Shown here: piece after piece, positions 1 to 64,000 of the stretch
How the letters are laid out: each line of letters starts with the position of its first letter
Numbering within the stretch: position 1 is the first letter of the stretch
DNA from: a virus
Lineage: Duplodnaviria; Heunggongvirae; Uroviricota; Caudoviricetes
Direction: 5' to 3' (one strand)
Length of the DNA stretch: 64,000 bases
Virus record (IMG/VR): IMGVR_UViG_3300033120_000816
Notes under the pieces: generated by a model
The model's database searches: none
Told to the model about the DNA's origin: nothing
Seen by the model: only the letters and a program-made list of their open reading frames with translations
Translations under genes and position numbers: made by a program

Positions 1-169
1 CCCCTGTGTGTTGCTGTGCGCTGCTCCTGTGTTCCTGTGGGGTGGGGGTGGGGTTCTCTTGTGTTGGTTGTTTGGTTACGGGCTGGGGGATCTTTGTTCG
101 GCTGGGGTTGCGTCGCACTCTTGTAGGTTCTTTTCTTCTATCATCTTTTAACATAACCTGAAAGAACAT
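1..169 (-). CDS. 5'-partial CDS running off the left edge; N-terminus MFFQVMLKDDRRKEPTRVRRNPSRTKIPQPVTKQPTQENPTPTPQEHRSSAQQHTG... (Pro/Thr/Gln-rich low complexity)
   Basis: ATG at 169-167 on the minus strand (plus 'cat' at 167-169). Open frame to position 1 with no stop. The plus strand of 1-130 is strongly G/T-skewed, which is the mirror of a P/T/Q-rich coding strand. The gene is divergent from the early plus-strand array. Confidence 0.4.
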   Translation of the reverse strand, partial: MFFQVMLKDDRRKEPTRVRRNPSRTKIPQPVTKQPTQENPTPTPQEHRSSAQQHTG

Positions 170-174
170 ATTAT

Positions 175-241
175 ATATTACACAAACAAATATCTATATA
201 CTTTTGCGCTACTAATTAAATTAGTTGTATCTTTACATCTC
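175..241 (+). promoter_or_regulatory. Early promoter module copy 1: upstream element ATATTACACAAA (175-186), TTTG (-33-like) and TATCTTTACA (-7-like, 229-238)
   Basis: Same ~65-nt module recurs at 1299-1364 and 6237-6300. Spacing from the upstream element to the -7-like box is 52-55 nt in all three copies. The -33 TTTG / -7 TAnnTTT(A/G) layout is typical of Bacteroidota sigma-A promoters. Confidence 0.5.
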
Positions 242-271
242 ATTCTATTATTAACCTTTAATACTTACTTT

Positions 272-481
272 ATGCAGTTAAAATCAATTGATCTTTTACG
301 GATGGTTTTAGGCGTTGTTAATTGTTCTGATACGTTCGACACACTAACACTTTTACTCTCTCGCCTGGCTGAAGGTGAAGGGCTAAATTTTGAAGGTAAC
401 GACAACTATATAACAATATCAATACCAAGCACAGCGCCAAATTCTCAAACTGGGATAACTATTAACAAATCAGATTTTTAA
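272..481 (+). CDS. hypothetical early protein (69 aa)
   Basis: First ORF downstream of early promoter copy 1. Part of the tightly packed same-strand small-ORF array. Confidence 0.5.
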   Translation: MQLKSIDLLRMVLGVVNCSDTFDTLTLLLSRLAEGEGLNFEGNDNYITISIPSTAPNSQTGITINKSDF

Positions 482-500
482 ACCTCAAAAATTATATTTT

Positions 501-716
501 ATGAATTTTATTGAATTAAGCCACGTCGACGGATACACATTATTTGTAAATGTTGCACACATTAAAACATTCAACACCGCCAAAAACAACCACAATATGA
601 CATCGGTGTATTATGGTATTGGAAGTGATATAGTATTGGAGACAGAAGAAGAGATAATAAAACTAATTAAACAGAGTGTAAATACTATAGTAGCACAAGT
701 AGAAAAAATTTGTTAA
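501..716 (+). CDS. hypothetical early protein (71 aa)
   Basis: ORF packed 20 nt after the previous stop. The ATG is preceded by TAAACCTCAAAAA, which ends 10 nt upstream. Confidence 0.5.
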   Translation: MNFIELSHVDGYTLFVNVAHIKTFNTAKNNHNMTSVYYGIGSDIVLETEEEIIKLIKQSVNTIVAQVEKIC

Positions 717-734
717 TCAACTCAATTCAAGAAA

Positions 735-953
735 ATGAATAGATATAAAGTAAAATGGAAAGGTATTTTGCAGCCCCACACGGGGCACAGTTGGCAAGAC
801 TGTAAACAATATGTAATTAATCAAATAAACGCAGGAAGCGCGAAAAATGACTTCCAAATTATTGATAATTACGGCATCATTAACACTGCAGTAGGATTGC
901 AAGATCCAGAATTCAACCCACAATTAACAGTAAATTATACTAGTATTTTTTAA
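735..953 (+). CDS. hypothetical early protein (72 aa)
   Basis: ORF in the same-strand array. Confidence 0.45.
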   Translation: MNRYKVKWKGILQPHTGHSWQDCKQYVINQINAGSAKNDFQIIDNYGIINTAVGLQDPEFNPQLTVNYTSIF

Positions 954-970
954 TCTCCAACTTTTATATT

Positions 971-1276
971 ATGGTGCATTTAACAGAAGAGGAAAGAATA
1001 TTAATACACAATGTAGCCGCAAAAAATAATGTAGTTATCAAAGCAGGGAAGAGCAAAGAAGATGAAATTAATATTTCTCCAATAGTAAGAAAAGGCAGAT
1101 CTATATATGATGGTATGCGTATTTTGTATTTTGATGGAGTATATGAAGTAGGGCAATATATGGCAGGAAAAAGAGAAAATGAGCTACATATATACACTAA
1201 TACTCAAAGCCTCATTAAGGCACTAGAAAGCCTCATTAAGGGCAATAAAAACAGGCAGATAATAGAACGATGGTAA
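971..1276 (+). CDS. hypothetical early protein (101 aa)
   Basis: ORF in the same-strand array. It is followed by promoter module copy 2. Confidence 0.5.
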   Translation: MVHLTEEERILIHNVAAKNNVVIKAGKSKEDEINISPIVRKGRSIYDGMRILYFDGVYEVGQYMAGKRENELHIYTNTQSLIKALESLIKGNKNRQIIERW

Positions 1277-1298
1277 GTTATTTTTTTTTACCTAAATA

Positions 1299-1364
1299 AT
1301 ATTACACAAAGATTTTTATTTACTCATTTGCACTATTTTAAACATTATACTTGTATCTTTACAC
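1299..1364 (+). promoter_or_regulatory. Early promoter module copy 2 (ATATTACACAAAG ... TTTG ... TATCTTTACA)
   Basis: Near-identical to the modules at 175-241 and 6237-6300. Sits about 35 nt upstream of the ATG at 1399. Confidence 0.5.
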
Positions 1365-1398
1365 TCTCAATTAATTAACCCCCATAAAAATTAATTCT

Positions 1399-1905
1399 AT
1401 GATCAATTATTTTGCTAATTGCGGCACATTTGACCAGCTCAAACAAGAGTACAGAAAACTAGCAATGAAGCACCACCCCGACAAAGGAGGAGACGCGGAA
1501 ATATTTAAGGAGATAGTAAACCAGTATGAAAGGGCCGTTAATTATATGGCCGCGCATGGTGAAAATAAGGACGGCACCAAGTACACAGAAGAACAGCGCA
1601 AAGCAACAATTTTAGAGAACGAAAAATATATAACCGCTATTAATGCAGTTATCAACATACCGAATATAATAATAGAAGTTATTGGCAGTTGGGTATGGAT
1701 AACGGGAAATACATTTGCGTGTAAAGCAGAATTAAGGGCCGCAGGTTATTTTTTCGCAAGCACTAAAAAGGCATGGTATTTCCGGACCGACGAAAACAAA
1801 GTAACCAGCTATAAAAAACAAACTTTAGACGAAATTAAAACAAAGTACGGAGCGCAAAATATAAGCAATTACCGCACAAGCTACAGAATAGCAGGCGCAG
1901 CATAA
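1399..1905 (+). CDS. J-domain (DnaJ-like) protein, 168 aa
   Basis: N-terminal 'FDQLKQEYRKLAMKHHPDKGGDAEIFKEIVNQYERA' carries the HPD tripeptide in the canonical helix II-III position of J-domains. No Zn-finger or CTD is present, so it is a minimal J-protein. Confidence 0.7.
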   Translation: MINYFANCGTFDQLKQEYRKLAMKHHPDKGGDAEIFKEIVNQYERAVNYMAAHGENKDGTKYTEEQRKATILENEKYITAINAVINIPNIIIEVIGSWVWITGNTFACKAELRAAGYFFASTKKAWYFRTDENKVTSYKKQTLDEIKTKYGAQNISNYRTSYRIAGAA

Positions 1906-1974
1906 CACCACCAGCCACAGCCACAGCCAGCCCCGACAAACCCCACCAGCTTAACAACTATAAAAGCAGATACA

Positions 1975-2772
1975 ATGATACAACCAAACCAGCAAGCACA
2001 AGCAAAGGAAGTATATACAATAGATATTTTTACCAGCATAAGCGCGGGAACTATTGTAACATTTGTAAAGGATAGAGATATTGTAAAGGTATGGCAGCAA
2101 GGCAACCCCAACCCCGTAACAATACCCGAAAATATTTTTGATCAGTATTTCAGCTATTACAAACAGGCGGATATTTTTACACCACAACCAGAAGCGCAAC
2201 CAACCCCGAAAATAAACACAGAAGCCCACCAGAGGACCAAGAAGCCGCAAAAAACTATCGAAGTAGTATATTATGCCAGTGGTGAAAATTCGGGGACTTA
2301 TAGCCCACTATGCTTTATTGAATCCTTTCCAGCAGATAAAGACATAAACGAAAAAACAGAGCGATTTATGAACTGGGACTGTAATATATATGTCTCATGT
2401 GACATGTACAAAGTACAAAAAATCGAAGTTCCCGACTGGGTAACAGAATCCGAATTTTTAACGGATTATATTAGCCATAAATACGCTTCAGGGCTTGCGG
2501 ATGATTTCTACAGGACATTAAGCAAAGAAGAGTGGAACAAGTTCAAAACACTATCAGAGAAATATAAATTTTTTATTGATGAATATTTCAGAGGGAACAC
2601 AAAAAACGAATTTAAAAAATCTTTGAGAGCTCAAATAATTGAGTGGCTTAACTCTCCATATGATTACAGAAAACCTCAGCCACTAAGCCCCCGACAATTT
2701 GAAATTGCCGCCCAATATATACCACTATACCAAGTAAAAAACATAAGCACCCGAATTTATTACAGTTTTTAA
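1975..2772 (+). CDS. hypothetical early protein (265 aa)
   Basis: Long ORF in the array. No recognisable motif. Confidence 0.6.
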   Translation: MIQPNQQAQAKEVYTIDIFTSISAGTIVTFVKDRDIVKVWQQGNPNPVTIPENIFDQYFSYYKQADIFTPQPEAQPTPKINTEAHQRTKKPQKTIEVVYYASGENSGTYSPLCFIESFPADKDINEKTERFMNWDCNIYVSCDMYKVQKIEVPDWVTESEFLTDYISHKYASGLADDFYRTLSKEEWNKFKTLSEKYKFFIDEYFRGNTKNEFKKSLRAQIIEWLNSPYDYRKPQPLSPRQFEIAAQYIPLYQVKNISTRIYYSF

Positions 2773-2798
2773 TTTTAAACCTCAAAAAATACAAAACA

Positions 2799-2999
2799 AT
2801 GTACCAGAAAGAGACAACAACAATAAGAGCAAAAAAGGACTTACACAACGGCGGGAAATGCTTTACAAAGGGCAAAACCTACACAGTTAACGGAGCGGTA
2901 AGAACGCCCGCAGGATTGATGGAGAAACAAACCACAAACGACCAGGGGCAGCCTCATTATATTGGGGCATGGTGGAGAAACTTTGTAATAGTTGATTAA
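2799..2999 (+). CDS. hypothetical early protein (66 aa)
   Basis: ORF preceded by TAAACCTCAAAAAA, which ends 10 nt before the ATG. Confidence 0.45.
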   Translation: MYQKETTTIRAKKDLHNGGKCFTKGKTYTVNGAVRTPAGLMEKQTTNDQGQPHYIGAWWRNFVIVD

Positions 3000-3056
3000 C
3001 TTTTTTTTCGGAATAACAAAACCAATTTTTATAACTAAAATCAAAAATCACAGAAC

Positions 3057-5297
3057 ATGTTACAAGCCAATTTATTTGACACGATCGCAGCAGCAACCAA
3101 CCCACAGACAGCAGGCGCAATGATAGCCAGCATAAACACAACTCGAAGCCAAGCCCCAGCGCAGCCAGAACCAGCCCCGATAATATTTAATAATATCGGG
3201 GAACTATTACACCATTGTAACAAGGTAGGCACTAAGTTTTTAAGTTATGCCGAGTATGTTAATATGAGATCTCAAATATTAGCGCAGGAATTAAAGATTA
3301 AAAGTATCTTAAATTCTATGACAATTCCCGAGCTTAAAAAATATGTATTCACATACGGCAGCCCAAAAAAGACGGAATTAATTGATAAATGTTATGACGG
3401 AATTATCGCATATTTTTTGTGTGATAAAACCGTTAGTTATATGCCATTCAGCGGACAAACATACGAAGGAGAGCGCGCAAAAGTATTACAGTCAATCACA
3501 GAACAGGACTATAACAATTATGTAATTGAAGAAGATGCAAAGCGAGCAGATAAAGCAGCAAAAAGAGCAGCAACGGAAGCCGCCATACAAAACCCTACAA
3601 CCTTAGATGATTACATCAAATTTATAAAAGTCAAAGGAGAAGCCGCGTTAACGATAGAACAACGCGCAATAGTAGACGAACTACTGACAGAGAAGCGCAG
3701 AGCCGAGAGAGCCAGCAGAGAACAAAGTAATAATGTAGTTAAAGCGGTGGAAGTTTCCGAAGGGCTACAAATGGAGATTAAGACCAGCCACCACGCAAAG
3801 AAAAATATACCCCTTTGGGTGGTGGTATTGTCAACCCGAATAGACAGCAACCAGTTTGCAGAACTCAAAGACAGAGCGCACAAATTAGGCGGCTATTACT
3901 CCAGTTTTCGCGGTAGTGGTGCAATACCTGGATTTACATTTGAATCACTGCAAAGCGCGGAAATGTTTACAAAGGTTACAGCGGGCAATGTAGATACTAC
4001 AGAACTAAAAGAACAGACCGAAGAAGAACGCCAGCAGGAACGCGCGGAAACACTGGAAGAGAAAGCCCAAAGGATAGCAGATACAGCGAATGAGAGCCTA
4101 AACAGAGACCGCAAAGACAACACACACAGAAGAGCAGCCCAAGCGCAAAACGCAGAGCGTGAAGCACTGCAAAAACTGGAATTTTCGCAGATTATGACGG
4201 AGATATCAAACCGCATGAAAGAAGGCAACATTAAGCACCTAACCAAAGTAAACAACATTACAGAAGTTCAAACACTGTTAACGCTGCTTAGTGCTGCAAA
4301 ATGGAAGCACATAAGCGAAAAGAAAATAGATGTAAAAACATACGGATATACCCCCAGTATTGAGACCGCGCAGTATGTTGTATTTCCCTATCCTAATTTT
4401 TGGCCCGAGAACGCAAACAGGGATATAGTTACAGTAATGAACGAACCAGGCAAAAAGATGGCAGCCGCAAGAATGCAAAAACGCATTAAAGCAATGTTGA
4501 AGGATCAGAATGTATATTACTGCAGCAGTACGCAAGAAATAGAAGATTACGAAACCGTATTTTGTGATCACTCCAAATACCTTGACAAGTACACCCGCCA
4601 GAGATACGCAGAGAGCTTAAACAGATACAAGCGCATAACCAGAATAGGACTATTAACACCGCCTGAATTAAGGGCCGCAATTCGGGAGCTTATCTCTATC
4701 ATTAACAATATAGGAGGAGCCACGCCAGAACAAAAGAGAATGCAGGAAATTAGAGAGGTCGAACGCAAATTTAGGGGAGCTAATATAGATGGATTCTTTC
4801 CAACCCCTACCAGCTTAGCAATTGAGATAGTAAACAGGGCAGGCATTGAAGAGGGGAACACAATATTAGAGCCGTCAGCAGGCTTAGGCCATATAGCCGA
4901 CATTATAAATAACACATTCGGTGATAGTGTAAAAATGGACTGCATAGAATATCATAGCGGATTAACTGAAGCCCTGAAGGTTAAAGGCCACAACGCAGAG
5001 AACACCGATTTTTTGACCATTACCGGCAGGGAATATGACCGAATAGTAATGAACCCACCATTCGAAAACGGACAAGATATTGACCACCTACAGCATGCAT
5101 ACACACTTTTAAAACCACATGGCCGCATTGTCTGTATAATGGCAAATAACAAGCGGAACAACTCCAGTAAATCCCGCCAGTTTTTACAATGGCTTAATGA
5201 AGTTGGGGGAGTGATGGAGGAAAACAACGACCGCGCTTTTATGTCATCATTTAGGCCCACAGGGGTAAGTACTGTAACGGTTGTAATCGACAAATAA
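3057..5297 (+). CDS. 746-aa protein with a C-terminal SAM-dependent methyltransferase domain (N6-adenine / amino-MTase type, NPPF motif) and a large N-terminal domain of unknown function
   Basis: C-terminal 'ILEPSAGLGHIAD' matches motif I (FxGxG-like). 'DCIEYH' gives an acidic beta-2 end. 'VMNPPFENG' is the motif IV NPPF. 'LKPHGRIVCIMAN' is the motif V/VI strand. The N-terminal ~550 aa includes a Glu/Arg-rich coiled-coil segment. Confidence 0.75.
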   Translation: MLQANLFDTIAAATNPQTAGAMIASINTTRSQAPAQPEPAPIIFNNIGELLHHCNKVGTKFLSYAEYVNMRSQILAQELKIKSILNSMTIPELKKYVFTYGSPKKTELIDKCYDGIIAYFLCDKTVSYMPFSGQTYEGERAKVLQSITEQDYNNYVIEEDAKRADKAAKRAATEAAIQNPTTLDDYIKFIKVKGEAALTIEQRAIVDELLTEKRRAERASREQSNNVVKAVEVSEGLQMEIKTSHHAKKNIPLWVVVLSTRIDSNQFAELKDRAHKLGGYYSSFRGSGAIPGFTFESLQSAEMFTKVTAGNVDTTELKEQTEEERQQERAETLEEKAQRIADTANESLNRDRKDNTHRRAAQAQNAEREALQKLEFSQIMTEISNRMKEGNIKHLTKVNNITEVQTLLTLLSAAKWKHISEKKIDVKTYGYTPSIETAQYVVFPYPNFWPENANRDIVTVMNEPGKKMAAARMQKRIKAMLKDQNVYYCSSTQEIEDYETVFCDHSKYLDKYTRQRYAESLNRYKRITRIGLLTPPELRAAIRELISIINNIGGATPEQKRMQEIREVERKFRGANIDGFFPTPTSLAIEIVNRAGIEEGNTILEPSAGLGHIADIINNTFGDSVKMDCIEYHSGLTEALKVKGHNAENTDFLTITGREYDRIVMNPPFENGQDIDHLQHAYTLLKPHGRIVCIMANNKRNNSSKSRQFLQWLNEVGGVMEENNDRAFMSSFRPTGVSTVTVVIDK

Positions 5298-5370
5298 AGA
5301 GCAACCAGCCAGAGAGCGCAGCCCCTATAATTATCCCCTATCTATTTTTTAACCGCTTTATTTTTAATTT

Positions 5371-5691
5371 ATGTGTATTACAAAAGATATCAATACGGCC
5401 GCCATTGAGGCAATGAAAGAAAATATATTTTACGGCTGGGAGTCCAACGTTATGGGCAGCGGGTACGGTTTTAGGCTTCGCAGCCCATGGGGAGCAACGC
5501 TCTATAAAATGTCCTATTATGACGAATTCGACATAACCGCCTATATAGATGATGAAGAGCCAACCAAAGAACAGGAGGAGTGTTATTATAGACAATGGAA
5601 GGAGGAAGATTTTTATAATTGTTGCCTTGAAATGTTCTTACAAGATTGCACCCCTAAATTCATTCACTTTTTTGAAGAGTGCCAAAACTAA
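5371..5691 (+). CDS. hypothetical early protein (106 aa), Cys/acidic-rich
   Basis: ORF in the array. Confidence 0.5.
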   Translation: MCITKDINTAAIEAMKENIFYGWESNVMGSGYGFRLRSPWGATLYKMSYYDEFDITAYIDDEEPTKEQEECYYRQWKEEDFYNCCLEMFLQDCTPKFIHFFEECQN

Positions 5692-5719
5692 TTTTTTCAC
5701 GCCAACAACATTTTATAAA

Positions 5720-5956
5720 ATGTCACAGACAGCCCCACAACCGAATATTAATTACTTGTTTCAGGACCAGATCTCAAACTTTGCCCACCTGGTAACTACA
5801 GAGCCACAAACAAGGGAGCAATTGATGAAGGCGGTAAAAGATACCTATTCGCTAGACAACCCAAAAACGGCAATGTTTTACGGAGCAATCGAAAGATCGT
5901 CATTCGAGACTATCAGAATAAACCACGAGAGAACCCGCATATTATTTAACCAGTAA
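5720..5956 (+). CDS. hypothetical early protein (78 aa)
   Basis: Internal ATG (5720) of track ORF 5549..5956. It was chosen because the upstream part overlaps the preceding gene. Start: MSQTAPQPNINYLF... Confidence 0.4.
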   Translation: MSQTAPQPNINYLFQDQISNFAHLVTTEPQTREQLMKAVKDTYSLDNPKTAMFYGAIERSSFETIRINHERTRILFNQ

Positions 5957-5975
5957 ATGCCAGCAGGCAAACAAC

Positions 5976-6215
5976 ATGGAGCATACAGAAAATAAATTCC
6001 CTTACCATCTTGATTTTTCACCGTTAGAGCTGCAGGTTATTAACTGCATTCTAAAAAAGGGTTACGGGTTAATGATACCAAGCAAAAAAGACCTGAAAGA
6101 TTACCCGACCCTTATTAATAATCAAATGGTATATATTGATTCCAGGAAGGGCAGCATATCCCTAAAACCAACAGAAAAGGGTATGGGATATTTTAACAAC
6201 ATAGTCCAAGAGTAA
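5976..6215 (+). CDS. hypothetical early protein (79 aa)
   Basis: ORF in the array. Confidence 0.5.
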   Translation: MEHTENKFPYHLDFSPLELQVINCILKKGYGLMIPSKKDLKDYPTLINNQMVYIDSRKGSISLKPTEKGMGYFNNIVQE

Positions 6216-6236
6216 CCAGTTTATTTTTTCATTTTT

Positions 6237-6300
6237 ATATTACACAAAAATTTTTATTTACTTTTTTGTTTGTTTTTCAAAGTAAATTGTATCTTTACAT
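6237..6300 (+). promoter_or_regulatory. Early promoter module copy 3 (ATATTACACAAAAA ... TTTGTTTG ... TATCTTTACA)
   Basis: Conserved with copies 1 and 2. TTTG at 6265-6268 lies ~20 nt upstream of TATCTTTA (6289-6296). The ATG at 6335 is 35 nt downstream. Confidence 0.55.
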
Positions 6301-6334
6301 AAATTAATCAATAACCAATCAAATTTTATAAGCT

Positions 6335-6793
6335 ATGCCAAAAGTATTAAGTCAAGATGTAACCGTAAATTTTAGAGAATTCGGATCTATCACAGTTCCA
6401 AAGGGAACAGAAACCACCCACCAAACAGCAATGGGGATAGATGAAACGTACAACTTTGTTAATCAATTCGGTTGGATTGATACCAACTATCCAGAATTTG
6501 CCAATATCCTAAAAATGGACGCGCAAAATTATGGGATAAATATCCCCGCTGAATTTATAGTGGACACCAGCAAACCCAAAACCATGAGAGGATTAACTCT
6601 CCCGATATTCTACAAAGACGGAGAAATAAAGGACGGACTAGGTAAAACCATTATAATAGCCGAAAGAGACCCAAACAACACACCATTAAGCCCAGCCGGT
6701 CAGGATGCAATTTTACAGCTCGCTTGTCACCTAATTAACGAAGCCTACCAGTACGATAAGGCCAGCACAATACTAAAGAAACTAGGGTATTAA
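6335..6793 (+). CDS. hypothetical early protein (152 aa)
   Basis: ORF downstream of promoter module copy 3. Confidence 0.6.
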   Translation: MPKVLSQDVTVNFREFGSITVPKGTETTHQTAMGIDETYNFVNQFGWIDTNYPEFANILKMDAQNYGINIPAEFIVDTSKPKTMRGLTLPIFYKDGEIKDGLGKTIIIAERDPNNTPLSPAGQDAILQLACHLINEAYQYDKASTILKKLGY

Positions 6794-6825
6794 TCCAATC
6801 TCATAACCTCAAAAAAGCACAAGCA

Positions 6826-7092
6826 ATGCAACACATAGATTTAGCAGCACTCCCAAAAAGTCCTTACGTTTTTAAGGGAAACGAATACACAAGATACCAG
6901 GGCAACAGACACAGCGCAAACGAAGCCCCAGAAAGCACAGCCCGCAGGCTAGAAGATAGGGGAGACAAGGTAATTGTTATTCGAGTATTAGCCCGCAACC
7001 TTAAAGGCAAGACAGACGAACACGGGAAACCATACTTACCACAGTTATACGTATTTCATAGGTCAACAAAGCAAGACATTGCCCATTTTTAA
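6826..7092 (+). CDS. hypothetical early protein (88 aa)
   Basis: ORF. TAACCTCAAAAAA ends 10 nt before the ATG. Confidence 0.5.
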   Translation: MQHIDLAALPKSPYVFKGNEYTRYQGNRHSANEAPESTARRLEDRGDKVIVIRVLARNLKGKTDEHGKPYLPQLYVFHRSTKQDIAHF

Positions 7093-7112
7093 CCACAACA
7101 ATAAATTATATT

Positions 7113-7295
7113 ATGATAACATTAAGCCAGCACCCCGAACACGTAAGACTGAGGGCTATTGAAAAAGCATACAGAAAAATATGCAAATGGCAATCCCTAT
7201 ACAGTAGCACAGGCACCCCGAACCGCACAATGTGGAAAAAATCAGTTAAGATTAAAAACTATTTGGAGCAGCTGCATAGCTTTTATTTGTACTAA
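7113..7295 (+). CDS. hypothetical early protein (60 aa)
   Basis: Short ORF in the array. Confidence 0.35.
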   Translation: MITLSQHPEHVRLRAIEKAYRKICKWQSLYSSTGTPNRTMWKKSVKIKNYLEQLHSFYLY

Positions 7296-7360
7296 TAAAT
7301 TAACTAACAATGGAGTAATTCTCCAAAACCAACATTAATCACTAAAAACACAACTATTTT

Positions 7361-7552
7361 ATGACAATCAAATCAATGAGCGCACTCGCTAACGGAAATG
7401 CAAGAGCTTCTATAGTATGTGAAGACGGGATAACAGTAATAGTTACTATTACAGCCTCAGAGCTCGGTAATTTGGGGATAGAAGACAGAATTAAGAGAGT
7501 AACCGCAAAAGCAAAGAAGTATATTAAAACCGCAAAAGAAATCAATTTATAA
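7361..7552 (+). CDS. hypothetical early protein (63 aa)
   Basis: Short ORF in the array. Confidence 0.4.
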   Translation: MTIKSMSALANGNARASIVCEDGITVIVTITASELGNLGIEDRIKRVTAKAKKYIKTAKEINL

Positions 7553-7577
7553 CCAATTAAAAAACCAGCCAATTTTT

Positions 7578-7916
7578 ATGAGCAACATTACAGCAGCACA
7601 AAAGGCAAAAGCCGAAAAGGCCCTATCCCAGCTTATTCGTCACGAAGGAGTAGTAATGACAAAGCGAGCGTTTTTAGGAGCACTGAAGCGGGAGGGAGGA
7701 AGGGCCGAAATAACCATGGTGCCAGAGCTCGAATACAGCCGAACAAAGTACAACAGAATGTCAGGACCAGAGCAAGACATATACGAGCGCAGATGCACCG
7801 AAAAGACAAAACAAGACTACCGGATATACGTAGGCTCAGTATCATTCTTTTCGGTATCAAAAACGGAATACGATTGCTTCTTACTTATCCCAGAAACAGA
7901 ACTACAGCCAGCTTAA
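7578..7916 (+). CDS. hypothetical early protein (112 aa)
   Basis: ORF in the array. Confidence 0.5.
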   Translation: MSNITAAQKAKAEKALSQLIRHEGVVMTKRAFLGALKREGGRAEITMVPELEYSRTKYNRMSGPEQDIYERRCTEKTKQDYRIYVGSVSFFSVSKTEYDCFLLIPETELQPA

Positions 7917-7951
7917 CTTTTTTAATAACCAATCAAAACCAATTTAATTTT

Positions 7952-8362
7952 ATGAAACCAGCAAATCTAGTAATCGAAATCAAAGACGGGCAAGTAGTAG
8001 CCGTAACCAGCACAGACCCGGGTATACGATATTCAGTGTTTAACCACGACACCCGCAATCAGAATTTAAACCCACAGGGGGTAGATATGTTTCTTATAGA
8101 GGGCGACCCAGAGCAATACATTAATAGTCTAATAGCAGCCCAACCAGAGAAGCCACAGGAGCACATTAAAACACTATTGTGTTTTGGGGATGATAGTGTA
8201 GAATCCAGATTTGTTTTGCCTGACGGGGAAATGATTACCGTACAACTCCCAGGGGAAGCCATGAAAGGCAAAACCCTACACGAGAAATACTGCCTAATGA
8301 TGGCAAAAATAGACAGATACCGGGCTTGTTCACAAAGAGAAATGGATAGCGCAACCAGCTAA
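7952..8362 (+). CDS. hypothetical early protein (136 aa; MKPANLVIEIKDGQVV...)
   Basis: Internal ATG of track ORF 7793..8362. It was chosen to avoid overlap with 7578..7916 and is preceded by 'aatttaattttATG'. Confidence 0.5.
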   Translation: MKPANLVIEIKDGQVVAVTSTDPGIRYSVFNHDTRNQNLNPQGVDMFLIEGDPEQYINSLIAAQPEKPQEHIKTLLCFGDDSVESRFVLPDGEMITVQLPGEAMKGKTLHEKYCLMMAKIDRYRACSQREMDSATS

Positions 8363-8553
8363 TGACGGCACAACAAATTACCCAACTCGAGAGCAGCCCC
8401 GTATTTTGGTGGGTAGTTGTGGTTTTGTTTTTAATTTTTTTCTTTTTATGTATTGTAAGAGATAGAAGAAACGAACAGTAACACCACTCCAATACTTCGC
8501 CCCGATCTGTTAATTCAGTCGGGGTTTGGAGGTGCAAACAAAAGCATTTTATT

Positions 8554-8742
8554 ATGGCAACAAACAAAAAGGGCTATGCAATTATCCACTTAAACAACGG
8601 CAAGCAAATTAAGAAATCTGGTTACGAATCATGTTCTAAAGCATTTTATGACTATGAACATAAAGGAGCTGTATGGGCTGAGGTTTATAACGAGAAAGGG
8701 CAAAGACTTGCGTCAACCAGAAAACCAACAGCAATCCAGTAG
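8554..8742 (+). CDS. hypothetical early protein (62 aa)
   Basis: Short ORF in the array. Confidence 0.4.
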   Translation: MATNKKGYAIIHLNNGKQIKKSGYESCSKAFYDYEHKGAVWAEVYNEKGQRLASTRKPTAIQ

Positions 8743-8800
8743 TAATTAATTATTCATTCACACTTGCAGCACTTTTGCTGCAGCAAAAATCAAGCAAACT

Positions 8801-9313
8801 ATGCAGCAAACTAAATTTCAATCCAGCGTAGGCACTGTAAAAATACACAGCGCAACCATGCTCAGAACTTCAGGCTATGGGCAATACTCCATACAAATAG
8901 ATGCAGAATACAGAGGTAAACGAAAGCTCATTAAAGAACACTCTACAGGAGCACACCTATTTGACTATCTACAAAGTATGGATAATGAAGAGTATAGAGT
9001 AGCACACCTATTAGGCACTTACATAGCAGAGAAAATGATAGAGGATTGGGTAGCAGAAATACCAGATGTGGACGAGGAAACAGTATCAGATGAAATACTA
9101 CAGTATTTTACGAATGAAATATATGGAGTTGACCGATTTATTGCAAATACCGGCATTGACAGCGAAAAAAGAGAACAGGTATTGGCAATAATGCGAGATG
9201 CAGACAAAAAATGGAGAAACGCAGACCGCAACGCACAAGGAGAAACACCAGAACAAAGTAAAGCAATAGACGACCTAATTGAAGAAACAGCAAAAAAGTT
9301 AGCAGCACTGTAA
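8801..9313 (+). CDS. hypothetical early protein (170 aa)
   Basis: ORF in the array. Confidence 0.55.
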   Translation: MQQTKFQSSVGTVKIHSATMLRTSGYGQYSIQIDAEYRGKRKLIKEHSTGAHLFDYLQSMDNEEYRVAHLLGTYIAEKMIEDWVAEIPDVDEETVSDEILQYFTNEIYGVDRFIANTGIDSEKREQVLAIMRDADKKWRNADRNAQGETPEQSKAIDDLIEETAKKLAAL

Positions 9314-9344
9314 AATCATTTTTTAACCAAAACACACATATTTT

Positions 9345-9794
9345 ATGACACTAGAACAGATAGTATCAACCCACCCATGCCCGATTATTAGGGCTAAGAT
9401 TATGTATAATGTAGACAAAAACAAACAGTACAACAACATATCCGAAGTTATAGGTGGCGGCTTTCAATGGTATTTTACAAAAGAAGGTTCTGATTTTTGG
9501 GACGCCGTTTACATGGGCCATACAGCCACATATAACGACCTAAAACACCTAGATAATAACTACGTAGCCGAACCAGCAAAGCCGCACGTAATGTGGCGTA
9601 AAATTGATAAGGATAATTTGCCAAGTGGTAATATATTAATTAAAGATAAATCAAGTAATATACACTTAGGGGTGTTGTCTGTTGGAGAAAGTGGTGTTAC
9701 TGTGATAGATGCTGGGAACTACTACTATACTTGCGATACCACAGAGTACTACATACCACTATCAGAACTCATCAACCTGCCTATTGAGGCGTAA
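9345..9794 (+). CDS. hypothetical early protein (149 aa)
   Basis: ORF in the array. Confidence 0.55.
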   Translation: MTLEQIVSTHPCPIIRAKIMYNVDKNKQYNNISEVIGGGFQWYFTKEGSDFWDAVYMGHTATYNDLKHLDNNYVAEPAKPHVMWRKIDKDNLPSGNILIKDKSSNIHLGVLSVGESGVTVIDAGNYYYTCDTTEYYIPLSELINLPIEA

Positions 9795-9807
9795 CCACTC
9801 CCGAACA

Positions 9808-10203
9808 ATGAAACGCAAACGCATATTACCACAACTATACTGGAAGCCCTGCATAGCTAAATTTGGTACGGTTATAGCCTACTTCACAGACGCAGACAGA
9901 GAGAAGGCTCATGCCGAACTAACAGCACGAGGTATCCGAAACGAAAAAATAGGTTTCACTAACCTTATTGGAGTGCCAGCAGGAGTGTATAGGAATAACA
10001 ACTTACACCTACTAACAGAAGGAGTAAGATCCGCATGGACCAACCTACACTATGTTAGAGATAGATGCCCACCACGAATAGATAAGACCCTGCCAGATTA
10101 CCAAGAGAGATTGTCCTGGTGTTTTGCCCCAGCAGGTCCGGAAGCGCCGATAGTCAAGTACGCAAACAAAAGGTTTCCTGAATACCCTAATCCGATTTAT
10201 TAG
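9808..10203 (+). CDS. hypothetical early protein (131 aa; MKRKRILPQLYW...)
   Basis: Internal ATG of track ORF 9709..10203, chosen to avoid overlap with 9345..9794. Confidence 0.45.
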   Translation: MKRKRILPQLYWKPCIAKFGTVIAYFTDADREKAHAELTARGIRNEKIGFTNLIGVPAGVYRNNNLHLLTEGVRSAWTNLHYVRDRCPPRIDKTLPDYQERLSWCFAPAGPEAPIVKYANKRFPEYPNPIY

Positions 10204-10214
10204 TATCTTTACAT
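10201..10214 (+). promoter_or_regulatory. Fourth copy of the -7-like box TAGTATCTTTACAT (short form, without the long upstream element)
   Basis: Same TATCTTTACA core as at 229-238, 1354-1363 and 6289-6298. Sits 20 nt upstream of the ATG at 10234. Confidence 0.35.
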
Positions 10215-10233
10215 AAAACAATAGAACACAGTT

Positions 10234-10503
10234 ATGAGCACACCATCCAATTACACAAGCATGCCTATTTTCTCAGTTCTGCAAAAATCAGAAGCAGAAA
10301 TAGTTGCAAGAAACATAATGATAATCCTCAAAAGAACTGGGAACGTTTGGCGCAATTTATCATGGGATGAATACAGAGAAGAACGAATTAAAGACGGCCA
10401 GTTTACCATGGATGAAGAGACATACTATAGCATGGTAATAGGTCACTGCCAATCTCCCGAAACCGCCAATTTGTTTTGCAAAAACTGGCACAAAAAGTAC
10501 TAA
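10234..10503 (+). CDS. hypothetical early protein (89 aa)
   Basis: ORF in the array. Confidence 0.5.
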   Translation: MSTPSNYTSMPIFSVLQKSEAEIVARNIMIILKRTGNVWRNLSWDEYREERIKDGQFTMDEETYYSMVIGHCQSPETANLFCKNWHKKY

Positions 10504-10538
10504 TCTATAATCCTTAAACATCACACATACCATTTTTT

Positions 10539-10838
10539 ATGTCCACAGAACAAACCAACACAGCAACTACAGTAGAAGTACTACAGTCTATCCCTGATAA
10601 CGCAGAACTGGTTACAGTATCGGAATATGTTAGACGCAAGCACGCAGCAGACCTGATAATTGACCCTACATGCTCGCCTATCTCGAAATCTACTATTAAC
10701 AAAAAGATAGCGCAGGGGTATATACAAGTTGTTGAAGCTAACGGGAACAAATTCATTGACTGGAATGTTTACAAGAACCTCCCATTTCGTAGGTACTTTC
10801 AAATGCCTATAAAAAGAGAGAAAAACCCCACTGTTTAG
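10539..10838 (+). CDS. hypothetical early protein (99 aa)
   Basis: ORF in the array. Confidence 0.5.
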   Translation: MSTEQTNTATTVEVLQSIPDNAELVTVSEYVRRKHAADLIIDPTCSPISKSTINKKIAQGYIQVVEANGNKFIDWNVYKNLPFRRYFQMPIKREKNPTV

Positions 10839-10840
10839 CT

Positions 10841-10999
10841 ATGACAAACAAACGAATAGCCAGAAGAGAGCTGCATGTGTCATTCCATGGACATATGCTA
10901 TCCATTACAGCTCAAAAACAACATGGAGGACTGATTGGCAGGGTAGCAAGTATATTGGGTGGAATTGCCCGTAAATTTAAAAAAGCAATAGCAGTATGA
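10841..10999 (+). CDS. possible small basic protein (52 aa, MTNKRIARRELHVSFHGHMLSITAQKQHGGLIGRVASILGGIARKFKKAIAV), below the ORF-track cutoff
   Basis: ATG at 10841 sits 3 nt after the previous stop. Its TGA overlaps the next ATG (ATGA at 10996-10999), which suggests translational coupling. Confidence 0.3.
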   Translation: MTNKRIARRELHVSFHGHMLSITAQKQHGGLIGRVASILGGIARKFKKAIAV

Positions 11000-11196
11000 A
11001 TAATTCACATTCACTCTCAGATAATGGTACGCCACTTTTACTTACTCCTGAGTTTAAAAAAGATATGATAGCCCACTACAAGAGTAGATTAGATACTGTT
11101 GTTGCTCTTGGAAGAAAGTATAGTGATGAGTACTTCTTTACTCGTAATCAAATAAGAATGTGGGAGAAAACTTTTGGAGGTCAGGTAATGAAGTAG
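10996..11196 (+). CDS. hypothetical early protein (66 aa); last gene of the plus-strand block
   Basis: ORF in the array. Confidence 0.45.
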   Translation: MNNSHSLSDNGTPLLLTPEFKKDMIAHYKSRLDTVVALGRKYSDEYFFTRNQIRMWEKTFGGQVMK

Positions 11197-11202
11197 ATTA
11201 AA

Positions 11203-11242
11203 CTGGCATTGCGACGCTCCGTTCAGAGGTTAGGGCAATGAT
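11203..11242. repeat. 40-nt repeat copy A (CTGGCATTGCGACGCTCCGTTCAGAGGTTAGGGCAATGAT). Copy B is at 58983-59022.
   Basis: 34/40 identical to 58983-59022. The first 21 nt are identical. CATTGC/GCAATG forms an internal inverted repeat. Both copies are intergenic. Confidence 0.6.
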
Positions 11243-11264
11243 TGTTCTTTCCCTTTAAAACAAC

Positions 11265-11295
11265 AAGCCCACCATACGGTTAATATGGTGGGCTT
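11265..11295. terminator. Bidirectional intrinsic terminator between the convergent early (+) and late (-) blocks
   Basis: AAGCCCACCATA cggttaa TATGGTGGGCTT is a perfect 12-bp stem. It is followed by aatttatgtt on the plus strand and preceded by an A-rich tract, which serves the minus strand. Confidence 0.55.
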
Positions 11296-11321
11296 AATTT
11301 ATGTTATCTTATCTTGTGTCT

Positions 11322-11681
11322 CTACCCCTCTACTACTTCTAGTTTGCCGCTTTTCAAATGCTCAATAACTTCTACTACTATTCTCTTCTCCTCTGCACTC
11401 ATTGGGGCAACCATTTCGTAGATCTGAGCCATATCCACCTGGTCCTCTGCATAATGCTTTGCCCAGACATCTCTTAGCTCCTTGGGTGCTACAGCTATAA
11501 ACCCATTGATGGCATCGTCTATTTTTTCGAAGCCCTCATTTAGGTTGTATTTCAAGTGGCCTGTAAGTACTTTGCTGTTGTAGATTACCGGAGTCATTTG
11601 TTTGGCTGCTTTTATTAGCGCCATAATGGTACATAGATACTGGGCTTCTCCAGTGTCTTTGATGGTTACTTTCCCCTGCAT
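11322..11681 (-). CDS. hypothetical protein (119 aa)
   Basis: First ORF of the minus-strand block. Confidence 0.5.
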   Translation of the reverse strand: MQGKVTIKDTGEAQYLCTIMALIKAAKQMTPVIYNSKVLTGHLKYNLNEGFEKIDDAINGFIAVAPKELRDVWAKHYAEDQVDMAQIYEMVAPMSAEEKRIVVEVIEHLKSGKLEVVEG

Positions 11682-11700
11682 TGTTGTGTGAATTTTGTTG

Positions 11701-11886
11701 TTATATCTTTATCTTGCCTGCCAGATCCGCTTCCATGATTGTTCTTACCCTATCAGAGAAGTTTGTCCCCTTCTTTTTTGCAAAAGCGTGGAACTTTTCG
11801 TGTAGCTCTTGTGGCATTCTCAGGTTTACCAATATACCGGTGTATACTGGCTTGTTTCTTTTCTTTTGTGTTGTTGCACTCTCCAT
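11701..11886 (-). CDS. ribbon-helix-helix (Arc/MetJ/CopG-like) DNA-binding protein, 61 aa
   Basis: 'VNLRMPQELHEKFHAFAKKKGTNFSDRVRTIMEA' fits the RHH beta-strand / helix A / G-x-S/T turn / helix B pattern. Confidence 0.5.
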   Translation of the reverse strand: MESATTQKKRNKPVYTGILVNLRMPQELHEKFHAFAKKKGTNFSDRVRTIMEADLAGKIKI

Positions 11887-11913
11887 TGTGTTATTTAGTT
11901 TGGTCAGGTAGTT

Positions 11914-12279
11914 CTATATTTTTATTTGTTTCCCTTTTATGTAGTTTAATTGCTCGTCTATTGAATCTGCTTTAAATTCACTAATTATATACCTAGAGTG
12001 AACTTCCCTAAGAACACTTAAAACATCTTCGTCTTGTGTTAAATCTTGGAGAGCGTGCACTGTAGCTTCGGTTAATTCTCCACTATTTTCTTTTTTAAGT
12101 TTTTGTATCTCTTTTGGTAATACCCTAAAAATAGAGATAATAGCATCAATTAAACCAACAACACAACCTTCCTGTGTTCTACAATCCGTTTTATCAATAT
12201 TTTTATCATTTTTACCCATTTCTAAATTTTTGTTATTGCGTATATGCTTTTTATTTCTAGTAATCATCTTCGTCGTCAA
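11914..12279 (-). CDS. hypothetical protein (121 aa)
   Basis: ORF in the minus block. Confidence 0.5.
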   Translation of the reverse strand: MTTKMITRNKKHIRNNKNLEMGKNDKNIDKTDCRTQEGCVVGLIDAIISIFRVLPKEIQKLKKENSGELTEATVHALQDLTQDEDVLSVLREVHSRYIISEFKADSIDEQLNYIKGKQIKI

Positions 12280-12691
12280 AGGATATGCCTATGTCCGATG
12301 TTATTGGTTCGTCGTCTCTTATTTTTTCGTCCCCTAAGAACTTTTTGTACTCCGCTTTAACAAAGTCGTCCATCTCCAGTTTCCTTGCCTCGTATTTTTG
12401 TAGCAGGTCGGCTTTGTTGGCTTCTAGTTTTTCGTAGTTCTCGTATCTAGTATAACAGCCTGTAATCCAGTTCATATTCGTCTTGAAATACGCCCTGTTT
12501 TCTTCTGTATCCCAGTCTGGGTATCTACGTCTTAATTCTGACCAGTAATCCTCAGCTATCTTATCTACTAATGCGCAGTTTGTAACTATATCCTCTCGCA
12601 TTTTTTTATCCCTCTCTAGTACTACGTAATACAGGTTAACATAATACTGTATCATGTGGTTTATTGTGGGATGTAATGGTTTTTTAGCCAT
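12257..12691 (-). CDS. hypothetical protein (144 aa, acidic C-terminus)
   Basis: ORF in the minus block. Confidence 0.5.
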   Translation of the reverse strand: MAKKPLHPTINHMIQYYVNLYYVVLERDKKMREDIVTNCALVDKIAEDYWSELRRRYPDWDTEENRAYFKTNMNWITGCYTRYENYEKLEANKADLLQKYEARKLEMDDFVKAEYKKFLGDEKIRDDEPITSDIGISFDDEDDY

Positions 12692-12751
12692 TGACTGCTT
12701 GTAAAATTTAGGTAAAGATACTTCGGTTCGGTTTATTTACAAAATATTTTA

Positions 12752-13396
12752 TTAACCCCATTGTTCTGCCATTGCTTTGGCGATGCCGGGAAATGTTTTG
12801 CTTCTGATTCTTCTGTTTTTTTGATTCCCACCTACGGTGCTGGTATCAGCAAACCACTTCGGCATTACGCAACCTGACTTCGCAACAAACATTTCACCTT
12901 TACCTACGTGTGTTTTTTTTGCAAATAAATCGTCCTGTTTGAAATGCTGTAACTGTGGTAAGCCATGTAGCCATAAGCAGGTGGTTTTCTGAAATTCATC
13001 ACCGAAATAGTAAGGTTGTATTATTTGTGGTTTGGGTAGTCTTGGATTACCATTCATTGCACCCATTGGGTTTTCCATGTACACTTTATCGCATACCGAT
13101 ATTGCTAACTCCCACAATGCAATAGTCCACTCTACGGCTTCTAGCCTCTTGTAATTCTTTTCTTTACCCGCTCCGTATGTTCTGTTACCGGATAGTGTCA
13201 TTGCAGTACATACCGGGTGAAGTCCTATAAAATCCCACTTCCTTGAATTTATGGCATTAATCACATCGCCTTTAATATGCCATTCAGGGTGTCCGCCTGA
13301 ACAATCTTGCAAGTCACAGCTATACGCCTCGTGACCTTGCGCTCGCATTGCCATACATACGGTTTGGCTCTCCTCGCATCCAATTAATACTTTCAT
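12752..13396 (-). CDS. C5-cytosine-methyltransferase-like core protein (214 aa) with PC and ENV-type motifs but no FxGxG motif and no target-recognition domain
   Basis: 'GLHPVCTAMTLSGNRTYGAGKEKNYKRLEAVEW' parallels C5-MTase motif IV (PCQxFSxAGxRxG...). 'KVYMENPMGA' parallels motif VI (ENV). 'FPGIAKAMAEQW' parallels motif X. The N-terminal 'MKVLIGCEESQ' replaces the FxGxGG loop. Confidence 0.5.
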   Translation of the reverse strand: MKVLIGCEESQTVCMAMRAQGHEAYSCDLQDCSGGHPEWHIKGDVINAINSRKWDFIGLHPVCTAMTLSGNRTYGAGKEKNYKRLEAVEWTIALWELAISVCDKVYMENPMGAMNGNPRLPKPQIIQPYYFGDEFQKTTCLWLHGLPQLQHFKQDDLFAKKTHVGKGEMFVAKSGCVMPKWFADTSTVGGNQKNRRIRSKTFPGIAKAMAEQWG

Positions 13397-13419
13397 TTGT
13401 TGTGTGTTGTGTGTTTTAT

Positions 13420-15780
13420 TTACCTCAGTATCCCAGCAGCAGTCCTTATGTTGGTGTCCCCTAGTCTTGTCTTTCTGTCCTCCATGGTCTTTCTATATCC
13501 TAGTACGTAGTTTATTGCCAACAACCCCTCCATGTAGGCTACTGCAGCATCGTATTCGGTGGTGTCTTCTGCTTTGATTTGTGATAGCTGAGAGAGAACT
13601 GTAATGCTATCTAACTGGTCTATGTTGTCTACCTCTCCCTCCATGTTTGGGGCGGCCAAATGCGTCTTGGCTACGTCGAAGCATAGGTCTATGTTCTGGT
13701 TGTTCTTCTGTAGTGAGAAGTAATTTTGCTTGCCGTACTTCTGCCAGGGGACCAGCGCTTTTGTATCTGGGTCTACCATCAGCAAAAAATGACCTAGCCC
13801 TATTTCTATTAGCTTCTCGGACCATGTGGGCACGTTTGCCTCTAGTAACATAGGGCAATTGAGCAGCAGTATGATTTGTATAATCTCCTGTAGCGTATCC
13901 TTGGGGTTGTCTTCCCTGAATAGATACTCCATGAATAACCGCCTATTACTACATCTAGTACCCACCAGTGAGTCTAACTCAGAGTTGGGTAACACAAAGG
14001 CCATAATAGCGTTTAGTGACTTCGTATGAGTGTATTTCTTGCTCCTGTAGTTAGAAGGGTCCATGGATAGCAGGAACGGACTGTTGGGGTCGGGCATGAG
14101 TAATCCCGTCTTAGGGTGCACAAACCTTTTATTGACAAACTTATCCATGAACTGTGCAGGCAACCACTCGGGTCGGTACATTTTCCACTTACCTCCGGGC
14201 TTCTGAGCTCTTATGTCGGCATCGGTGGTGACATCCATCATTATCCTGCCTGGGAAGTCGTACTCTGTGCCTATATCCCTTTTCTTTGGGGCTTTCTCGT
14301 AGCGTAGTGAGAATTGCCTGTAGTTCCTTACGCCTATTGAGTATTCCTCCTTTATTTCGTTAATGCGTCTTGATATTCTCTCCAAGTCAAAGATGCTATC
14401 CTCAATAGCTCCCTCGTTCCATGGGTCTGCCTCACTCGTGGGGTACTGGCGCTTAGCAGTTTGGATAGCCGCAGTGGGGTTTTCTTTCTTTGCCGCCTTC
14501 TCTAGGTCAGAGTTGTATATCTTCCACACCATATCTTCAATGGGCTTCCCATACATATCACAGCCGCCAAATATACCCTCTTGAATTGTAAGAGTGTGGG
14601 CTATCAACCCAGATGCAGTCTGCCCATCTCGCTTGCCGGTATTCGGGTCTATTGGGATTGTCTTCAGCTTGCTATTATAGTATATCTCCTTTGACTGCCT
14701 GAATGATTTGTCTGTTTTCTCAGGGGAGTATGATAGCATAAGTATTGTCCCCTTACGACGTATAAAACCCTCCATTACGGTGGGCAATGTGGCCTCTAGC
14801 AATTCTTGTGGGTATGTACTCTCCTTTATTTTTGGGAACTCGTCAATAAGTGCCAGATAGTTAGTCATAGAGTCAAAAGAAGTCCTGCCCGTCGGGACGG
14901 TACATAGCCAGCTATTCAGGTACTCAACATCTACTTTGCGTTTCTTTTTGCTCAGTGGAGATCTGCTACTATTTGGCGGACCGAATTTTATCTCTCCCTC
15001 ATTCTCTTTGGCTCTGGATGGCAACATGATATCCGGCATCTTGCTTACCGCATACTTTATATAACCAAAGTTAGAGTCCTTTGCCAAGGCTTCTGTTATT
15101 GACATTATACGCACGTTAACCTGAGCTCGTGTGCTGGCTTCGTTGAGCGCTATCAAACTAAAAAACTGGGTGGCGCCAGTTTTCTTAGGTTTCATGAACA
15201 CACCACCTACTCCGTACTTTGTGCTTTTGGCTATCTCGTAGAAGTAGCCCATATCCCTCTGGAATTGGTAGTACTGCCCGTATTGGCTGCCTATCTCCAC
15301 GTCATTCGTAACACCAAGCATTGCCCCCCATTGCAGGGTAAAATAATGATGTCCAGTTATGTATGTTGGCTCTCCGTTGTTAAAGAACCAAACACCCTCT
15401 GCTCTTCTCCTAAATTCCCTTAGCTGTAAGCCTTCTGTTTCTCCGTCTTTTGGATTACCAAACAAGAGTATACTATCCTGCTTACTTAATGCAGTCAGCA
15501 ACCCAGCGTCATTGTATCTTGTGTACTCTGCGTCAAGCTCTACTCCGTCTCCTTCGCGATGCCACTCAAAAAATATCTTAGGAAAGTCTGTTTGCCTTCT
15601 CCAATACTGGTCTTTTGTAGGTAGGTCATGGAATAGAAACTCTTTTTTAGCTGGCATAGGTGGGGTAACAAAGGTATGCTCCCCCACTTGTATGCTCAGT
15701 GTCTTCCCTTGCTCGTATTCGTGTCGTACTTCTGCCATGCTATTTTTTAAGAATTTGCAACAGGGCTTTGTGTAATACAC
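13420..15780 (-). CDS. large terminase subunit-like protein (786 aa) - tentative
   Basis: Largest non-virion-type late ORF. It has a P-loop-like segment 'VFMKPKKTGATQFFSLI'. Placement and size fit TerL of crAss-like phages. The motif is non-canonical, so confidence is moderate. Confidence 0.4.
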   Translation of the reverse strand: MYYTKPCCKFLKNSMAEVRHEYEQGKTLSIQVGEHTFVTPPMPAKKEFLFHDLPTKDQYWRRQTDFPKIFFEWHREGDGVELDAEYTRYNDAGLLTALSKQDSILLFGNPKDGETEGLQLREFRRRAEGVWFFNNGEPTYITGHHYFTLQWGAMLGVTNDVEIGSQYGQYYQFQRDMGYFYEIAKSTKYGVGGVFMKPKKTGATQFFSLIALNEASTRAQVNVRIMSITEALAKDSNFGYIKYAVSKMPDIMLPSRAKENEGEIKFGPPNSSRSPLSKKKRKVDVEYLNSWLCTVPTGRTSFDSMTNYLALIDEFPKIKESTYPQELLEATLPTVMEGFIRRKGTILMLSYSPEKTDKSFRQSKEIYYNSKLKTIPIDPNTGKRDGQTASGLIAHTLTIQEGIFGGCDMYGKPIEDMVWKIYNSDLEKAAKKENPTAAIQTAKRQYPTSEADPWNEGAIEDSIFDLERISRRINEIKEEYSIGVRNYRQFSLRYEKAPKKRDIGTEYDFPGRIMMDVTTDADIRAQKPGGKWKMYRPEWLPAQFMDKFVNKRFVHPKTGLLMPDPNSPFLLSMDPSNYRSKKYTHTKSLNAIMAFVLPNSELDSLVGTRCSNRRLFMEYLFREDNPKDTLQEIIQIILLLNCPMLLEANVPTWSEKLIEIGLGHFLLMVDPDTKALVPWQKYGKQNYFSLQKNNQNIDLCFDVAKTHLAAPNMEGEVDNIDQLDSITVLSQLSQIKAEDTTEYDAAVAYMEGLLAINYVLGYRKTMEDRKTRLGDTNIRTAAGILR

Positions 15781-15930
15781 CCCCTGACATTATACAGAAA
15801 AAGAAAATAGCCATGTCGCTTATTTTTAATCTACATGCTTTTTGAATGTACTCTAAAGTTGGATACAATCCCAGCACAAAGAAAACAGAAAACATGTACG
15901 CCTTATCCTTATTCTGCATAATGTGTAAAG

Positions 15931-16599
15931 TTACTTGTATTTATTTACTATTGAACAAACAAGAGCATAAGCCTCGTTCATTTTTATGGAGTTGGCGAGC
16001 GCCCTGTCAGAGTCTAAAAACTTTGGATAGCGAACATGTGTCTGAATTAACTCAAACTTTACGGCATTATCTATCTCCGCAGAACCAGACATTTCCTGTG
16101 CGCTCATGTTGTAGTGCCCTTCTATTGCTCCGCCCTCCATGGCTTTTACAAAGTAGGTGGTTGGTATATTTTGAACATGCTCTAACATGAATGAGTAAAA
16201 ATGTGCACTCCTTTCGTTTAGATTACCCAGCGCACTTTCATTCTTGGAAACAAAACTAGAGAATAACCCTCTTGCAGCATCTTGACAAACAAATGTCGCC
16301 CCTTGAATTGAGTTCAACATTATGTTAAGTTGCTCGTAGATTTCACTCTCAGATTTCGGATGCCCGTAATACGCAGGGTCTATTGGTCTAAGTCTATAAT
16401 CTGGGTCGTCCTTTATTTTTGCTCCTTTGAATGAAGCTGTGTATATGGCATCTGCGTCTATAACGCCGCCAACAGAGGAAATTGCAGCAAGAGAGCATGG
16501 TCGCTGCTCAGTTACTCCTTTGCGGTTCTTAAAACCGAATATGTTCCTTTTGATGTGAGCGTAGGAGTCAAGGCTCAGGAAAATGTATTTTTTATTCAT
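15931..16599 (-). CDS. hypothetical protein (222 aa)
   Basis: ORF. Confidence 0.55.
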   Translation of the reverse strand: MNKKYIFLSLDSYAHIKRNIFGFKNRKGVTEQRPCSLAAISSVGGVIDADAIYTASFKGAKIKDDPDYRLRPIDPAYYGHPKSESEIYEQLNIMLNSIQGATFVCQDAARGLFSSFVSKNESALGNLNERSAHFYSFMLEHVQNIPTTYFVKAMEGGAIEGHYNMSAQEMSGSAEIDNAVKFELIQTHVRYPKFLDSDRALANSIKMNEAYALVCSIVNKYK

Positions 16600-16925
16600 T
16601 ATTGTTTTATTTTTTTGAGAATTTCCAACATTGGGTTTGCAATGTGAAGCAAGTTGTTTGACTTAAAGTATTTCGCAGCAACCCTCAATGAGTGTACCAT
16701 GTCTGGAACAGTTTCAGGGTCTACACCTATTGCGTAGGTGTTGTTGATAGCTGTCATAGCTGCTGTTGCTATCTCTCGTTCTTTACCTTGGTTGCTGAGT
16801 AGCCTAGATGTGCGCATCACCGGAGTCCCCGTAACATCTACTACCGTTGGCATAGAATCCACACTAACCTCAACTATGCGATAAGGAGTCTTAGGGATGC
16901 GATTAACTATGTGGGTGAATGTCAT
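16599..16925 (-). CDS. hypothetical protein (108 aa)
   Basis: ORF with an ATGA overlap to the upstream gene. Confidence 0.5.
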   Translation of the reverse strand: MTFTHIVNRIPKTPYRIVEVSVDSMPTVVDVTGTPVMRTSRLLSNQGKEREIATAAMTAINNTYAIGVDPETVPDMVHSLRVAAKYFKSNNLLHIANPMLEILKKIKQ

Positions 16926-16930
16926 GCGAT

Positions 16931-17293
16931 TTATTCGTTTTTACTAATCCAATCTTCTAATTTTTTTTTCAATTCTTCGTCTGTCATTACATGCACACCT
17001 TCGCTTGAGTTAATATCCTTAACCACATAATCAACCAATAAGGATATAAATATAGCCACCGATATTAACGCCCTGCTATCAAAACTCCATTTTACAGGGT
17101 TAAACTCCATTAATGAAAAAGCCCACAGAGAGTACATTAACACCAGTATCCCCAGCTTTGATTTCGTCGACTTTGATATGCCGAATTTTTTTACAGGTGG
17201 CTTTGCTAGTTGGTTGGTTGTATGCTTCCCAAGCACTTTATCTATAGATAGTTGCGCCAGCTCCTCGTCGGTTAAATGAGATTTGTCTGTCAT
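16931..17293 (-). CDS. membrane protein (120 aa, two predicted TM helices)
   Basis: Hydrophobic stretches LGILVLMYSLWAFSLMEF and ALISVAIFISLLVDYVV. Confidence 0.5.
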   Translation of the reverse strand: MTDKSHLTDEELAQLSIDKVLGKHTTNQLAKPPVKKFGISKSTKSKLGILVLMYSLWAFSLMEFNPVKWSFDSRALISVAIFISLLVDYVVKDINSSEGVHVMTDEELKKKLEDWISKNE

Positions 17294-17676
17294 AATAGTT
17301 TGTTTTTAGTTTTCTTTGGTTGTTTTTTATAACTGCCTATATGTATGCCAGTGTTGGGTTTCTTGACCCTCCTCATGAAGTAGGTGTCATCTTGAATGGG
17401 TTCTGTGATTGTTATTTCTCTCCTCACAAACTTAACACCTCTGTCTTGCTCAACAATTTCAGACAACAGCTTTTTACCCTCTTCCATTTTTATAACCTTA
17501 TGGTCGCCAGGATTTTGTATCGCCCCAGACTTAGTATTAAAATCGTGTAAGTCATTAACACACACGCCAGCTAACAATAAATCGGTCAGTATTCTGCTTC
17601 TATAACTCATGTTATTTTTTCTTTGTGCCGAACTTGCGGTTATAAATCTTGATGGCATCCTTTCTACTGCCAGCAA
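17290..17676 (-). CDS. hypothetical protein (128 aa)
   Basis: ORF with a 4-nt overlap to the downstream gene. Confidence 0.5.
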   Translation of the reverse strand: MLAVERMPSRFITASSAQRKNNMSYRSRILTDLLLAGVCVNDLHDFNTKSGAIQNPGDHKVIKMEEGKKLLSEIVEQDRGVKFVRREITITEPIQDDTYFMRRVKKPNTGIHIGSYKKQPKKTKNKLL

Positions 17677-17875
17677 TTATTTTCTCTCCTTTAACGAAGA
17701 ATGTCTGCATTTTCTTTTCGGGCTCAATAAATACCCCCTTTGAGTGCTGCCCGTCTCCCATTTGATTACCTGCACTCCACCTGTTAACACCCCATCTTCT
17801 CGCGGGGTTGCTAGAAGCCATTAGCGCGGCAACTGTGGTTATCATACTTAGGTTTGACCTTATTGATGGTCCCAT
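17612..17875 (-). CDS. hypothetical protein (87 aa)
   Basis: ORF that overlaps 17290..17676 by 65 nt. The start may be later. Confidence 0.35.
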   Translation of the reverse strand: MGPSIRSNLSMITTVAALMASSNPARRWGVNRWSAGNQMGDGQHSKGVFIEPEKKMQTFFVKGEKIIAGSRKDAIKIYNRKFGTKKK

Positions 17876-17888
17876 AGTTTTGTGTGTT

Positions 17889-18296
17889 TTATATTGTTTC
17901 CTGAATAGTAAAATCCCTTATTGCTGTTTCTATTGCCTTGTGCAGGTGTTGTTTGATTAGTCCGTTCTCTACGTATTTCATGTCTCCGTAATCAGAACTC
18001 CATGAGCCAGAGTAGTTAACAAGCAAATCTACAAAAAGCTGTCCCGACATTGTGGGGTGCATGTGTGAGTATGTCCGAATTCCACAGCTTACCACTGGTA
18101 CGGTTTTCCATGTGTCTAGGTAATATTCCTCCCCAGCTACTTTGTTCCCTACAATGTAGATAGAGTAGTTGCAGTCGTTTACCTTGTTTACGTTGAATTC
18201 AAATGGCTTGCCGAATACACCTCTTTCTTTGATGTCTGCTACGATTTCTTTGAAGGTATCGTATACGTACTTGCATACTTGGGTTGTGTTATCCAT
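17889..18296 (-). CDS. hypothetical protein (135 aa)
   Basis: ORF. Confidence 0.5.
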   Translation of the reverse strand: MDNTTQVCKYVYDTFKEIVADIKERGVFGKPFEFNVNKVNDCNYSIYIVGNKVAGEEYYLDTWKTVPVVSCGIRTYSHMHPTMSGQLFVDLLVNYSGSWSSDYGDMKYVENGLIKQHLHKAIETAIRDFTIQETI

Positions 18297-18300
18297 GTTA

Positions 18301-18501
18301 TTATTTTACTGGTTTAGCTTGATAAATACCTTTGCTGTTTATGTACTTACAGAAAGATTCTGCGGTAAACTCTTTGGTTCGCACCATCCAATTGTGTAGT
18401 GCTGCTTGTGCTGCGTCACCTATGTCTGTTAGTATTTCAAAACCCCTCTCCATACCATCCACTTCATCAAGAATTACTTTTAGCTTTTTTAATTTTGCCA
18501 T
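18301..18501 (-). CDS. hypothetical protein (66 aa)
   Basis: ORF. Confidence 0.4.
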   Translation of the reverse strand: MAKLKKLKVILDEVDGMERGFEILTDIGDAAQAALHNWMVRTKEFTAESFCKYINSKGIYQAKPVK

Positions 18502-18521
18502 GTTGTTGTGTGTTGTTTTTT

Positions 18522-19190
18522 TTAGTTATTTCTCTGAATAAACGTTTCTGGGTGCCCAGTGCGCTTTGTTTTGCCTGTTACTGTGCCGCCGCCTGTTCTT
18601 ATCCAATCCTCCATTTTGTTGAGGGCTACGAACTTGTGCTTGTTCTTCTGTATCTGAGTGCGCTCCATCTTCTCTATTTCCTTGGCTAGTCTTGCGCGCT
18701 CTAGGACGGCTCTATTGTGCTCCTTGATGTCGTAGTTGAAGGCTAATACCTGGTCTTCTGTGGCAACCTCTCTGAATCTCCTATTGGTAATGTCGTACTC
18801 GTAGTCTGCCAGTTGTATTTTAGAGAACATGAGTGATCGAAACTCCTCCCCAGCAAATGAAACAAGGTAGTCTGTAGCTGCCTCCTTTAAATCCTTGTCA
18901 CGTAAGTAAGATATTTCCTCTGCCAACTTACTATCGGTTACTCCCAGGTATTTGCAGATGTTTCTCTTCTCCTCAATGCTGTCCTGTTTTATTACCACCA
19001 TTGGACTCTCCTCAGAGAATCCTATGATAGCAAACATAACCATTATTGCAGCCTTATCGTCTTTATTTGCCAGTAGCTTGTTGAATATGGACACATTTAT
19101 AGTATCAAAGTACTCCTGTAGCTTTGCTGTCTTATCTACTGTGTTTGATTGCCATATTGTAAGGCAGTCGTTTAGTATGCTGTGGGTCAT
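18522..19190 (-). CDS. hypothetical protein (223 aa; start taken at MTHSILNDC...)
   Basis: Internal ATG that gives a 1-nt start/stop overlap with the upstream gene. The full track ORF extends to 19304. Confidence 0.5.
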   Translation of the reverse strand: MTHSILNDCLTIWQSNTVDKTAKLQEYFDTINVSIFNKLLANKDDKAAIMVMFAIIGFSEESPMVVIKQDSIEEKRNICKYLGVTDSKLAEEISYLRDKDLKEAATDYLVSFAGEEFRSLMFSKIQLADYEYDITNRRFREVATEDQVLAFNYDIKEHNRAVLERARLAKEIEKMERTQIQKNKHKFVALNKMEDWIRTGGGTVTGKTKRTGHPETFIQRNN

Positions 19191-19462
19191 TATCTGACTA
19201 TATCTTTTAGTTCGCAAATGATATCTATCACATCCCTTGGAGTCTTCTCCTTTCCGTCGTTTATCCATCCTTCGGGGAACTCTACTCCAAACTTCCCCTC
19301 GCAAGATAACACTATGTCGCTGAGGTCTGCTTGATTGGCGCCAAGCTCAGATAGGTGGATTGCTTCGGTATATCCAGAACCTTGACAGGGCAACATAAGT
19401 GTTTCTTCTATTATCTGCCTAACCTTGCGGCTGAGTGTTTCTATTTTCATCTTGCTTGCCAA
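19190..19462 (-). CDS. acyl-carrier-protein-like small acidic protein (90 aa)
   Basis: 'IHLSELGANQADLSDIVLSCEGKFGVEFPEGWIN...RDVIDIICEL' aligns with ACP helix II/III ([28 protein letters not shown]). The canonical DSL serine context is altered. Confidence 0.4.
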   Translation of the reverse strand: MASKMKIETLSRKVRQIIEETLMLPCQGSGYTEAIHLSELGANQADLSDIVLSCEGKFGVEFPEGWINDGKEKTPRDVIDIICELKDIVR

Positions 19463-19610
19463 ATATTGTGTTAAAAAACATTAAGTGTGCACATGCTTCT
19501 ACTTTCTCTCCCTGTTCTCTTAGTTCTTTCGTAGCCTCCCTAAGTATAGACAAACACTCTCCTGTAGTGTGAAACATTAAAGCTGGGTATACAGGTGTTT
19601 TTGTTTTCAT
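19419..19610 (-). CDS. hypothetical protein (63 aa)
   Basis: Short ORF that overlaps its neighbour. Confidence 0.3.
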   Translation of the reverse strand: MKTKTPVYPALMFHTTGECLSILREATKELREQGEKVEACAHLMFFNTIFGKQDENRNTQPQG

Positions 19611-19628
19611 GTTTATGTGCCAATAATT

Positions 19629-19865
19629 TTAGTTGTTCACAAAATCAAATGCTTTGCCAGTTTGTTGTACCTCCTTTGGCTTACCTCCGATAGACATACC
19701 CAATCTCTGCCTCAATATTTCCTTCTCACGTATTTCGTGTGGAGACAAACCGACTATCTGCTCTTTATTCTCTAGTTGGTTGTATACTCCTTGTGCTGCG
19801 TACCTCTCAGCGTGAGTGTAGTATGGTTGGATTGTCATAATTACAGGTCGTTGTTTGTGAGCCAT
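19629..19865 (-). CDS. hypothetical protein (78 aa)
   Basis: ORF. Confidence 0.4.
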   Translation of the reverse strand: MAHKQRPVIMTIQPYYTHAERYAAQGVYNQLENKEQIVGLSPHEIREKEILRQRLGMSIGGKPKEVQQTGKAFDFVNN

Positions 19866-20089
19866 TTAATGAACTTGCTTTCTGGTATTTTTACTTTTTT
19901 GGTCAATATCAATATAGCCACAGCCACCAGCAACACTATACTAACCACAGGTATTATCCAAATAGGTTGCGCCTGCGCAAATGATTTTGTTATCATACCC
20001 CTCTTTGCTGCGTACCTCAAAAGGAACCTTAGCAGAAATATTGGCAGAAACCAAAATACTCCCAGTATCAATAATTGGTCGTGTGTCAT
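19841..20089 (-). CDS. small membrane protein (82 aa)
   Basis: Two hydrophobic segments (LLILGVFWFLPIFLL; IIPVVSIVLLVAVAILIL). Confidence 0.4.
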   Translation of the reverse strand: MTHDQLLILGVFWFLPIFLLRFLLRYAAKRGMITKSFAQAQPIWIIPVVSIVLLVAVAILILTKKVKIPESKFIKWLTNNDL

Positions 20090-20286
20090 TGTTGGCTATA
20101 TGTCTTGATGAAGTAATCGTTTCTGTTTTCGTACTTGTTAGATCTTTGGATTGCGTCCCCGTATGCTTGCTCGATGCAGTTGCGCTCGTATGGTAAAAGC
20201 TCTGCAAGGTCTTTCAGGTAACTTTCCAAATTTTCTATGTCAACTTTACAAAAAGCACCATCCATAGCGCTTTTTGTTTTAGACAT
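20086..20286 (-). CDS. hypothetical protein (66 aa)
   Basis: ORF. Confidence 0.4.
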   Translation of the reverse strand: MSKTKSAMDGAFCKVDIENLESYLKDLAELLPYERNCIEQAYGDAIQRSNKYENRNDYFIKTYSQQ

Positions 20287-20349
20287 CCATCATATTCCGC
20301 TACTACTTGTAGCATTTCATTTGTTATCTGTTGCATAAAGTTGCGTTTT

Positions 20350-20676
20350 TTAGTTTTTTCTTTTATACCTTAAAGGATCTTGTATTATTGGTGTTATATA
20401 ATCTTCTTCAAACTTATTTCTTAACTCTATTAACTGTTTCAGTTTTTCTTTTCTGTTTATTTCTAACATACTGTCCCCATGTTGCTCCCAGTCTCCTGCA
20501 GCTACTGCTATTCCCTCTGCTTCATATGCAGCATTTGCTATCATCTGACATAGTTGTACATAGTCTCCATGCACTAGCCTATACTCATGAGTGTCTACGT
20601 CTTTATAAAACCATTTACTCCCTATTGATTCTTTAGATTTTCTATGTTCAGACATAGTTTTTGTGTGTAGTGCCAT
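20350..20676 (-). CDS. hypothetical protein (108 aa)
   Basis: ORF. Confidence 0.5.
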   Translation of the reverse strand: MALHTKTMSEHRKSKESIGSKWFYKDVDTHEYRLVHGDYVQLCQMIANAAYEAEGIAVAAGDWEQHGDSMLEINRKEKLKQLIELRNKFEEDYITPIIQDPLRYKRKN

Positions 20677-20935
20677 TGTTAATGTTTTACTCTAATTTAT
20701 CACTTACTTGTTTCATTATCTCCTTCCAAACGGCCTCCTTTTCGTACTCACACAGCACCTTCCCGCATTTTGTTGTGTACTCTATGCAGTATAGGTTGTT
20801 ATCTACCCACGCTTGAACATTACACCCTCCACTGGTGGCTATGTGGCTATGTATGATTTGCGCATGTTTACTTATTTTGGTTTATGAATAATATTCCCTC
20901 ATATACTGCATTGAATAGGTCGATGTATTCGCCGT

Positions 20936-21319
20936 TTACAGGTGGTTTGTACATTGCTTTTTTATGTTAGCTATGTGGTCGGATGCACAAACGTAGGTAT
21001 TGAACTTAGTAGAAATATTAAATTCACTTACTAAGTGGTTTAGAACATTTAAAGCTACTGGGTGCAGCCAATCTAAAGATGTGAGGTATTTCATGTCCTT
21101 AATCCAATTGTCATACTCTTTGCCGCTTGGGGATATGTATGGTATCAACTTTGTTCCTGATGGTAGCTGCTTAACCCAAATTTTATAAGGTGGAATAAAT
21201 TCAGGTTCTCCCCTCAATTCCCATCCGTCATATTCGGCTATTGCTTTTATCATGTTTTCTGTGCTCATTTTTATCTTATTTGCACCCTGCACACCAATCG
21301 AAGATGTGCACTGTACCAT
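20936..21319 (-). CDS. hypothetical protein (127 aa)
   Basis: ORF. Confidence 0.5.
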   Translation of the reverse strand: MVQCTSSIGVQGANKIKMSTENMIKAIAEYDGWELRGEPEFIPPYKIWVKQLPSGTKLIPYISPSGKEYDNWIKDMKYLTSLDWLHPVALNVLNHLVSEFNISTKFNTYVCASDHIANIKKQCTNHL

Positions 21320-21328
21320 ACAGGGCGA

Positions 21329-22123
21329 TTATTTTTCTACTGATTTTATAAAGAACGGAGCGCTACCGTATATAGGCGTGTGACCATCCCATTTTTGTAT
21401 AAACTCCTGCTGCAGCAACTGGGGTGTTATGCCGGAACTGAGTATTTTATTCTCTTCCGCCTTTAACGCAGCAAGTTCATTCCTTTTGCGCTGCTCTATT
21501 ATTTGCTGGTCAATAACAGTGACATTGGTATTCACTTCGTTACGTGTATCAATTCTACTTTTTACTTTGTCACTGAAGTCTAGCTGACAACTGAAAGTAA
21601 GCAACTCTAGCCCTTTTAGCCCAAACTCTTCTTTCACCTTTTGCTCAACATCTTTTTCGAACCTAAGACTACCACCACTGGCCATCAATGTGTCTGTAGT
21701 AAACTTACGACTCTCCTCCTTCATTATGTCGTAGATTTTGTTCTCCAGTATGTTGTCTTCCAGCGCTGTTATAAAATCATCGGAAGAGCCCAGTTGCTTG
21801 TTCTCAAACACAACATCTACGGCCCTTTTCTCCATTACACGAAATGAATACACTGGCTTTGCATTGAACTCTGTGTTATCTGCCGCCTTCAAGTGTAGAA
21901 CATCCTTGTCATAGCTACCTCTTTGCTCAAACAGCGGTACGGTCCATAGTTGTGTGCCCCACTGCCAAGTCATAACGCGTCCTTTCTGAAGAGAAAAATC
22001 GGATTTTCCGTTTTTCCCGTAATTTTCCATCAACACACCTATGTGGTTCGGCTCTACCAGTTCTCCACATGATGTAAGTAGCATTAAAAATGCCATTGCG
22101 TAAATGAGTGCGCTCTTTTTCAT
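21329..22123 (-). CDS. SPFH/band-7 (prohibitin/HflKC-like) lipoprotein, 264 aa
   Basis: Signal peptide plus lipobox MKKSALIYAMAFLMLLTSC. The SPFH core pattern is present (GVLMENYGK ... WTVPLFEQ ... AKPVYSFRV ... FSDKVKSRID ... IIEQRKRNELAALKAEE). Confidence 0.6.
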   Translation of the reverse strand: MKKSALIYAMAFLMLLTSCGELVEPNHIGVLMENYGKNGKSDFSLQKGRVMTWQWGTQLWTVPLFEQRGSYDKDVLHLKAADNTEFNAKPVYSFRVMEKRAVDVVFENKQLGSSDDFITALEDNILENKIYDIMKEESRKFTTDTLMASGGSLRFEKDVEQKVKEEFGLKGLELLTFSCQLDFSDKVKSRIDTRNEVNTNVTVIDQQIIEQRKRNELAALKAEENKILSSGITPQLLQQEFIQKWDGHTPIYGSAPFFIKSVEK

Positions 22124-22287
22124 TACTTTTTTTGTTTGGTTTTTGTTTGGTTAATAATAAGTTTCATGTTCAGGGGTATTAATACTGCGGATGCAATAAT
22201 GGTGGCTGGGGCTGAAATGTGATTGAACGACCACATTAGTCCGTAAAACTGAAGGGAGATTGCACCACCCAATAAGTAGTATTTCAT
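22124..22287 (-). CDS. possible small hydrophobic protein (54 aa, MKYYLLGGAISLQFYGLMWSFNHISAPATIIASAVLIPLNMKLIINQTKTKQKK)
   Basis: Below the track cutoff. Its TAA abuts the SPFH gene ATG (TAATG). Confidence 0.3.
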
Positions 22288-22308
22288 TTTCTGTAATTAA
22301 CCGCTCCT

Positions 22309-22866
22309 TTAAGCGGGGTTTTTGCTTTTGTAAATGTCAATGATAATATCATAAGCATCAAACACTACAGCTAATTGCTCGTGTAGTTTGTAGCCTACAA
22401 CCATGTCTTCGCTGCTCATAAAAAATGGCATATCTATTCTTGCGCGATGTATATAATCCCACTCGTCTTCTGTGTGATTTTTACACTCCTCATAGTATAT
22501 AATAGCCTCTTTTGCCTTGTCTCCGAAATTATCCTCAGCGTTGGCTATGGCTTCATTCAAAGAGTCTGTTGTTTCGTCAGAGTCGTAGCTACATGGTTTC
22601 TGTATTGACGACTGCCTGATTTTTTCTAGCCAGTACTGCTCAGAAACCTTTTCACTTTCGGCAGATGGGTAGAAGCCTCTACAAAATACATAGCTCCCAT
22701 AATCTCCCGTAACCAGCAACTTGCCGCCTATGTTGATGAACTTTATTGAACCAACAATAGTGCCGGGTATATGAAAGTGATGAACACTTACAAATATTGG
22801 TTCTTTAGACTCCGTATGCTCTAATATGTGTTTAGAGAAATCTACTTTTGTGCGCGTCCCTTTCAT
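22309..22866 (-). CDS. hypothetical protein (186 aa from MKGTRTKVDF...; track ORF extends to 22962)
   Basis: Internal start chosen because the 5' extension overlaps the end of the 1245-aa gene. Confidence 0.45.
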   Translation of the reverse strand: MKGTRTKVDFSKHILEHTESKEPIFVSVHHFHIPGTIVGSIKFINIGGKLLVTGDYGSYVFCRGFYPSAESEKVSEQYWLEKIRQSSIQKPCSYDSDETTDSLNEAIANAEDNFGDKAKEAIIYYEECKNHTEDEWDYIHRARIDMPFFMSSEDMVVGYKLHEQLAVVFDAYDIIIDIYKSKNPA

Positions 22867-22916
22867 TGTTTGCTGTATTGTTTTGTAAAGATACAATAGT
22901 GATTTGTATTTACAAA

Positions 22917-25900
22917 CTATTTTCTCGGTTTTATTTCTTTTTCTTTCCCCCAGTGCTCCCACCCGATTACTTCAAGGTCTTTTTCAGGTATTTGGCGTAT
23001 CAAATCGTATATCATACCCTTGTAAAGATATCCTTGTTTTATACTCTCTGGCTTAAGATACGGGTAGTTCTCTTCCTTTTCTGCCCCTAACGAGTATTTT
23101 ATATCCTTGTATAGCCTGTAGTATGCGGGAAGTATCGGCAATCCTGGCACAAATGCCTGAGATGCCTGCCCAAACTCACCTAATGCGTGCTCTGTGTCGC
23201 CCTTTCCGTATTTTTGTACGCCTCTCTGAATTTTTGTAGCTGGGCTGTACTGGGACTGATTTAATCTTGTCATTTCTAAAACAACATCCATACCTTTTGC
23301 CATGGCTTCGTTTGTGTCCATACCTTCTGATAGCCCGTATAGATATGTCATTGCCCCTATAGGTCCAGCCGTGCGTTTTATTACGTTAGATAGCGCATAC
23401 TTATCTTCCGCATACTTAGATGCTGCCTCAATAAGCCCTTCGTCTTCATCTTCCCTTACCAGCGCGCCTAGGGCCGCCATTGCGCTGAAGGCAACCAACC
23501 CCTGAGTTAGTCCAACAATGGCTCTACCTGCCTCACTTTCGTAGGTTATGGTTCTTTTCATGGCATCCTCCATAGCCTTAGCGTTAGATGGGTCGTATAG
23601 TTCTTGTTTTGCTTTGGAGTACTTGCCAGTTATCAAGTTCCTAAAACCTAGCCCAGCACTATCCAGTGTTAGCCACACCCAGTTAGTGCCGCCAGCCATC
23701 AACTTTAAGATGCCGTCATAGTACATTGTTGACTTAATCAGAGTCGCCCCAGCTTCTTCGTATTTGCCTGCTTTTATCAACTGGTCGTATTTTCGTTTAG
23801 ATTGCGCTCTACCAGCTTGTATCTTCTCCGAAAGTATATTGTTTGCCTCGTGCCCCAATGCTACCCCTGCTCCTGTTTTTGCAGCCTTGAACGCAGCTTT
23901 CACAACTTCTGGGGTAATTGCTGGGTTGCCGTTAAATGTTCCCGCTTCGGTTGCCATCTGCAGGTTGCCTTTTATCATATCGTCAGCAAGTCTTATTGCT
24001 GCTCGTTCTTTGGATGCCTTTGACTTACCAACACCCATTTGTTCGCCAAACTGGTCTATGATTTGCCTAGCCTGCTGTTGTACTTGTTCCCTTTTTTGAC
24101 CGTACATAGACTCGTAAAGAAACTCCGTGGCATCCTCTTTTGTCCAGCCTGCTTTTTCTAAGGCTTTATGCATTATGTTAAGGAAGTTGTAGTTCCTGAT
24201 TACAGCTTTGTTGCCCGCATCTAACCCGTTCAGCGCGGCTCTATACATGAGAATAGACAGGGTTTTTGCTGCTTTTACGGGGGTTGCCTTAAAATCCAAA
24301 GAGTCTAGCTCTCCCATAGTCTGTACATATCCAAATTTACCGCTTGCGTCTGTTGATGCCGCTCCCATCGCTACATCCGCAACCATTTTGCGCCACAGTT
24401 CGCCTTCTTTGAACTTCGTAGTTCCGGTTTGTGCTGCTAACTGCATCTTGGCTTGCATGGTTGATAGCTTGCCGGTTGTTGCGTTTTGCAGCATATTCCA
24501 CGGGTTGCTTATCAGCGTAAAGTTGTGCAGAGAAAACCACTTACTCATGAACTTCCCTATCTTGAGTAACTTGGCTTTGTCTGCTTGATTGCGCTCAACT
24601 ATTCGGTTGATTCCTTTTTCTACAGTAGATTCAATGGTTTCTCCTAGCCTTAGACCGGTCATAGCTGCCGACTTGGTATAGGCTTCAATAATTGATTTAA
24701 TCTCATTCATGTCGTCAACGCTCATTTTATCTAAGCCTATTGAGGACATAAGCAATTTTTCTCTTGCTCCTTCAAATACCCCCATAGCCTGAAGTTCCGC
24801 TAGTGCTTGAACTGCGGATTGTCTCTCAGGGGAGTTGCGTTCTACTATTCTTTCCTTGGCGTCTAGTACAGATTGCGCGTGTTCTTTTGCGTTGGCAATT
24901 AGTTCTTTATATGAAGAGGTTAAAGCGTCGGATATTTGCGATATCTCTGCTGGGTCGTACCCTTTATCTTCTAGGCTTACCTCTACAATATCTCTTAGCT
25001 GCCCTTCCGTTAAATTGGCGCCAGATATTTTTCTCCAGTCTAGTTTGCGCCCTGCACTATCACCTTTCCCGAATTTCAATGTTTTGGACAATATTTCAGC
25101 TAGGATATTGTGAGCTTCTGTTCTCTTGAATATTAAAGGTCTAGTGGGGTCATTGAACTGTTTCCTAGCCCTTTCCACGTCTGCCATTCTCTTAGAAATG
25201 ATGTCGGCTATGTCTATTGGCTGCTTTGCATTGGTTGTTTGTGGTTGCCATGACTCCTCTATTGCCTCCATTGTTCCTTTGACGTACTCTTTCATCTTGT
25301 CCACCATATCAGTGTACATGTTTTCCATAGCGTCTGCGGCCATCTCTGACATCTCCTTGGAATACCCAGCGTCTTTCATGTAGTCAATTACCATATCCCT
25401 TATGTCGGTAGGGCTGCTTATTTGGTCTGCCATTTTCTCTAGGTTAATCCTGTCTGCCCCGGTGGTGTATTTTTTTATGAGCCCGTTTTTGTCTAAAATG
25501 TGCATCATCAAGTCTTTCACCAGTTTTTTAGACATAGTGAGCTTTGCGTCTGGTTTCTCCGCTAGTTTACGGTAGTTTTCAAACCCACGCATATACTCTG
25601 ACAATACATCCTCGATTTTTGGAGCTGGCTTCTTTGTCCCTTGGGCTGCTGCTTGGCTTGTTGTGGGGTCGTACTTACCGCCAGCTATCCTTGCCATAGT
25701 GGTTTTTGCGTCTATGAACTCTCTTGATAGGTTGTCGGCTATTCTTTCGGCCACAAATTGAGAGTGCCCAGCATCAACCATCGCCTCAATTACGTTTTTA
25801 CGTATCTCAGATACTGTACCCAATTGATTACTTGCTTTAGCCCAGTCAATAACAATTTCTCCTTTAGTATTGACTTTTGCGTATCCCTTGTCTACTAACG

Positions 25901-26654
25901 CTCCTTCTACAACTTTTCTAGCCTCCTTGCTATTGAGTTGTATAGAATACACCGCATCTTGGAATGACTTTACATGGGCTTCTAGCTTATCCGCCTCGGC
26001 ATCTTTCCCTGCGTCTCTCAGTTTTTGTGTAAGCTCGGCAAGCTGCTTATTGACATCTTTGTGCATGGTTTCAAGGTTGAGGATTGCGCCATCAACATCT
26101 CTCTGCCCTATGTTCATTTTCTTTAAGCCATCCTCGATTATTTCTTCCCAGGTTCTTTTGTCTTCTACTTTGGTTCCGTCTTTTTCTTTAGGGCTTATCC
26201 TTCTCAGTGCTTCAGCATACATGTCTTGTATCTGACGGAGGGTTGATTTTGTAGAGTTATCCTCTATTCCTTCTGCTTTGAATGCCCTAATTATCCTTCG
26301 TGTTATTTCTTGAGAGGGGGATAAATTACCTATCTGCTTTTCTTTGCCCTCAGCATCGGTTTCTGTAAGGTCGTCTAGTAGGTAGGATCTTACTGTTTTA
26401 TCAAATTCATAGCCAGCTTCTACCAGTACATCTTCAACGGAGTCTGCACCTGGCATAGAAGACAGCTCCTCCATGTAGGCAAACCCGGCAGACTCAACGT
26501 CTATTTCTACTCCGTCTTTTTTTAATCTCTCCCGAACATCTTTGAATGAAGGTGGAATGCCCTCTCCATGTAGTTCGGCAGCTACGTATTTCATGTACTT
26601 TTTTACTCCGTCTATGTACTCAGTATTTTTGAGCAAACAATCGATTGCTAACAT
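22917..26654 (-). CDS. giant virion-associated protein (1245 aa), possible ejected/cargo or internal protein
   Basis: Uninterrupted 3.7-kb ORF, third of three consecutive giant late ORFs. Largely alpha-helical and charged in composition. Confidence 0.8.
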   Translation of the reverse strand: MLAIDCLLKNTEYIDGVKKYMKYVAAELHGEGIPPSFKDVRERLKKDGVEIDVESAGFAYMEELSSMPGADSVEDVLVEAGYEFDKTVRSYLLDDLTETDAEGKEKQIGNLSPSQEITRRIIRAFKAEGIEDNSTKSTLRQIQDMYAEALRRISPKEKDGTKVEDKRTWEEIIEDGLKKMNIGQRDVDGAILNLETMHKDVNKQLAELTQKLRDAGKDAEADKLEAHVKSFQDAVYSIQLNSKEARKVVEGALVDKGYAKVNTKGEIVIDWAKASNQLGTVSEIRKNVIEAMVDAGHSQFVAERIADNLSREFIDAKTTMARIAGGKYDPTTSQAAAQGTKKPAPKIEDVLSEYMRGFENYRKLAEKPDAKLTMSKKLVKDLMMHILDKNGLIKKYTTGADRINLEKMADQISSPTDIRDMVIDYMKDAGYSKEMSEMAADAMENMYTDMVDKMKEYVKGTMEAIEESWQPQTTNAKQPIDIADIISKRMADVERARKQFNDPTRPLIFKRTEAHNILAEILSKTLKFGKGDSAGRKLDWRKISGANLTEGQLRDIVEVSLEDKGYDPAEISQISDALTSSYKELIANAKEHAQSVLDAKERIVERNSPERQSAVQALAELQAMGVFEGAREKLLMSSIGLDKMSVDDMNEIKSIIEAYTKSAAMTGLRLGETIESTVEKGINRIVERNQADKAKLLKIGKFMSKWFSLHNFTLISNPWNMLQNATTGKLSTMQAKMQLAAQTGTTKFKEGELWRKMVADVAMGAASTDASGKFGYVQTMGELDSLDFKATPVKAAKTLSILMYRAALNGLDAGNKAVIRNYNFLNIMHKALEKAGWTKEDATEFLYESMYGQKREQVQQQARQIIDQFGEQMGVGKSKASKERAAIRLADDMIKGNLQMATEAGTFNGNPAITPEVVKAAFKAAKTGAGVALGHEANNILSEKIQAGRAQSKRKYDQLIKAGKYEEAGATLIKSTMYYDGILKLMAGGTNWVWLTLDSAGLGFRNLITGKYSKAKQELYDPSNAKAMEDAMKRTITYESEAGRAIVGLTQGLVAFSAMAALGALVREDEDEGLIEAASKYAEDKYALSNVIKRTAGPIGAMTYLYGLSEGMDTNEAMAKGMDVVLEMTRLNQSQYSPATKIQRGVQKYGKGDTEHALGEFGQASQAFVPGLPILPAYYRLYKDIKYSLGAEKEENYPYLKPESIKQGYLYKGMIYDLIRQIPEKDLEVIGWEHWGKEKEIKPRK

Positions 26655-29600
26655 GGTTTCTTCAGTTTTTTAATGAATTCCAAAAACTCTTTGGGTGTCA
26701 TTCTCTCCCCTTTGTCATTCAAAGGAAAGTCATTTCTTGCAGCTTCTTTTCTTTTTTCTGCTTCTTTTTTTCTATTCCCAGTAATTGCCTCGGCTACTTC
26801 TTTTACTTTCTCCTTGGCTTTTTCTACTACACCCTCTTTGGCTTCAGCTTGCTCTTGTTTTTTCTTTTCCCTACGCGCTCTAGCTTGCGATCTTGCCTTC
26901 TCTTTTTTGATAGACATTTCCGCTTTGTACTGAGGGTGGTTTTTGTAGTTCTCCATTATGTCGGCAGTCAAAGCTTTTTCTACTGCTCTCATTTCTCTTA
27001 TCTGCTGCTCATTAAGGATTCTCTCAGCATAGTAATCACCCATCATGGCATCTCGCATCATTCTATCGCCTCTCCTAATGTTCAATACGTCAGAAGATGT
27101 AGATGCCAGTTTTTTCCAATAGTTCTGCACTTGGGCTGTAAGGGCTCGTAATCTCTGTTGCTCGGCAGTGGTAGCTTCTATTGCCTCAAGTATTTTTTGC
27201 CTATTTTCTGGGGTTGGGTTATTGGCAAGGTCAGAAGATAGCTTTTTTAGGTCCATCTCGTTTCTTATCCTTTCAGATTGTAGTTCTGCTTGTAGCCCCA
27301 CAAGTGCCGTAGCTTGTCTTTTAGGGTCGTTGGGGACATCCTTTATGTCAGAAAACATCTTTGCACCCCACTTGGTAGCTAGCCCGCCAAATTTCTCTTT
27401 GTAGGCAGAAGCTGTGTTCCTTGCGGAGTTCATTATGCTTTCAAGACGCAGGGCCACTTTGTCTTCTCCCATCTCGTCAGCAACACCTTCTTCTCCGTAA
27501 ATGTCCTCAGTTGTTTTTTCTCCAAGAAACTTAGATGCCTGAGACTCGTCCATGTCCATTTCCGCAACCATGTTCCCTTCTTTGGGTTCTGGGTGCGGTA
27601 TTTTGTGGGCTGCTTCCTTGTATAACCGGAAGTTCATGTAGTTGAGAATGTTTTCTTTAGTGGCGTCTTTTAACCCCTCAGCTTGCATTACTTCTACTAC
27701 TGCCTGTCCGTATGTTAACTCTCCTGTTCTTATGTCGCTTACCCATTCGGCTGCTATCTCCCTGTTTGTTTTGGATAACTCAGGTAGAACTTTTGGACGC
27801 TCAGGGACTATGCTCAGGATTTTGTTGAGGGTATCTATATCTTGATACTCCAATCCTTTTGCGCCTTCTGGGTCGTTGGCTTTCACCTGCTCTATGGCTC
27901 GGTAGATAGCTACGTGTACATTCTTTCCAGCACGAACTAAGGCTATAGTTGCCTTGGCTATAGCTTTAACAATTTCATCTCCGACTCTTGTTGAGAAGCC
28001 GGGAGCGCTGGGTAACATCCCTTTGTTTTGTTCGGCAGAACGTTTCAGGTAGGCTTCAAGGCTTTCTTCTATCTTGTTGGCTACTTTATCGTACTTGGCT
28101 TCTATGGCTTTTTCGGGGGCTGGGCTGTCTTTAGTCTGTTCGCTTCCCTCACCCTTGCTGCTAGGCTTCCCGTTTTCAGAAACTCCTTCGCCCTTGCCAC
28201 TAACTGACTCTCCCCCTTCTGGGGTGTCTGAGATTTTTTCGATTCCATATTGTTCAAAAATTTTGTCGTATTCTTTGTATCTGTCAGCTATCTCGCCAGA
28301 AATCATAAATTCTAGCAGCTTGCCTTTCCCTTTGCCTAACGCCTCTAGCTTATTGTAGGCGTCTTGATAGTCTCTATCAAACAAATCGGGCTTTGTAAGG
28401 TTTACATTCCCATCTTCTTCTGTTAATGTTTCTGCGTAGTCTAGTATTATCTGAGCTTCTGCATCGGTCATTTCTACCGCATCTACCACGTCTTCAACGA
28501 GGTCTTGCAGATCCATTTCGGCGTCACTCTCAATATATCTGTTTCTCTGCTCTGGCGTTAATTTAGCCCACAACTCTTCCCTTGTAGGACCACCTTCTGC
28601 TTTTTTTGACTCTCCTTGAACAAAGTCAGGCAGGATTTCTTCCCCCTTCTCGTTTTTACCTTGTATGCGCAACAACTCTTGAAGAGCAGCCCTTTCATCA
28701 TTCCCGTATCTCTGCCAGATTTCAAAGAATTCCCTCCTTGCATCAATAGCGTCGTCTACAAACCCTGTTGGGTTGTATAAATTATCGTCCGATTTCAGGA
28801 ATCTCTCTACAAAGTGGTCTACACTCAATCCTTGTTTAGCTATGCGACGAAAATACTGCCCCATGTCGGAATGCTTGATTCCGTACTCTGTGCGAATATC
28901 GTCATACCTGAACCGTATCCCGTCTACAATAGCCTGCAAAACACCCTCATAGAAACTAGATGGGTCGCCACTGGTTGCTATCTGCTTTAATCTTTGGTAT
29001 TCATTTTTGGGCTTGGGGCGCTTGTTTGCTTTGGATTTTGCTTCGCCAAATGGGGTGTTGTCTACTTTTTGTTTCCCCTTCTTGCCTCGCTGTACGCTAT
29101 CGCTACCTTCTGGGCTTGGGGTCTTGGCTTCGCCCCTGGCTTGTTTAGCTCCTTCAGGTTCTTGGATACTGCCTTCTGTATCTCTTTTTTGCTGTTGTTC
29201 TTTGAGACGTGTGCTGGCATTTTCTATTTGTTTTTGAAGGTTTTCTATTCTCTGTTTTTTAGCTTTTTGAGCCGCTGGGGTCTTAGGCTCAGGATTAGCC
29301 AACTCCCTGTCAAGTTTTGCTTGCAGGGATTGTAGTCCTTTTTCGGTTACTGGGGTTTTTGGTTCGGGGGTTACTTCTTCGACTTTTACCTCACCCTCTG
29401 GGGTTTTTGGTGTGATTTCTTCAGCCTTTACCTCCACTACTGGCTGTTCGGGAGTTGGTACAACAACCTCTTCCTCCACAAACATTCTCCTTGATTTCTT
29501 TGGCTTGTTTTCTGAAACAACTTCAGCGGGCTCGCCATTAACTGGCGCCCGCTGAGGTTCTTCTGTTTCTTTTTGTGGTTCTAGTACTTGCCTTTCTTGC

Positions 29601-32536
29601 CCGCTTTTGGCATCGGTGTCGCTACGAACTTCGGTGTCGGACCCGACTTCTGCACGTTGGCTGTTGTCGGTGCTTTGCTTCCGCCCTTCATTACTTTCTG
29701 GGCTGCTGACGATGATTTTGTCTTCATTTTCTTTTGGTTTTTGTGAAGTATTATCTTCTGTTACAGTAGTAGGTTGTAAAGTTATATCTTTTTCTTCTGA
29801 AACAACCAAATTTTCTTTTGGTTTATTTTCGTCAATAACCACACCCTCTTCTGCAGGCTCAACAACTTCAACCTCTTCTTTTACCTCTGGAATAATTGGA
29901 GGTTCTTGCGTTGGTCTAACGTCTGGAATGCCGGCAGATTTCAAAATAGTTTCCCTCTCAGATATAAGTTCCGATATCTGCTTTTTTAGTGGAGCTTCTT
30001 GGGCTTTATCTATCTGGGTGTTTCTTGCTTTTGCTTCTCTTGAAAGTTGGTCTAATCTCCCTTGTAATGCTCGCTCCTGAAGCAGGGAAAATGTGTAGTT
30101 TTTTATCTGGTCTGGGGTAAGTAAATCTCCGTTATCATTAACGGGCGGAGTGTCCTCTTGTGCTGCTTTTATCTTAGCGATATCGCTTACGAGTTGGGAC
30201 GCCTGAGCTCCGGTCATTTTACCCTCTGCTTTCTGCTTGTATACCCAATCTGTATATTCTTTGGCATGAGTACCTACATCAAAGATTGCTGCCTTATTTA
30301 GGGGTGTTTTTTGCTTTGCTGCTCCATATCCTGACATTATAGACGGGATAAGGAAAGTAAGCGCTGTGTGCATTACATCTTCCCCTAAACCCTCTGTTGC
30401 TGCTAGGTCGTTCTCGGTGCCAGGCTTGGCTATGTTGTAAAGTTGATTCTGAGCGTACTTATTTGCTGCCGCTTGGGATATAACCAACCCCTCCATTTTA
30501 GCCATCTCAATGATGTGATTGGCGTACTTGTTAACAACTTTTGGAGTTAACAAACCTTTCATTCCGGCGTTCTTGATTTCATTCAAAAACTGCTCGGCTG
30601 TTTTCTTTGCTTCTCCAGATAATGTTATAGCATACTTACTTTGTGGGTGTGCGGAAAATATCAACGCCGACAACCCGCCAGATGTCATGCTATACAGTTG
30701 TCTTCTCCATTCGTCTTCGGGTTTGTCGCCTACTATGTCTTTTGCTTGCTGGTAGGCCCCGTTATACCCCTCAAATGCCATAAGACCAAAGTTGGCTAAC
30801 TTCTCAGATGTTGCACCACTTACCCCTATTTCTGCTATCGGTTCGGCTATCATTTTTGCGAACGGACCGAATGATTGTAGCATACCTATGGTGTTAGCCA
30901 TCGCCCCAGCCACGCCCCTTATGTTGTGTATGGTGTTTTGCTCGGTTGGCATATTGCCAGCAATCTTTGCAATAATCCCTCTTTGTTCCTGCCAGCCAGG
31001 AGGGAACATTTCATCTACGTTTTTACCTTGCGCAAAAGCAACTGTTCTTACCGCTCGCTCATACAATGCTGGGGCAAGAAAATTTCCAAACCCTTTTGCA
31101 AACTGCTGAATTAAACTTATCTCCTTTGGTATTGAGTCTTTTTCCTGTATCAACTCCTCGGCAACATCGTCATCTACACCTATTTCTTTGGCGTATTTTG
31201 TTATTTGCTCTGGAGTAATGTCGGGGCGCAGCGCAGAAGGGATGATAGCGTTGAGTATTTGATTACCCACCGTTTCGTCTCTATATTTCCTGTTCCCTAT
31301 GTCTTCCTTTGCCTTTTGCTTAATGAATTCTTTGTTCTGTGCTTTGATTTGCTTGCCTTCTACATCAGCGTATGGCGTGGCTTCTTTTTTTACGTTTTCG
31401 TTTACTGTGGATTCTAAGCCCTCATTGATTATATCCCTGCCTATTTGGTCGTACTTGTACTTTAACTCAGGATTGATAGGTCTACCTGCTTTCAAATTGG
31501 CAAGATCTTGCTGGGCTTGTTTGTTGCCAAACAATGCTTCTTTCTCAGCACCAAGCATAGACATGTTATACTTGCTGTTGGAGATTATCTGCTGTTGCTG
31601 TTGTTCGTAGCGCTTCTTGTTGTCGTTGAACTGAACCTTTAGCTTGTCTACTTCATCTGCCGCTCTTGGGTCAATTAAGTTGTCTTGATTGCGTGACGCC
31701 TGTGGATACTTTTTGAAGATAGCATCTACTTTTTGTCTGTATTGTTCCTCTTCTGCTTTTAATCTACCTTGTATCGCAGCTATTTGTGTTTGCGCCTGCT
31801 CAGGAGTGTACTTTTTTTGCTGGTACTCCCTATTAAATAACTGAAGGTCAATAACCTTTTCTGCTGCTGAATTGATTTCCTGTATTTTCTTTTCAATAAC
31901 TGGGCGTAGCTCTATTTCTGAGCCAGACTCGTAGATTGCAGCATTCTTTAGCTGGTCCCGTAATTTACCTATTTTGGTATTGCGGTACTGCGCTGTGTAG
32001 GTTGGGTCTCCGTTAGGGTTGGTAATCTTATTGATTGGGGGTACTGGGTCAATGAACTGCGTTTTCGGTGGCGGGATAAAGCCAGGTAGCGTCATTCCAT
32101 CTTCTGCATAGTCCTTGGCTAGTATATCAAATGCACTGGCTTGCTCCTGAGCAATTTGTTCGGGAGTGCGCGGCATTCTTCTTTCCAGTTTTTCGGAGTA
32201 GGGGAGCTTCTTTGGTGGTTGCTGTACAACTCCAATGGGCTTCATTTGGGTGACGTCAGGATTAAAGAACTCCGGCTCAGTTTTTAGCACTGGCACTGGA
32301 GGTCTTAAATATTGAGGTTGCTCTATTGTTATTGTGGGTTCTTCGGTTGGGGCTTCTTCTTGGCTTGCTGTAGATTGATCTACAATAACCTCTGCGTCGT
32401 CAACAACTGGAATATTGTCCCACACGGATTTAGTCTGAGGTTTTGCTATTTTCTCTGCTTCGGAGTCGTCAACAACTGGAATGTTATCCCATACGGATTT
32501 CTTTGCAGCTGTAGTGTCTTTGTTTTTATCTCCCAT
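26648..32536 (-). CDS. giant virion-associated protein (1962 aa), Lys/Glu-rich, low complexity, with N-terminal tandem repeats
   Basis: Uninterrupted 5.9-kb ORF. The N-terminus carries a duplicated 'KSVWDNIPVVDD(S/A)E' unit (~35-nt DNA repeats at 32395-32510). Long E/K/P/T-rich linkers are present. Confidence 0.8.
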   Translation of the reverse strand: MGDKNKDTTAAKKSVWDNIPVVDDSEAEKIAKPQTKSVWDNIPVVDDAEVIVDQSTASQEEAPTEEPTITIEQPQYLRPPVPVLKTEPEFFNPDVTQMKPIGVVQQPPKKLPYSEKLERRMPRTPEQIAQEQASAFDILAKDYAEDGMTLPGFIPPPKTQFIDPVPPINKITNPNGDPTYTAQYRNTKIGKLRDQLKNAAIYESGSEIELRPVIEKKIQEINSAAEKVIDLQLFNREYQQKKYTPEQAQTQIAAIQGRLKAEEEQYRQKVDAIFKKYPQASRNQDNLIDPRAADEVDKLKVQFNDNKKRYEQQQQQIISNSKYNMSMLGAEKEALFGNKQAQQDLANLKAGRPINPELKYKYDQIGRDIINEGLESTVNENVKKEATPYADVEGKQIKAQNKEFIKQKAKEDIGNRKYRDETVGNQILNAIIPSALRPDITPEQITKYAKEIGVDDDVAEELIQEKDSIPKEISLIQQFAKGFGNFLAPALYERAVRTVAFAQGKNVDEMFPPGWQEQRGIIAKIAGNMPTEQNTIHNIRGVAGAMANTIGMLQSFGPFAKMIAEPIAEIGVSGATSEKLANFGLMAFEGYNGAYQQAKDIVGDKPEDEWRRQLYSMTSGGLSALIFSAHPQSKYAITLSGEAKKTAEQFLNEIKNAGMKGLLTPKVVNKYANHIIEMAKMEGLVISQAAANKYAQNQLYNIAKPGTENDLAATEGLGEDVMHTALTFLIPSIMSGYGAAKQKTPLNKAAIFDVGTHAKEYTDWVYKQKAEGKMTGAQASQLVSDIAKIKAAQEDTPPVNDNGDLLTPDQIKNYTFSLLQERALQGRLDQLSREAKARNTQIDKAQEAPLKKQISELISERETILKSAGIPDVRPTQEPPIIPEVKEEVEVVEPAEEGVVIDENKPKENLVVSEEKDITLQPTTVTEDNTSQKPKENEDKIIVSSPESNEGRKQSTDNSQRAEVGSDTEVRSDTDAKSGQERQVLEPQKETEEPQRAPVNGEPAEVVSENKPKKSRRMFVEEEVVVPTPEQPVVEVKAEEITPKTPEGEVKVEEVTPEPKTPVTEKGLQSLQAKLDRELANPEPKTPAAQKAKKQRIENLQKQIENASTRLKEQQQKRDTEGSIQEPEGAKQARGEAKTPSPEGSDSVQRGKKGKQKVDNTPFGEAKSKANKRPKPKNEYQRLKQIATSGDPSSFYEGVLQAIVDGIRFRYDDIRTEYGIKHSDMGQYFRRIAKQGLSVDHFVERFLKSDDNLYNPTGFVDDAIDARREFFEIWQRYGNDERAALQELLRIQGKNEKGEEILPDFVQGESKKAEGGPTREELWAKLTPEQRNRYIESDAEMDLQDLVEDVVDAVEMTDAEAQIILDYAETLTEEDGNVNLTKPDLFDRDYQDAYNKLEALGKGKGKLLEFMISGEIADRYKEYDKIFEQYGIEKISDTPEGGESVSGKGEGVSENGKPSSKGEGSEQTKDSPAPEKAIEAKYDKVANKIEESLEAYLKRSAEQNKGMLPSAPGFSTRVGDEIVKAIAKATIALVRAGKNVHVAIYRAIEQVKANDPEGAKGLEYQDIDTLNKILSIVPERPKVLPELSKTNREIAAEWVSDIRTGELTYGQAVVEVMQAEGLKDATKENILNYMNFRLYKEAAHKIPHPEPKEGNMVAEMDMDESQASKFLGEKTTEDIYGEEGVADEMGEDKVALRLESIMNSARNTASAYKEKFGGLATKWGAKMFSDIKDVPNDPKRQATALVGLQAELQSERIRNEMDLKKLSSDLANNPTPENRQKILEAIEATTAEQQRLRALTAQVQNYWKKLASTSSDVLNIRRGDRMMRDAMMGDYYAERILNEQQIREMRAVEKALTADIMENYKNHPQYKAEMSIKKEKARSQARARREKKKQEQAEAKEGVVEKAKEKVKEVAEAITGNRKKEAEKRKEAARNDFPLNDKGERMTPKEFLEFIKKLKKPC

Positions 32537-32545
32537 CTGAGGTGT

Positions 32546-34483
32546 TTATTCCTCCAAAATTAGTCTATTTTTCTTTGTTCTTTGAATTACTTTTTTTAGT
32601 ACACCATTAACCTTTAAATAAAGATTCCCATCTTTTTGAACTAAATCGGTTGTGGGTATTTGATCTATCGTTAGCGGGTAGACTGTCTTGTTGCCTGAAG
32701 GCGCACTTGGTTGTTTTTGTGGGGCAGGCGCACTTGGGGTTGAATTTTTAGAGAACATACCTTTTAGCATTTCTTTTGCCCTTGCGTCTCTATCTATTTC
32801 TGTAGCCGACTTGTCATTAAAGTTGTTAGAAGCCATTGACCTTGTAGCAATAGCCTCTAGTGGATTTTGTATCTTCCACTCCAAAACCTCTTGCATTTTA
32901 GGTAGCTTGCCCAGAGACTTTTTATCCATAACAATCTCTCCGGTTTCGTCGTCTATCATGGGCTTATTTATCTTGTAACCAAACACAAGTTTAGTTTGAG
33001 ATATGTCCCCGTTTTTAGGAGTAAATCTGTACGCAAACTTTGGCTTAATTGATACCTTACTTGGTTGCCCTTGCGCGTTGTAACCCCTCGCCCCAGCTAT
33101 GTTTGTTATAGTTGCATCAGACCCAGGAAGGTCCGAAACATTATATTGACTTATATCTAATCCTGTGTTTTCCAGTATGGTTTCTCCTATACTCCTTTTT
33201 GTTTCAGCAATAGAGAAGTCCATGTTTTTTGGCTTAGACTCGGCAGTTAGTATCTCATAAATATCAAGCGCATCGGTCATGGCGTTTAGCTCCTTATCAC
33301 CTTCAATGCGCTCTTCTTTAGTCATTTTATCCTTCTCGTCCCTGTGCTTGGCTTTAGCTAACTCCAAGTACTCTCGATTAATTTGAAGATTACCTTTGGC
33401 AATATTCATTTCGTTTTGCTCCTTCTCAAGCTCTCTCTTGGTTTTCTTTATTTCCTTGCCTACACCCACTTGACCCGTTTTTTGAACCAACAACCCGTAA
33501 GCTATGTTCCTTATAGTTTCATCGTTAAGTTCTGGCATTTCTACTGTACCGTCTCCGTAAACCTTAGCTACTGGAGGTGCGTAGTTTGCGTCGGCAGGCG
33601 TTAGTCCTCTAGCAGAGTTGTAGTCGGCTATATCCGAGTTTAATTGCAACATAGCATCCTTAGTTAATGCAGAGGGGTCTTTGTATAATGCCTTTACCAT
33701 GTTTCTGGCTACATTATACTCTGGGCTACCTCTCCTCATTTTCCCTCTTGTATCTAAAACAGATCCGCGAATGCCAGGTCTACTTATTACAACCTCATTC
33801 CCGTCTTTGTCTATTTCTACTCCAATCTGAAGCATATCTAGTGCTTTATCATTTTTCCCAGTAAGCGTATCTTTATCTACACCCAACCCCTCTATGGTCC
33901 AAGTAGGTGATGGGAGATATGCTTCTGGTGTCTTAAATGAATAAACGGGTTCCTTTTCAATATCTTCAATGCTTTTGAGTATTTCTTCTCTTTCAAGCAT
34001 GTCGTTTGTTCCTGCTGCTAGTACTTTTCTTTTGGCTACCTCTGTAGCTCTTATACCTGCAAGGTCGGTAAGTTGCTTTAGTTCCTGCTCCTTTGCTTTT
34101 AAGTCTGCATCAAACTTGTAGGTGCCAGGTTCCGAAATTACTTTATTGCGGATTTCATTCACCCTCTCATTAACATACTCCCTATCTTGTGGTAGCATGG
34201 TAAATCCTGAGCTTTTACCGTCAGGACCTTTCATATTGAACACACTCTCTCCTGTGCTGGCAAGGTATGCAGCAAGTTCGTCTTGCTCTTTTTGTTGGCG
34301 CTGCTTTTCGGCTATGCGCTTTCTCTCTTCTGTTTGTGCTATTTGTCCCAGTACGCTTTGGATTGGAGCGCTTGGGTTTGTGTCTGCTGGATTGGTAGAA
34401 TAGCCCACACCGCCACTATATCCTAGTGCTGCGTTGCCGGGATTGCTAGTAATATCTGAAGCCGATGTAAACATTTCTGCCAT
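32546..34483 (-). CDS. large virion protein (645 aa)
   Basis: First of the three consecutive large ORFs. Coiled-coil rich. Confidence 0.7.
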   Translation of the reverse strand: MAEMFTSASDITSNPGNAALGYSGGVGYSTNPADTNPSAPIQSVLGQIAQTEERKRIAEKQRQQKEQDELAAYLASTGESVFNMKGPDGKSSGFTMLPQDREYVNERVNEIRNKVISEPGTYKFDADLKAKEQELKQLTDLAGIRATEVAKRKVLAAGTNDMLEREEILKSIEDIEKEPVYSFKTPEAYLPSPTWTIEGLGVDKDTLTGKNDKALDMLQIGVEIDKDGNEVVISRPGIRGSVLDTRGKMRRGSPEYNVARNMVKALYKDPSALTKDAMLQLNSDIADYNSARGLTPADANYAPPVAKVYGDGTVEMPELNDETIRNIAYGLLVQKTGQVGVGKEIKKTKRELEKEQNEMNIAKGNLQINREYLELAKAKHRDEKDKMTKEERIEGDKELNAMTDALDIYEILTAESKPKNMDFSIAETKRSIGETILENTGLDISQYNVSDLPGSDATITNIAGARGYNAQGQPSKVSIKPKFAYRFTPKNGDISQTKLVFGYKINKPMIDDETGEIVMDKKSLGKLPKMQEVLEWKIQNPLEAIATRSMASNNFNDKSATEIDRDARAKEMLKGMFSKNSTPSAPAPQKQPSAPSGNKTVYPLTIDQIPTTDLVQKDGNLYLKVNGVLKKVIQRTKKNRLILEE

Positions 34484-34505
34484 TGTCCTTGTATCTTAAT
34501 TGTTG

Positions 34506-35321
34506 TTATTGAAATTCCCAATCTAAGTAGTCGTTATCAAAAGACCCGTAACGTATCTCATACGGCTTTCTAGGGTCAATAACATCTGGTGTATTGTTTA
34601 CTCCGTAGTTTTGCTGTGTGACATACTGTAGATACTGCGGAATACCCCTCTCCATAGGAGTTGGCATTGCCCTGTTGTCGTATTCTTGATATAACGCAGG
34701 AGGTGAACTTGCGTACACGGGGTCAATTTGCGGTTGCTGTGCTGGGATGAACGGAGTGCGCTGTTTTCCGGTAGGCATATTTGCTATCCCCTGCAGAAGC
34801 CCTCCTGTCATTGTGTTAAACCCACCCTGCATCATGTTTTGAGCACCCATCAATTGTTGGTTAATTGCCTGTGCTCTGTTCGCCCAAGGTTGGTATTGAT
34901 TGATCTGATACACCTTATCCCTGTTGGCTGCCATTCTAGCCCTTTGGTTCTGTAGGTTCTCCAAATTCTTTAGTCTTGCCTGATCCTCATAAACTGCCAT
35001 CTGATTGATTTGGTTTTGAGTATTCCCAGCAAGTGAAGCTATAGCATTAGCATTACCGCCACCTCTCAAGATAGCATCTATGCTTGTTCCTAATGCTCTG
35101 TCGCTATTACTACGCATAGCCTCTCTAGCAGCATCGGACATACCTTGCCCTGCCATAGACTCTGCCTGACGCATCATATCTCTCTCTTCTTGAGGGATTT
35201 GATACTCAGGCATTTTGTTGTTTGCCGCGTCTCTCTCGTACTTTTTTTTGAGGCTTGCACCGTAAGCCATTTGACCGGCTCCAACTGCTGCCCCTGCAAG
35301 TAGTGCTACTGGTATTGCCAT
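34506..35321 (-). CDS. Gln/Asn/Met-rich low-complexity protein (271 aa)
   Basis: Composition is dominated by Q, N, M, A and G (for example NQINQMAVYEDQARLKNLENLQNQRARMAANRDKVYQINQYQPWANRAQAINQQLMGAQNMMQGGFN). Confidence 0.6.
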   Translation of the reverse strand: MAIPVALLAGAAVGAGQMAYGASLKKKYERDAANNKMPEYQIPQEERDMMRQAESMAGQGMSDAAREAMRSNSDRALGTSIDAILRGGGNANAIASLAGNTQNQINQMAVYEDQARLKNLENLQNQRARMAANRDKVYQINQYQPWANRAQAINQQLMGAQNMMQGGFNTMTGGLLQGIANMPTGKQRTPFIPAQQPQIDPVYASSPPALYQEYDNRAMPTPMERGIPQYLQYVTQQNYGVNNTPDVIDPRKPYEIRYGSFDNDYLDWEFQ

Positions 35322-35333
35322 AGTTCTGTTTGT

Positions 35334-35672
35334 TTAGCTTATAAGCAATTCTGTGGCAATAGCCGTTGTTCCGTGGTCTTGGTATTCGCCTTTTTTAGCA
35401 CAGCAAATTAAAGCCACAGATATAGTATACATACCATTAGCAAACACCACAGAATGGCTTATACTTTTTACGTGAACCCCCGTAGACTCTCTGCCGTTTT
35501 CTGCCGCCATACTCAATGCCTTATCTAAGACATTATCTCCCACCAAGTGCCCGTACTTGATGTAGTTGTTTATTTTTTGGCGCATATTGCTTTCTGCGTC
35601 AGAATATAAACTTGCAGAGAAACTCTGAGTGTACAAGTACTGCTCTTCGTCCATTTCTTTTTCGTATGCCAT
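35334..35672 (-). CDS. hypothetical protein (112 aa)
   Basis: ORF. Confidence 0.5.
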   Translation of the reverse strand: MAYEKEMDEEQYLYTQSFSASLYSDAESNMRQKINNYIKYGHLVGDNVLDKALSMAAENGRESTGVHVKSISHSVVFANGMYTISVALICCAKKGEYQDHGTTAIATELLIS

Positions 35673-35704
35673 TTTACGTTTCTTTTTTTTTTAGTGTTTT
35701 GTCT

Positions 35705-36805
35705 TTACCAAGGTCTCAGGTTGGTTTGAACCTTCTTAACATCATCTATTCTGATAGGGTTAAGATGTTTGTTCAATTCCATTTTCTGAGAGTTAAAGTA
35801 GTATTCGTTCTTTCTGCTTCTGTCTCTGTCTTGTGGGTTGAATACTGCTTGCTGCCATATTATCCCAGCATCCATAGCCATTACAGCGTATTCAGGTATC
35901 AGTATCTCTTCTCCCGGTGTTGAGCCAGATGTTTGATAGGATATGATTACCTTGACAATTTCATTTTCTACACCATTGCACTCTTCCTCGCACTTCTTTT
36001 CGTTGTTCAAGTATATGTTGCTTGATGTCCTAAATATATGGATAATACTCCTGCTGGCTGCATCCCAGTTGAAGTATCCAAAGAAATTGTAGGATACTGG
36101 CGCCACACTTCTGTATGGATTAACAAACCCTCCGTATCCGTATCCTGAGCTATTCAGATTATATCCGTTATTAAGACAGCTGCCATTATATCCACAATAC
36201 GTTTGCAGGGCAAGGATATTAGGCGCTGTTGGTAATATGCAACCTTTATCGCTTACCTCTATGTCGCACACCCACTGTCTGTTAGTTACATACACTACAG
36301 TCTCGGTTGTTGCGTCCCAAGCTGGCACATGTTCCTCTCGTTGGATAGTGTTGCCATCGCCGCGCATGTAGGTTGTTTTCTGATAGGTTTCGCCGTTGAT
36401 TACCACATCCTCGTTTATTGCAGTAATGTTGTCCATCGCCTCACATAATGTACCTACGCCCCCACATGTTGTGCAGGAGCATTTGTTTTTCTGACAAAGG
36501 GTGGTTACTGTGCTTATGTCTGGATTGTAGGTAAGCGGGTGCAGTTTGCCAAACTTGTCAATCACCGACAGGTTAATCAAGCGCTCACAGCCTTCCGGGA
36601 TAGTTATTGTGTTGGTTTCTCTATCAACTGTTAATACTTGGGTCTTTATCTCCCAAATACTTTTGCGGAAAAGTAACTTCCATATCATAGAAGCAAACTC
36701 CATTGTTCGAATAAAGGCAATACCTTTTACATTACCTTGTTTAAGGTTGAACTTCCTGACGTAATCAGAAAGGTAATGTACTTCTTGTCCGTACTGCCTC
36801 AACAT
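35705..36805 (-). CDS. Cys-rich structural protein (366 aa)
   Basis: Contains many CxxC-like spacings (CQKNKCSCTTCGGVGTLC, KKCEEECNG). Confidence 0.6.
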   Translation of the reverse strand: MLRQYGQEVHYLSDYVRKFNLKQGNVKGIAFIRTMEFASMIWKLLFRKSIWEIKTQVLTVDRETNTITIPEGCERLINLSVIDKFGKLHPLTYNPDISTVTTLCQKNKCSCTTCGGVGTLCEAMDNITAINEDVVINGETYQKTTYMRGDGNTIQREEHVPAWDATTETVVYVTNRQWVCDIEVSDKGCILPTAPNILALQTYCGYNGSCLNNGYNLNSSGYGYGGFVNPYRSVAPVSYNFFGYFNWDAASRSIIHIFRTSSNIYLNNEKKCEEECNGVENEIVKVIISYQTSGSTPGEEILIPEYAVMAMDAGIIWQQAVFNPQDRDRSRKNEYYFNSQKMELNKHLNPIRIDDVKKVQTNLRPW

Positions 36806-36808
36806 GGG

Positions 36809-37195
36809 TTATTCTTCTTTGGGTTTACTTTTTGTGGTTGATTTAGCTGGCTTTTGCTCTTCTTTGGTTGCGCTTTTAGGGCTTCCGTCGTCTGTAGCCT
36901 TGACTAGATCCACGTAACACTTCGTTCTTTCTTCTAGCTCTTTCTTTACAGCACTCAACTCTTCGTTAAGTTGTTTGTTGGTTTCCTGCAAGGAAGCATT
37001 TGCTGCCTTTACGTTTACCAGTTCGTCTAGCAGTGTAACCCTTTGCGCTTCAATATTTTCTACTTTAGAATTAAGCTCTGCTGTTTGACTTTTTACCACT
37101 TGCTCTACTTTCTCTGAAAGAAAGTTTTTTGCGTTTCTTAGCGCCATAATTTTGTTGTTTATGTTGCGGTTTTTTAACAATTCCCTACCTCCCAA
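36809..37195 (-). CDS. coiled-coil protein (128 aa)
   Basis: Heptad-like and K/E-rich (VENIEAQRVTLLDELVNVKAANASLQETNKQLNEELSAVKKELEE). Confidence 0.5.
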   Translation of the reverse strand: MGGRELLKNRNINNKIMALRNAKNFLSEKVEQVVKSQTAELNSKVENIEAQRVTLLDELVNVKAANASLQETNKQLNEELSAVKKELEERTKCYVDLVKATDDGSPKSATKEEQKPAKSTTKSKPKEE

Positions 37196-37431
37196 TTGTC
37201 AGAATTTATTTCCTCCCTTGTTGGGATAAAAAAACTAACACTACAATCCATTTTCTTAGGGCAATCTACCACCAGTTGATCTTCAAGATTGCCATCTCCT
37301 GAAGCTATTGAAAGGTAGTCGTTGTCCCCTACATGTGCAAATCTAACTTTCTTTTGTGGATTATTCCAATCGGGATTCCACATACACCCTTTAGATTGCT
37401 TTATTAACTCTTTGGCTCTTTCAAATGTCAT
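37174..37431 (-). CDS. hypothetical protein (85 aa)
   Basis: ORF. Confidence 0.4.
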   Translation of the reverse strand: MTFERAKELIKQSKGCMWNPDWNNPQKKVRFAHVGDNDYLSIASGDGNLEDQLVVDCPKKMDCSVSFFIPTREEINSDNWEVGNC

Positions 37432-37443
37432 AGTTGTGTGATT

Positions 37444-38142
37444 TTATGATGATTGATTTTGAACTCTGTTAAGTTGTGGGTTGCCTTGATTCTGCATAGT
37501 GGAATTTTTATTGCCGTCATTGCTTTCATCCACCACATTACCGTTTTTAGCTCCAAACATTAATCCTAGTACATTCTTAATTGCGGTTGCTGCTATGGCC
37601 CCAGATAATATACAGCCCTCATTCTCTGGGTCTATTGCCGGTATATAGCTTGCATGTACGTCTACTGGCTGTGTAAGGACTATCCTGTTTTCTGCTTCTA
37701 ACCAATAGTATATCAGGCTTGATGTAGGTGATATATCTAGGTAGTTAGCTTCTTCTGGGCTTATCTTCTGCATCTTGCAAGGAACACCCCCATTACAGTT
37801 TGCTGCTGCCCTCACGTTGTCTAAGGCGTATCCAAACTTATCATAACTGAATGATTGAATACAACTTGTGGGCTGCACATAGAAATACGGAGAAGTGTCG
37901 TCTGACTGTACGGTTAACTTCTCGCGAACCAACCAAGCTGCACTTATCTCTACGTTTGAGAACCCCTCCTCTTGCTTGTAGAGTTTACGGAGCTTCTGAA
38001 ACATATCGTCCAGTAGGTTGTCGTACTCTAGCGCAAATCTTCTCTTAAAGTCGTCTTCATCAAAGAAAGCATCTCTGGGTGCGTAGTCTTGGTAGAACGC
38101 ATCCATTGCTTGTGCTGCTGCTGACTTTAATGATATTGACAT
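37444..38142 (-). CDS. hypothetical structural protein (232 aa)
   Basis: ORF. Confidence 0.55.
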   Translation of the reverse strand: MSISLKSAAAQAMDAFYQDYAPRDAFFDEDDFKRRFALEYDNLLDDMFQKLRKLYKQEEGFSNVEISAAWLVREKLTVQSDDTSPYFYVQPTSCIQSFSYDKFGYALDNVRAAANCNGGVPCKMQKISPEEANYLDISPTSSLIYYWLEAENRIVLTQPVDVHASYIPAIDPENEGCILSGAIAATAIKNVLGLMFGAKNGNVVDESNDGNKNSTMQNQGNPQLNRVQNQSS

Positions 38143-38168
38143 ACCCCTATTTGGTTATTGCAAATATA

Positions 38169-38948
38169 CTAAGATAATTGATTCAAATCACTCTGTGCCA
38201 TCTGATATATTTCTCCATCTCCTACGTGTCCTGCGTATATCTTTTTGAGCCTTGCCATAAACTCTCCCATAAGTGTGTTACTCCACTCAAGATTAACACT
38301 TGTAAGTGGATCATAGATAACAATATCATCGGAAAGAGTATAACCAAATACTGCTTTTCTTGGGGTTCTGTAGTAGGTAAGCACCATAGATGTAATGCCT
38401 TTGGGGGCGATCCTAAACCCTGTGCCGTCCTGTACTATTTTTGGGTTCTTTAGGGTTGGCTGCTTGTTTGGGTGGTTTAAACAACTACTCCATCGCTGAG
38501 TGTCTATTTTGGTTACTACAGCTTCAATAAGATTCTCCCCAGCGTACCTTGCTTGCATTTCTGCATAGTCGGCGTCTACAATCTTCAAGCACTCCCCATT
38601 ATCTTCGTATATAGGGAACTCGCAGTTGCACCTTGTTTCTCCTCCGTCTCTTTGGCGAAGTATGGATGCTGATGCAAACCCCTCGTAATCCGAGGGATAC
38701 CTCACCAAATCGCTAGGCTGCCCAGGTTGTGGAGTAACTATTATGTTAATTACCTTCTTGAACGGAGAGAGGTCGTCGTCTAGCTGTTGGCTTAGTTCTG
38801 CTGCTGCTACCCTCTCTCTGAATAGCTCCATGTTTATTTTGTTATACCACTTCTCAAAGTCAGAAACGGGGCGTACTTGTCCCCGTTGCTGAATGTTCAC
38901 TTCGCTTAGTAATGCTTGGTATACCTCGTATGTATTGATGTTTGTCAC
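38169..38948 (-). CDS. hypothetical structural protein (259 aa)
   Basis: ORF. Confidence 0.6.
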   Translation of the reverse strand: MTNINTYEVYQALLSEVNIQQRGQVRPVSDFEKWYNKINMELFRERVAAAELSQQLDDDLSPFKKVINIIVTPQPGQPSDLVRYPSDYEGFASASILRQRDGGETRCNCEFPIYEDNGECLKIVDADYAEMQARYAGENLIEAVVTKIDTQRWSSCLNHPNKQPTLKNPKIVQDGTGFRIAPKGITSMVLTYYRTPRKAVFGYTLSDDIVIYDPLTSVNLEWSNTLMGEFMARLKKIYAGHVGDGEIYQMAQSDLNQLS

Positions 38949-38960
38949 TTTGTAGTTTGA

Positions 38961-41387
38961 TTATCTTTGAACAATGTAGTTCCATACGTATTGCGTACTG
39001 TCAGATAGCGCAGTAACAATAGCCCCAGCAATTATGCTTACAGAGTTTGCGCCAACAATCACGGTGCTTTGAGCTGCAAGCGCTGGCACGTTTTGTGGCA
39101 CAAAAACAGGAACAGACCAAAAAGATCCAGAGGGGTCGGGTGTGTTGTATATTAATGTGAACAAGTCGCCAGTTGTGCACCCGGTACCTGTAGTAAGCCT
39201 AACCCTACCCTTGTTGTCGTCCGATCCGGTATCAATACTCAATGTAGCCCCAACACCTGCCGCTGCCGCTATGGTAAACGTTGGCGCTACGCGGTTTCCT
39301 ATCATAGCAAAAGTACCACCCCTTCCAATTGACAGTTGATACACCCTATTAGCAAGTATACCATCCTCTGATTTAACCGAACTTAAAAAAGCAGTTCCAG
39401 AAGAACGCAAACTTAATGTGCTAGAGCTGCCAGTTGCCGACAATGAAGCAAAAGCAAGGGTGCTGTTTGCGGCAATCAAGGAACCCGCAGACATTGATGC
39501 GTATTGACCCACTATGCTTCCACTTATAATAGTGTTTGTGGTGGTGTTGCCTGCGTCAGTTACTTGCTGAAGATTGAGGTCTAAGTTGCTATACGCCAAT
39601 ACAGAGTATACATTTGGGAGTATACACTGAACTATTACAGACTGCATTGGTCTATTCAGTATAATTGAAGAAGCGTTATCAATTATACCAGAACCGTCCA
39701 CTTGTATAGTTACCGTTCTACCTGCAGGAACTGCTCCGTATAGCTTTATGCAATACACCTGCTTTACTATTGACGGCAGCGTAATCACTCTGCTTGCTGC
39801 CGACACGTCACATATTATCTCAAAATCTGTTGCTAGTGCAGTATATGCAGCTGTAGCTTGCGTGACAGCAAAACCAATACCGGTTCCATACATGGCATTT
39901 GTGGTAGTGTTCCCTGCCGTTGTTACGGCTTGTAGGTTTGTTGTCCCTGGAAGAACCCAAGATAGATTACCGGAACCATCGTTTACTAAGGTTGTGCCAG
40001 CGCTACCCTGATTTTGCGGAGCAACTATAGCATAAGTGTTTTGCATTGGGTGTGCTTGTACATAAAATGTACCATACCCTATAGATCTTACCCAAACCCT
40101 TCCTGAAACATCTGTAGGGGAACTAAGTCCTATCCCAGCAACAACACCACCCACACCTAGTTTTTCTATAAGTATTTGGTCGTCTCCTATTGTCGTGTGT
40201 CTAGTTGACACATCTCCCACAATGATATCTCTGGTTGTTGTGTTGCCGTTATCTGTTACTTGCTGCAAAGTCCCAGAGGTTGCGCCCGGCACCGAAAGAT
40301 AAAGCGTGTAGTTGTTGCCCACATTGGTTACGGTGGCAGTGATAGCCCCCGTTGTCACTGGAGTAATTGTGATATCGCCGTCTGTTACTCCAATGGCGTT
40401 AATCCCTCCACCTACTCCGCAGTTGCAAGTGAAGCCGCCTATTTTCTTTATTTCCTCTATAAGAGCAGGAACATCTATTCCGCAAAATGGTTGATTGATA
40501 CCTATAAAGCACTGACCCAACAAGGTGTTAATACGGAGTAGCTTGTCTTTAACCTCTGTGTTTTCTACCGTACCACACTTGGTTGGGAGTAGCTTGTATA
40601 GCTTGTCTATTTCACACACAAGTTGACACAGGTCTATGTTACAGTATACGGCAAATACCTTGTCAAACTTGTACTGTATTTTTATTGACGCTCCGTCACC
40701 CATGTCGTAGGTGGCAAAGGTGCTCAAGTTAAGTTGATACCCTTTAGCCGAGTAGCCTACAGGAAATATTACAGTAGCCCTATCCTCTACCGTTATAACT
40801 TCTGGGTCGTTACCTTCAGCATCCATTGGATATGCTAACTTCCAAGTAGATGATGATGCAGAACCTAATCTGTTTTGATAGGTGTAATTGGTCTTATCGG
40901 TTGCGTATATCTTTGCAATATTACACTTGGTTTCTGCAAACGCTTCCGCTACACCAAAGTTTCCTCTTGTCTTCTCCGTGCTGCCATTTGGTCTACATAT
41001 AGTTGTAGCCTTGGTTATTGAGTAGATGTTGTTGGCAGAGTCTTTAACGTACAGTGTTGTTCTGTATGGCAAACTGCACGAGAATACTATTTGACCATAC
41101 GGTGGAACTCCGAATGGTGTTGGCCAAGCCCCAGCAGGGAGCGTGAGTGTTGTCCAGTTTGCTGAAGTTACATCGGGAGTACCGACTGAACCTTGGTGAA
41201 TATAAGTCCCGTTAGGGTCTGTAACCTCATACCACCATGTACAGTTGGCGAGATTTGTTGTGCCAGATGGATTGCCAATTGAAGTGTTAGTCAATACTAT
41301 GCTTGGCACACCTCCACTTATATCGTAGAGGACGCTAAAATTGAGGTTGGTTATATCCGGAGAGCCCGTTATTGGTAGACCTGGCAT
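38961..41387 (-). CDS. tail fibre / tail spike-like protein (808 aa)
   Basis: Gly/Thr/Ser/Asn-rich beta-rich composition with repeated 'NTTT' / 'QQVTDAGNTTTN' segments, typical of fibre or spike proteins. Confidence 0.65.
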   Translation of the reverse strand: MPGLPITGSPDITNLNFSVLYDISGGVPSIVLTNTSIGNPSGTTNLANCTWWYEVTDPNGTYIHQGSVGTPDVTSANWTTLTLPAGAWPTPFGVPPYGQIVFSCSLPYRTTLYVKDSANNIYSITKATTICRPNGSTEKTRGNFGVAEAFAETKCNIAKIYATDKTNYTYQNRLGSASSSTWKLAYPMDAEGNDPEVITVEDRATVIFPVGYSAKGYQLNLSTFATYDMGDGASIKIQYKFDKVFAVYCNIDLCQLVCEIDKLYKLLPTKCGTVENTEVKDKLLRINTLLGQCFIGINQPFCGIDVPALIEEIKKIGGFTCNCGVGGGINAIGVTDGDITITPVTTGAITATVTNVGNNYTLYLSVPGATSGTLQQVTDNGNTTTRDIIVGDVSTRHTTIGDDQILIEKLGVGGVVAGIGLSSPTDVSGRVWVRSIGYGTFYVQAHPMQNTYAIVAPQNQGSAGTTLVNDGSGNLSWVLPGTTNLQAVTTAGNTTTNAMYGTGIGFAVTQATAAYTALATDFEIICDVSAASRVITLPSIVKQVYCIKLYGAVPAGRTVTIQVDGSGIIDNASSIILNRPMQSVIVQCILPNVYSVLAYSNLDLNLQQVTDAGNTTTNTIISGSIVGQYASMSAGSLIAANSTLAFASLSATGSSSTLSLRSSGTAFLSSVKSEDGILANRVYQLSIGRGGTFAMIGNRVAPTFTIAAAAGVGATLSIDTGSDDNKGRVRLTTGTGCTTGDLFTLIYNTPDPSGSFWSVPVFVPQNVPALAAQSTVIVGANSVSIIAGAIVTALSDSTQYVWNYIVQR

Positions 41388-41483
41388 TTTAATTTATTTT
41401 GTTATGTTGTTATAAAAAAGGAAAAGGGAAGCCCCACTCAGGACTTCCCTTTTTGGGTAATATTCTGTTAATTTATTTTTTCA

Positions 41484-42434
41484 TTATGGAGTACATGCAC
41501 CTGCTGTTGCAGTGGCTACCAGTGTTACGCCATCGTACAATTTCGGCACAGCCTGCAAGCTAGTAATAGTTAGCTTGTTGGTTATAGCTGTGAATGTTGA
41601 GAATGGCATGAAAGGCGTCAATCTGTTTTGCAACGTTGTTTGGTTGCTGGCTGTCAACATGAAAGGAGCAAATGGCATGATAGCACCAGAACCGAATTGC
41701 ACGCCGTTGACTGCGGCAGGCGTTGCGCCAAATGCTGTCAAATCAAAACACCATGGAGCAGGAACAAGATTTGGAGCTACACCAGCTTCTGTAACGAATA
41801 CTGCATCTACACCGTCTTCACTCGCCAGCCTTACTATGTCGCCAGAACTTGACCACGTACCGTAATCACCCCAGTTTGAATTTGCCCAAGTCACGAATAG
41901 CGCAGGAGTAGTAATGCCTGCTGCAACATAAGGAGTTACAGGGCCCACACCATTAAACCACGGGAAGTCAATTTCATACAACAAAGCATTTGGGTTAGCT
42001 GGGAATGGGAACACAAACGTATTCACGCCATCTACCGATGTTTGTGGAGGAGATTGTAGGATTGGTTGTGGTATGGTTACTGTAGGCATCACTGGAGTGT
42101 CGCCACAACAACCGTTACAATCATCAATGAAAGTGTAGCCAGTTACACCGTCAGAGTCAAGTATGGCAATACCATATTCTGTATTAGCGTCCAACGGGTC
42201 TTTCAACCTCAACACCTTGAGTGCGTCAGGGGTTGGTTTCACCGCATCTACAGCCACTCTGTAGTTGTAGCTTATCAATCTGTTCCCAAGTGTCACCGGC
42301 AATTTCCAAAACACACCCATTATAGTGCATCTGCAGGGAATTGCCTTCTCTATGCCGTTAGGATAGTTAGGCCACTGATAAGATTGTCCGTTTAACTCCA
42401 CGCATTGGAGCGTGTTAACGTAATTTATTGCCAT
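41484..42434 (-). CDS. tail-associated protein (316 aa)
   Basis: ORF adjacent to the fibre gene. Gly/Pro/Thr-rich. Confidence 0.55.
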   Translation of the reverse strand: MAINYVNTLQCVELNGQSYQWPNYPNGIEKAIPCRCTIMGVFWKLPVTLGNRLISYNYRVAVDAVKPTPDALKVLRLKDPLDANTEYGIAILDSDGVTGYTFIDDCNGCCGDTPVMPTVTIPQPILQSPPQTSVDGVNTFVFPFPANPNALLYEIDFPWFNGVGPVTPYVAAGITTPALFVTWANSNWGDYGTWSSSGDIVRLASEDGVDAVFVTEAGVAPNLVPAPWCFDLTAFGATPAAVNGVQFGSGAIMPFAPFMLTASNQTTLQNRLTPFMPFSTFTAITNKLTITSLQAVPKLYDGVTLVATATAGACTP

Positions 42435-42470
42435 TGTATTGAGTTTTTGCTTTTGTTACTCTTTTTTTAC

Positions 42471-43517
42471 TTATAACCCCTTCGCCTCTACCTCATTTTT
42501 TACAATGATATAGTTGTTGTACATGTTAGCGGTTGATATCATCGCTATAGATGCTGCAGGGAGAAGGTTGTCTGCGTCTACTTTACCTTTAAACTTGTAG
42601 ATGTTCTTTGTTTCACCTATTGCCAAGTCAATGCCAATTGATGATAGTTTTATGATTTCGGCAGAAAATGCTTTTGCCAATACCATCTCTACATCCTTCA
42701 ATCCTTGACTTATCACCTGCACAAACTGCTCTGGTGACGTTGTAGACAACCCATGTAGCTCTACAAACTTCTGAGCATTCTCGTTGGCTCCGTATTTGTT
42801 TTCTGGTATGATACCGAGGATACGCAAATAAGAGTTGAGTAAATCTTCGTTGTAGGTATAGGTGTTGTCTGCGTTTTTAGTTCTTACAGCTCTCAAAATA
42901 TCCACAACGGCTTCCTGTACATCAAAGCTGAGTGCTTTTTTCTGTGCTTTTTCTTCTTTTCTGAGTGGTTTGAACCTATGGGTTTTTACCAAGTTTAGCT
43001 TATTTTGTTTACCAGATGCAGACTCGTCATTCAACTCATGTGAATTGATAAACGCAACCAGCGCTGGATCCGAATCGTATCTTCTCAAGTCCAACAAACC
43101 AGTACCATTAGAGAAAGATATTGCAGGAGTTCTTTTGCGCTCTTTCTCAAGGTCGTATCCTTGGCTTTTTAGCCCTTTTTTAACTACACCGTCTTTATCA
43201 ATGTAATCATCAACAAATATAGTGTTGGCGTTAGGGATATACTGCGTAAGCGCATATCCATGACCTGCGCCTAGATAGTGCATGGATGTTGGCAATAGAA
43301 TGAAGGTTCTAGGCGCATCTATTGAAATAGGGTTTGCCGAGTTTCTTGTATCCTCGCGAATGAAGCCGCTTTTGTTTTTCCTTTTTACAGAAAATTCAAA
43401 TACCAAGTGTTTCTCAATATTAGAATAATTGGGCATGTCTTTTACTTCTAAGACTGCTCCACCACTTTCCCTGCTTGTTTTGTCGCTAGGCAATATGCCA
43501 TTGTTTTTCCCTGCCAT
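42471..43517 (-). CDS. hypothetical virion protein (348 aa)
   Basis: ORF between the tail and head genes. Confidence 0.6.
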   Translation of the reverse strand: MAGKNNGILPSDKTSRESGGAVLEVKDMPNYSNIEKHLVFEFSVKRKNKSGFIREDTRNSANPISIDAPRTFILLPTSMHYLGAGHGYALTQYIPNANTIFVDDYIDKDGVVKKGLKSQGYDLEKERKRTPAISFSNGTGLLDLRRYDSDPALVAFINSHELNDESASGKQNKLNLVKTHRFKPLRKEEKAQKKALSFDVQEAVVDILRAVRTKNADNTYTYNEDLLNSYLRILGIIPENKYGANENAQKFVELHGLSTTSPEQFVQVISQGLKDVEMVLAKAFSAEIIKLSSIGIDLAIGETKNIYKFKGKVDADNLLPAASIAMISTANMYNNYIIVKNEVEAKGL

Positions 43518-43609
43518 TTTTGTTCTTTTTGTTGTGTGTTAGATTTTTTTTGTTGTGTTTTTTATAAGTATTGTCGGGCTAATTACGGTTAGCCCGACAA
43601 TGATTTTTA

Positions 43610-45187
43610 CTATGCGTTTGAGCTGATGTACTTTGGCATACTTGCCCACATGTTCTCTACTCCGTTCACTGACATCATAATGTCGTGAGTGATGGTACCA
43701 GAGAATTTATCTGCTGCGTTGCTTAACTGCATTTCGTCCCTCCAGTATTCAGTCCAAGTACCAGACAATCTTGTGCCAGTTGGTATCCAATATTCTACAG
43801 GAGATACTTTGTTACCCTTACTGTCGGTAAGACCATCTCCTGGCATTATGATTGCCATGTTAGGGAAATATGCATTACCTATCAGACGAGAATCGGTAAA
43901 TGCACTTACTTCACGCATGTGGCAAGAGAAGCCACCCCAAGTGAATGAATCCACACCAAGACGTTTGATGTCTGCCATTTCGTCACCCATTCTTTTGAAT
44001 GTGTCAAAAGAAAGGCTACCAGAGTTGTACTGGAACATGTTCTGAGAACGACGCTCCATGTTGTACTTCCATTTTTTGGCAGCCATGAACAACATCTCCA
44101 TTGACTTCTTCTGAGCATCGTTACTGAACATCATTTGCATGAAGTCAACATCTAGGTCGTAGCCGTAAGTGTTGTCGTATTGTTGTACGTTACCGCCGCC
44201 GTAGAAGATTGTAGTCAGCAAACCGTCGAAACCGAAATACTTGTTAGTATATCCGTTTGTGGTAAGTGAAGTGTTGGTCATTACTTGACCAGTGAAGAAG
44301 TGTAGGTTTTCTGCCATAACCAAACGCTCGCGAGCATCAGCCATAGATTTGAAGTCCCATGCACTCATTTCAGCGCCGCTCACCATATCAAATATGATAG
44401 CAAACTGCAGAACGTCTTTGTAGGGCTTATTCAGATCACGAGGAGATTCCCAGTCTGTACGTAGAGACCATGGGTTGAACACCTTGGTGTAACCCAGTGT
44501 TTCCCACTCAGAGTGTGGCGGAGAAGTGGTTTTATCCGAATAACCAGTAGTGATGTTTACGTGCGCTGGCTGCATGGGTTGTTTTGCGTATATGGTTGGG
44601 ATATACCCATCGTCAAACGGAGCCACCCATACTTGGTGCGCAAACGGAGTTGATGCATCAATTTTTATTACCTGAAGCATTTGGCTGTCAAGGTAGTTGT
44701 ATAGCTGGTCGCCTAAGTTGATATTAGACTTGCGTCCGTTATCACTATAGGTATCCACAGCCAAGAAGAATGTTGCATAATTGCCAGTATATGTACCGTC
44801 CACCATCTCGCCAAATGACGCATTGGTTACACTACCATATGTACCTACAGCGTCGTTCTCGGCGTAGATGTTAAAATCCAAAGCTGAGTTGTAGCGAACA
44901 CTGATAGATGTTGCGTCTGTTGGTTTTGGAGTACCTCCCATCATAAGACGGAAGAAGTCAATCTCTGGTGGCTTACCACCCACGTTCACAATGCCATCGC
45001 GAATATTACGGCGCCATGTTGCCAAGTCTCCCTCATTGAGACCAAGCGCCTCTGCGCCGCCATCTTCAACGAAATCCCAAAACTGGCGATATACGTCAGA
45101 GAAGGGTTGAAATTGGCTTTGTGCATCCCCTACAGAGAATATCTGCCTTGGGGCATTGATTGGATTGTTGACAAAATTAATAGCCAT
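43610..45187 (-). CDS. candidate major capsid protein (525 aa)
   Basis: Size and position fit a major capsid protein. It follows the portal and an acidic scaffold-like gene in transcription order. Confidence 0.5.
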   Translation of the reverse strand: MAINFVNNPINAPRQIFSVGDAQSQFQPFSDVYRQFWDFVEDGGAEALGLNEGDLATWRRNIRDGIVNVGGKPPEIDFFRLMMGGTPKPTDATSISVRYNSALDFNIYAENDAVGTYGSVTNASFGEMVDGTYTGNYATFFLAVDTYSDNGRKSNINLGDQLYNYLDSQMLQVIKIDASTPFAHQVWVAPFDDGYIPTIYAKQPMQPAHVNITTGYSDKTTSPPHSEWETLGYTKVFNPWSLRTDWESPRDLNKPYKDVLQFAIIFDMVSGAEMSAWDFKSMADARERLVMAENLHFFTGQVMTNTSLTTNGYTNKYFGFDGLLTTIFYGGGNVQQYDNTYGYDLDVDFMQMMFSNDAQKKSMEMLFMAAKKWKYNMERRSQNMFQYNSGSLSFDTFKRMGDEMADIKRLGVDSFTWGGFSCHMREVSAFTDSRLIGNAYFPNMAIIMPGDGLTDSKGNKVSPVEYWIPTGTRLSGTWTEYWRDEMQLSNAADKFSGTITHDIMMSVNGVENMWASMPKYISSNA

Positions 45188-45238
45188 ATTCTGTTTTTTA
45201 AGTTTATTTGTTTATTGTTTTTGTTGCTTCTTTTATGG

Positions 45239-46282
45239 TTAATCAAGTTTACCCTGAGAGGCAAGCCTGTTGTAAGTGTGCTCTATTGCTTTCTTTGGTG
45301 GCTCTGGCGGCCTGTTCTTAACAAAATTGTTGTTGTTGCCAGATACCGGTATGTTTTTGAACCTTGCCGCAACATCCTTTTCTACCCTCGCTGCATGTTG
45401 CTTGAACGCCTCAGCTATTCCTTTTTTGAACAACTTCAGCTCGATGGTTGATGATATTTCTTCTGCTAGGGTTTTGCCGTCTACTTCATTTTCATGTGCT
45501 CCCAGTGCGTAATAAACATTCTCATTGGAGAATTCCTTTTTTACACTCTCTATAATCTTGTCGTCTACAGGTATGCTGTATTCTGCCTGTATTTCTGTTC
45601 CATCTTCACTGGTATATGGAACAGATATTTTAAACTCCCTTGGCTGTGCTTTGATGGCTTCCTTAACTTTAGAAGTAAAGTTGCCAAACCTCTGCTCATG
45701 TGTTACGTGCGCCTCATACTCTGTTTCTATGTCTTCTACAGACTTAGTGTTCTCTTTTACGTAGTTGGCTACCAGCTTCTCCATTCTCTTTTGGGCAATA
45801 GCCTTTGTGGGGCTGTTGTCCTCTAGGTGCTCTTGGTAGAAATCTTTAAAAGACTCTTCTATCTCTTCCTTGGATGCGCTTGGGTTTGCTTCTGCATACT
45901 CTTCCGAAAACAGATCAAGCGCAATATCTCTTTGTGCTTTGGCTTTAAGAACTGCTGCTTTCTCTATGTTTTCTTGAGAAACTTTACCAGTTGATATCGC
46001 CCACTCAAGCGCCTTTCTTTTCTTTTCTGCTTTTTCAGCCTCTACTTCCTCGTTGGATTTTTTAGGGGCTGGTTTTGCCTCGTCCAAGGTTTTGTAGTTT
46101 GTGCCCAAAACCTTATTGATAACTTTCAACTGCAACTCTTCATCTTCTTCTATACTCTTTGCTTTGGCTGCGGGTTGCTCTTCACTTTGTTGTGATGGCG
46201 CTTCCTGACCTGCCGGAACGGTTGCGACTGCACCACCTCCTGGTACAATCACTTCCTCGTTGTGTGTGGTTTCCGTTGTCAT
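45239..46282 (-). CDS. acidic, helical scaffold-like / head-associated protein (347 aa)
   Basis: Glu/Lys/Ala-rich coiled-coil composition. Sits between the portal and major capsid candidates. Confidence 0.5.
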   Translation of the reverse strand: MTTETTHNEEVIVPGGGAVATVPAGQEAPSQQSEEQPAAKAKSIEEDEELQLKVINKVLGTNYKTLDEAKPAPKKSNEEVEAEKAEKKRKALEWAISTGKVSQENIEKAAVLKAKAQRDIALDLFSEEYAEANPSASKEEIEESFKDFYQEHLEDNSPTKAIAQKRMEKLVANYVKENTKSVEDIETEYEAHVTHEQRFGNFTSKVKEAIKAQPREFKISVPYTSEDGTEIQAEYSIPVDDKIIESVKKEFSNENVYYALGAHENEVDGKTLAEEISSTIELKLFKKGIAEAFKQHAARVEKDVAARFKNIPVSGNNNNFVKNRPPEPPKKAIEHTYNRLASQGKLD

Positions 46283-46374
46283 TTAGTGTATTAAATTATT
46301 CATACCAAAATTAGATTGCCTATTTGGTTTTTAGAACAATAGGGCGTAGCTTTACCCACACTAAGTGTGCATCT

Positions 46375-46668
46375 ATGAGTTTTTACTTTAGGTCTAATTT
46401 TACAGACAGCGAGTGGGCTAAGCTAGGAGAACTGGCTGCCGCTAAAAACATGACTATTACAACATTTGTTCGTCACGAGGTTCATAGATCTATGTCTTCT
46501 ATGGAGTGCTGCGAACCATGCACTGTTGAACCACACAAAAAACGACACCTAGAACTATCTCTACCAGACGACACAATAAAAAAACTACACTGCCGGGCTC
46601 AGTCTTTAAACTTATTCCCTAGCAATGTAGTCTCTATAATTCTTCGAGAGAAAATATCCTCCCTTTAA
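46375..46668 (+). CDS. tandem ribbon-helix-helix protein (98 aa) encoded antisense within the head module
   Basis: Two RHH-like units: 'FRSNFTDSEWAKLGELAAAKNMTITTFVRHEV' and 'LELSLPDDTIKKLHCRAQSLNLFPSNVVSIILREKI'. It occupies an otherwise unexplained 380-nt gap between the minus-strand genes. Confidence 0.4.
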   Translation: MSFYFRSNFTDSEWAKLGELAAAKNMTITTFVRHEVHRSMSSMECCEPCTVEPHKKRHLELSLPDDTIKKLHCRAQSLNLFPSNVVSIILREKISSL

Positions 46669-49316
46669 ATAGCCGCTCCTGTTGTTGGCATTGGTGCCGA
46701 TGCTGCCATTTGCTGTTCTAATCCTGACAAGTTTTCGGGTATCATGCCGTCTGGTACCGGGTTGGGATACCCCGTTGGTAATACAGATTGATTAGGTGTT
46801 ACAGTTGGCTTCCCAGACTGGTCTACCGAACTTTGCTGCGCTTTTAGGTTTGCGTCTGCCTGCTCGTATATCTGACGGGAGTCTGCTGCATTTTTCATTT
46901 CTGCCTTGGTGATACCACCCCTTACACTGATAAGGTGAGATTGTATCATTGCGTCTGCTTTGATTTGCTCCTTCTGTATCTCTATCTTACCCTTCATCAA
47001 CTCAGTTTTCTGCTTGGTTTGCTCTATAGCCATCATCTGTTCTGAGTTGGCTTTTTGGAGTTCCATTGCGTTTCTCTGAGCTAGTCGTTCTCTTCTTTGT
47101 TCGAAGTATGCCAATGTGACTGCTTGTTGTTTAGGGCTCTTAATTTCCTCAATCAATAGCGCCTCAGCATTGGATATTTTACCGTTGGCTATAGCTAGGT
47201 CTATCCTTGCCTGCACTCTTGCTTTTTGGGCTGCTAAATTAAGGCTCTCCACAAATATACCGTACCTGTGTATGGACTTTTTACCTAGCTCCGATATCTC
47301 AGCCAAACACTCTTCTCCTACTGCGTCTACTAGGGATTTATAAGCCATAGTATCGTAATCGTTGAACCAGATTATATCCTGCACAAACAACAAAGATCGT
47401 GTTGCGATTTGCTGTGTCATATACGTTATGCCATCTGGGATATAGTACGTGTTGTTTTGGCTATACTCTAGCGCCTTGAACTGGTTGTTCATACTATCCC
47501 TGCTACCACCTGGGTCGCCTTGACGAAGCGGCGCATCTAACCCAACAAAAGACAACATCTGTTGCCATGTGTTGATAAATATGCTCTGCCATCTATCAAC
47601 TTCTGGAGACAACCCGTTTGGTCGGGGTATGTTTAACTGGCTATTGGTGATGCCTACTTTCTGACCGTTAATCTCTGGCCATGTCCATAAGCTGTTTGAG
47701 GACCCATCTAACCATGAAATCATCTTCCCTAACTTGTCGGCTCTGCTTATGTTGCTGTCAATAAACACATCCTCCGCTATCTGAAGTAGTGAGTCGTAGT
47801 TGTAGTCTACGCCTGGGGGCTTGGCTCTGCGTATTTCAAATTTCCACTTATACCACGCCTCATTCATAAGGTCTATGAATGGAATACAGTTGATGGCTAT
47901 TGCCTCCCCAATTTCTTTGTAGGTAAGTATGGTCCAGTTGGCATCCCAGTCGTTGTATCCTTCAATATCCTTGTAGGGAACTACACCAAAGTTGAATAGC
48001 TTCTGCTGAAACGCCCCCAATGCTATGTAATAAGCACAGTAGGTTTCAACTTTGTATCGTGCTTGCTCTTGATATCTTTTATCAACAGGTATTGATTCGG
48101 GTGCAGTATCTCCTTGGTCGTAGTGTTTTTTGTAGGCTGCCGATTTTTTGAACTCCTCTCCGTAGTCGGTATCGTTTGGCGAAACAAACTCAATGTACCC
48201 GAAGTTTATGTTCATGTTGATGAACTGATTGTAGGAATATGAGGTTGCGTTATCTCTCCCATTAAAGGTATACACCCCAGTTCTTGGGTCGGCTGTAATA
48301 CCTGTGATGTCTATGGTGCCGTTACTTGTTGCGTATACCGCTTGAAATAATGCACCCATGTCATTCTCAAAGCTAAAACTATCCCCTATCAAGTCAAGCA
48401 TTTCTTTGATAGTAATCCTCTGCTCTATTGCTTTGGCTGAAGCATCATTGAAATCCTTTCTCCTTCCCCCGCCAAAAACATAGGCAGTTTCTGGGGTTAC
48501 GTAGTCGTAGGTTATCTGACCATTCAACTTACTTACATGCACCCTTGTACAGATAGCCTTTTTTGCCAAGAAGTCGGTTGTCCAGTTTTCGTACAGGTGG
48601 CTCTCTACTTGGTTCTTAGACATCAGAAAGTTGATAGGTTTTTCTGCTGCTATTTCTGCTGCTAACTTGTAGAAGTTGTCCATAAAGAACTTAATATCCG
48701 ACGGGTCCCCTTCGCTTAATCCCATCTTTTCAAAGTCCCCAGCGTTGCCGTTTGCTGCTCGCTCTCCGAACCTTGCCTCATACTCAGATAATCTAAATGG
48801 CTTATCCCCTATAGACTCATAGACATAGGACAACATTGCCTCTATCTCTTTTCTGTTTTTTATAAGAGCTTCGTCTTTCTTTCTTTTTATGGTAGCGGTT
48901 GGGTCTGCACATTTTGCAGACAATACAACTCCCATTTTTTTCATCTCAGCCACAATCATATTCCTAGTCTTCTCCATTACTGGAAGACTTCTGAATGTTT
49001 GTGCGCCTAGTTCCTTGTGTTTATTGTCATCTTTTTTAGTACCACCAGGCGTTATAACCTCTCCCTTTGGTCCGTATAGTGGACTGTGCACCCCTCGCAT
49101 TGGGGTGTTGTTGAGATTTAGCTTGGCGGGGTCCTGAAACAAGTTTTCTATGGCACTCATGTCCTGAGTTCCCAGCAAGTAGTTCATGCCTAGCTGCGCA
49201 TGAGCTTGGTTCACCAACGGCTGCTGGTACATACGGATAAACGATATAATGTCGTTACCCCAGTCTGCATCTTTTATGTCAGCATCCGTGTCGTACCACT
49301 GTCTGTAGAAAAACAT
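46665..49316 (-). CDS. candidate portal protein (883 aa)
   Basis: Large head-module ORF upstream of the scaffold and capsid candidates. The Q/A-rich coiled C-terminal tail is typical of portals. Confidence 0.5.
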   Translation of the reverse strand: MFFYRQWYDTDADIKDADWGNDIISFIRMYQQPLVNQAHAQLGMNYLLGTQDMSAIENLFQDPAKLNLNNTPMRGVHSPLYGPKGEVITPGGTKKDDNKHKELGAQTFRSLPVMEKTRNMIVAEMKKMGVVLSAKCADPTATIKRKKDEALIKNRKEIEAMLSYVYESIGDKPFRLSEYEARFGERAANGNAGDFEKMGLSEGDPSDIKFFMDNFYKLAAEIAAEKPINFLMSKNQVESHLYENWTTDFLAKKAICTRVHVSKLNGQITYDYVTPETAYVFGGGRRKDFNDASAKAIEQRITIKEMLDLIGDSFSFENDMGALFQAVYATSNGTIDITGITADPRTGVYTFNGRDNATSYSYNQFINMNINFGYIEFVSPNDTDYGEEFKKSAAYKKHYDQGDTAPESIPVDKRYQEQARYKVETYCAYYIALGAFQQKLFNFGVVPYKDIEGYNDWDANWTILTYKEIGEAIAINCIPFIDLMNEAWYKWKFEIRRAKPPGVDYNYDSLLQIAEDVFIDSNISRADKLGKMISWLDGSSNSLWTWPEINGQKVGITNSQLNIPRPNGLSPEVDRWQSIFINTWQQMLSFVGLDAPLRQGDPGGSRDSMNNQFKALEYSQNNTYYIPDGITYMTQQIATRSLLFVQDIIWFNDYDTMAYKSLVDAVGEECLAEISELGKKSIHRYGIFVESLNLAAQKARVQARIDLAIANGKISNAEALLIEEIKSPKQQAVTLAYFEQRRERLAQRNAMELQKANSEQMMAIEQTKQKTELMKGKIEIQKEQIKADAMIQSHLISVRGGITKAEMKNAADSRQIYEQADANLKAQQSSVDQSGKPTVTPNQSVLPTGYPNPVPDGMIPENLSGLEQQMAASAPMPTTGAAI

Positions 49317-49418
49317 AGTCTCTAGTTTTGTTGTGCAATTTACAATTTATAATGCAAAGATACCTGAGCAGGGTTTGGATAGTCCGGCTCAGGTATGTAT
49401 TTTGTCTTGTTAATATTG

Positions 49419-50075
49419 TTAGGCTGCTGTGGTAAACTGTATGCAAACCCAATCACTATATCTCTCCACCCCACAAACCGTTCTAACGCAGAAGCAATAT
49501 TCAGTTTCTGCAGTAAGCCCAGTAACGGTGATTGTTTTAGATGTAGAAAGAACCCCCGGAGTTGTCGGATCTTCGCAATCATCTCCACCTGAAGGGGTTA
49601 CTACATATTCAAATCCTACTACCGCAGGTCCATCATACGTAATTTCTATTGTTGCCTCCGTGTCTGATGGTTCTCCATCTACTGCTGGGGAGGGAGAAGT
49701 GCACGCTACAGGAATGCAGCAATCATTACATGTCACTACGTTATTGTCATAGCTTTCCTTGTCAACCCAAAATGTTCTTTGGCTGTCTAAGTCTTTTACT
49801 CTTACGGTTTCTTTAAAGCCGGGACCAGGATAAGCTACTGGATTCAGATACACGTTACCCTCCCTTACTGGCACCTGCTCGTGTTGGGTGTCTGTGCCTG
49901 GTTGGAGTGGAATAATGGTCTTGGTGGCTGACTTGGCGGGATATTCTTCGTTGTTGATGTTAATATACCACACGCCGTCATTTACGAAATTGCATGATAT
50001 AATCTCTAACTTACCTTCTGGCCAGTATAACCCAAGGTTATCCCTCCATATTGTTGCTAAGAATTGTTTTCTCAT
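49419..50075 (-). CDS. Ig-like / FN3-domain protein (~218 aa; track ORF extends to 50153)
   Basis: C-terminal 'KTITVTGLTAETEYCFCVRTVCGVERYSDWVCIQFTT' is a fibronectin-III-like strand pattern. Confidence 0.5.
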   Translation of the reverse strand: MRKQFLATIWRDNLGLYWPEGKLEIISCNFVNDGVWYININNEEYPAKSATKTIIPLQPGTDTQHEQVPVREGNVYLNPVAYPGPGFKETVRVKDLDSQRTFWVDKESYDNNVVTCNDCCIPVACTSPSPAVDGEPSDTEATIEITYDGPAVVGFEYVVTPSGGDDCEDPTTPGVLSTSKTITVTGLTAETEYCFCVRTVCGVERYSDWVCIQFTTAA

Positions 50076-50089
50076 ATTACTGTGTTTTT

Positions 50090-50668
50090 TTATCTTCTGT
50101 TTAGAAACGCTAGTATTGTTATTATAAGCAACAACAAAAGCAATAATCCCCAACCCCAGTTTCTCTGCCCCGTTAACTTACCTATCTCTCCGCTTGTTTT
50201 TGCTATTTTATCGTCACGCTTTTTAATCTCTTGGTTGAGTGCTTCTATTTTTAGAGATTGAGAAACGTTCTGAGCGCTGTCTTTTTTTATGATATTCCTT
50301 ATAATCAGATTAGTATCAACCCTTGTGTATACTGGCACCCTTACCGGGAATTTCACTCTAAAGGTATCGTGTACACTCCTGTTTTTATCCTTGTAGTACG
50401 CATCAAGTGCTGAGTCGCAATCATAAGGCACGTAAACAAACTCTGTCTCAGATGCTTTTGTTTCTCCTGGTATTATCTTGCTAGTCTGTGAGCTATCTGA
50501 CTTTACGGGATACCATAAATAACACTTCTCGGCAGGGATTGCCTGCTTCGATGGGTCTTTTGATTTTTCAGCCTCGGCTTTTGCTTTATCAAAAGCCTTA
50601 GATATGTCATAGCTACATGATGTAGTTAATAGTAAGCAGGCTATTAATAGTGTGATTATTACTTTCAT
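50090..50668 (-). CDS. lipoprotein with C-terminal transmembrane anchor (192 aa) - unimolecular spanin-like
   Basis: N-terminal signal plus Cys (MKVIITLLIACLLLTTSC). Central coiled coil. C-terminal 'WGWGLLLLLLLIITILAFLNRR'. Confidence 0.45.
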   Translation of the reverse strand: MKVIITLLIACLLLTTSCSYDISKAFDKAKAEAEKSKDPSKQAIPAEKCYLWYPVKSDSSQTSKIIPGETKASETEFVYVPYDCDSALDAYYKDKNRSVHDTFRVKFPVRVPVYTRVDTNLIIRNIIKKDSAQNVSQSLKIEALNQEIKKRDDKIAKTSGEIGKLTGQRNWGWGLLLLLLLIITILAFLNRR

Positions 50669-51015
50669 TATTGTGTGTTTTTGCCCTCTTCTTTGTCTTC
50701 TGTGCTCAAGGCTTTATCTACCTTTTTTGTAAAAAACTTTACTACTTTAGGGAATAAACTTTGCCCAGTATACCCAACCAAAATTATTATCCAGTTGAAA
50801 TGCCAACCAATGTTTTTGAATGACGTAATTTGCTCATGACAAACCACCACCGCTAACACAATTATTATGTTAAGCATGATGCTTGCCCACTGCTTAGAGT
50901 AGTATTTGTTTATACCCTCATACTTGCTAGTATCCTGAAGCTCCTTTATTTGAAACAGGTTGTGAATCAACACGCCTATCAGACCTTTCAGGAAAAAACT
51001 CAATATCTCTATCAT
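50668..51015 (-). CDS. membrane protein (115 aa), holin-like
   Basis: Two or three predicted TM helices. Confidence 0.45.
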   Translation of the reverse strand: MIEILSFFLKGLIGVLIHNLFQIKELQDTSKYEGINKYYSKQWASIMLNIIIVLAVVVCHEQITSFKNIGWHFNWIIILVGYTGQSLFPKVVKFFTKKVDKALSTEDKEEGKNTQ

Positions 51016-51392
51016 AGCTCTTGTTTTTCTTTATTTTTCTTTAACTGACCTAAAAATTGTTCCGTCCAGTTGATTAAAAAATTACGTATCATACTAGAGG
51101 CATTAACGTAAAAGAACTTCAATACATGCTCAGTACTTATACCCATAACCCATATTATAATCCACTCGTACTTCTCCACCTTTAGCGCTATGCAGGCATA
51201 ATGAATCGCCATAGCAATAGCAAAACTTCCCGCAAACACTGCAATTCTTGCTCGCCTTGAGAACTTCCTACCAGATAGTTCAGTGTGACTCCAGTGAGCT
51301 ATATTGGCGGCAATAACAGGGGGTAGCACAGCCACTATCCAAGATAATGCTTTTGCGAAAACCTCCCCTACTGCTGCTTTTGTTTGATCCAT
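51012..51392 (-). CDS. membrane protein (126 aa from MDQTKAAVGEV...; track ORF extends to 51617)
   Basis: Multi-TM. Start chosen to avoid a 250-nt overlap with 51368..51715. Confidence 0.4.
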   Translation of the reverse strand: MDQTKAAVGEVFAKALSWIVAVLPPVIAANIAHWSHTELSGRKFSRRARIAVFAGSFAIAMAIHYACIALKVEKYEWIIIWVMGISTEHVLKFFYVNASSMIRNFLINWTEQFLGQLKKNKEKQEL

Positions 51393-51715
51393 TTTAATAT
51401 GCTGAATACTGCCCATGATACTATACCTATTGCTAACGCCACCTCTCCAATTAACTGCAGTTGGTTGGGGTTGATTGCTCTGCCCCACTTTTCGTCGTAA
51501 TAATTTCCAAAAGCCACAACAACTAAAGCTGTCCACGCTGTATTCTCTGGCTTTGTGTTTTCTTTTATCAGTGCTGCTATCCCTAATATAACAAAGGACC
51601 CAGCCTGCCATAAACAAAATTCATCTCCGTTAAAATAGAATATACTAGGCCATCTTGGGATAGTATTAACTACAGCACCCAACAGAACTAGCAATATGCT
51701 TACGTAGGTTCTCAT
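51368..51715 (-). CDS. membrane protein (115 aa)
   Basis: Four hydrophobic segments. Confidence 0.45.
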   Translation of the reverse strand: MRTYVSILLVLLGAVVNTIPRWPSIFYFNGDEFCLWQAGSFVILGIAALIKENTKPENTAWTALVVVAFGNYYDEKWGRAINPNQLQLIGEVALAIGIVSWAVFSILKWIKQKQQ

Positions 51716-52029
51716 TATACGTATCTATGTACGGGAGGTCTTGTGCCCACAAACTCATTACCACGATACAAAGGAATAAATGGCTCTGGCTTATGAGCAA
51801 CTGGGTTGTTTTGAATTAGGATTGTTATAGTCAACGACTCCCCTATTTCTTTATCGCAACTCAGAACATCAAACCCTTCTTCATCCTTTTCGTACTTAAA
51901 CAATCCACTCAATCCTGACGCAATATCGTCCACTGTATAAGTAATGTTAGGGTCAAGAACTAATGAGCCTATCTCCAACACTCTATCTGTTGGCGCTATT
52001 GTTGGGAATCCAAATGATGCTTTTGGCAT
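51715..52029 (-). CDS. hypothetical protein (104 aa)
   Basis: ORF. Confidence 0.5.
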   Translation of the reverse strand: MPKASFGFPTIAPTDRVLEIGSLVLDPNITYTVDDIASGLSGLFKYEKDEEGFDVLSCDKEIGESLTITILIQNNPVAHKPEPFIPLYRGNEFVGTRPPVHRYV

Positions 52030-52034
52030 AATAT

Positions 52035-52292
52035 TTAGTTTATTATTGTTACGTTTAGTTGTTCGGCAACATAATCGTATGCCTGATCGTAATTACCGTT
52101 CCAGGTTGAGCAGAATGTTCCGTCTACTGGGATTGTCCCAGAGGTTAAAATGTTGTCGTTATCGTCTTGCAATAGATAAGACAATGACGCTGAACCATCT
52201 TCGCTCTCTAGCATACGATTAAATCCGCTACTTACAGATATTTTAACTGCTATCCCTGAGCCTTCTTGTTTAGGTTCTATTGCTTTTGACAT
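52035..52292 (-). CDS. hypothetical protein (85 aa)
   Basis: ORF. Confidence 0.5.
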   Translation of the reverse strand: MSKAIEPKQEGSGIAVKISVSSGFNRMLESEDGSASLSYLLQDDNDNILTSGTIPVDGTFCSTWNGNYDQAYDYVAEQLNVTIIN

Positions 52293-52304
52293 GGTATGTT
52301 TTAT

Positions 52305-54107
52305 TTAGTAAAGTTCTTCCATTATTTGAATCAGAGACATCGAAACCACCCCACCAACTGTTCCGTTGTTTATGGTTTGTTGAAGCACTAACTTGGTCCC
52401 CAATGGGGGTGTGTCAGATGTAGGGGCAAACACATATACTGCGGGGGCGGCTGTTTTGCTTAATACCTGAAGTCTTACGTAATACTTGTTGTCTGGGCTT
52501 ACATAACACGTCACCCTGTACACATCATTAGTGTTGGGCACCACTCCAGTGTTTACTTTTGTTGGAGTACCAGAATTGTCATTCCTTATAAATTGGAATG
52601 TAGTATCTCCAGCATCTTTGCAAAGTCCAAATAGCGGCGTGTTGTTTTGACTAGCGCCAGATGGGTCGCCAACAATGGCTGAAGTTACTGCGGTATAACC
52701 AACAAAGAATCGTTCGGTAGCTAAATAGGTAGGCATAGAGAATATAAATGTACCCCTACCACTTCCAGAACTAAACTTAGAACTGCCGCCAAAGATGCCA
52801 CCGGATTGAGTTAATGAACCGCACCTTACCGTAGCCGTCCCATTAGCCGTTGCTAGTGTTGAGTAAACCAATCTTGGGTAGCCCATTTGTTGAGAAGTAG
52901 AGCTTTCAGAAGATGTAGCAAATGTAGCAGCGGTTGGTGCGGCAGCTACCATCATGCCCGCATATGCTAGATGCCCAAATGATGAAAATCCTGTCCCCGA
53001 CGTGGGAACTACCTGCCCAGTAACTTGCGCATTTAATGACCTTTGTAGTGCGCTTGGGATAGCTACTGTGTCGGATATTATCAACTCAGACAAACCCAAA
53101 GTGTTGACATTATAAAACTTAGTTCCTCCGTTATATGGAGTAGTAACAGTTACGGTAGATGTGTTAGCGGGGAACATTAATCTTTTATCAGTGGTATCAA
53201 CACCAAAATTTGCGCCTCTCAATGTGTCACCTGATTTATATAGCAATTGCCCATTAGTAGCAGACGTTACACCACCTACACTAGAGGCTGCAATAGATGC
53301 GCGTATGTTTTTCTTGGCTGTGTCTATTTGACTCCCTGACTGTATCACTAAGGCGTTGTTCGTATCTGCATATGTAACGTATTCGGCTAACTTAGCTTTC
53401 ATGTTGTATCTGATCAACCCTCCGCTAGAATTCGTCCCCAATAGGCTATCTCCTGTAGTTGTAGTGGGATAAGCATCAAAGGTTATATTGCCTCCGCCAC
53501 CAGCACCAACCATTATACCTAAGCCCCCAGTTCCATGCATGTGTATACCCATACTAGATTTAGCCTGAAGGGTATCTGCGCGCACCTTATTAGTGGTAAG
53601 AGACTTGCCGCCTAGGTCAACATCGTAAACTGCCCCTGTATTAGGAACGTATGTTTGTGCTGCCTTGTTTACGGTTAGTATGGTTGGAGTGTCTACAAAC
53701 AATATAGAATCTGCCCTATCTAATCCAAATCCCAGTACTTTTACATTCAAGGTAGAGTCGTCTATTATCTTGTTTATCTGCCTGTTTACGTAGTATGGAG
53801 TAGTTGGTCCATAAGTGGTGTTGGTGTCTGATTGGTCAAACACTTGAAACTGATCACTACCTTTGTTGATGTATAAAGTGGTATCCTCAGTAGCAAGAAT
53901 AAGCTGCCTAAAGGTTGTCTGACCCTTAGTGTAGTTGTAATTTTTAGGCAAGAATGGAACACGAAGGGCGGAGTCTGGCTGCAACCCACCCAGTACAATT
54001 GTAGTGGTGTTGGGCGAGCCTATCTTACCTGTATTAGCCTGCGCAAACACATTTACGCTCCCTATCGAGAGAAACAAAAACAGTATGAGTATTACTATGT
54101 TCTTCAT
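52305..54107 (-). CDS. secreted/fibre-like protein (600 aa) with N-terminal signal peptide
   Basis: 'MKNIVILILFLFLSIGSVNVFAQA' is a signal peptide. The body is Gly/Thr/Ser-rich, consistent with a receptor-binding or fibre-like protein. Confidence 0.6.
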   Translation of the reverse strand: MKNIVILILFLFLSIGSVNVFAQANTGKIGSPNTTTIVLGGLQPDSALRVPFLPKNYNYTKGQTTFRQLILATEDTTLYINKGSDQFQVFDQSDTNTTYGPTTPYYVNRQINKIIDDSTLNVKVLGFGLDRADSILFVDTPTILTVNKAAQTYVPNTGAVYDVDLGGKSLTTNKVRADTLQAKSSMGIHMHGTGGLGIMVGAGGGGNITFDAYPTTTTGDSLLGTNSSGGLIRYNMKAKLAEYVTYADTNNALVIQSGSQIDTAKKNIRASIAASSVGGVTSATNGQLLYKSGDTLRGANFGVDTTDKRLMFPANTSTVTVTTPYNGGTKFYNVNTLGLSELIISDTVAIPSALQRSLNAQVTGQVVPTSGTGFSSFGHLAYAGMMVAAAPTAATFATSSESSTSQQMGYPRLVYSTLATANGTATVRCGSLTQSGGIFGGSSKFSSGSGRGTFIFSMPTYLATERFFVGYTAVTSAIVGDPSGASQNNTPLFGLCKDAGDTTFQFIRNDNSGTPTKVNTGVVPNTNDVYRVTCYVSPDNKYYVRLQVLSKTAAPAVYVFAPTSDTPPLGTKLVLQQTINNGTVGGVVSMSLIQIMEELY

Positions 54108-54625
54108 TATGCTATTTTGTAAAGTATTTGAACTGTTTCACCAGGAGCAAGGCAACCTGCTGCAGTAAGGTCTAGTGTGCCGTCTGGGTCTCCGTTAGTG
54201 TATGTGTAATCGGTGTTATAAACAATAGTTCCACCTTTGCTCACTTGCTGAATGTCCATATTTGCAGGAACTGGGATTGTACAGCCTGATGGAACTTCTA
54301 CGTCACCAGTAAGCGTAATCTCCATTATCCCACCCGGACCTACACTGCCAGCGCCTACAAGGGCTAGATATTGACCTATGGTTAGCGTTGTGTAGTAGGC
54401 TATGTATGGAGAAGGCTTTACCTCTAGTGTATTGACGTAGTTAACATGCGATACTCCTGGGATATATATACCGTCAGGTTTTGCAACATTCAGGTTAAGT
54501 ATAGAACCCACATTTACAGCAACCTGCTCATTATTCCTGAAGTTCCCAAGGGAATCCCAAAGAACCGGAATACTTACCATTTGATTTGTTCCTACTGCCA
54601 TGCTTTGCCTATTATAGTAAGACAA
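54107..54625 (-). CDS. hypothetical protein (172 aa)
   Basis: ORF with an ATGA overlap to the downstream gene. Confidence 0.55.
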   Translation of the reverse strand: MSYYNRQSMAVGTNQMVSIPVLWDSLGNFRNNEQVAVNVGSILNLNVAKPDGIYIPGVSHVNYVNTLEVKPSPYIAYYTTLTIGQYLALVGAGSVGPGGIMEITLTGDVEVPSGCTIPVPANMDIQQVSKGGTIVYNTDYTYTNGDPDGTLDLTAAGCLAPGETVQILYKIA

Positions 54626-54688
54626 AGATATAAATACTCATAGGCTATATGAGTTAAGGGAATGTGTTTATGTGCCGTAAGTGAGGGT

Positions 54689-54726
54689 AAAAAAATCCGG
54701 TAGCGATTCTTACTACGCTACCGGAT
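54689..54726 (-). terminator. Intrinsic terminator (minus strand) downstream of the tRNA island
   Basis: Perfect 11-bp stem ATCCGGTAGCG / CGCTACCGGAT with a 10-nt loop. A7 on the plus strand gives a T7 run after the hairpin on the minus strand. Confidence 0.55.
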
Positions 54727-54758
54727 GCTTTGGCGAATACTACGCTTGCTGCGTATTG

Positions 54759-54845
54759 CGGTCAAGACGGGATTTGAACCCGTATGGTGTGCATCACCTT
54801 TGCAAGTGTTTATAGCATTTTTTCGCTCTCGCCCTTTTTTGTATT
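54759..54845 (-). tRNA. tRNA-like element: canonical T-arm (ACGGG-TTCAAAT-CCCGT) plus acceptor 3' strand, with a 5' half that does not fold canonically
   Basis: The reverse complement of 54767-54783 gives a perfect T-arm followed by CTTGACC-G. I could not find a convincing D-arm or anticodon arm by eye. Confidence 0.3.
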
Positions 54846-54976
54846 TGCAAATACAAAACTGTTCATCGACACGACCTACCCTGTGAACTTTTGTTAGCGT
54901 TTAGCCTCTTTAATCCCATCCCGTAGGGAACAGGGATTTGCCGTCCCTGCGATACCATTTCGCCACTTGACCATTT

Positions 54977-55066
54977 GGGCACACAACCGGATTTGAACCT
55001 GTGACCTCAGTCCATCTGGAGTTAACCATGGGGAACCTGCGCTCTAACCAACTGAGCTATGTGCAC
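54977..55066 (-). tRNA. tRNA gene with an extended anticodon/variable region (isotype undetermined)
   Basis: Reverse complement: GTGCACA-TA-GCTC-AGTTGGTTA-GAGC ... CAGG-TTCAAAT-CCGG-TGTGTGC. That is a 7-bp acceptor (two G-U pairs), a canonical D-arm and a T-loop. The middle is ~16 nt longer than a class I tRNA, with a possible variable-arm hairpin ACTCCAG-ATGGA-CTGAGGT. Confidence 0.5.
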
Positions 55067-55308
55067 CTTGTTTTTTATCAGGGATTTCTACCCTATCGTG
55101 GAGTCGGCGAAATTCGAATTCGCGTCCAAACAACTTTCTCCTCGCAAACGTTACGCTCATGCTCTTGTTTTATCGCTGCTGGCTTCAGCTATTCGATTGT
55201 GAATCGACAACTATTGAAGTTTTGCTAGGGGATTTATGAAGAGGTCTTCCACTCTCCCTCATGACGGCTTATCCCATGCCTACACGTCTATACCGTAGTG
55301 TTTTTGGT

Positions 55309-55524
55309 TTAGGCTGCTGTTGCCATAGCAAACTCGCCATCGAAAATACTCTCAAGAAGAGCATCTACATCACCGTCGAAAGAAACTGTAGTTTCTGCGT
55401 TTATTGTTTGAATACATTGTTTAGGTAATAACTGTATTGAAAAGTGATTTTCCGACTCGAACGGCCTACTTGCTGGCTTGTTGTACATCGTACCCCCTGT
55501 CTCCCTTTTTAACACTGTTAACAC
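55309..55524 (-). CDS. hypothetical protein (71 aa)
   Basis: Isolated short ORF between the tRNA island and the gene at 55709..56272. Confidence 0.35.
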   Translation of the reverse strand: MLTVLKRETGGTMYNKPASRPFESENHFSIQLLPKQCIQTINAETTVSFDGDVDALLESIFDGEFAMATAA

Positions 55525-55708
55525 TGTTACATTACTTTAGGTGCTATATCCTTGCACCTGAGCGCGTTTACTACTTTACTCATTGCTGTCAAAACCGTTC
55601 GACCCCAATTGTGATGTAAAGATACACTTTGTTTTGATAAAACAAAAAAAGCACCAAAATTATTTTTTTGGTGCTTTTCAAATATTTAGATCTATTGTTC
55701 TTTTTCTT

Positions 55709-56272
55709 TTAGCTTATTACTTCCCAGTCCTCAGCAAGCATATCCATTGTGGATGGTTTCCAGCCAGCTTCTATTGTCCCCTGCGCTGACTTAAATGCAA
55801 AGTATGCACCGTAAGGAACTAAGGCGTTTTCTCCAAATTCTTTTTTAGCCACGTCCGTTTGGGCTGGGTAGCTGTTTGCTGGTACATAGTAAAGAAACAT
55901 ACCTTTGCCATTCCACCCTGGGCGAGTTAGCTTTTCTCCGTTCTTGAGAAGGCGTATTGCGTCACCAAATGTCAAGTAGGTTTTGCTACTTCCTTCTTCT
56001 TCAGACACCTCTTCGTATGTAGCAGCAAATATATCGGGCTTGCAGGGGTAAAACTCGCCTTTTATGCCTTTAATTATGTAGTCACCAATAGATGCCTCCA
56101 TTACCCCCTCTAAGGTTGGTATATATAACCTTGCATCTTCTATTGTGCCACCAATAGGTACGGGCTTCATTTCCAACTCTTTGCCGATAAATCTTTCTAT
56201 CCTGATTGTACTGATTGCTCGGCAATCCCATTGCATTGCTTCAATCACTACTGGTTTTTTTCTGTACTGCAT
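55709..56272 (-). CDS. 187-aa protein carrying an RxGWNGKGMF motif, tentatively DUF2829-like (the family that includes the anti-Thoeris sponge Tad2), with an internal duplication
   Basis: 'FGDAIRLLKNGEKLTRPGWNGKGMFLYYVPA' matches the R-x-G-W-N-G core I recall for DUF2829. The N-terminal half 'RKKPVVIEAMQW...' looks like a degenerate second copy. Confidence 0.55.
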   Translation of the reverse strand: MQYRKKPVVIEAMQWDCRAISTIRIERFIGKELEMKPVPIGGTIEDARLYIPTLEGVMEASIGDYIIKGIKGEFYPCKPDIFAATYEEVSEEEGSSKTYLTFGDAIRLLKNGEKLTRPGWNGKGMFLYYVPANSYPAQTDVAKKEFGENALVPYGAYFAFKSAQGTIEAGWKPSTMDMLAEDWEVIS

Positions 56273-56294
56273 GTTGTATGTTGTGTTTTAGTGG

Positions 56295-56360
56295 CTGTAA
56301 AGATACGTAGTTAGTTTGAAATAAAAAAAGCCCACACATGGCGGGCTCAAAAAAAAATAA
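56295..56360 (-). promoter_or_regulatory. Terminator-promoter cassette: hairpin GCCCAC-acatg-GCGGGC flanked by A/T runs (bidirectional terminator, 56321-56360), then TATCTTTACA -7-like box (56297-56306) for the gene at 55709..56272
   Basis: On the minus strand the hairpin is followed by T7. The same TATCTTTACA core serves the early plus-strand promoters. A similar 'TTTGAAATAAAAAAGCCCA...' cassette recurs at 59822-59860. Confidence 0.45.
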
Positions 56361-56574
56361 TTGCAGCACTCTACTTTTTTTACCGTTTCTGGCGCGTCTT
56401 ACATGTATCCGAATTGATTGCTTTCGGGCAATCTCCTATCAGTAACGGATGGTTACTGCGCTCCTCTCTATGGTTTGTGCGGAATGTAGGGATTTGAACC
56501 CAGTATGCAGCCGTTATCTGCTATTCCAGTTTGTGTTGTTCTTATGCGTCTCCTCCCATGAGGTAAAATTAGTT

Positions 56575-56644
56575 GCGGTAACAGGACTCGAACCTGCGAC
56601 CTATAGGTTATGAGCCTACCGAGCTAACCACTGCTCTATACCGC
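56575..56644 (-). tRNA. tRNA-Met (anticodon CAT; elongator Met or Ile2-type)
   Basis: Reverse complement: GCGGTAT-A-GAGC-AGTGGTTA-GCTC-G-GTAGG-CTCATAA-CCTAT-AGGTC-GCAGG-TTCGAGT-CCTGT-TACCGC. All arms pair, U33 is present, the anticodon is CAT. CCA is not encoded. Confidence 0.8.
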
Positions 56645-56690
56645 GATACAAATGTAGGAAGTGTTTTTGAAATAAACAAAATCAAAAAAA
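56645..56690 (-). promoter_or_regulatory. Bacteroidota-type promoter for tRNA-Met: -33 TTTG ... 20 nt ... -7 TACATTTG immediately upstream of the tRNA 5' end
   Basis: Minus-strand sequence is ATTTTGtttatttcaaaaacacttccTACATTTGtatc-GCGG(tRNA). This is an exact match to the TAnnTTTG consensus with canonical spacing. Confidence 0.5.
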
Positions 56691-56720
56691 AAAGAGCCAG
56701 CCCAAGACTAGGCTAGCCTT
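56684..56720 (-). terminator. Probable terminator for the minus-strand gene 56758..57183 (imperfect GC-rich hairpin followed by T10 on the minus strand)
   Basis: A10 on the plus strand at 56684-56693 lies next to GAGCCAGCCCAAGACTAGGCTAGCC. The stem is imperfect. Confidence 0.35.
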
Positions 56721-56757
56721 ATCTATCTATGCACGAGTTAAATTACGTGGGTTTCTT

Positions 56758-57183
56758 TTAATAATATTTGTTCATTGCATCGTATATCTTCTCTGTTAGA
56801 TAGCCTGTAAGATATGCGTATGCTTCATCGCTGGTGTTGATATCTAGTGACAACCCCACTCTTTCCAATACAAATGTAACGATGTGAAATATCTCATGGG
56901 CTAGTATCCCGTAATCTTTGCTGGTGGTTGGTAGCTTTCTTAGGCGTATGATTGATGCGTTGTTACTAAACATCACCGCTCTGCCTTGCACAAAATCTGA
57001 AGGATAGGCACATGCTTGTATGTCGCTTTCTTTTAGTGTTGTGTACTTATCCAATTCAGCGCGTAGCTGTTCTTCGTCTTGGTTTACGCTCAGCATTACT
57101 TCAAAAGGGTACACCTCCATGCTTATTATTGCAGCAAAGGATGGGTTAGCCTTTTTGGTCTTCTTTGGTTTTTGCTTCTTCAT
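56758..57183 (-). CDS. minimal HExxH zinc metallopeptidase-like protein (141 aa)
   Basis: 'YGILAHEIFHIV' matches HExxH. The N-terminus is Lys-rich (KKQKPKKTKK). Confidence 0.55.
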   Translation of the reverse strand: MKKQKPKKTKKANPSFAAIISMEVYPFEVMLSVNQDEEQLRAELDKYTTLKESDIQACAYPSDFVQGRAVMFSNNASIIRLRKLPTTSKDYGILAHEIFHIVTFVLERVGLSLDINTSDEAYAYLTGYLTEKIYDAMNKYY

Positions 57184-57371
57184 TAGTCTCTAAGAATATA
57201 TAATCCGATTAAGAACAATAAATACATGCCTATTGTTTCGTAGATGGCAATTTTAAGTGCAACCCTAACAGACTCTGGCATCTCCCCAAAAAAGTAATAA
57301 GGCACAGATATACACAGTATAACCACCACCGGTGCTGTCAATCTAAATATTGGGGTTCTGTGTGGGCTCAT
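57183..57371 (-). CDS. small membrane protein (62 aa)
   Basis: Two hydrophobic helices. Its ATG overlaps the stop of the upstream gene. Confidence 0.4.
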   Translation of the reverse strand: MSPHRTPIFRLTAPVVVILCISVPYYFFGEMPESVRVALKIAIYETIGMYLLFLIGLYILRD

Positions 57372-57383
57372 CTCTGTTGTTAA

Positions 57384-57893
57384 TTACTTCTTTTTGTCTT
57401 TTTTAATCAGCTTCTTGTATTCGGTTGCCGTTATCTCCTCCATGTGTTCTACTGGAGTGTAGGTAACGTAATCGGAAAAGCTCAATAATATTTCTCCGTT
57501 CTGACCCCACTGAAGCCCAGGGTGAAACTGAACTTGTCTGCCGTCTCCGCTTTCCCAAGGTTCGTAGTTAAACAGAGCATTAAACTCGTCGTCTGTTATT
57601 CTTGGTAATGCTTGCTCTTGTGCTTTTAGTAATTTACCCTCTTTTGTTTTTGAGGATATAAGATACTCCCCGGCTTCATATCTTGACCCTGCTTTTACCC
57701 AGCCTTTGGGTGGAGTTTCTGTGAACTTTGCGGATAGCACACCTCCAAATATACACTCCATATCACCTCTGATATATTGTGCTCCTTGCGCTTTAGCCCA
57801 GTTCAATGCTTGGGAGTTACAGTCTTTGCCGCGCGTCCACATCTCTTTTATTTTAAGTCCCAGTGGGCTGGACTCCATGATTTTGATGAACAT
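57384..57893 (-). CDS. hypothetical protein (169 aa)
   Basis: ORF. Confidence 0.5.
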   Translation of the reverse strand: MFIKIMESSPLGLKIKEMWTRGKDCNSQALNWAKAQGAQYIRGDMECIFGGVLSAKFTETPPKGWVKAGSRYEAGEYLISSKTKEGKLLKAQEQALPRITDDEFNALFNYEPWESGDGRQVQFHPGLQWGQNGEILLSFSDYVTYTPVEHMEEITATEYKKLIKKDKKK

Positions 57894-57998
57894 TGTTGTT
57901 GTGTGGTTTTTTATTGTTGTGTGATTGGCGAATTAAACTGCTTGTTCTTTTGGCTCCTCAAATAACACATAAGGGATAGTAACCTTACTCCAGTCCTT

Positions 57999-58355
57999 TT
58001 AATAAAGCATTTTCTCTATAACACCCCAATCTACATAAGGTCTATCTCCATTTGTTGGATGCACTAATGGGCATCCTAATGCAGCATCATCTATGTACAT
58101 TTGTGCATAGCATTTATTTGATGAAGTCCAAACAGCCTGTGTTGGGTTGTATTGCTTACCGTATAGCGGTATGTCATTAGCTGCAAACCAATCTATAGCG
58201 TCTTGCAATTCTTTACCACTACGCATTGTAAACAATATCAGCTTATGACCATCTTGTGTAAGCCTTTTTAATACTGGCACAGCCCCAATGTCTGAGCCTA
58301 CTAATGGGTATTCATGCTTAACGCATGTACCATCAAAATCTATTGCTATTTCCAT
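57999..58355 (-). CDS. small HAD-superfamily phosphatase-like protein (118 aa)
   Basis: Motif I 'IAIDFDGTC' (DxDGT). Motif II 'ILFTMRSG'. Conserved K. Motif IV 'YIDDAALG'. Confidence 0.6.
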   Translation of the reverse strand: MEIAIDFDGTCVKHEYPLVGSDIGAVPVLKRLTQDGHKLILFTMRSGKELQDAIDWFAANDIPLYGKQYNPTQAVWTSSNKCYAQMYIDDAALGCPLVHPTNGDRPYVDWGVIEKMLY

Positions 58356-58386
58356 ATTTTATATTTTAATTATCGGGTATCCTTGG

Positions 58387-58938
58387 CTATCGTTTGGGTT
58401 CTTCAAAAAGCACATAAGGAATTGTGGTATTACTCCATTTATTACCGTATATTCTTTTCGCCTCAGATACTACCAATTCTATAAATTCTTTCCATTGTGC
58501 AGGTGGTATTGTTTGACATCCTTCACTTGATGTAGTGGTTACGCCGCCTCGGTGAATGTTGATGCCGAAAAAGCCTGTGTCGTCACCTACTCCGTCGCGA
58601 GCTACAGTTACTTTACCAGCCCATTGAGCTAATGCCTGGTAGCCTTTATGTGCTCCTATTCTATGAGCGTAGTATGTGTCTGGTTTTAGCATCGCCAACC
58701 CCTTTTTGAATTGCGCGCTGGGGTCAGTATTGCCATTGAAGCTTTGGAAGACTTTGGGTGACACAACAAATATTGCATCGTCGTAGATTGCTCTGTCGTT
58801 CTTGCCTTTTACTCCCATGCTGTCAGTGTAGTAGCCTCTTACGCCTACTATATACAAGGGAAATTTAGGGTCTACTGGCTTGGGTATTTGAGAGAGTAGT
58901 TCTTCTCTTTTTCTTTGTGGTCTGCTGTTTGGTAGCAT
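58387..58938 (-). CDS. L,D-transpeptidase (YkuD)-fold-like protein (183 aa), possible cell-wall hydrolase
   Basis: 'GINIHRGGVTTTSSEGCQTI' resembles the YkuD catalytic His ... Ser-x-Gly-Cys motif. Confidence 0.45.
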   Translation of the reverse strand: MLPNSRPQRKREELLSQIPKPVDPKFPLYIVGVRGYYTDSMGVKGKNDRAIYDDAIFVVSPKVFQSFNGNTDPSAQFKKGLAMLKPDTYYAHRIGAHKGYQALAQWAGKVTVARDGVGDDTGFFGINIHRGGVTTTSSEGCQTIPPAQWKEFIELVVSEAKRIYGNKWSNTTIPYVLFEEPKR

Positions 58939-58982
58939 AAATGTTTATTACTTGTTGGTCAAAGTTAGGGAATTCTATTTGG

Positions 58983-59022
58983 CTGGCATTGCGACGCTCC
59001 GTTTAGGGTTCGGGGCAATGAT
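58983..59022. repeat. 40-nt repeat copy B (CTGGCATTGCGACGCTCCGTTTAGGGTTCGGGGCAATGAT)
   Basis: 34/40 identical to 11203-11242, in the same orientation. It is also intergenic, 4 nt downstream of the stop of 59027..59356. Confidence 0.6.
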
Positions 59023-59026
59023 GCGG

Positions 59027-59356
59027 CTAGCTCATTAGCTTCATCTTCCACTTCTTCATAAACCTAATAGGCTTATCATCAAAGTCGTAGTAGTAGCTGC
59101 CGGTTATAAGCCACTTTATAGGCATGGTGATAGCAAACAAAATACTTACTACAAAAAATAGTGGCGCAGTGAGTCTCCATAGTGGCGATGCTTTCTTTTC
59201 TTCTATCTTGTAAAGTATCCTTTTGGTCTCAAGATAATCCCTTATAGCAGTACGCTGAACATAAGACAGGCTTTCTATGTCGTTCTTTTTCAAAAACACA
59301 TCTATGCCGTTAATCACGCTATCGGCAGATCCGGTAAAGTAGTTGTATAGTTTCAA
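59027..59356 (-). CDS. membrane protein (109 aa)
   Basis: Hydrophobic segment LTAPLFFVVSILFAITMPIKWLITG. Confidence 0.45.
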   Translation of the reverse strand: MKLYNYFTGSADSVINGIDVFLKKNDIESLSYVQRTAIRDYLETKRILYKIEEKKASPLWRLTAPLFFVVSILFAITMPIKWLITGSYYYDFDDKPIRFMKKWKMKLMS

Positions 59357-59369
59357 TTTCTGTTGCTAT

Positions 59370-59810
59370 TTAGCTATTCACTGAATATATAAGCAAATTC
59401 AATCGCTCCAAAACATCTCCACCTGTGTGGCCGTCCCACTCAGGCGCCTTCTCTAGCTCTTCGGCAAAGTAGCACTTATCCCACTCTGACATTGGTAGGT
59501 GGTAGGTAATTTGCTGACCTTTGGATTTATATATACCCAAGATAAACCAACCTTCTACCTCGTGCCCACTTGAGTGCGCTTTGGATTTCCATACTGGGCT
59601 ATCTCCTTTACAGTACTCCCCGTTGCGACTTGGGTACGCTATTTGCTTTGCCAACAACATGTACAGTGCTATCCGGTGGTTATACAACTCTCCGAATGTA
59701 TGGTAGCCATCGCTTATGTCGTCAGTGGCTATCTGACCTGCGTTTGCCCTCTCTTTTATGAGGGTGTTGATTTGTTGTGCGTTCATTTTATTGTGTGTTT
59801 TGTTCAGCAA
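59370..59810 (-). CDS. hypothetical protein (146 aa) with SDGYHTFGELYNHR motif
   Basis: ORF. I do not recognise the motif. Confidence 0.5.
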   Translation of the reverse strand: MLNKTHNKMNAQQINTLIKERANAGQIATDDISDGYHTFGELYNHRIALYMLLAKQIAYPSRNGEYCKGDSPVWKSKAHSSGHEVEGWFILGIYKSKGQQITYHLPMSEWDKCYFAEELEKAPEWDGHTGGDVLERLNLLIYSVNS

Positions 59811-59886
59811 ATGTAAATAAACTATTTGAAATAAAAAAGCCCAACATTGGCGTGCTTGGCTAAGCCCTCAGAACTTACTAAAGAAA

Positions 59887-60300
59887 CTAAGGATTGTCGA
59901 TACCATTATCTACTTTAGAATACTCAAAAACTAAATGATTGGCTATGTGGTTAAACTCTAGGGTATTTTTATCCTCACCTGTAAGAGTTTCATACATTCT
60001 ATTCGGAACAATATTAGCCAATGCGTGCAAAAAAGCTTTTAAATTGTCATCATTTTCAAAGTCTGATTGCTTTATGTAATGGTCAGAATTTTCGTCAAAT
60101 ACAGTTGCTACTGCCATCCCTAATTTTACTGCATACTCAAATTGTTTTTCCATTTTTAGTAAGTTTTTATCCGCTACCTGCGGAATGTAAATGTAAATAA
60201 ATATTCCTGAACAATCCTTGCTTTTGTGTAAATATTTTTTACCTTTGATGCTGATTAAAAATAAATACACACAACATGATTCATTCTGAGTTTGATTCAA
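59887..60300 (-). CDS. hypothetical protein (137 aa); last gene of the minus block
   Basis: ORF divergent from the chaperonin cassette. Confidence 0.45.
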   Translation of the reverse strand: MNQTQNESCCVYLFLISIKGKKYLHKSKDCSGIFIYIYIPQVADKNLLKMEKQFEYAVKLGMAVATVFDENSDHYIKQSDFENDDNLKAFLHALANIVPNRMYETLTGEDKNTLEFNHIANHLVFEYSKVDNGIDNP

Positions 60301-62060
60301 CGTCAGGGGTTTTTACTATCCCCGTTACGCTAAAAAAAGGTGGGGTAGCTAATAGAATACTTGTCAAACCAAAACCCAAAGATGTAGAGGTTTTAGGAAG
60401 TGGGCTGCAACTTCCACCAGGTAGTAAACTTATTTGCGACTCAGGCGTAGTTATATCTTGTGATGAAGGTTCTGCCGTAAATGTCGGGGATAAGGTTGAC
60501 TACAAAGTAGTGACTCGATTTGATGGTTCCGATGCGCCAGTTTACATTGACAACGAGCCATACGTGATATTGTTTGAGCACGACTTGTGGGCTGTAAACG
60601 ACATTCCATTCAATAGGGTGTATGTTCGACCTATATCGTCCACAATGGCTATTGGTGAAGATGGCGGATTAATTATACCTGTCAATACCAAAAGCTACGT
60701 ACAGCATGGCATTATCATTGCTGCTCCAGTAAACAATGACGACTTTCATGTAGGGGATGTTGTTTCCTACAGAACCAATGAGCAAGGTATGTTCCCTGAA
60801 GTAATAGACAGCAACGGGGATAAGTACAATGTATTGCGCACCACCGACGTCTATACAATAAACGGAGAGGCTGCACCCAACAAAATGATTGTCAAAATCA
60901 ATGTGTTGGAGCAGATGAAAATGAGGATGATAGACGACACTCAGTTGCAGGTACACCCAGCATTTGCCTACATGAAACACTACCTTCAATACGGCAAAAT
61001 AGTATCTGCCGGGTATAAGGCTTTGATGGCTTATGACGGGATTGATGTAGGCGACTATGTTGTTATACACCACTCAATTGAGCACCAAGATTTTAGGTTA
61101 CTTTCTGAGAAGTCTAACTCCAAGGGAATAGTTGTAAGTGAAGAGCGAATACTTGAATGTGTTAAAGATAATTCAAGAGAGATATTTGGAAAGATAGTGT
61201 TCAATGCTGATGCTAACGGCAAGCGCGTGCCAGCAAATGGTATATCTCATATAGATCCTGTTAACGGGAATATCTTCCTTGACTATCAAATAACTCCGCT
61301 TGAGTCAATCACACAAAAAGAACCAGAGGAGATGCTGGAACGTGTGGGGTTTGATTTATCCAAAGTAAGGACTGTGGACGAACTGGTGTTTTTAGTGGAT
61401 AATGCCAAGAAAAGAGGGGTTACTACATACACTGAGGATTTCAATCAAATGAAGGAGGTTCTAAGAGTTTTGAACCCAGAAGTTCCAAAGGATAAAAACG
61501 AGATTGACCTTATCGAAACAAAGATTGAGTTACTAAGACGTAATGCTGAACTAACTGCAGGACGTATCGGTAAGAATCATTTGATGGTCTGCAAGGCGTC
61601 AAATTACGCTATATGCGATTTGAGCCTAGGCGAGCAAGCACACATACACATAGTCACCCAGTCCTCTCAACTTTACCCAATAAAAGTAATGGGTAAAAGA
61701 TTTCTCATTGCACATAGTTCGTTTATAAAAGCAAGATTAACACACAATTGTAAAACAACAGAAAACATGGAAATTAAAGTAGGGGAATTCACCCCATTCG
61801 CTGACCTAGTATTGGTACAGCCCATTGGAGACACACAACTGAAGGATAGTAGCCTTATCCTGCCATCAACAGCAACCTTTGAAGCTCCAACTTATGGGGT
61901 TATCATATCGGTTGGCCCCGGCACTGACAAGGTGAAGATGGTTGTAAAAAAAGACACAAAAGTAGTATACAGAAAAGGTGTAGGCGAACCTATACATCTT
62001 GATGGGGTTGACTACTTGCTGCTGAGACAAGATGACCTGCTGCTCGGCAAGTTGGATTAA
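60276..62060 (+). CDS. single-chain poly-cpn10 protein (594 aa) with at least 4 tandem GroES-like domains
   Basis: The clear cpn10-like domains are aa 24-106, 112-196, 202-296 and 497-594 (R[IV]xV[KR]P ... GGhxhP ... GxVhA ... VxVGDxV ... YhhhxxxDhhAV). Weaker copies sit at aa 297-345 and 431-495. The C-terminal copy closely follows the GroES pattern (LVLVQPIGD...SSLILP...YGVIISVGPG...VVKKDTKVVY...DGVDYLLLRQDDLL). Confidence 0.7.
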   Translation: MIHSEFDSTSGVFTIPVTLKKGGVANRILVKPKPKDVEVLGSGLQLPPGSKLICDSGVVISCDEGSAVNVGDKVDYKVVTRFDGSDAPVYIDNEPYVILFEHDLWAVNDIPFNRVYVRPISSTMAIGEDGGLIIPVNTKSYVQHGIIIAAPVNNDDFHVGDVVSYRTNEQGMFPEVIDSNGDKYNVLRTTDVYTINGEAAPNKMIVKINVLEQMKMRMIDDTQLQVHPAFAYMKHYLQYGKIVSAGYKALMAYDGIDVGDYVVIHHSIEHQDFRLLSEKSNSKGIVVSEERILECVKDNSREIFGKIVFNADANGKRVPANGISHIDPVNGNIFLDYQITPLESITQKEPEEMLERVGFDLSKVRTVDELVFLVDNAKKRGVTTYTEDFNQMKEVLRVLNPEVPKDKNEIDLIETKIELLRRNAELTAGRIGKNHLMVCKASNYAICDLSLGEQAHIHIVTQSSQLYPIKVMGKRFLIAHSSFIKARLTHNCKTTENMEIKVGEFTPFADLVLVQPIGDTQLKDSSLILPSTATFEAPTYGVIISVGPGTDKVKMVVKKDTKVVYRKGVGEPIHLDGVDYLLLRQDDLLLGKLD

Positions 62061-62110
62061 TTGAGTTTTATTTTTTCACTTTATATTAATACACACAAAA
62101 CACACAGAGT

Positions 62111-63715
62111 ATGAGAGTAACCGAAATGGCTTTTGCGGCAGACGCCAAGCAATCACTCATGGCCGGAGTAGATAAAGTAGCAAACGCTGTAAAGTCCACA
62201 CTGGGACCTGGCGGCAGACATGTTGCTATTCAAAAAGGAAAGGGTAAGGCGCCACACGTAACCAAGGATGGCGTTACCGTGGCTGACAACATAGGCGCAC
62301 TGCAAAACCCTTACGAAGACATAGGCGCACAACTTGTAAAGCAGGCGGCACAAAGAACTGCTGCTGTGGCAGGTGACGGAACCACCACATCTACCGTTCT
62401 GGCTCAGGCTATGATAAAACATGGGTTTGAAGCACTGAAAAAGGAGAATGTAAATGTTGTGCAACTGAAAAGAGAGATGGACGAAGCTACTGCGATGGTG
62501 GTGGATACTATCAAGCACACTGCAAAGCAAATAAGTATTGACTCAAATGATATGGTGCACATTGCCACTATATCCGCAAACAACGACTCCGAACTTGGGA
62601 AGATTATTGCCCATGCTATGCGTATTGCTGGAGAGGATGGTGTAGTTACCGTAGAGCCATCTTCTACCGACGACACCAGTGTAGTTGAGTCTATTGGACT
62701 TGAGGTGGATAAGGGATTTATATCCGATAGGTTCATTAACGACTCTGAAAGAAGCCGAGTTGAGCTTATCAATCCGGTGATACTATTGTATCCAAAAAAG
62801 ATCAGCGACGCTAGGCAGATCGCAAAACTCATGAGTGATTGTCTTATTGCCAAACGTCCTGTGCTTGTCATAAGCGATAACGTAGACTCTGACGCGCTTG
62901 GCATGATGGTAAGAAACCAAGCACAACTTACATGTTGCGCTATCAAGCTCCCTCACTATGGCAGCCAAAGCCTTGAAATGCTAGAGGATATAGCGGTGGT
63001 AGTTGGTGGTACCGTAATAAGCGAAGACGCTGGGCAAGAATTGTCTAAGACAACCATTGCTATGTGTGGATCTGCGGAAAGGGTAGTGATTACCAAGGAT
63101 AAAACCATCATTACCAAAGGTGCCGGTACTCCTGATAATGTAGCCAAAAGGATTACCCAGTTGAAAAACTACCTGACTAGCGATGCTATAAAGCCGCAGG
63201 AAGTAGGTATCATAACAAAGAGAATTGCTAAGATTCAGGGCAAATCTTCTATTATTTACATTGGCGCTCCTACAGACGTAGAACGCAGGGAAAAAGCAGA
63301 TAGGGTAGATGATGCCTTACGCGCTACAAAAGCTGCAATAGAAGAGGGTGTTGTTGCTGGCTCTGGGAATACACTGGCCTATATATCTAGGCGCATGTTT
63401 ATGATGATGAATAAGCCTGGGCATGTTGTGATACAAGGTGCGCTTACGGCGCCTATGCAAACAATAATGAGCAATGCTGGGTTATCAGATAATACTATCA
63501 ACGTAAAGATAAACAGTGTTGATTACGGGCTTGGCATGAATTTATCTCCAACTAACACCTCGAATGAGACAATATCCCTCATAGAGTCTGGTGTAATTGA
63601 CCCCGCAAAGGTGGTTCGTGTAGCCTTGGAGAATGCAAATTCCGTAGCTGGCATGGTATTAACAACCGAGTGCCTGATGGTTGAGTCAGAAGAAACATTG
63701 CCTAACAAAAAATAG
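62111..63715 (+). CDS. groL: chaperonin GroEL/Cpn60 homologue (534 aa)
   Basis: 'AGDGTTTSTVLAQA' corresponds to GroEL 'AGDGTTTATVLAQA'. 'TLGPGGRHV' is present. 'EEGVVAGSG' corresponds to 'EEGVVAGGG'. 'VIDPAKVVRVALENANSVAGMVLTTECLM' corresponds to '[29 protein letters not shown]'. There is no C-terminal GGM tail. Confidence 0.85.
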   Translation: MRVTEMAFAADAKQSLMAGVDKVANAVKSTLGPGGRHVAIQKGKGKAPHVTKDGVTVADNIGALQNPYEDIGAQLVKQAAQRTAAVAGDGTTTSTVLAQAMIKHGFEALKKENVNVVQLKREMDEATAMVVDTIKHTAKQISIDSNDMVHIATISANNDSELGKIIAHAMRIAGEDGVVTVEPSSTDDTSVVESIGLEVDKGFISDRFINDSERSRVELINPVILLYPKKISDARQIAKLMSDCLIAKRPVLVISDNVDSDALGMMVRNQAQLTCCAIKLPHYGSQSLEMLEDIAVVVGGTVISEDAGQELSKTTIAMCGSAERVVITKDKTIITKGAGTPDNVAKRITQLKNYLTSDAIKPQEVGIITKRIAKIQGKSSIIYIGAPTDVERREKADRVDDALRATKAAIEEGVVAGSGNTLAYISRRMFMMMNKPGHVVIQGALTAPMQTIMSNAGLSDNTINVKINSVDYGLGMNLSPTNTSNETISLIESGVIDPAKVVRVALENANSVAGMVLTTECLMVESEETLPNKK

Positions 63716-63782
63716 TTGTTAGTTTGCAATAAATTGATTTATTTTTGCGCTCAACAGTGTTGTTGTGTGCGCTGCAAAGAGA

Positions 63783-63816
63783 AGCCCTTTCCGTAAAAAG
63801 AAAGGGCTTTTTGATG
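63783..63816 (+). terminator. Intrinsic terminator after the GroEL-like gene
   Basis: AAGCCCTTTC-cgtaaaaa-GAAAGGGCTT followed by TTTTT. Confidence 0.6.
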
Positions 63817-63820
63817 TGGG

Positions 63821-64000
63821 TTATTTGTCTCCCGATATTTTTATGCCATTGAGCCCGTTGATAATGCTTGACAGCTCAAAATAAGTCCCTGCCCAGCTAT
63901 CCGATGTTTTAATCACTGGTTTTAGCCATCTACCTATGAGTGGGTTGCCGTCGGTTATTGCATGTATGCCAGTCTGCACGGGCATGTTAGGGTCCGGTGG
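63821..64000 (-). CDS. 3'-partial CDS (C-terminal ~59 aa ...SDSWAGTYFELSSIINGLNGIKISGDK*) running off the right edge
   Basis: Minus-strand frame open from the window end to TAA (plus 'tta' at 63821-63823). Convergent with the chaperonin cassette. Confidence 0.4.
   Translation of the reverse strand, partial: PPDPNMPVQTGIHAITDGNPLIGRWLKPVIKTSDSWAGTYFELSSIINGLNGIKISGDK

Follow-up and report, generated by a model that had tools for sequence, protein, structure and literature searches.

The c4 RNA of phages P1 and P7 and the CI RNA of phage P4 are trans-acting antisense immunity RNAs. In T-even phages, the polymorphic internal-protein genes are said to start with a capsid-targeting sequence, which Repoila and co-workers reportedly described in EMBO J in 1994. 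Junction sequences at which accessory genes are swapped have been documented mainly in T4-type and lambdoid phages. The T4-type phages have promoter-early stem-loop (PeSL) cassettes, which consist of a strong sigma-70 promoter and a terminator hairpin and occur as direct repeats numbering in the dozens (Arbiol et al. 2010, PMC2839356; Comeau et al. 2014, PMC4122927). The stoperators of the Cluster A mycobacteriophages (L5 gp71) are 20–30 sites of 13 bp, and their orientation follows transcription (PMC9283540). Here we describe a 40-nt element that is present twice in a 64,000-nt stretch of a Caudoviricetes genome (IMG/VR record IMGVR_UViG_3300033120_000816). This whole stretch is called the window below, and ~22 kb of the genome lie outside it. 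Sequence comparison indicates that both 40-mers are conserved short versions of a gene-junction module common to several uncultured Bacteroidota-type phages. In behaviour, the closest known system appears to be the PeSL cassette, and the module would be its analogue, of a different build, in a group of uncultured phages with Bacteroidota-type promoters from which no such cassette is yet described.

Results

Two copies of a 40-nt element and their genomic setting

The two copies, A and B (Table 1), match at 35 of 40 positions and are identical over their first 21 and last 10 nt. The shared 21-mer occurs exactly twice in the window when up to 3 mismatches are allowed on both strands, and it was not obtained in any of 100 shuffles. 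A profile search, with the profile made from all known copies, found no third copy in the window. Beyond the 40-mer the flanks of A and B show no significant similarity, so the repeated unit is sharp-edged, and an extended homology of the two flanks was rejected on the same ground. The G+C content of the element is ~55–58%, as against ~40% for the window. Each copy was found at the same place in independent assemblies, namely SRR32380196, SRR12487029, ERR14173536, SRR35795376 and SRR25230051 in Logan, and 3300050213 and 3300042888 from JGI. Thus, the 40-nt copies are genuine and conserved, and they are neither a product of chance nor an assembly artefact. The first-pass annotation of this DNA, made from the letters alone, had placed both copies correctly and on the same strand and had called the match unlikely by chance, with which the count of the 21-mer and the recurrence in relatives (see below) agree; its identity of 34 out of 40 became 35 on recounting, and the assembly artefact for which it had proposed a check was not found.

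Genes are encoded on the plus strand from 1 to 11.2 kb and beyond 60.3 kb, and on the minus strand from 11.3 to ~60.3 kb. Copy A is located in the 3' untranslated stretch after the last plus-strand (early-type) gene and upstream of the convergent terminator, as had been annotated, except that the gap to this gene is one of 6 nt instead of 7 nt; in the related contig L102 it is 0 nt. Two relatives, L102 and L104, have a terminator at this position too; the stem of the L104 one differs in sequence. There is no promoter adjoining copy A. The distance of 4 nt between copy B and the stop of the 109-aa gene was confirmed. Beside copy B, on the side of the 183-aa lysozyme-like gene, lies a perfect Bacteroidota-type -7 box, and eight genes of the window have such a box 18–38 nt before their ATG. 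The box beside B is kept in L100, L101 and L109, and the gene downstream of it in L109 is a different one. Judged from the position of this box, the core of B (the invariant 15 nt described below) would be centred ~41 nt upstream of the predicted start site and cover about -34 to -48.

Table 1. Location of the 40-nt copies, their cores and the neighbouring features in the window
Feature	Position	Strand	Remark
66-aa gene	10996..11196	+	last gene of the plus-strand block; A starts 6 nt past its stop
Copy A of the 40-nt element	11203..11242	+	CTGGCATTGCGACGCTCCGTTCAGAGGTTAGGGCAATGAT
Core in copy A	11209..11223	+	TTGCGACGCTCCGTT; 15 nt, invariant
Bidirectional intrinsic terminator	11265..11296		plus- and minus-strand blocks converge here; 22 nt beyond A
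183-aa lysozyme-like gene	58387..58938	-	ATG 44 nt from copy B
Bacteroidota-type -7 promoter box	58960..58967	-	TAACTTTG; 15 nt from B, 21 nt before the 183-aa ATG
Copy B of the 40-nt element	58983..59022	+	CTGGCATTGCGACGCTCCGTTTAGGGTTCGGGGCAATGAT
Core in copy B	58989..59003	+	TTGCGACGCTCCGTT; 15 nt, invariant
109-aa gene	59027..59356	-	stop 4 nt from copy B

Copy A lies at the left end of the minus-strand block, and copy B ~0.8–1.3 kb inside its right end. After B come ~4 kb of accessory genes, two tRNA genes and a tmRNA gene, and only then the structural genes. The earlier description of the two copies as bracketing the late block is therefore approximate: it fits A, which is at the end of the block, and does not fit B, which is inside. 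Both copies are found on the 3' side of minus-strand accessory genes, which accounts for their common orientation without any need for a long-range function. The 47.8-kb spacing and the bracketing could well be incidental and without special meaning, a view that we hold tentatively. As for the proteins, the 786-aa protein encoded 2.2 kb from A is the terminase large subunit. In a Pfam search with the nine largest proteins of the window, eight gave no convincing domain. The 746-aa protein has methyltransferase matches in Pfam just below the threshold, and the 61-aa RHH protein (11701..11886) has weak Arc/ParG-type matches.

Conservation of a 15-nt core in related phages

The first-pass annotation had proposed BLASTN of the 40-mer; a BLAST comparison of both regions with the phage collection gave nothing useful, and relatives carrying the motif were recovered by look-ups through the neighbouring proteins. 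Both sites recur across five related phage lineages, in which the flanking DNA is 66–85% identical to that of the window; the motif is thus not absent from relatives, an absence which had been named beforehand as an argument for chance. Among near-identical strains, copy A is present in L097 and L098 and copy B in L099. In a lineage with 82–89% amino acid identity in the neighbouring proteins, copy A is found in L102 and L103 (partial) and copy B in L100 and L101. Moreover, L104 from a 70% lineage has copy A, and the mosaic relative L109 (Cpn60 at 62%) has copy B. None of the 15 columns of the core varies in these copies, as against 19 of the 26 non-core columns with at least 22 changes (7 distinct versions; Poisson P about 3e-6). 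The 3' half of the element drifts freely, indels included. When the copies are read in the reverse frame, no change is present at the four third-codon positions of the RSVA codons, which argues for a constraint at the nucleotide rather than the protein level. The alignment thus indicates that the 15-nt core is held constant at the nucleotide level in the non-coding copies of the window clade. In addition, one substitution, A36G, is shared by A (L102, L103) and B (L100, L101) of one lineage, in which the copies are identical at 40 out of 40 positions. The degenerate form of the core is TTGCNACGCTCNNTT. There is no dyad, direct-repeat or tandem symmetry in the core, and RHH dimers usually read dyad- or tandem-symmetric sites. 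A literature search on the core sequence yielded nothing relevant.

In the distant relative L108, no element is present at the convergent junction, and in another one, L137 (TerL 47.5% identical in amino acids), the core is located 56 nt upstream of a small early-type-block gene. No element was found in 80 IMG/VR loci encoding ~50%-identical relatives of the 183-aa lysozyme-like protein; the contigs L105–L107, which were also reached via this protein, are unrelated phages or prophages, in which the element is absent. Scans of IMG/VR, genome_contigs and metagenome_contigs with the exact 19-mer GGCATTGCGACGCTCCGTT, a query that contained six bases variable in L109, gave chance hits only, and by these scans the window itself is in none of the three.

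The genes around copy B differ among the relatives. The window, L099 and L109 have the 109-aa gene; L100 and L101 lack it, and there the WDGH gene directly adjoins the element. Beyond the promoter adjoining B, L109 has an extra gene encoding 94 aa. As compared across these contigs, synteny breaks exactly at the edge of copy B, where the gene content changes.

A wider module family in low-GC contigs

The scan of IMG/VR with the exact 15-mer returned 66 stretches; it retrieved exact core matches only, so the apparent invariance of the core outside the window clade is inflated. Most of these stretches are unrelated contexts and were counted as chance, namely high-GC coding regions, a tRNA-Met gene and one terminator family, where the 15-mer is the 3' arm of the terminator hairpin. 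A set of low-GC (36–46%) contigs has 2–3 copies per contig, variants with 1–3 core mismatches counted, and several of these contigs share the next eight bases, CAGGGTTC, with the window clade. Copy B has 22 of 23 nt in common with the module in five contigs; the match covers all 23 in L101/L102 and extends to 25 in L100, which has 25 identical nt with L112. Chance matches of a 23-mer expected in IMG/VR are far below 1, as estimated from the 66 stretches for the 15-mer. By this comparison, the window copies are homologous to the module of the low-GC contigs. Nothing else is shared between the window and these contigs, and no DNA-binding gene common to the window and the other-phage fragments was found in loci of only a few kb each.

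In the low-GC contigs, the core is the centre of a module of ~85 nt, which could be aligned across 23 copies and which is located at the boundaries of small accessory genes in either orientation, even within single contigs. The antisense copies are translated and form the last 20–35 codons (…LNSEQNPERSVAT(D/M)..SS.NAD…) of proteins unrelated to one another, among them a DNA methyltransferase, a P-loop protein and a Cys-rich protein. That this tail is coding is indicated by synonymous variation at conserved Leu, Asn, Val and Thr codons and by in-frame indels, and the PHROG profiles of the tailed proteins stop where the tail starts. The core in these phages varies in a codon-like manner (Val as GTC, GTG or GTA), so that the protein must account for at least part of the constraint there. 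Most sense copies are non-coding, and in six contigs the end of the core is 24–25 nt from the ATG that follows. Four contigs have a single gene with a sense copy upstream and an antisense copy at its 3' end, and several contig fragments contain antisense copies only. Between L112 and each of L113, L114, L115 and L118, only junction segments of 21–124 nt are shared (78–100% identical), among them both module types and a small hairpin; the intervening genes are unrelated. Furthermore, the upstream neighbour at one locus differs by contig and is a 157-aa gene, a methyltransferase gene, a 117-aa gene or a tRNA.

Reading frames and secondary structure of the window copies

Read in the reverse frame, copy A ends in …LTSERSVAMPV and copy B in …APNPKRSVAMPAK, each followed by a stop, and these ends (...SERSVAMPV and ...NPKRSVAMPAK, respectively) resemble the tail ...NPERSVATMP.... 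However, the tail frame in the window is open for 11–12 codons only, lacks a start codon and is shifted by +1 from the 109-aa ORF. In L109 it contains an internal TGA. In L100 and L101 the tail frame is in frame with the WDGH gene but behind its stop codon, which is consistent with descent from a translated tail. A translation of the window copies as a tail via frameshift or read-through is excluded by stops in the relevant frames, and the long ORFs in the standard code argue against stop-codon recoding. From these frames, the copies of the window clade are read as non-coding, since they do not form an in-frame C-terminus.

The inverted repeat CATTGC...GCAATG, with a spacer of 22 nt, is present in both window copies. 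Changes in the 3' arm abolish the outer stem in L104, and changes in the 5' arm weaken it in L109. There are no compensatory changes, that is, no pair has changed on both sides, and 500 of 500 shuffles do as well. The folding energies are ordinary, with z-scores from -2.4 to +0.4 for the copies on either strand. Nothing relevant was found in Rfam, in which the whole window was searched at the gathering threshold and both sites at E<=10. Judged by this pattern, the hairpin is incidental and the conserved part is the asymmetric 15-nt core, which spans the 5' arm and the supposed loop, so that CATTGC...GCAATG should not be annotated as an RNA element.

Some known types of element were considered and rejected. 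The element is not an intrinsic terminator, as its 6-bp stem encloses a 22-nt spacer and is not followed by a T run; a terminator scan found only the separate hairpin listed in Table 1 near A and nothing at B. The reverse complement of the core occurs in a tRNA-Met of L164/L170, not in the tRNA-Met of the window, and there is no host match, so a tRNA fragment or attP was rejected and the match treated as chance. A sigma-54 promoter (TGGCA...) fails because the spacing deviates by one and L109 lacks TGGCA, and an ECF-type -35/-10 pair on the minus strand fails because its 11-nt spacing is too short. The template or variable repeat of a DGR was rejected, since it would call for adenine-specific differences, a reverse transcriptase and a longer repeat, none of which is present. 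A boxA/nut-like site is suggested by GCTCCGTTTAACAA, the form that some copies take in other phages; this form is lacking in the window copies, and such a site could not act from the antisense copies. A promoter for a crAss-type virion RNA polymerase was rejected since the large proteins have no DFDxD motif.

Discussion

We assume, with a probability of about 0.4, that the two copies contain a nucleotide-level recognition core, probably DNA that is bound by a protein, within a junction or linker cassette where gene cassettes are exchanged. The core would be a sequence-specific recognition site acting as double-stranded DNA, and its putative binder, most likely a phage-encoded protein, would control or insulate transcription at the junction. 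At B, the core would cover the -34 to -48 region of the conserved promoter, and at A it would sit against the convergent terminator. A core sequence common to the phage pool could moreover be an identity patch, where co-infecting phages recombine and thereby swap the neighbouring cassettes. The reading as double-stranded DNA with a protein is favoured because either orientation works, the size is that of a protein site, and B overlaps the upstream half of the conserved promoter. A role of a transcription factor at A is a conjecture, as A has no adjoining promoter, and we infer the link to recombination from the comparison of a few contig fragments. A recognition or binding role had been thought more likely in the first-pass annotation as well, and it stands as the likeliest class of explanation; the invariance of the core and its presence in five lineages make the element look non-random and functional. 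The structured RNA and the recombination or inversion site that had been offered beside it fared worse, as set out below.

The main rival is an RNA pairing in trans, in which a plus-strand transcript with A would be complementary to a minus-strand transcript with B. A belongs to the 3' UTR of the last early-type operon, and B would be transcribed by read-through from the WDGH/109-aa operon; the duplex could be cut by RNase III or couple the two operons through antisense regulation. The same pairing could take place in the other phages between sense copies in 5' leaders and antisense copies at 3' ends, the two kinds of copy being often found there in one operon. This geometry can be read directly from the sequence, with a complementarity of 21 bp perfect plus 10 bp in the window and of 40 bp in the JGI lineage. 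In the prediction of duplexes between the A 3' UTR and minus-strand windows, the B region also comes out best by far, which is trivial given the identity of the two copies. The constraint at the nucleotide level, wobble positions included, the same substitution in A and B of one lineage, and the four other contigs with a gene between a sense leader copy and an antisense 3' copy would all suit such pairing. However, the conserved -7 box predicts a start downstream of B, and only read-through RNA would carry B, which moreover lies beyond the usual antisense window before the next ATG, at 44 nt. In the other phages, the copies of the same genome differ by 1–3 core bases and the partners show no matching changes, and several fragments have antisense copies only. 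We consider pairing in trans unlikely, and the relics, the strand-specific DNA site, the recombinase site and the structured RNA discussed below less likely than this. More doubtful than trans pairing is a bifunctional junction cassette, of a kind undescribed for Bacteroidota phages and with the element as its minimal form, which would unite a tail-coding strand, a nucleic-acid core and a crossover point. In this reading, a C-terminal tag (…LNSEQNPERSVAT…SSN.AD…) has been grafted on unrelated early proteins (methyltransferase, P-loop ATPase, zinc-finger-like), where it is perhaps a targeting or degradation signal; the sense leader copies and antisense tail copies could pair as RNA or be bound as DNA and so coordinate expression; and the core would be the crossover for cassette exchange across distantly related phages.

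The copies could also be functionless relics, that is, decaying C-terminal tail modules from horizontally acquired genes, which are kept alike by conversion or re-import. The peptides of the reverse frame resemble the ...NPERSVATMP... tail, the tail frame in L100/L101 continues past the WDGH stop as expected of a recent nonsense mutation, and the 3' half of the element drifts freely with indels. But the absence of any change in the 15 core positions, with at least 22 in the other 26, at two loci in five lineages with 15–34% flanking divergence, would be hard to obtain without selection, and conversion would need to happen often between 40-nt patches separated by 47.8 kb and yet affect 15 nt only. 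We hold such relics to be improbable. Site-specific nicks are known in T5 and phiKMV-like phages, and a strand-specific DNA processing site, such as a site-specific nick, a priming site or a packaging signal, would fit the location of A and B on the same strand whatever the local transcription, the long and asymmetric conserved core, and the gene for the terminase large subunit at 2.2 kb from A. A shared orientation of two copies is, however, a 50% event, single contigs of other phages have the module in both orientations, neither a nickase nor an HNH gene was found, and nothing ties the element to the genome ends, all of which makes this function very unlikely. Sites of a site-specific recombinase, for excision, inversion or resolution, seem still more remote. 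Two near-identical sites with a common core would fit, and so would the inverted pairs around single genes in other phages, which look like invertible segments. As had been pointed out with the first-pass annotation, though, recombination between the direct copies would delete essential genes, and indeed the 47.8 kb to be excised include all structural genes and the terminase, so that the product would be inviable. No match to an integrase, invertase or resolvase family was found in the scan of ~40 window proteins (~22 kb of the genome being outside the window), and known crossover sites are dyads around a central spacer, which the core is not. The least probable, in our view, is a cis-acting structured RNA, formed by the CATTGC...GCAATG hairpin or mimicking a host RNA, for instance as a solitary CRISPR repeat. 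The stem is there in both window copies, A36G and A6G yield G-U pairs on the plus strand, and a length of ~36–40 nt falls within the size range of CRISPR repeats. Against it stand the stem broken in L104 and L109, the lack of two-sided pair changes beyond what shuffles give, the ordinary folding z-scores and the lack of an Rfam family; furthermore, A and B are on opposite sense strands of their respective transcripts. For the mimic, no array but only single chance hits were found with the 19-mer in 185,579 species genomes and the metagenome collection, in which the host may be absent.

Taken alone, the two 40-mers are modest, and it is the family behind them that deserves a dedicated survey. 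The 15-nt core is conserved across phages that share no other DNA, and the module is a common C-terminal tail in some of them. If the core is a recognition site for a protein or an RNA, it would give a handle on early-gene regulation in a phage group that can barely be annotated, and it provides a concrete sequence for tracing the gene flow between such phages in metagenomes.

The comparison with the described systems shows where the present module would stand. Like the RNAs of P1/P7 and P4, short repeats within one genome could give pairing RNAs that control a distant or downstream operon, but theirs are in one transcript that is processed to a defined structured small RNA, whereas pairing here is a geometric possibility between two convergent operons. 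With the tag of the T-even internal proteins, the module has in common a short coding tag on unrelated small genes, a polymorphic locus and a DNA sequence that doubles as homology for replacement; the T-even tag is N-terminal, always translated and serves capsid targeting with protease cleavage, whereas the one here is C-terminal and untranslated in the window clade. The stoperators are likewise asymmetric, non-palindromic and of similar size, they lie in short intergenic gaps and at a promoter, they are strongly conserved between drifting flanks, and they are bound as DNA by a phage protein, which is putative here. However, there are only two sites here, A being sense and B antisense to the local transcription, and neither a repressor nor an integrase, as a sign of lysogeny, was seen in the window, so that repressor sites of the stoperator type were rejected on copy number, the orientation rule and the cognate repressor. 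The PeSL cassettes differ in construction: the 40-mer here has no consensus promoter or terminator, the -7 box and the terminator lying outside the repeated unit, its conserved part is a 15-nt GC-rich asymmetric core, both orientations are used, one strand is a protein tail in some phages, and the window has two copies only. In behaviour the likeness to PeSLs is close. In both, short conserved sequences lie between small non-essential genes, related phages share the junctions while the genes between them are inserted, deleted or replaced, as was also found here, and recombination between the copies is the proposed driver.

Gene content around the two copies of the repeat

The accessory block adjoining copy B of the 40-nt repeat has one gene for a Tad2-like (anti-Thoeris) protein and another whose product contains a WDGH domain, and thus the genes immediately to the left of this copy are probably early or anti-defence genes rather than late ones. 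The tmRNA gene was predicted by ARAGORN and agrees with Rfam, in which its 55.3 bits exceed the gathering score of 47; its predicted tag peptide is AETTVSFDGDVDALLESIFDGEFAMATAA, and parts of this region share 92% identity with L109, a related contig that has copy B.

At the convergent terminator, five small genes lie between the gene for the terminase large subunit (phrog_6681) and the terminator, reaching down to 11322 on the minus strand. One encodes a DNA methyltransferase, and the other four encode proteins of 144 aa, 121 aa, 61 aa (an RHH protein) and 119 aa. Since the terminase gene itself is the last one before the terminator in the more distant relative L108, the five genes look like added cargo. 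In addition, L102 and L104, two of the relatives with copy A, have a Dcm-type DNA methylase (PF00145) inserted between homologues of the 66-aa and 52-aa genes of the window, whereas this methylase is not present in the window. In the early-type block on the plus strand, the promoter-like motifs ATATTACACAAA... and ...TTGTATCTTTACAT (repeat families D9, D14 and D16) occur in three copies each and are likely early promoters; they bear no relation to the 40-mer.

Coordinates of the features in the window and in other contigs
Feature	Position	Strand	Remark
Promoter-like motifs	175-238, 1282-1335, 6220-6300, 10194-10214	+	Repeated
DNA methyltransferase	12752-13396	-
Terminase large subunit	13420-15780	-
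41-nt repeat, D13	32391-32500		69-nt spacing
Three repeat copies, D4	39538-40265	-	~340-nt spacing; in 808-aa ORF 38961-41387
tRNA, 89 nt	54978-55066	-	Second tRNA gene; Rfam alone
tmRNA	55096-55606	-	ARAGORN and Rfam
Tad2-like protein	55709-56272	-
tRNA-Met	56572-56645	-
WDGH-domain protein	59370-59810	-
594-aa Cpn10 protein	60276-62060	+
Cpn60 (GroEL)	62111-63715	+	Follows Cpn10 gene
PF00145 methylase	L102 5685-7016; L104 847-1518
Phage tRNA-Met (CAT), 85 nt	L164 10104-10188; L170 10875-10959		Long variable region
Genes with LNSEQNPERSVAT tail	L112 2227-2700; L113 1627-2259, 2619-2936; L114 806-1159; L118 13966-14361; L155 12526-13212, 13428-13856; L168 12956-13264

The 15-mer core and a common protein tail in other contigs

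In a family of IMG/VR contigs with 44-52% GC (L119, L123, L132, L135, L136, L139, L141, L142, L145, L146, L148, L150, L156, L159, L163, L165, L166, L172 and L175), the 15-mer forms the 3' arm of a strong hairpin that resembles a terminator, GGGGCGTGCAA-ARA-TTGCGACGCTCC, after which comes GTTTTG or GTTCTG. The left arm GGGGCGTGCAA, for its part, closely resembles the core's reverse complement. We treated these occurrences as a match that arose by chance in a single family. In two contigs, the core's reverse complement also lies within a phage tRNA-Met, where it spans the 3' strand of the anticodon stem and the variable region, which is probably a coincidence; it is not found in the window's own tRNA-Met.

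Furthermore, in low-GC phage contigs of IMG/VR, small proteins that are unrelated to each other have a common tail at the C-terminus, …LNSEQNPERSVAT(D/M)..SS.NAD(KQIKQNPFGG). The synonymous variation of its codons shows that the tail is genuinely translated, and it may be a C-terminal tag common to unrelated proteins.

Internal repeats and chaperonin genes

The D4 repeats lie within one large ORF, suggesting tandem protein domains. Moreover, the gene upstream of Cpn60 encodes a protein with a Cpn10 (GroES) domain at each end, and this Cpn10-Cpn60 pair is kept in all four related contigs that have copy B (L099, L100, L101 and L109); a GroES with several domains is uncommon.

Follow-up and report, generated by a model that had tools for sequence, protein, structure and literature searches.

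The window analysed here, a stretch of 64,000 nucleotides from a member of the Caudoviricetes (IMG/VR record IMGVR_UViG_3300033120_000816), carries on its minus strand a protein-coding gene that is enclosed by transcription signals and flanked by RNA genes. The phage origin of the window is evident from a terminase large subunit (phrog_6681, E = 2e-38), GroEL/GroES and many PHROG families; its DNA has no megablast match among 50,697 phage records. The locus comprises the following features:

54978-55066, flanking the gene: atypical tRNA-like gene
55096-55606, flanking the gene: tmRNA (ARAGORN and Rfam)
55615..55624, minus strand: second TATCTTTACA box, 9 nt upstream of the tmRNA 5' end
55646..55679, minus strand: downstream intrinsic terminator (pattern scan; -17.3 kcal/mol, z -6.2, then U7)
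55709..56272, minus strand: open reading frame, ATG start, 187 aa plus stop codon (ORF listing)
55712..55978, minus strand: Tad2-like domain PF11195, residues 99-187 (Pfam, PDB sequence matches, Foldseek)
55979..56002, minus strand: acidic low-confidence linker, residues 91-98, EEEGSSKT (pLDDT dip)
56003..56272, minus strand: N-terminal domain, residues 1-90, PGDYG-like
56305-56296, minus strand: TATCTTTACA box, putative -7 promoter element, 23 nt upstream of the ATG
56328..56348, minus strand: upstream intrinsic terminator (pattern scan; -12.4 kcal/mol, z -4.3, then U7)
56573-56645, flanking the gene: tRNA-Met

An earlier note on this DNA, made from the sequence alone, had assigned to the gene a promoter box and a terminator-promoter cassette of its own, and both assignments agree with the present data. 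The TATCTTTACA box occurs in eight copies in the window, compared with 0.27 expected, and none of 100 shuffles reaches eight; seven of these copies precede either a start codon, by 17-35 nt, or the 5' end of the tmRNA, by 9 nt, the exceptional one, at position 23030, lying within a coding region. The copy preceding the gene is exactly retained in two related contigs, L008 and L090, although the flanking upstream sequence diverges. L008 encodes a copy of the 187-aa protein with 94% identity; there, box, gene and downstream terminator are kept, the latter being identical save for one extra A in the loop, and the region upstream of the box has diverged. Both hairpins that flank the gene reside on the minus strand, and the downstream one has a 14-bp stem. 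The upstream terminator is predicted to end the tRNA-Met transcript and to insulate the gene at 55709-56272, while the second box marks the next transcription unit and, therefore, the end of the Tad2 cassette.

Two further descriptions of the surroundings hold only in part. The terminator had been called bidirectional; the downstream hairpin does fold on the plus strand (-16.6 kcal/mol), but only UUUU follows it there, and the upstream hairpin is followed on that strand by an A-run. Likewise, the gene had been placed next to a tRNA island; RNA genes do flank it, but they amount to one canonical tRNA, one odd tRNA-like gene and one tmRNA, and no extra tRNA was detected in 56349-56572, even with lowered ARAGORN thresholds.

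The open reading frame is real and encodes two domains that have no relationship to each other. No exact copy of the 187-aa protein is present in the contig index; the full two-domain layout is recurrent, with at least 109 of the 120 best homologue clusters (90% identity) showing a coverage of at least 93% and, hence, the same fusion of N-terminal domain (N-domain) and Tad2. In the AlphaFold model, the whole-chain pTM is only 0.50 despite high per-domain confidence, and the pLDDT drops to ~55 in the block of residues 91-100, with values below 50 at residues 94-96 of the linker. As would befit a multi-module sponge, both domains are small, autonomous and also found on their own, the Tad2 domain typically with 85-95 aa and the N-domain, which is mostly stand-alone, with 80-100 aa in thousands of clusters; Tad2 is a validated sponge family. 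The degenerate N-terminal repeat that had been described, and with it the proposed internal duplication, did not withstand comparison of the halves: BLASTP aligns them over 13 residues with E = 7.4, hhalign of the family profiles (76 sequences) returns a probability of 0.8%, and the predicted orders of secondary structure elements differ. The confidently folded, β-rich N-terminal half is predicted to run strand-helix-strand, then four strands and a helix, the C-terminal half helix, three strands, helix, two strands, helix, strand. The N-terminal half, thus, is an unrelated autonomous domain family and not the second copy of a single-chain dimer.

Residues ~99-187 are, as judged from profile and model comparisons, clearly a Tad2 domain, which bears out the view of the earlier note that an RxGWNG core is characteristic of DUF2829/Tad2. 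The PF11195 profile matches residues 101-186 with E = 9e-22 and 77.8 bits, compared with a gathering score of 25, spanning profile positions 2-73 of 73; the peptide quoted by the earlier note, LKNGEKLTRPGWNGKGMFLYYVPA, is present as residues 109-132. A phmmer search of the PDB retrieves ModTad2 (E = 4e-24) and SPO1 Tad2 (E = 4e-14), the sequence matches comprising entries 9EIB, 8V3E, 8KBI, 8SME, 8WJD and 9KZR. The AF2 model (pLDDT 90.8) has helices at residues 102-110, 140-146 and 175-179 and strands at residues 114-116, 126-130, 133-136, 151-154, 157-161 and 183-186. Comparison of this model with known structures by Foldseek yields a probability of 1.0 to 24 Tad2 chains, with no other match below E = 0.2; superposition at this probability includes ModTad2, HgmTad2, SptTad2 and SPO1 Tad2, and the best match is 9EIB (E = 1.5e-10, TM 0.82; TM up to 0.87 if target-normalised). 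Phage contigs as well as the prophages of six genera carry homologues. The designation of the C-terminal half as a candidate nucleotide-signal sponge or anti-defence protein is, on this basis of sequence and model, well supported.

The ligand contacts known from SPO1 Tad2 and HgmTad2 (bioRxiv 10.1101/2023.05.01.538930, 10.1101/2023.11.15.567273) can be located by alignment. W120 and N121 are held by the GWNGKGM loop and the remaining ones by the ligand-contact motif W171-x-x-S174-x-x-D177; these five positions correspond to W25, N26, W73, S76 and D79 of SPO1 Tad2 and to W21, N22, W87, S90 and D93 of HgmTad2, and are 92-100% conserved among 79 homologues. On the adenine side, the residues F160, S162, Q164, E168 and M176 are unlike those of every characterised Tad2. 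M176 stands where SPO1 Tad2 and HgmTad2 have an adenine-contacting Thr, and M176 and F160 are each found in only 3 of the 79 homologues.

The nearest characterised relative of residues 99-187 is ModTad2/MoTad2 (9EIB, 8V3E), with 52.9% identity over 87 aa compared with 36-39% to the other characterised Tad2 proteins. ModTad2, from a Myroides odoratus prophage, sequesters His-ADPR (type II Thoeris) as well as cUMP/cCMP (Pycsar). It has in common with the present protein the GWNGKGMF sequence, the W..S..D motif and an insertion of about the same length between β2 and β3 (24 residues, compared with 26 here), but has Ser in place of M176 and Leu in place of F160 in the pocket lining and is a stand-alone protein of 89 aa, whereas the window encodes an unrelated 90-aa domain in front. 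SPO1 Tad2 (gp34.65; 8SME/8SMF/8SMG), the founding member of the family and a 3'cADPR/2'cADPR sponge, is likewise a single-domain protein; fold and the five principal contacts are the same, but the identity is only 39%, its residues I63, T65, D67, H71 and T78 are replaced by F, S, Q, E and M, and V141 stands at the position of F44, the residue by which the second pocket of SPO1 Tad2 is occluded. HgmTad2/AcrIIA7 and SptTad2 (8KBI-8KBM, 8WJC, 8WJD) are dual gcADPR and cGG/cGAMP sponges of Bacteroidota phages. Their gcADPR-pocket residues W21, N22, G23, W87, S90, D93 and T82 (HgmTad2 numbering) are found also here; the cyclic-dinucleotide pocket of HgmTad2, in contrast, is not kept, with R31 replaced by V130, N85 by A169, K46/S47 deleted, F70 retained only as the aromatic Y154, and the insertion between β2 and β5 measuring 26 instead of ~41 aa. 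Since this pocket is not conserved, cGG binding of the HgmTad2 type is unlikely.

The N-domain is recognised by the motifs KKPVVIEAxQW ... TLEG ... GDYIIKGxKGEFYPCKPDIFxxTY. Residues 1-90 have no Pfam match in a profile search and neither a sequence nor a fold match in the PDB, where structures of Tad1, Tad2 and Acb2 are present. The family comprises ~25,700 clusters at 50% identity from many phyla and has members in 874 sequenced phage genomes, those of SPO1-like and SBSphiJ-like Bacillus phages among them; several paralogues are present in the single Arthrobacter phage Qui, and a polyvalent protein of 3,743 aa contains the domain as 19-29 repeats. Among sequences 49-88% identical to the query, 14 residues are invariant, nine of which are polar (K5, T53, E55, D64, E73, Y75, C77, K78, Y86). 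The domain is net acidic (17 D/E versus 12 K/R), which sets it apart from the positively charged pockets of typical sponges.

The relation of the N-domain to PGDYG (PF14083; gathering score 27 bits) appears, from profile comparisons, to be one at the superfamily level only. The protein of the window has no match to this profile at E <= 10; relatives of the N-domain score 13.7-26.2 bits (E = 2e-5 to 0.08, profile positions 2-45), and tandem forms match the full profile with E = 6e-14 down to 5e-94. The PGDYG profile, with its 102 positions, consists of two units in tandem, one of which corresponds to residues ~42-86 (TLEG...GDYIIKG.KGEFYPCKPDIF); the N-domain, in contrast, has a single unit with the KKPVVIEA strand and a helix in front. 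A search of the accessible literature on PGDYG, the PHROG identifiers and the fusion to Tad2 retrieved no report on the N-domain, and YPCK is absent from Table S2 of Tal et al. with its 124 tested candidates. As for other sponges, Acb4 (PF13876), Sequestin (PF21825) and Lockin were rejected as identities, each being an extra, separate domain in N-domain fusions; TadIV-1 and, again, Sequestin are helical, compared with the β-rich N-domain, and the key residues W38 and H61 of Acb5 have no conserved counterpart.

Natural multi-sponge fusions have been described (Tal et al. 2025; Fedorova et al. 2026), and Acb4-Tad2 of Pasteurella phage Pm86, Tad2-Sequestin and Acb4-Sequestin are of like design, with small autonomous domains, flexible linkers and Tad2 as one of the modules. 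That Tad2 tolerates an N-terminal fusion is known from the Pm86 protein, which blocks both Thoeris and CBASS (bioRxiv 10.1101/2025.07.12.664507). In these fusions both modules are validated sponges, whereas the N-domain is a candidate module; as no Pfam family exists for it, it could not be picked up by Tal et al., whose screen for fusions relied on Pfam. Besides the fusion to Tad2 alone, N-domain-Tad2-Sequestin chains (P0013 and others), an Acb4-N-domain-Tad2 chain (P0102), fusions to Lockin and to Sequestin (Tables S4 and S1, Tal et al.) and a fusion to MazG/PRA-PH are found; among 89 longer family members, a partner that Pfam recognises is present in only ~11. In the sister-phage contig L090, a RyR-Tad domain replaces the N-domain within the same promoter-to-terminator cassette: terminator, box and 5'UTR are the same, the Tad2 differs at 3 of 91 residues, and the breakpoint of the swap lies exactly at the linker. 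RyR Tad, the gcADPR/cADPR sponge known as the C-terminal domain of vB_PatP_CB1 gp68, is related neither in sequence nor in fold to the N-domain whose position it fills; the N-terminal domain of gp68 is also unrelated to it (hhalign probability of gp68 against the N-domain profile, 0.35%) and was dismissed as its identity. A tight neighbourhood of separate N-domain and Tad2 genes was looked for and rejected, with a Tad2 gene within 4 kb at only 2 of 62 stand-alone N-domain loci. A split-gene hypothesis was likewise rejected, as the stand-alone P0121, 88% identical to the N-terminal half, is not beside a Tad2 gene in relatives. In SPO1L3, the N-domain and Tad2 genes are 1.9 kb apart.

Taken together, 55709-56272 probably constitutes a monocistronic cassette for phage counter-defence that is served by a promoter and a terminator of its own and encodes a two-module protein with a Tad2 sponge. 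By homology, the Tad2 module would form a homotetramer via the α1 helix and the β-sheet, and its inter-protomer pockets would sequester TIR-derived ADP-ribose-type alarm molecules, with the consequence that the host Thoeris effector would never be switched on. Given that the domain is closest to ModTad2, a ModTad2-like specificity is our best guess, albeit a tentative one whose chances we put below even, and 3'cADPR would be the main alternative. Sequestin was found through its fusion to Tad2 and Acb4, and because the same fusion logic applies to the N-domain, the latter is a candidate module, too. By analogy with the validated Acb4-Tad2 and Acb4-Sequestin fusions, it may possibly add an independent second function, the binding or processing of a small molecule, and so widen the range of neutralised host signals; this is our working hypothesis, though we rate it as less likely than not. 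With similar reserve, the N-domain might be an unrecognised, extremely widespread phage counter-defence family that would target an immune signal of the nucleotide type or a metabolite, either as a sponge or as a small enzyme. If it were active, the protein could be a natural two-specificity anti-signalling fusion, a conjecture of comparably low probability. What the data show is the identity of the domains, their fold, the kept ligand contacts, the architecture, the exchange of modules and the expression signals; oligomeric state, ligand, anti-Thoeris activity in vivo and any activity of the N-terminal module are all what we infer.

Different readings of the Tad2 half have to be weighed against this. 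An internally duplicated Tad2 that folds as a single-chain dimer, with both halves building the ligand pocket, is extremely improbable: the halves are both ~90 aa long, but the likeness of 'GDYIIKG' and 'GDAIRLLKNGE' is superficial, the Pfam Tad2 profile matches residues 101-186 only, the Foldseek alignments to Tad2 chains cover only ~88-103 columns, and thousands of phages have the N-domain as a protein by itself. Known Tad2 proteins, moreover, are homotetramers, and it is their protomers rather than tandem repeats that enclose the pockets (Yirmiya et al., bioRxiv 10.1101/2023.05.01.538930). An anti-CRISPR function is very improbable as well. DUF2829 was first reported as AcrIIA7, which would make the protein an inhibitor of type II-A Cas9 instead of signalling immunity, and two of the structures matched with E = 1e-13 to 1e-15, 8KBI and 9KZR, carry the PDB designation 'Inhibitor of Type II CRISPR-Cas system / AcrIIA7'; yet Cas9 inhibition by HgmTad2/AcrIIA7 was not reproduced in vitro or in vivo, the protein being a gcADPR/cGG sponge (Li et al., bioRxiv 10.1101/2023.11.15.567273), and the domain studied here is nearer to ModTad2 (53%) than to AcrIIA7 (36%). 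Somewhat more room, though still little, is to be given to a Tad2 domain devoid of anti-Thoeris activity, which would take a non-Thoeris signal, such as the Pycsar nucleotides cUMP/cCMP or an undescribed nucleotide, or act as bait or as a decoy-resistant variant. The unusual adenine-side residues would fit such a variant, ModTad2 as the nearest relative also blocks Pycsar via a second pocket, and 19 of 84 sponge homologues inhibited none of seven systems assayed (Hadary et al., bioRxiv 10.1101/2025.08.24.671296). Against it, the contacts of the canonical pocket to the ribose and phosphate of ADPR are all intact, and a functional gcADPR site is estimated to be absent in only ~1% of Tad2 proteins (Li et al., bioRxiv 10.1101/2023.11.15.567273).

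For the N-domain, a rival explanation to be taken seriously is that it is a passive passenger of an otherwise unremarkable Tad2 sponge. It would then play no part in evading defence, neither by binding a ligand nor by catalysis, but would be a generic handle that aids solubility, oligomerisation or localisation or attaches to a conserved macromolecule of phage or host, and its fusion would be a chance event among small accessory genes; to this reading we accord a chance not far short of even. The diverse and mostly unannotated partners, the acidic charge, the repeats in the polyvalent protein and the loose neighbourhood of the separate genes all point in this direction, and several paralogues per phage, as in Qui, fit a generic adaptor as well as a sponge. 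A precedent is the N-terminal domain of the RyR Tad protein gp68, an unknown fold attached to a sponge, which has no activity alone (bioRxiv 10.64898/2026.06.04.730250). However, nine invariant polar residues point to a small ligand or catalytic site over a fast-evolving protein contact, the partners include four or five unrelated immune-signal sponge families plus a nucleotide pyrophosphohydrolase, and in L090 its place in the cassette is taken by a validated sponge domain; these findings count against a passive handle.

Viewed in isolation, the Tad2 half adds one more unremarkable representative to a sponge family that has been studied well; as a Tad2 near ModTad2 with odd adenine-side residues, it could nevertheless refine the specificity rules for His-ADPR, 3'cADPR and cUMP. 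The N-domain is far more abundant than the Tad2, Sequestin, Lockin, Acb4 or RyR Tad families. Should it prove to be a sponge or a signal-degrading enzyme, a counter-defence function would be present in a large fraction of sequenced phages, and the domain could be used as bait for new immune signals, as Tad1 and ModTad2 were; should it be inert, it would caution against guilt-by-fusion in phage accessory regions. The genes concerned are currently annotated as 'hypothetical' or, wrongly, as 'MazG-like'. The identity of the N-domain as a 'MazG-like nucleotide pyrophosphohydrolase' was rejected as annotation transfer: gp51 of Gordonia phage DatBoi is an 84-aa stand-alone N-domain, and a genuine PRA-PH/MazG domain is found only in Microbacterium phage Schubert gp42, at residues 112-195.

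The 187-codon open reading frame at 55709-56272 (- strand, ATG start) encodes two modules, and the C-terminal one is shown by sequence, predicted fold and aligned contact residues to be Tad2, adding one more protein to an established family. The tentative DUF2829/Tad2 assignment of the earlier note, whose quoted peptide corresponds to residues 109-132, proved correct: PF11195 (Tad2-like, formerly DUF2829) matches residues 101-186 in Pfam with 77.8 bits (E = 9e-22) against a gathering score of 25. A PDB sequence search returned Tad2 proteins only—ModTad2 (9EIB/8V3E, E = 4e-24), HgmTad2/AcrIIA7 (8KBI), SPO1 Tad2 (8SME), SptTad2 (8WJD), and AcrIIA7 (9KZR). The AlphaFold2 model, built from 79 full-length homologues, reached a mean pLDDT of 90.8, with a pTM of only 0.50 and a confidence trough at residues 91-100, which indicates that a flexible linker connects two rigid domains; as modelled, the protein is shown to be a flexible two-module chain. 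Foldseek retrieved 24 Tad2 chains from the PDB at probability 1.0 (best 9EIB, E = 1.5e-10, TM 0.82 on the target), and no other PDB match fell below E = 0.2.

Ligand contacts are published for SPO1 Tad2 (W25, N26, W73, S76, D79) and HgmTad2 (W21, N22, W87, S90, D93) (Yirmiya et al., bioRxiv 10.1101/2023.05.01.538930; Li et al., bioRxiv 10.1101/2023.11.15.567273). Mapped through HMMER alignments, their counterparts are W120, N121, W171, S174 and D177, conserved at 92-100% across the 79 homologues. In contrast, the adenine side of SPO1 Tad2 (I63, T65, D67, H71, T78) is replaced by F160, S162, Q164, E168 and M176, and HgmTad2's pocket for cyclic dinucleotides has no conserved counterpart here (R31 becomes V130, K46/S47 are deleted, N85 becomes A169), the insertion measuring 26 aa here versus 41 aa in HgmTad2. 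The C-module is 52.9% identical to ModTad2 and 36-39% to other characterised members. The signals that ModTad2 sequesters are His-ADPR (type II Thoeris) and, at another pocket, cUMP/cCMP (Pycsar); 3'cADPR is not among them (bioRxiv 10.1101/2024.01.03.573942; 10.1101/2025.08.24.671296). Because of the identity to this His-ADPR and cUMP/cCMP sponge, ModTad2-like specificity is the best guess, and only a guess. The C-module would tetramerise and sequester a TIR-derived ADPR-type signal—most likely His-ADPR, next 3'cADPR—so that the Thoeris effector would not be activated; a ModTad2-like cUMP site may be present, and the N-terminal extension would be tolerated, as in the active Acb4-Tad2 fusion.

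As judged from sequence comparison and predicted structure, residues 1-90 are a separate family. The two halves align at E = 7.4 in BLASTP, their family profiles reach a probability of 0.8% in hhalign, and their predicted secondary-structure orders differ; the internal duplication with a degenerate N-terminal repeat proposed earlier was thus mistaken, and the suggested single-chain dimer falls with it, since the halves represent two families. Residues 1-90 have no Pfam or NCBIfam match and correspond to PHROGs 419, 1810 and 4502, all of "unknown function". With the N-half alone as query, at least 7,998 of 8,000 candidates were significant, with stand-alone proteins of 80-100 aa; an exhaustive profile search at E <= 1e-3 yielded 25,685 cluster representatives (50% identity), of which 16,545 also passed E <= 1e-10. 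By tblastn, the domain occurs in 874 of 50,697 phage genome records, including phages of Mycobacterium, Bacillus, Staphylococcus, Gordonia, Streptococcus, Acinetobacter, and others. Among 83 sequences 49-88% identical to the query, 14 positions are invariant, nine of them polar (K5, T53, E55, D64, E73, Y75, C77, K78, Y86). In BFVD, every match is a phage protein that is either uncharacterised or labelled "PGDYG"; many are longer fusions, and several paralogues fall within one phage. Residues ~42-86 correspond to a single unit of Pfam PGDYG (PF14083), whose profile has two in tandem, and no mention of PGDYG was found in the searched literature; relatives of the N-domain score sub-threshold over half of this profile, and full scores come from tandem forms, among them a polyvalent protein of 3,743 aa. 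This giant polyvalent-type protein (P0241) carries 19-29 PGDYG/N-domain-like repeats together with annexin, zeta-toxin/AAA and KMPT-N domains, which shows how extensively the unit can be repeated. The "MazG-like" label on actinophage homologues was rejected as annotation transfer from genuine fusions of the N-domain with PRA-PH.

The N-domain plus Tad2 architecture recurs: of the 120 best clusters at 90% identity, at least 109 align over the full two-domain protein, and prophages of Pantoea, Novosphingobium, Parabacteroides, Halocynthiibacter, Megasphaera and Methylobacterium also carry copies. Longer homologues append Sequestin (PF21825; N-domain-Tad2-Sequestin, e.g., P0013) or prepend Acb4 (PF13876; Acb4-N-domain-Tad2, P0102). 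Sequestin was discovered through Pfam fusions to Tad2 and Acb4, and the supplementary tables of that study include proteins that fuse the same N-domain to Lockin (Table S4) or Sequestin (Table S1) (Tal et al., bioRxiv 10.1101/2025.07.12.664507); its text does not mention the N-domain, and the motif is absent from its list of tested candidates. Having no Pfam family, the N-domain could not show up in this Pfam-based screen. The fusion of a PGDYG-like N-domain with Tad2 is undescribed in the searched literature.

The most telling evidence for interest in the N-domain is a module swap in a related contig (L090). Terminator, TATCTTTACA box and 5'UTR are the same as in the window, and the reading frame starts with an RyR domain in place of the N-domain; ~88% DNA identity resumes exactly at K97-T98-Y99, and the Tad2 modules differ at 3 of 91 residues. 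Fedorova et al. recently validated the RyR domain family, "RyR Tad", as a sponge for gcADPR/cADPR (bioRxiv 10.64898/2026.06.04.730250). The N-domain thus fills a slot taken by a proven sponge in a sister phage. The L090 protein (P0004; 1-1412 of an SRR29362693 contig) is itself a natural RyR-Tad plus Tad2 double-sponge fusion in the same cassette, an architecture not mentioned in the literature examined.

An independent activity of the N-module against another signal or metabolite is put forward tentatively, on the doubtful side. That it is a passive handle is a serious rival, given somewhat less than an even chance: only ~11 of 89 longer family members have any Pfam match in the partner, stand-alone N-domain genes rarely lie beside Tad2 (2 of 62 loci), the domain is acidic, and the N-terminal domain of RyR Tad gp68—a different, unrelated domain—showed no activity when assayed by itself (Fedorova et al., bioRxiv 10.64898/2026.06.04.730250). 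In Bacillus phage SPO1L3, however, a distance of 1.9 kb separates the stand-alone N-domain and Tad2 genes, both part of one block of small genes, which makes this phage a tractable system for the N-domain; the annotated Tad2 gene and the N-domain gene (gene 133) occupy 1363-1635 and 3495-3776 of the locus, on the same strand. The value of the protein lies in pointing to a very abundant candidate anti-defence domain that lends itself to direct testing. A further contig (L001) encodes a stand-alone N-domain 88% identical to that of the window and, ~1.5 kb upstream, a 226-aa gene (1870-2550) marked Pfam PF25185 "Tad3", either Thoeris anti-defence Tad3 or a tRNA deaminase subunit.

The gene forms a monocistronic cassette, and the phage genome around it also encodes terminase and GroEL/GroES. 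The two terminators of the cassette, followed by all copies of TATCTTTACA in the window, are:

56348-56328, - strand, upstream terminator: hairpin of -12.4 kcal/mol (z -4.3), then U7
55679-55646, - strand, downstream terminator: hairpin of -17.3 kcal/mol (z -6.2), then U7
228, 1354, 6290, 10204, + strand, exact copies of TATCTTTACA
22893, 23030, 55624, 56305, - strand, exact copies of TATCTTTACA

Where a bidirectional terminator had been described, two hairpins with U-tracts bracket the gene on its own strand, and bidirectionality is only weakly true. The TATCTTTACA box, a putative promoter element, lies 23 nt 5' of the ATG, and its eight copies in the window compare with 0.27 expected, a count reached by no shuffle. 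Seven of the eight precede a start codon by 17-35 nt or, for a single copy, the tmRNA 5' end by 9 nt; TG usually precedes the box, and TTTG lies 17-23 nt upstream in five copies. Small accessory genes follow, namely ORFs of 69, 152, 89 and 185 aa and one for a 168-aa protein that is J-domain-like and has an HPD motif. The Bacteroidota sigma-A promoter consensus consists of TTTG at -33 and TAnnTTTG at -7. The box looks like such a -7 element, which would imply a Bacteroidota host, and probably marks the phage's promoter class for host-RNA-polymerase genes. In a metagenomic contig encoding a 94% identical protein (L008), box, gene, downstream terminator and next box are all kept, whereas the DNA immediately 5' of the box has diverged. 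Within the gene, window and L008 differ clearly more over the first ~150 nt (56120-56272 versus 2938-3090 of L008) than over the nearly identical rest, which suggests a recombination boundary within the N-domain coding region.

RNA genes do adjoin the cassette, yet the supposed "tRNA island" comprises one tRNA-Met, one atypical tRNA-like gene and one tmRNA:

55096-55606, - strand, tmRNA (ARAGORN and Rfam RF00023, 55.3 bits versus gathering score 47, E = 3.5e-20)
54978-55066, - strand, atypical 90-nt tRNA-like gene (Rfam tRNA, 38.8 bits)

The tmRNA is long, about 510 nt (509 nt), encodes an unusual 29-residue tag peptide, AETTVSFDGDVDALLESIFDGEFAMATAA, and has its own TATCTTTACA box. The tRNA-like gene was missed by ARAGORN at default settings; a lowered threshold gave a 4-base anticodon (catg) or a tRNA-Met with a 17-nt intron. 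Between tRNA-Met and upstream terminator, ~220 nt (56349-56572, - strand) hold no convincing ORF or tRNA; they contain a T-loop-like GGGTTCAAATCCC, scored by Rfam as a weak partial tmRNA match at 56489-56501, and may represent the remains of a tRNA or a small RNA that escaped recognition.

Elsewhere in the window, a 146-aa WDGH-domain protein (59370-59810, - strand; PF25311, E = 3e-30) belongs to the same small - strand gene block as the Tad2 fusion. The 746-aa product of 3057-5297 (+ strand) matches the central part of phage "DNA methyltransferase" polyproteins of very large size (phrog_15406, E = 5e-182) and could be another anti-restriction or polyvalent-type gene. A phage chaperonin pair is formed by a 594-aa protein (60276-62060, + strand), whose C-terminal ~90 aa match GroES (phrog_3188, E = 7e-22) after a long unannotated N-terminal region, and, following it, full-length GroEL (62111-63715, + strand; phrog_5725, E = 1e-125).
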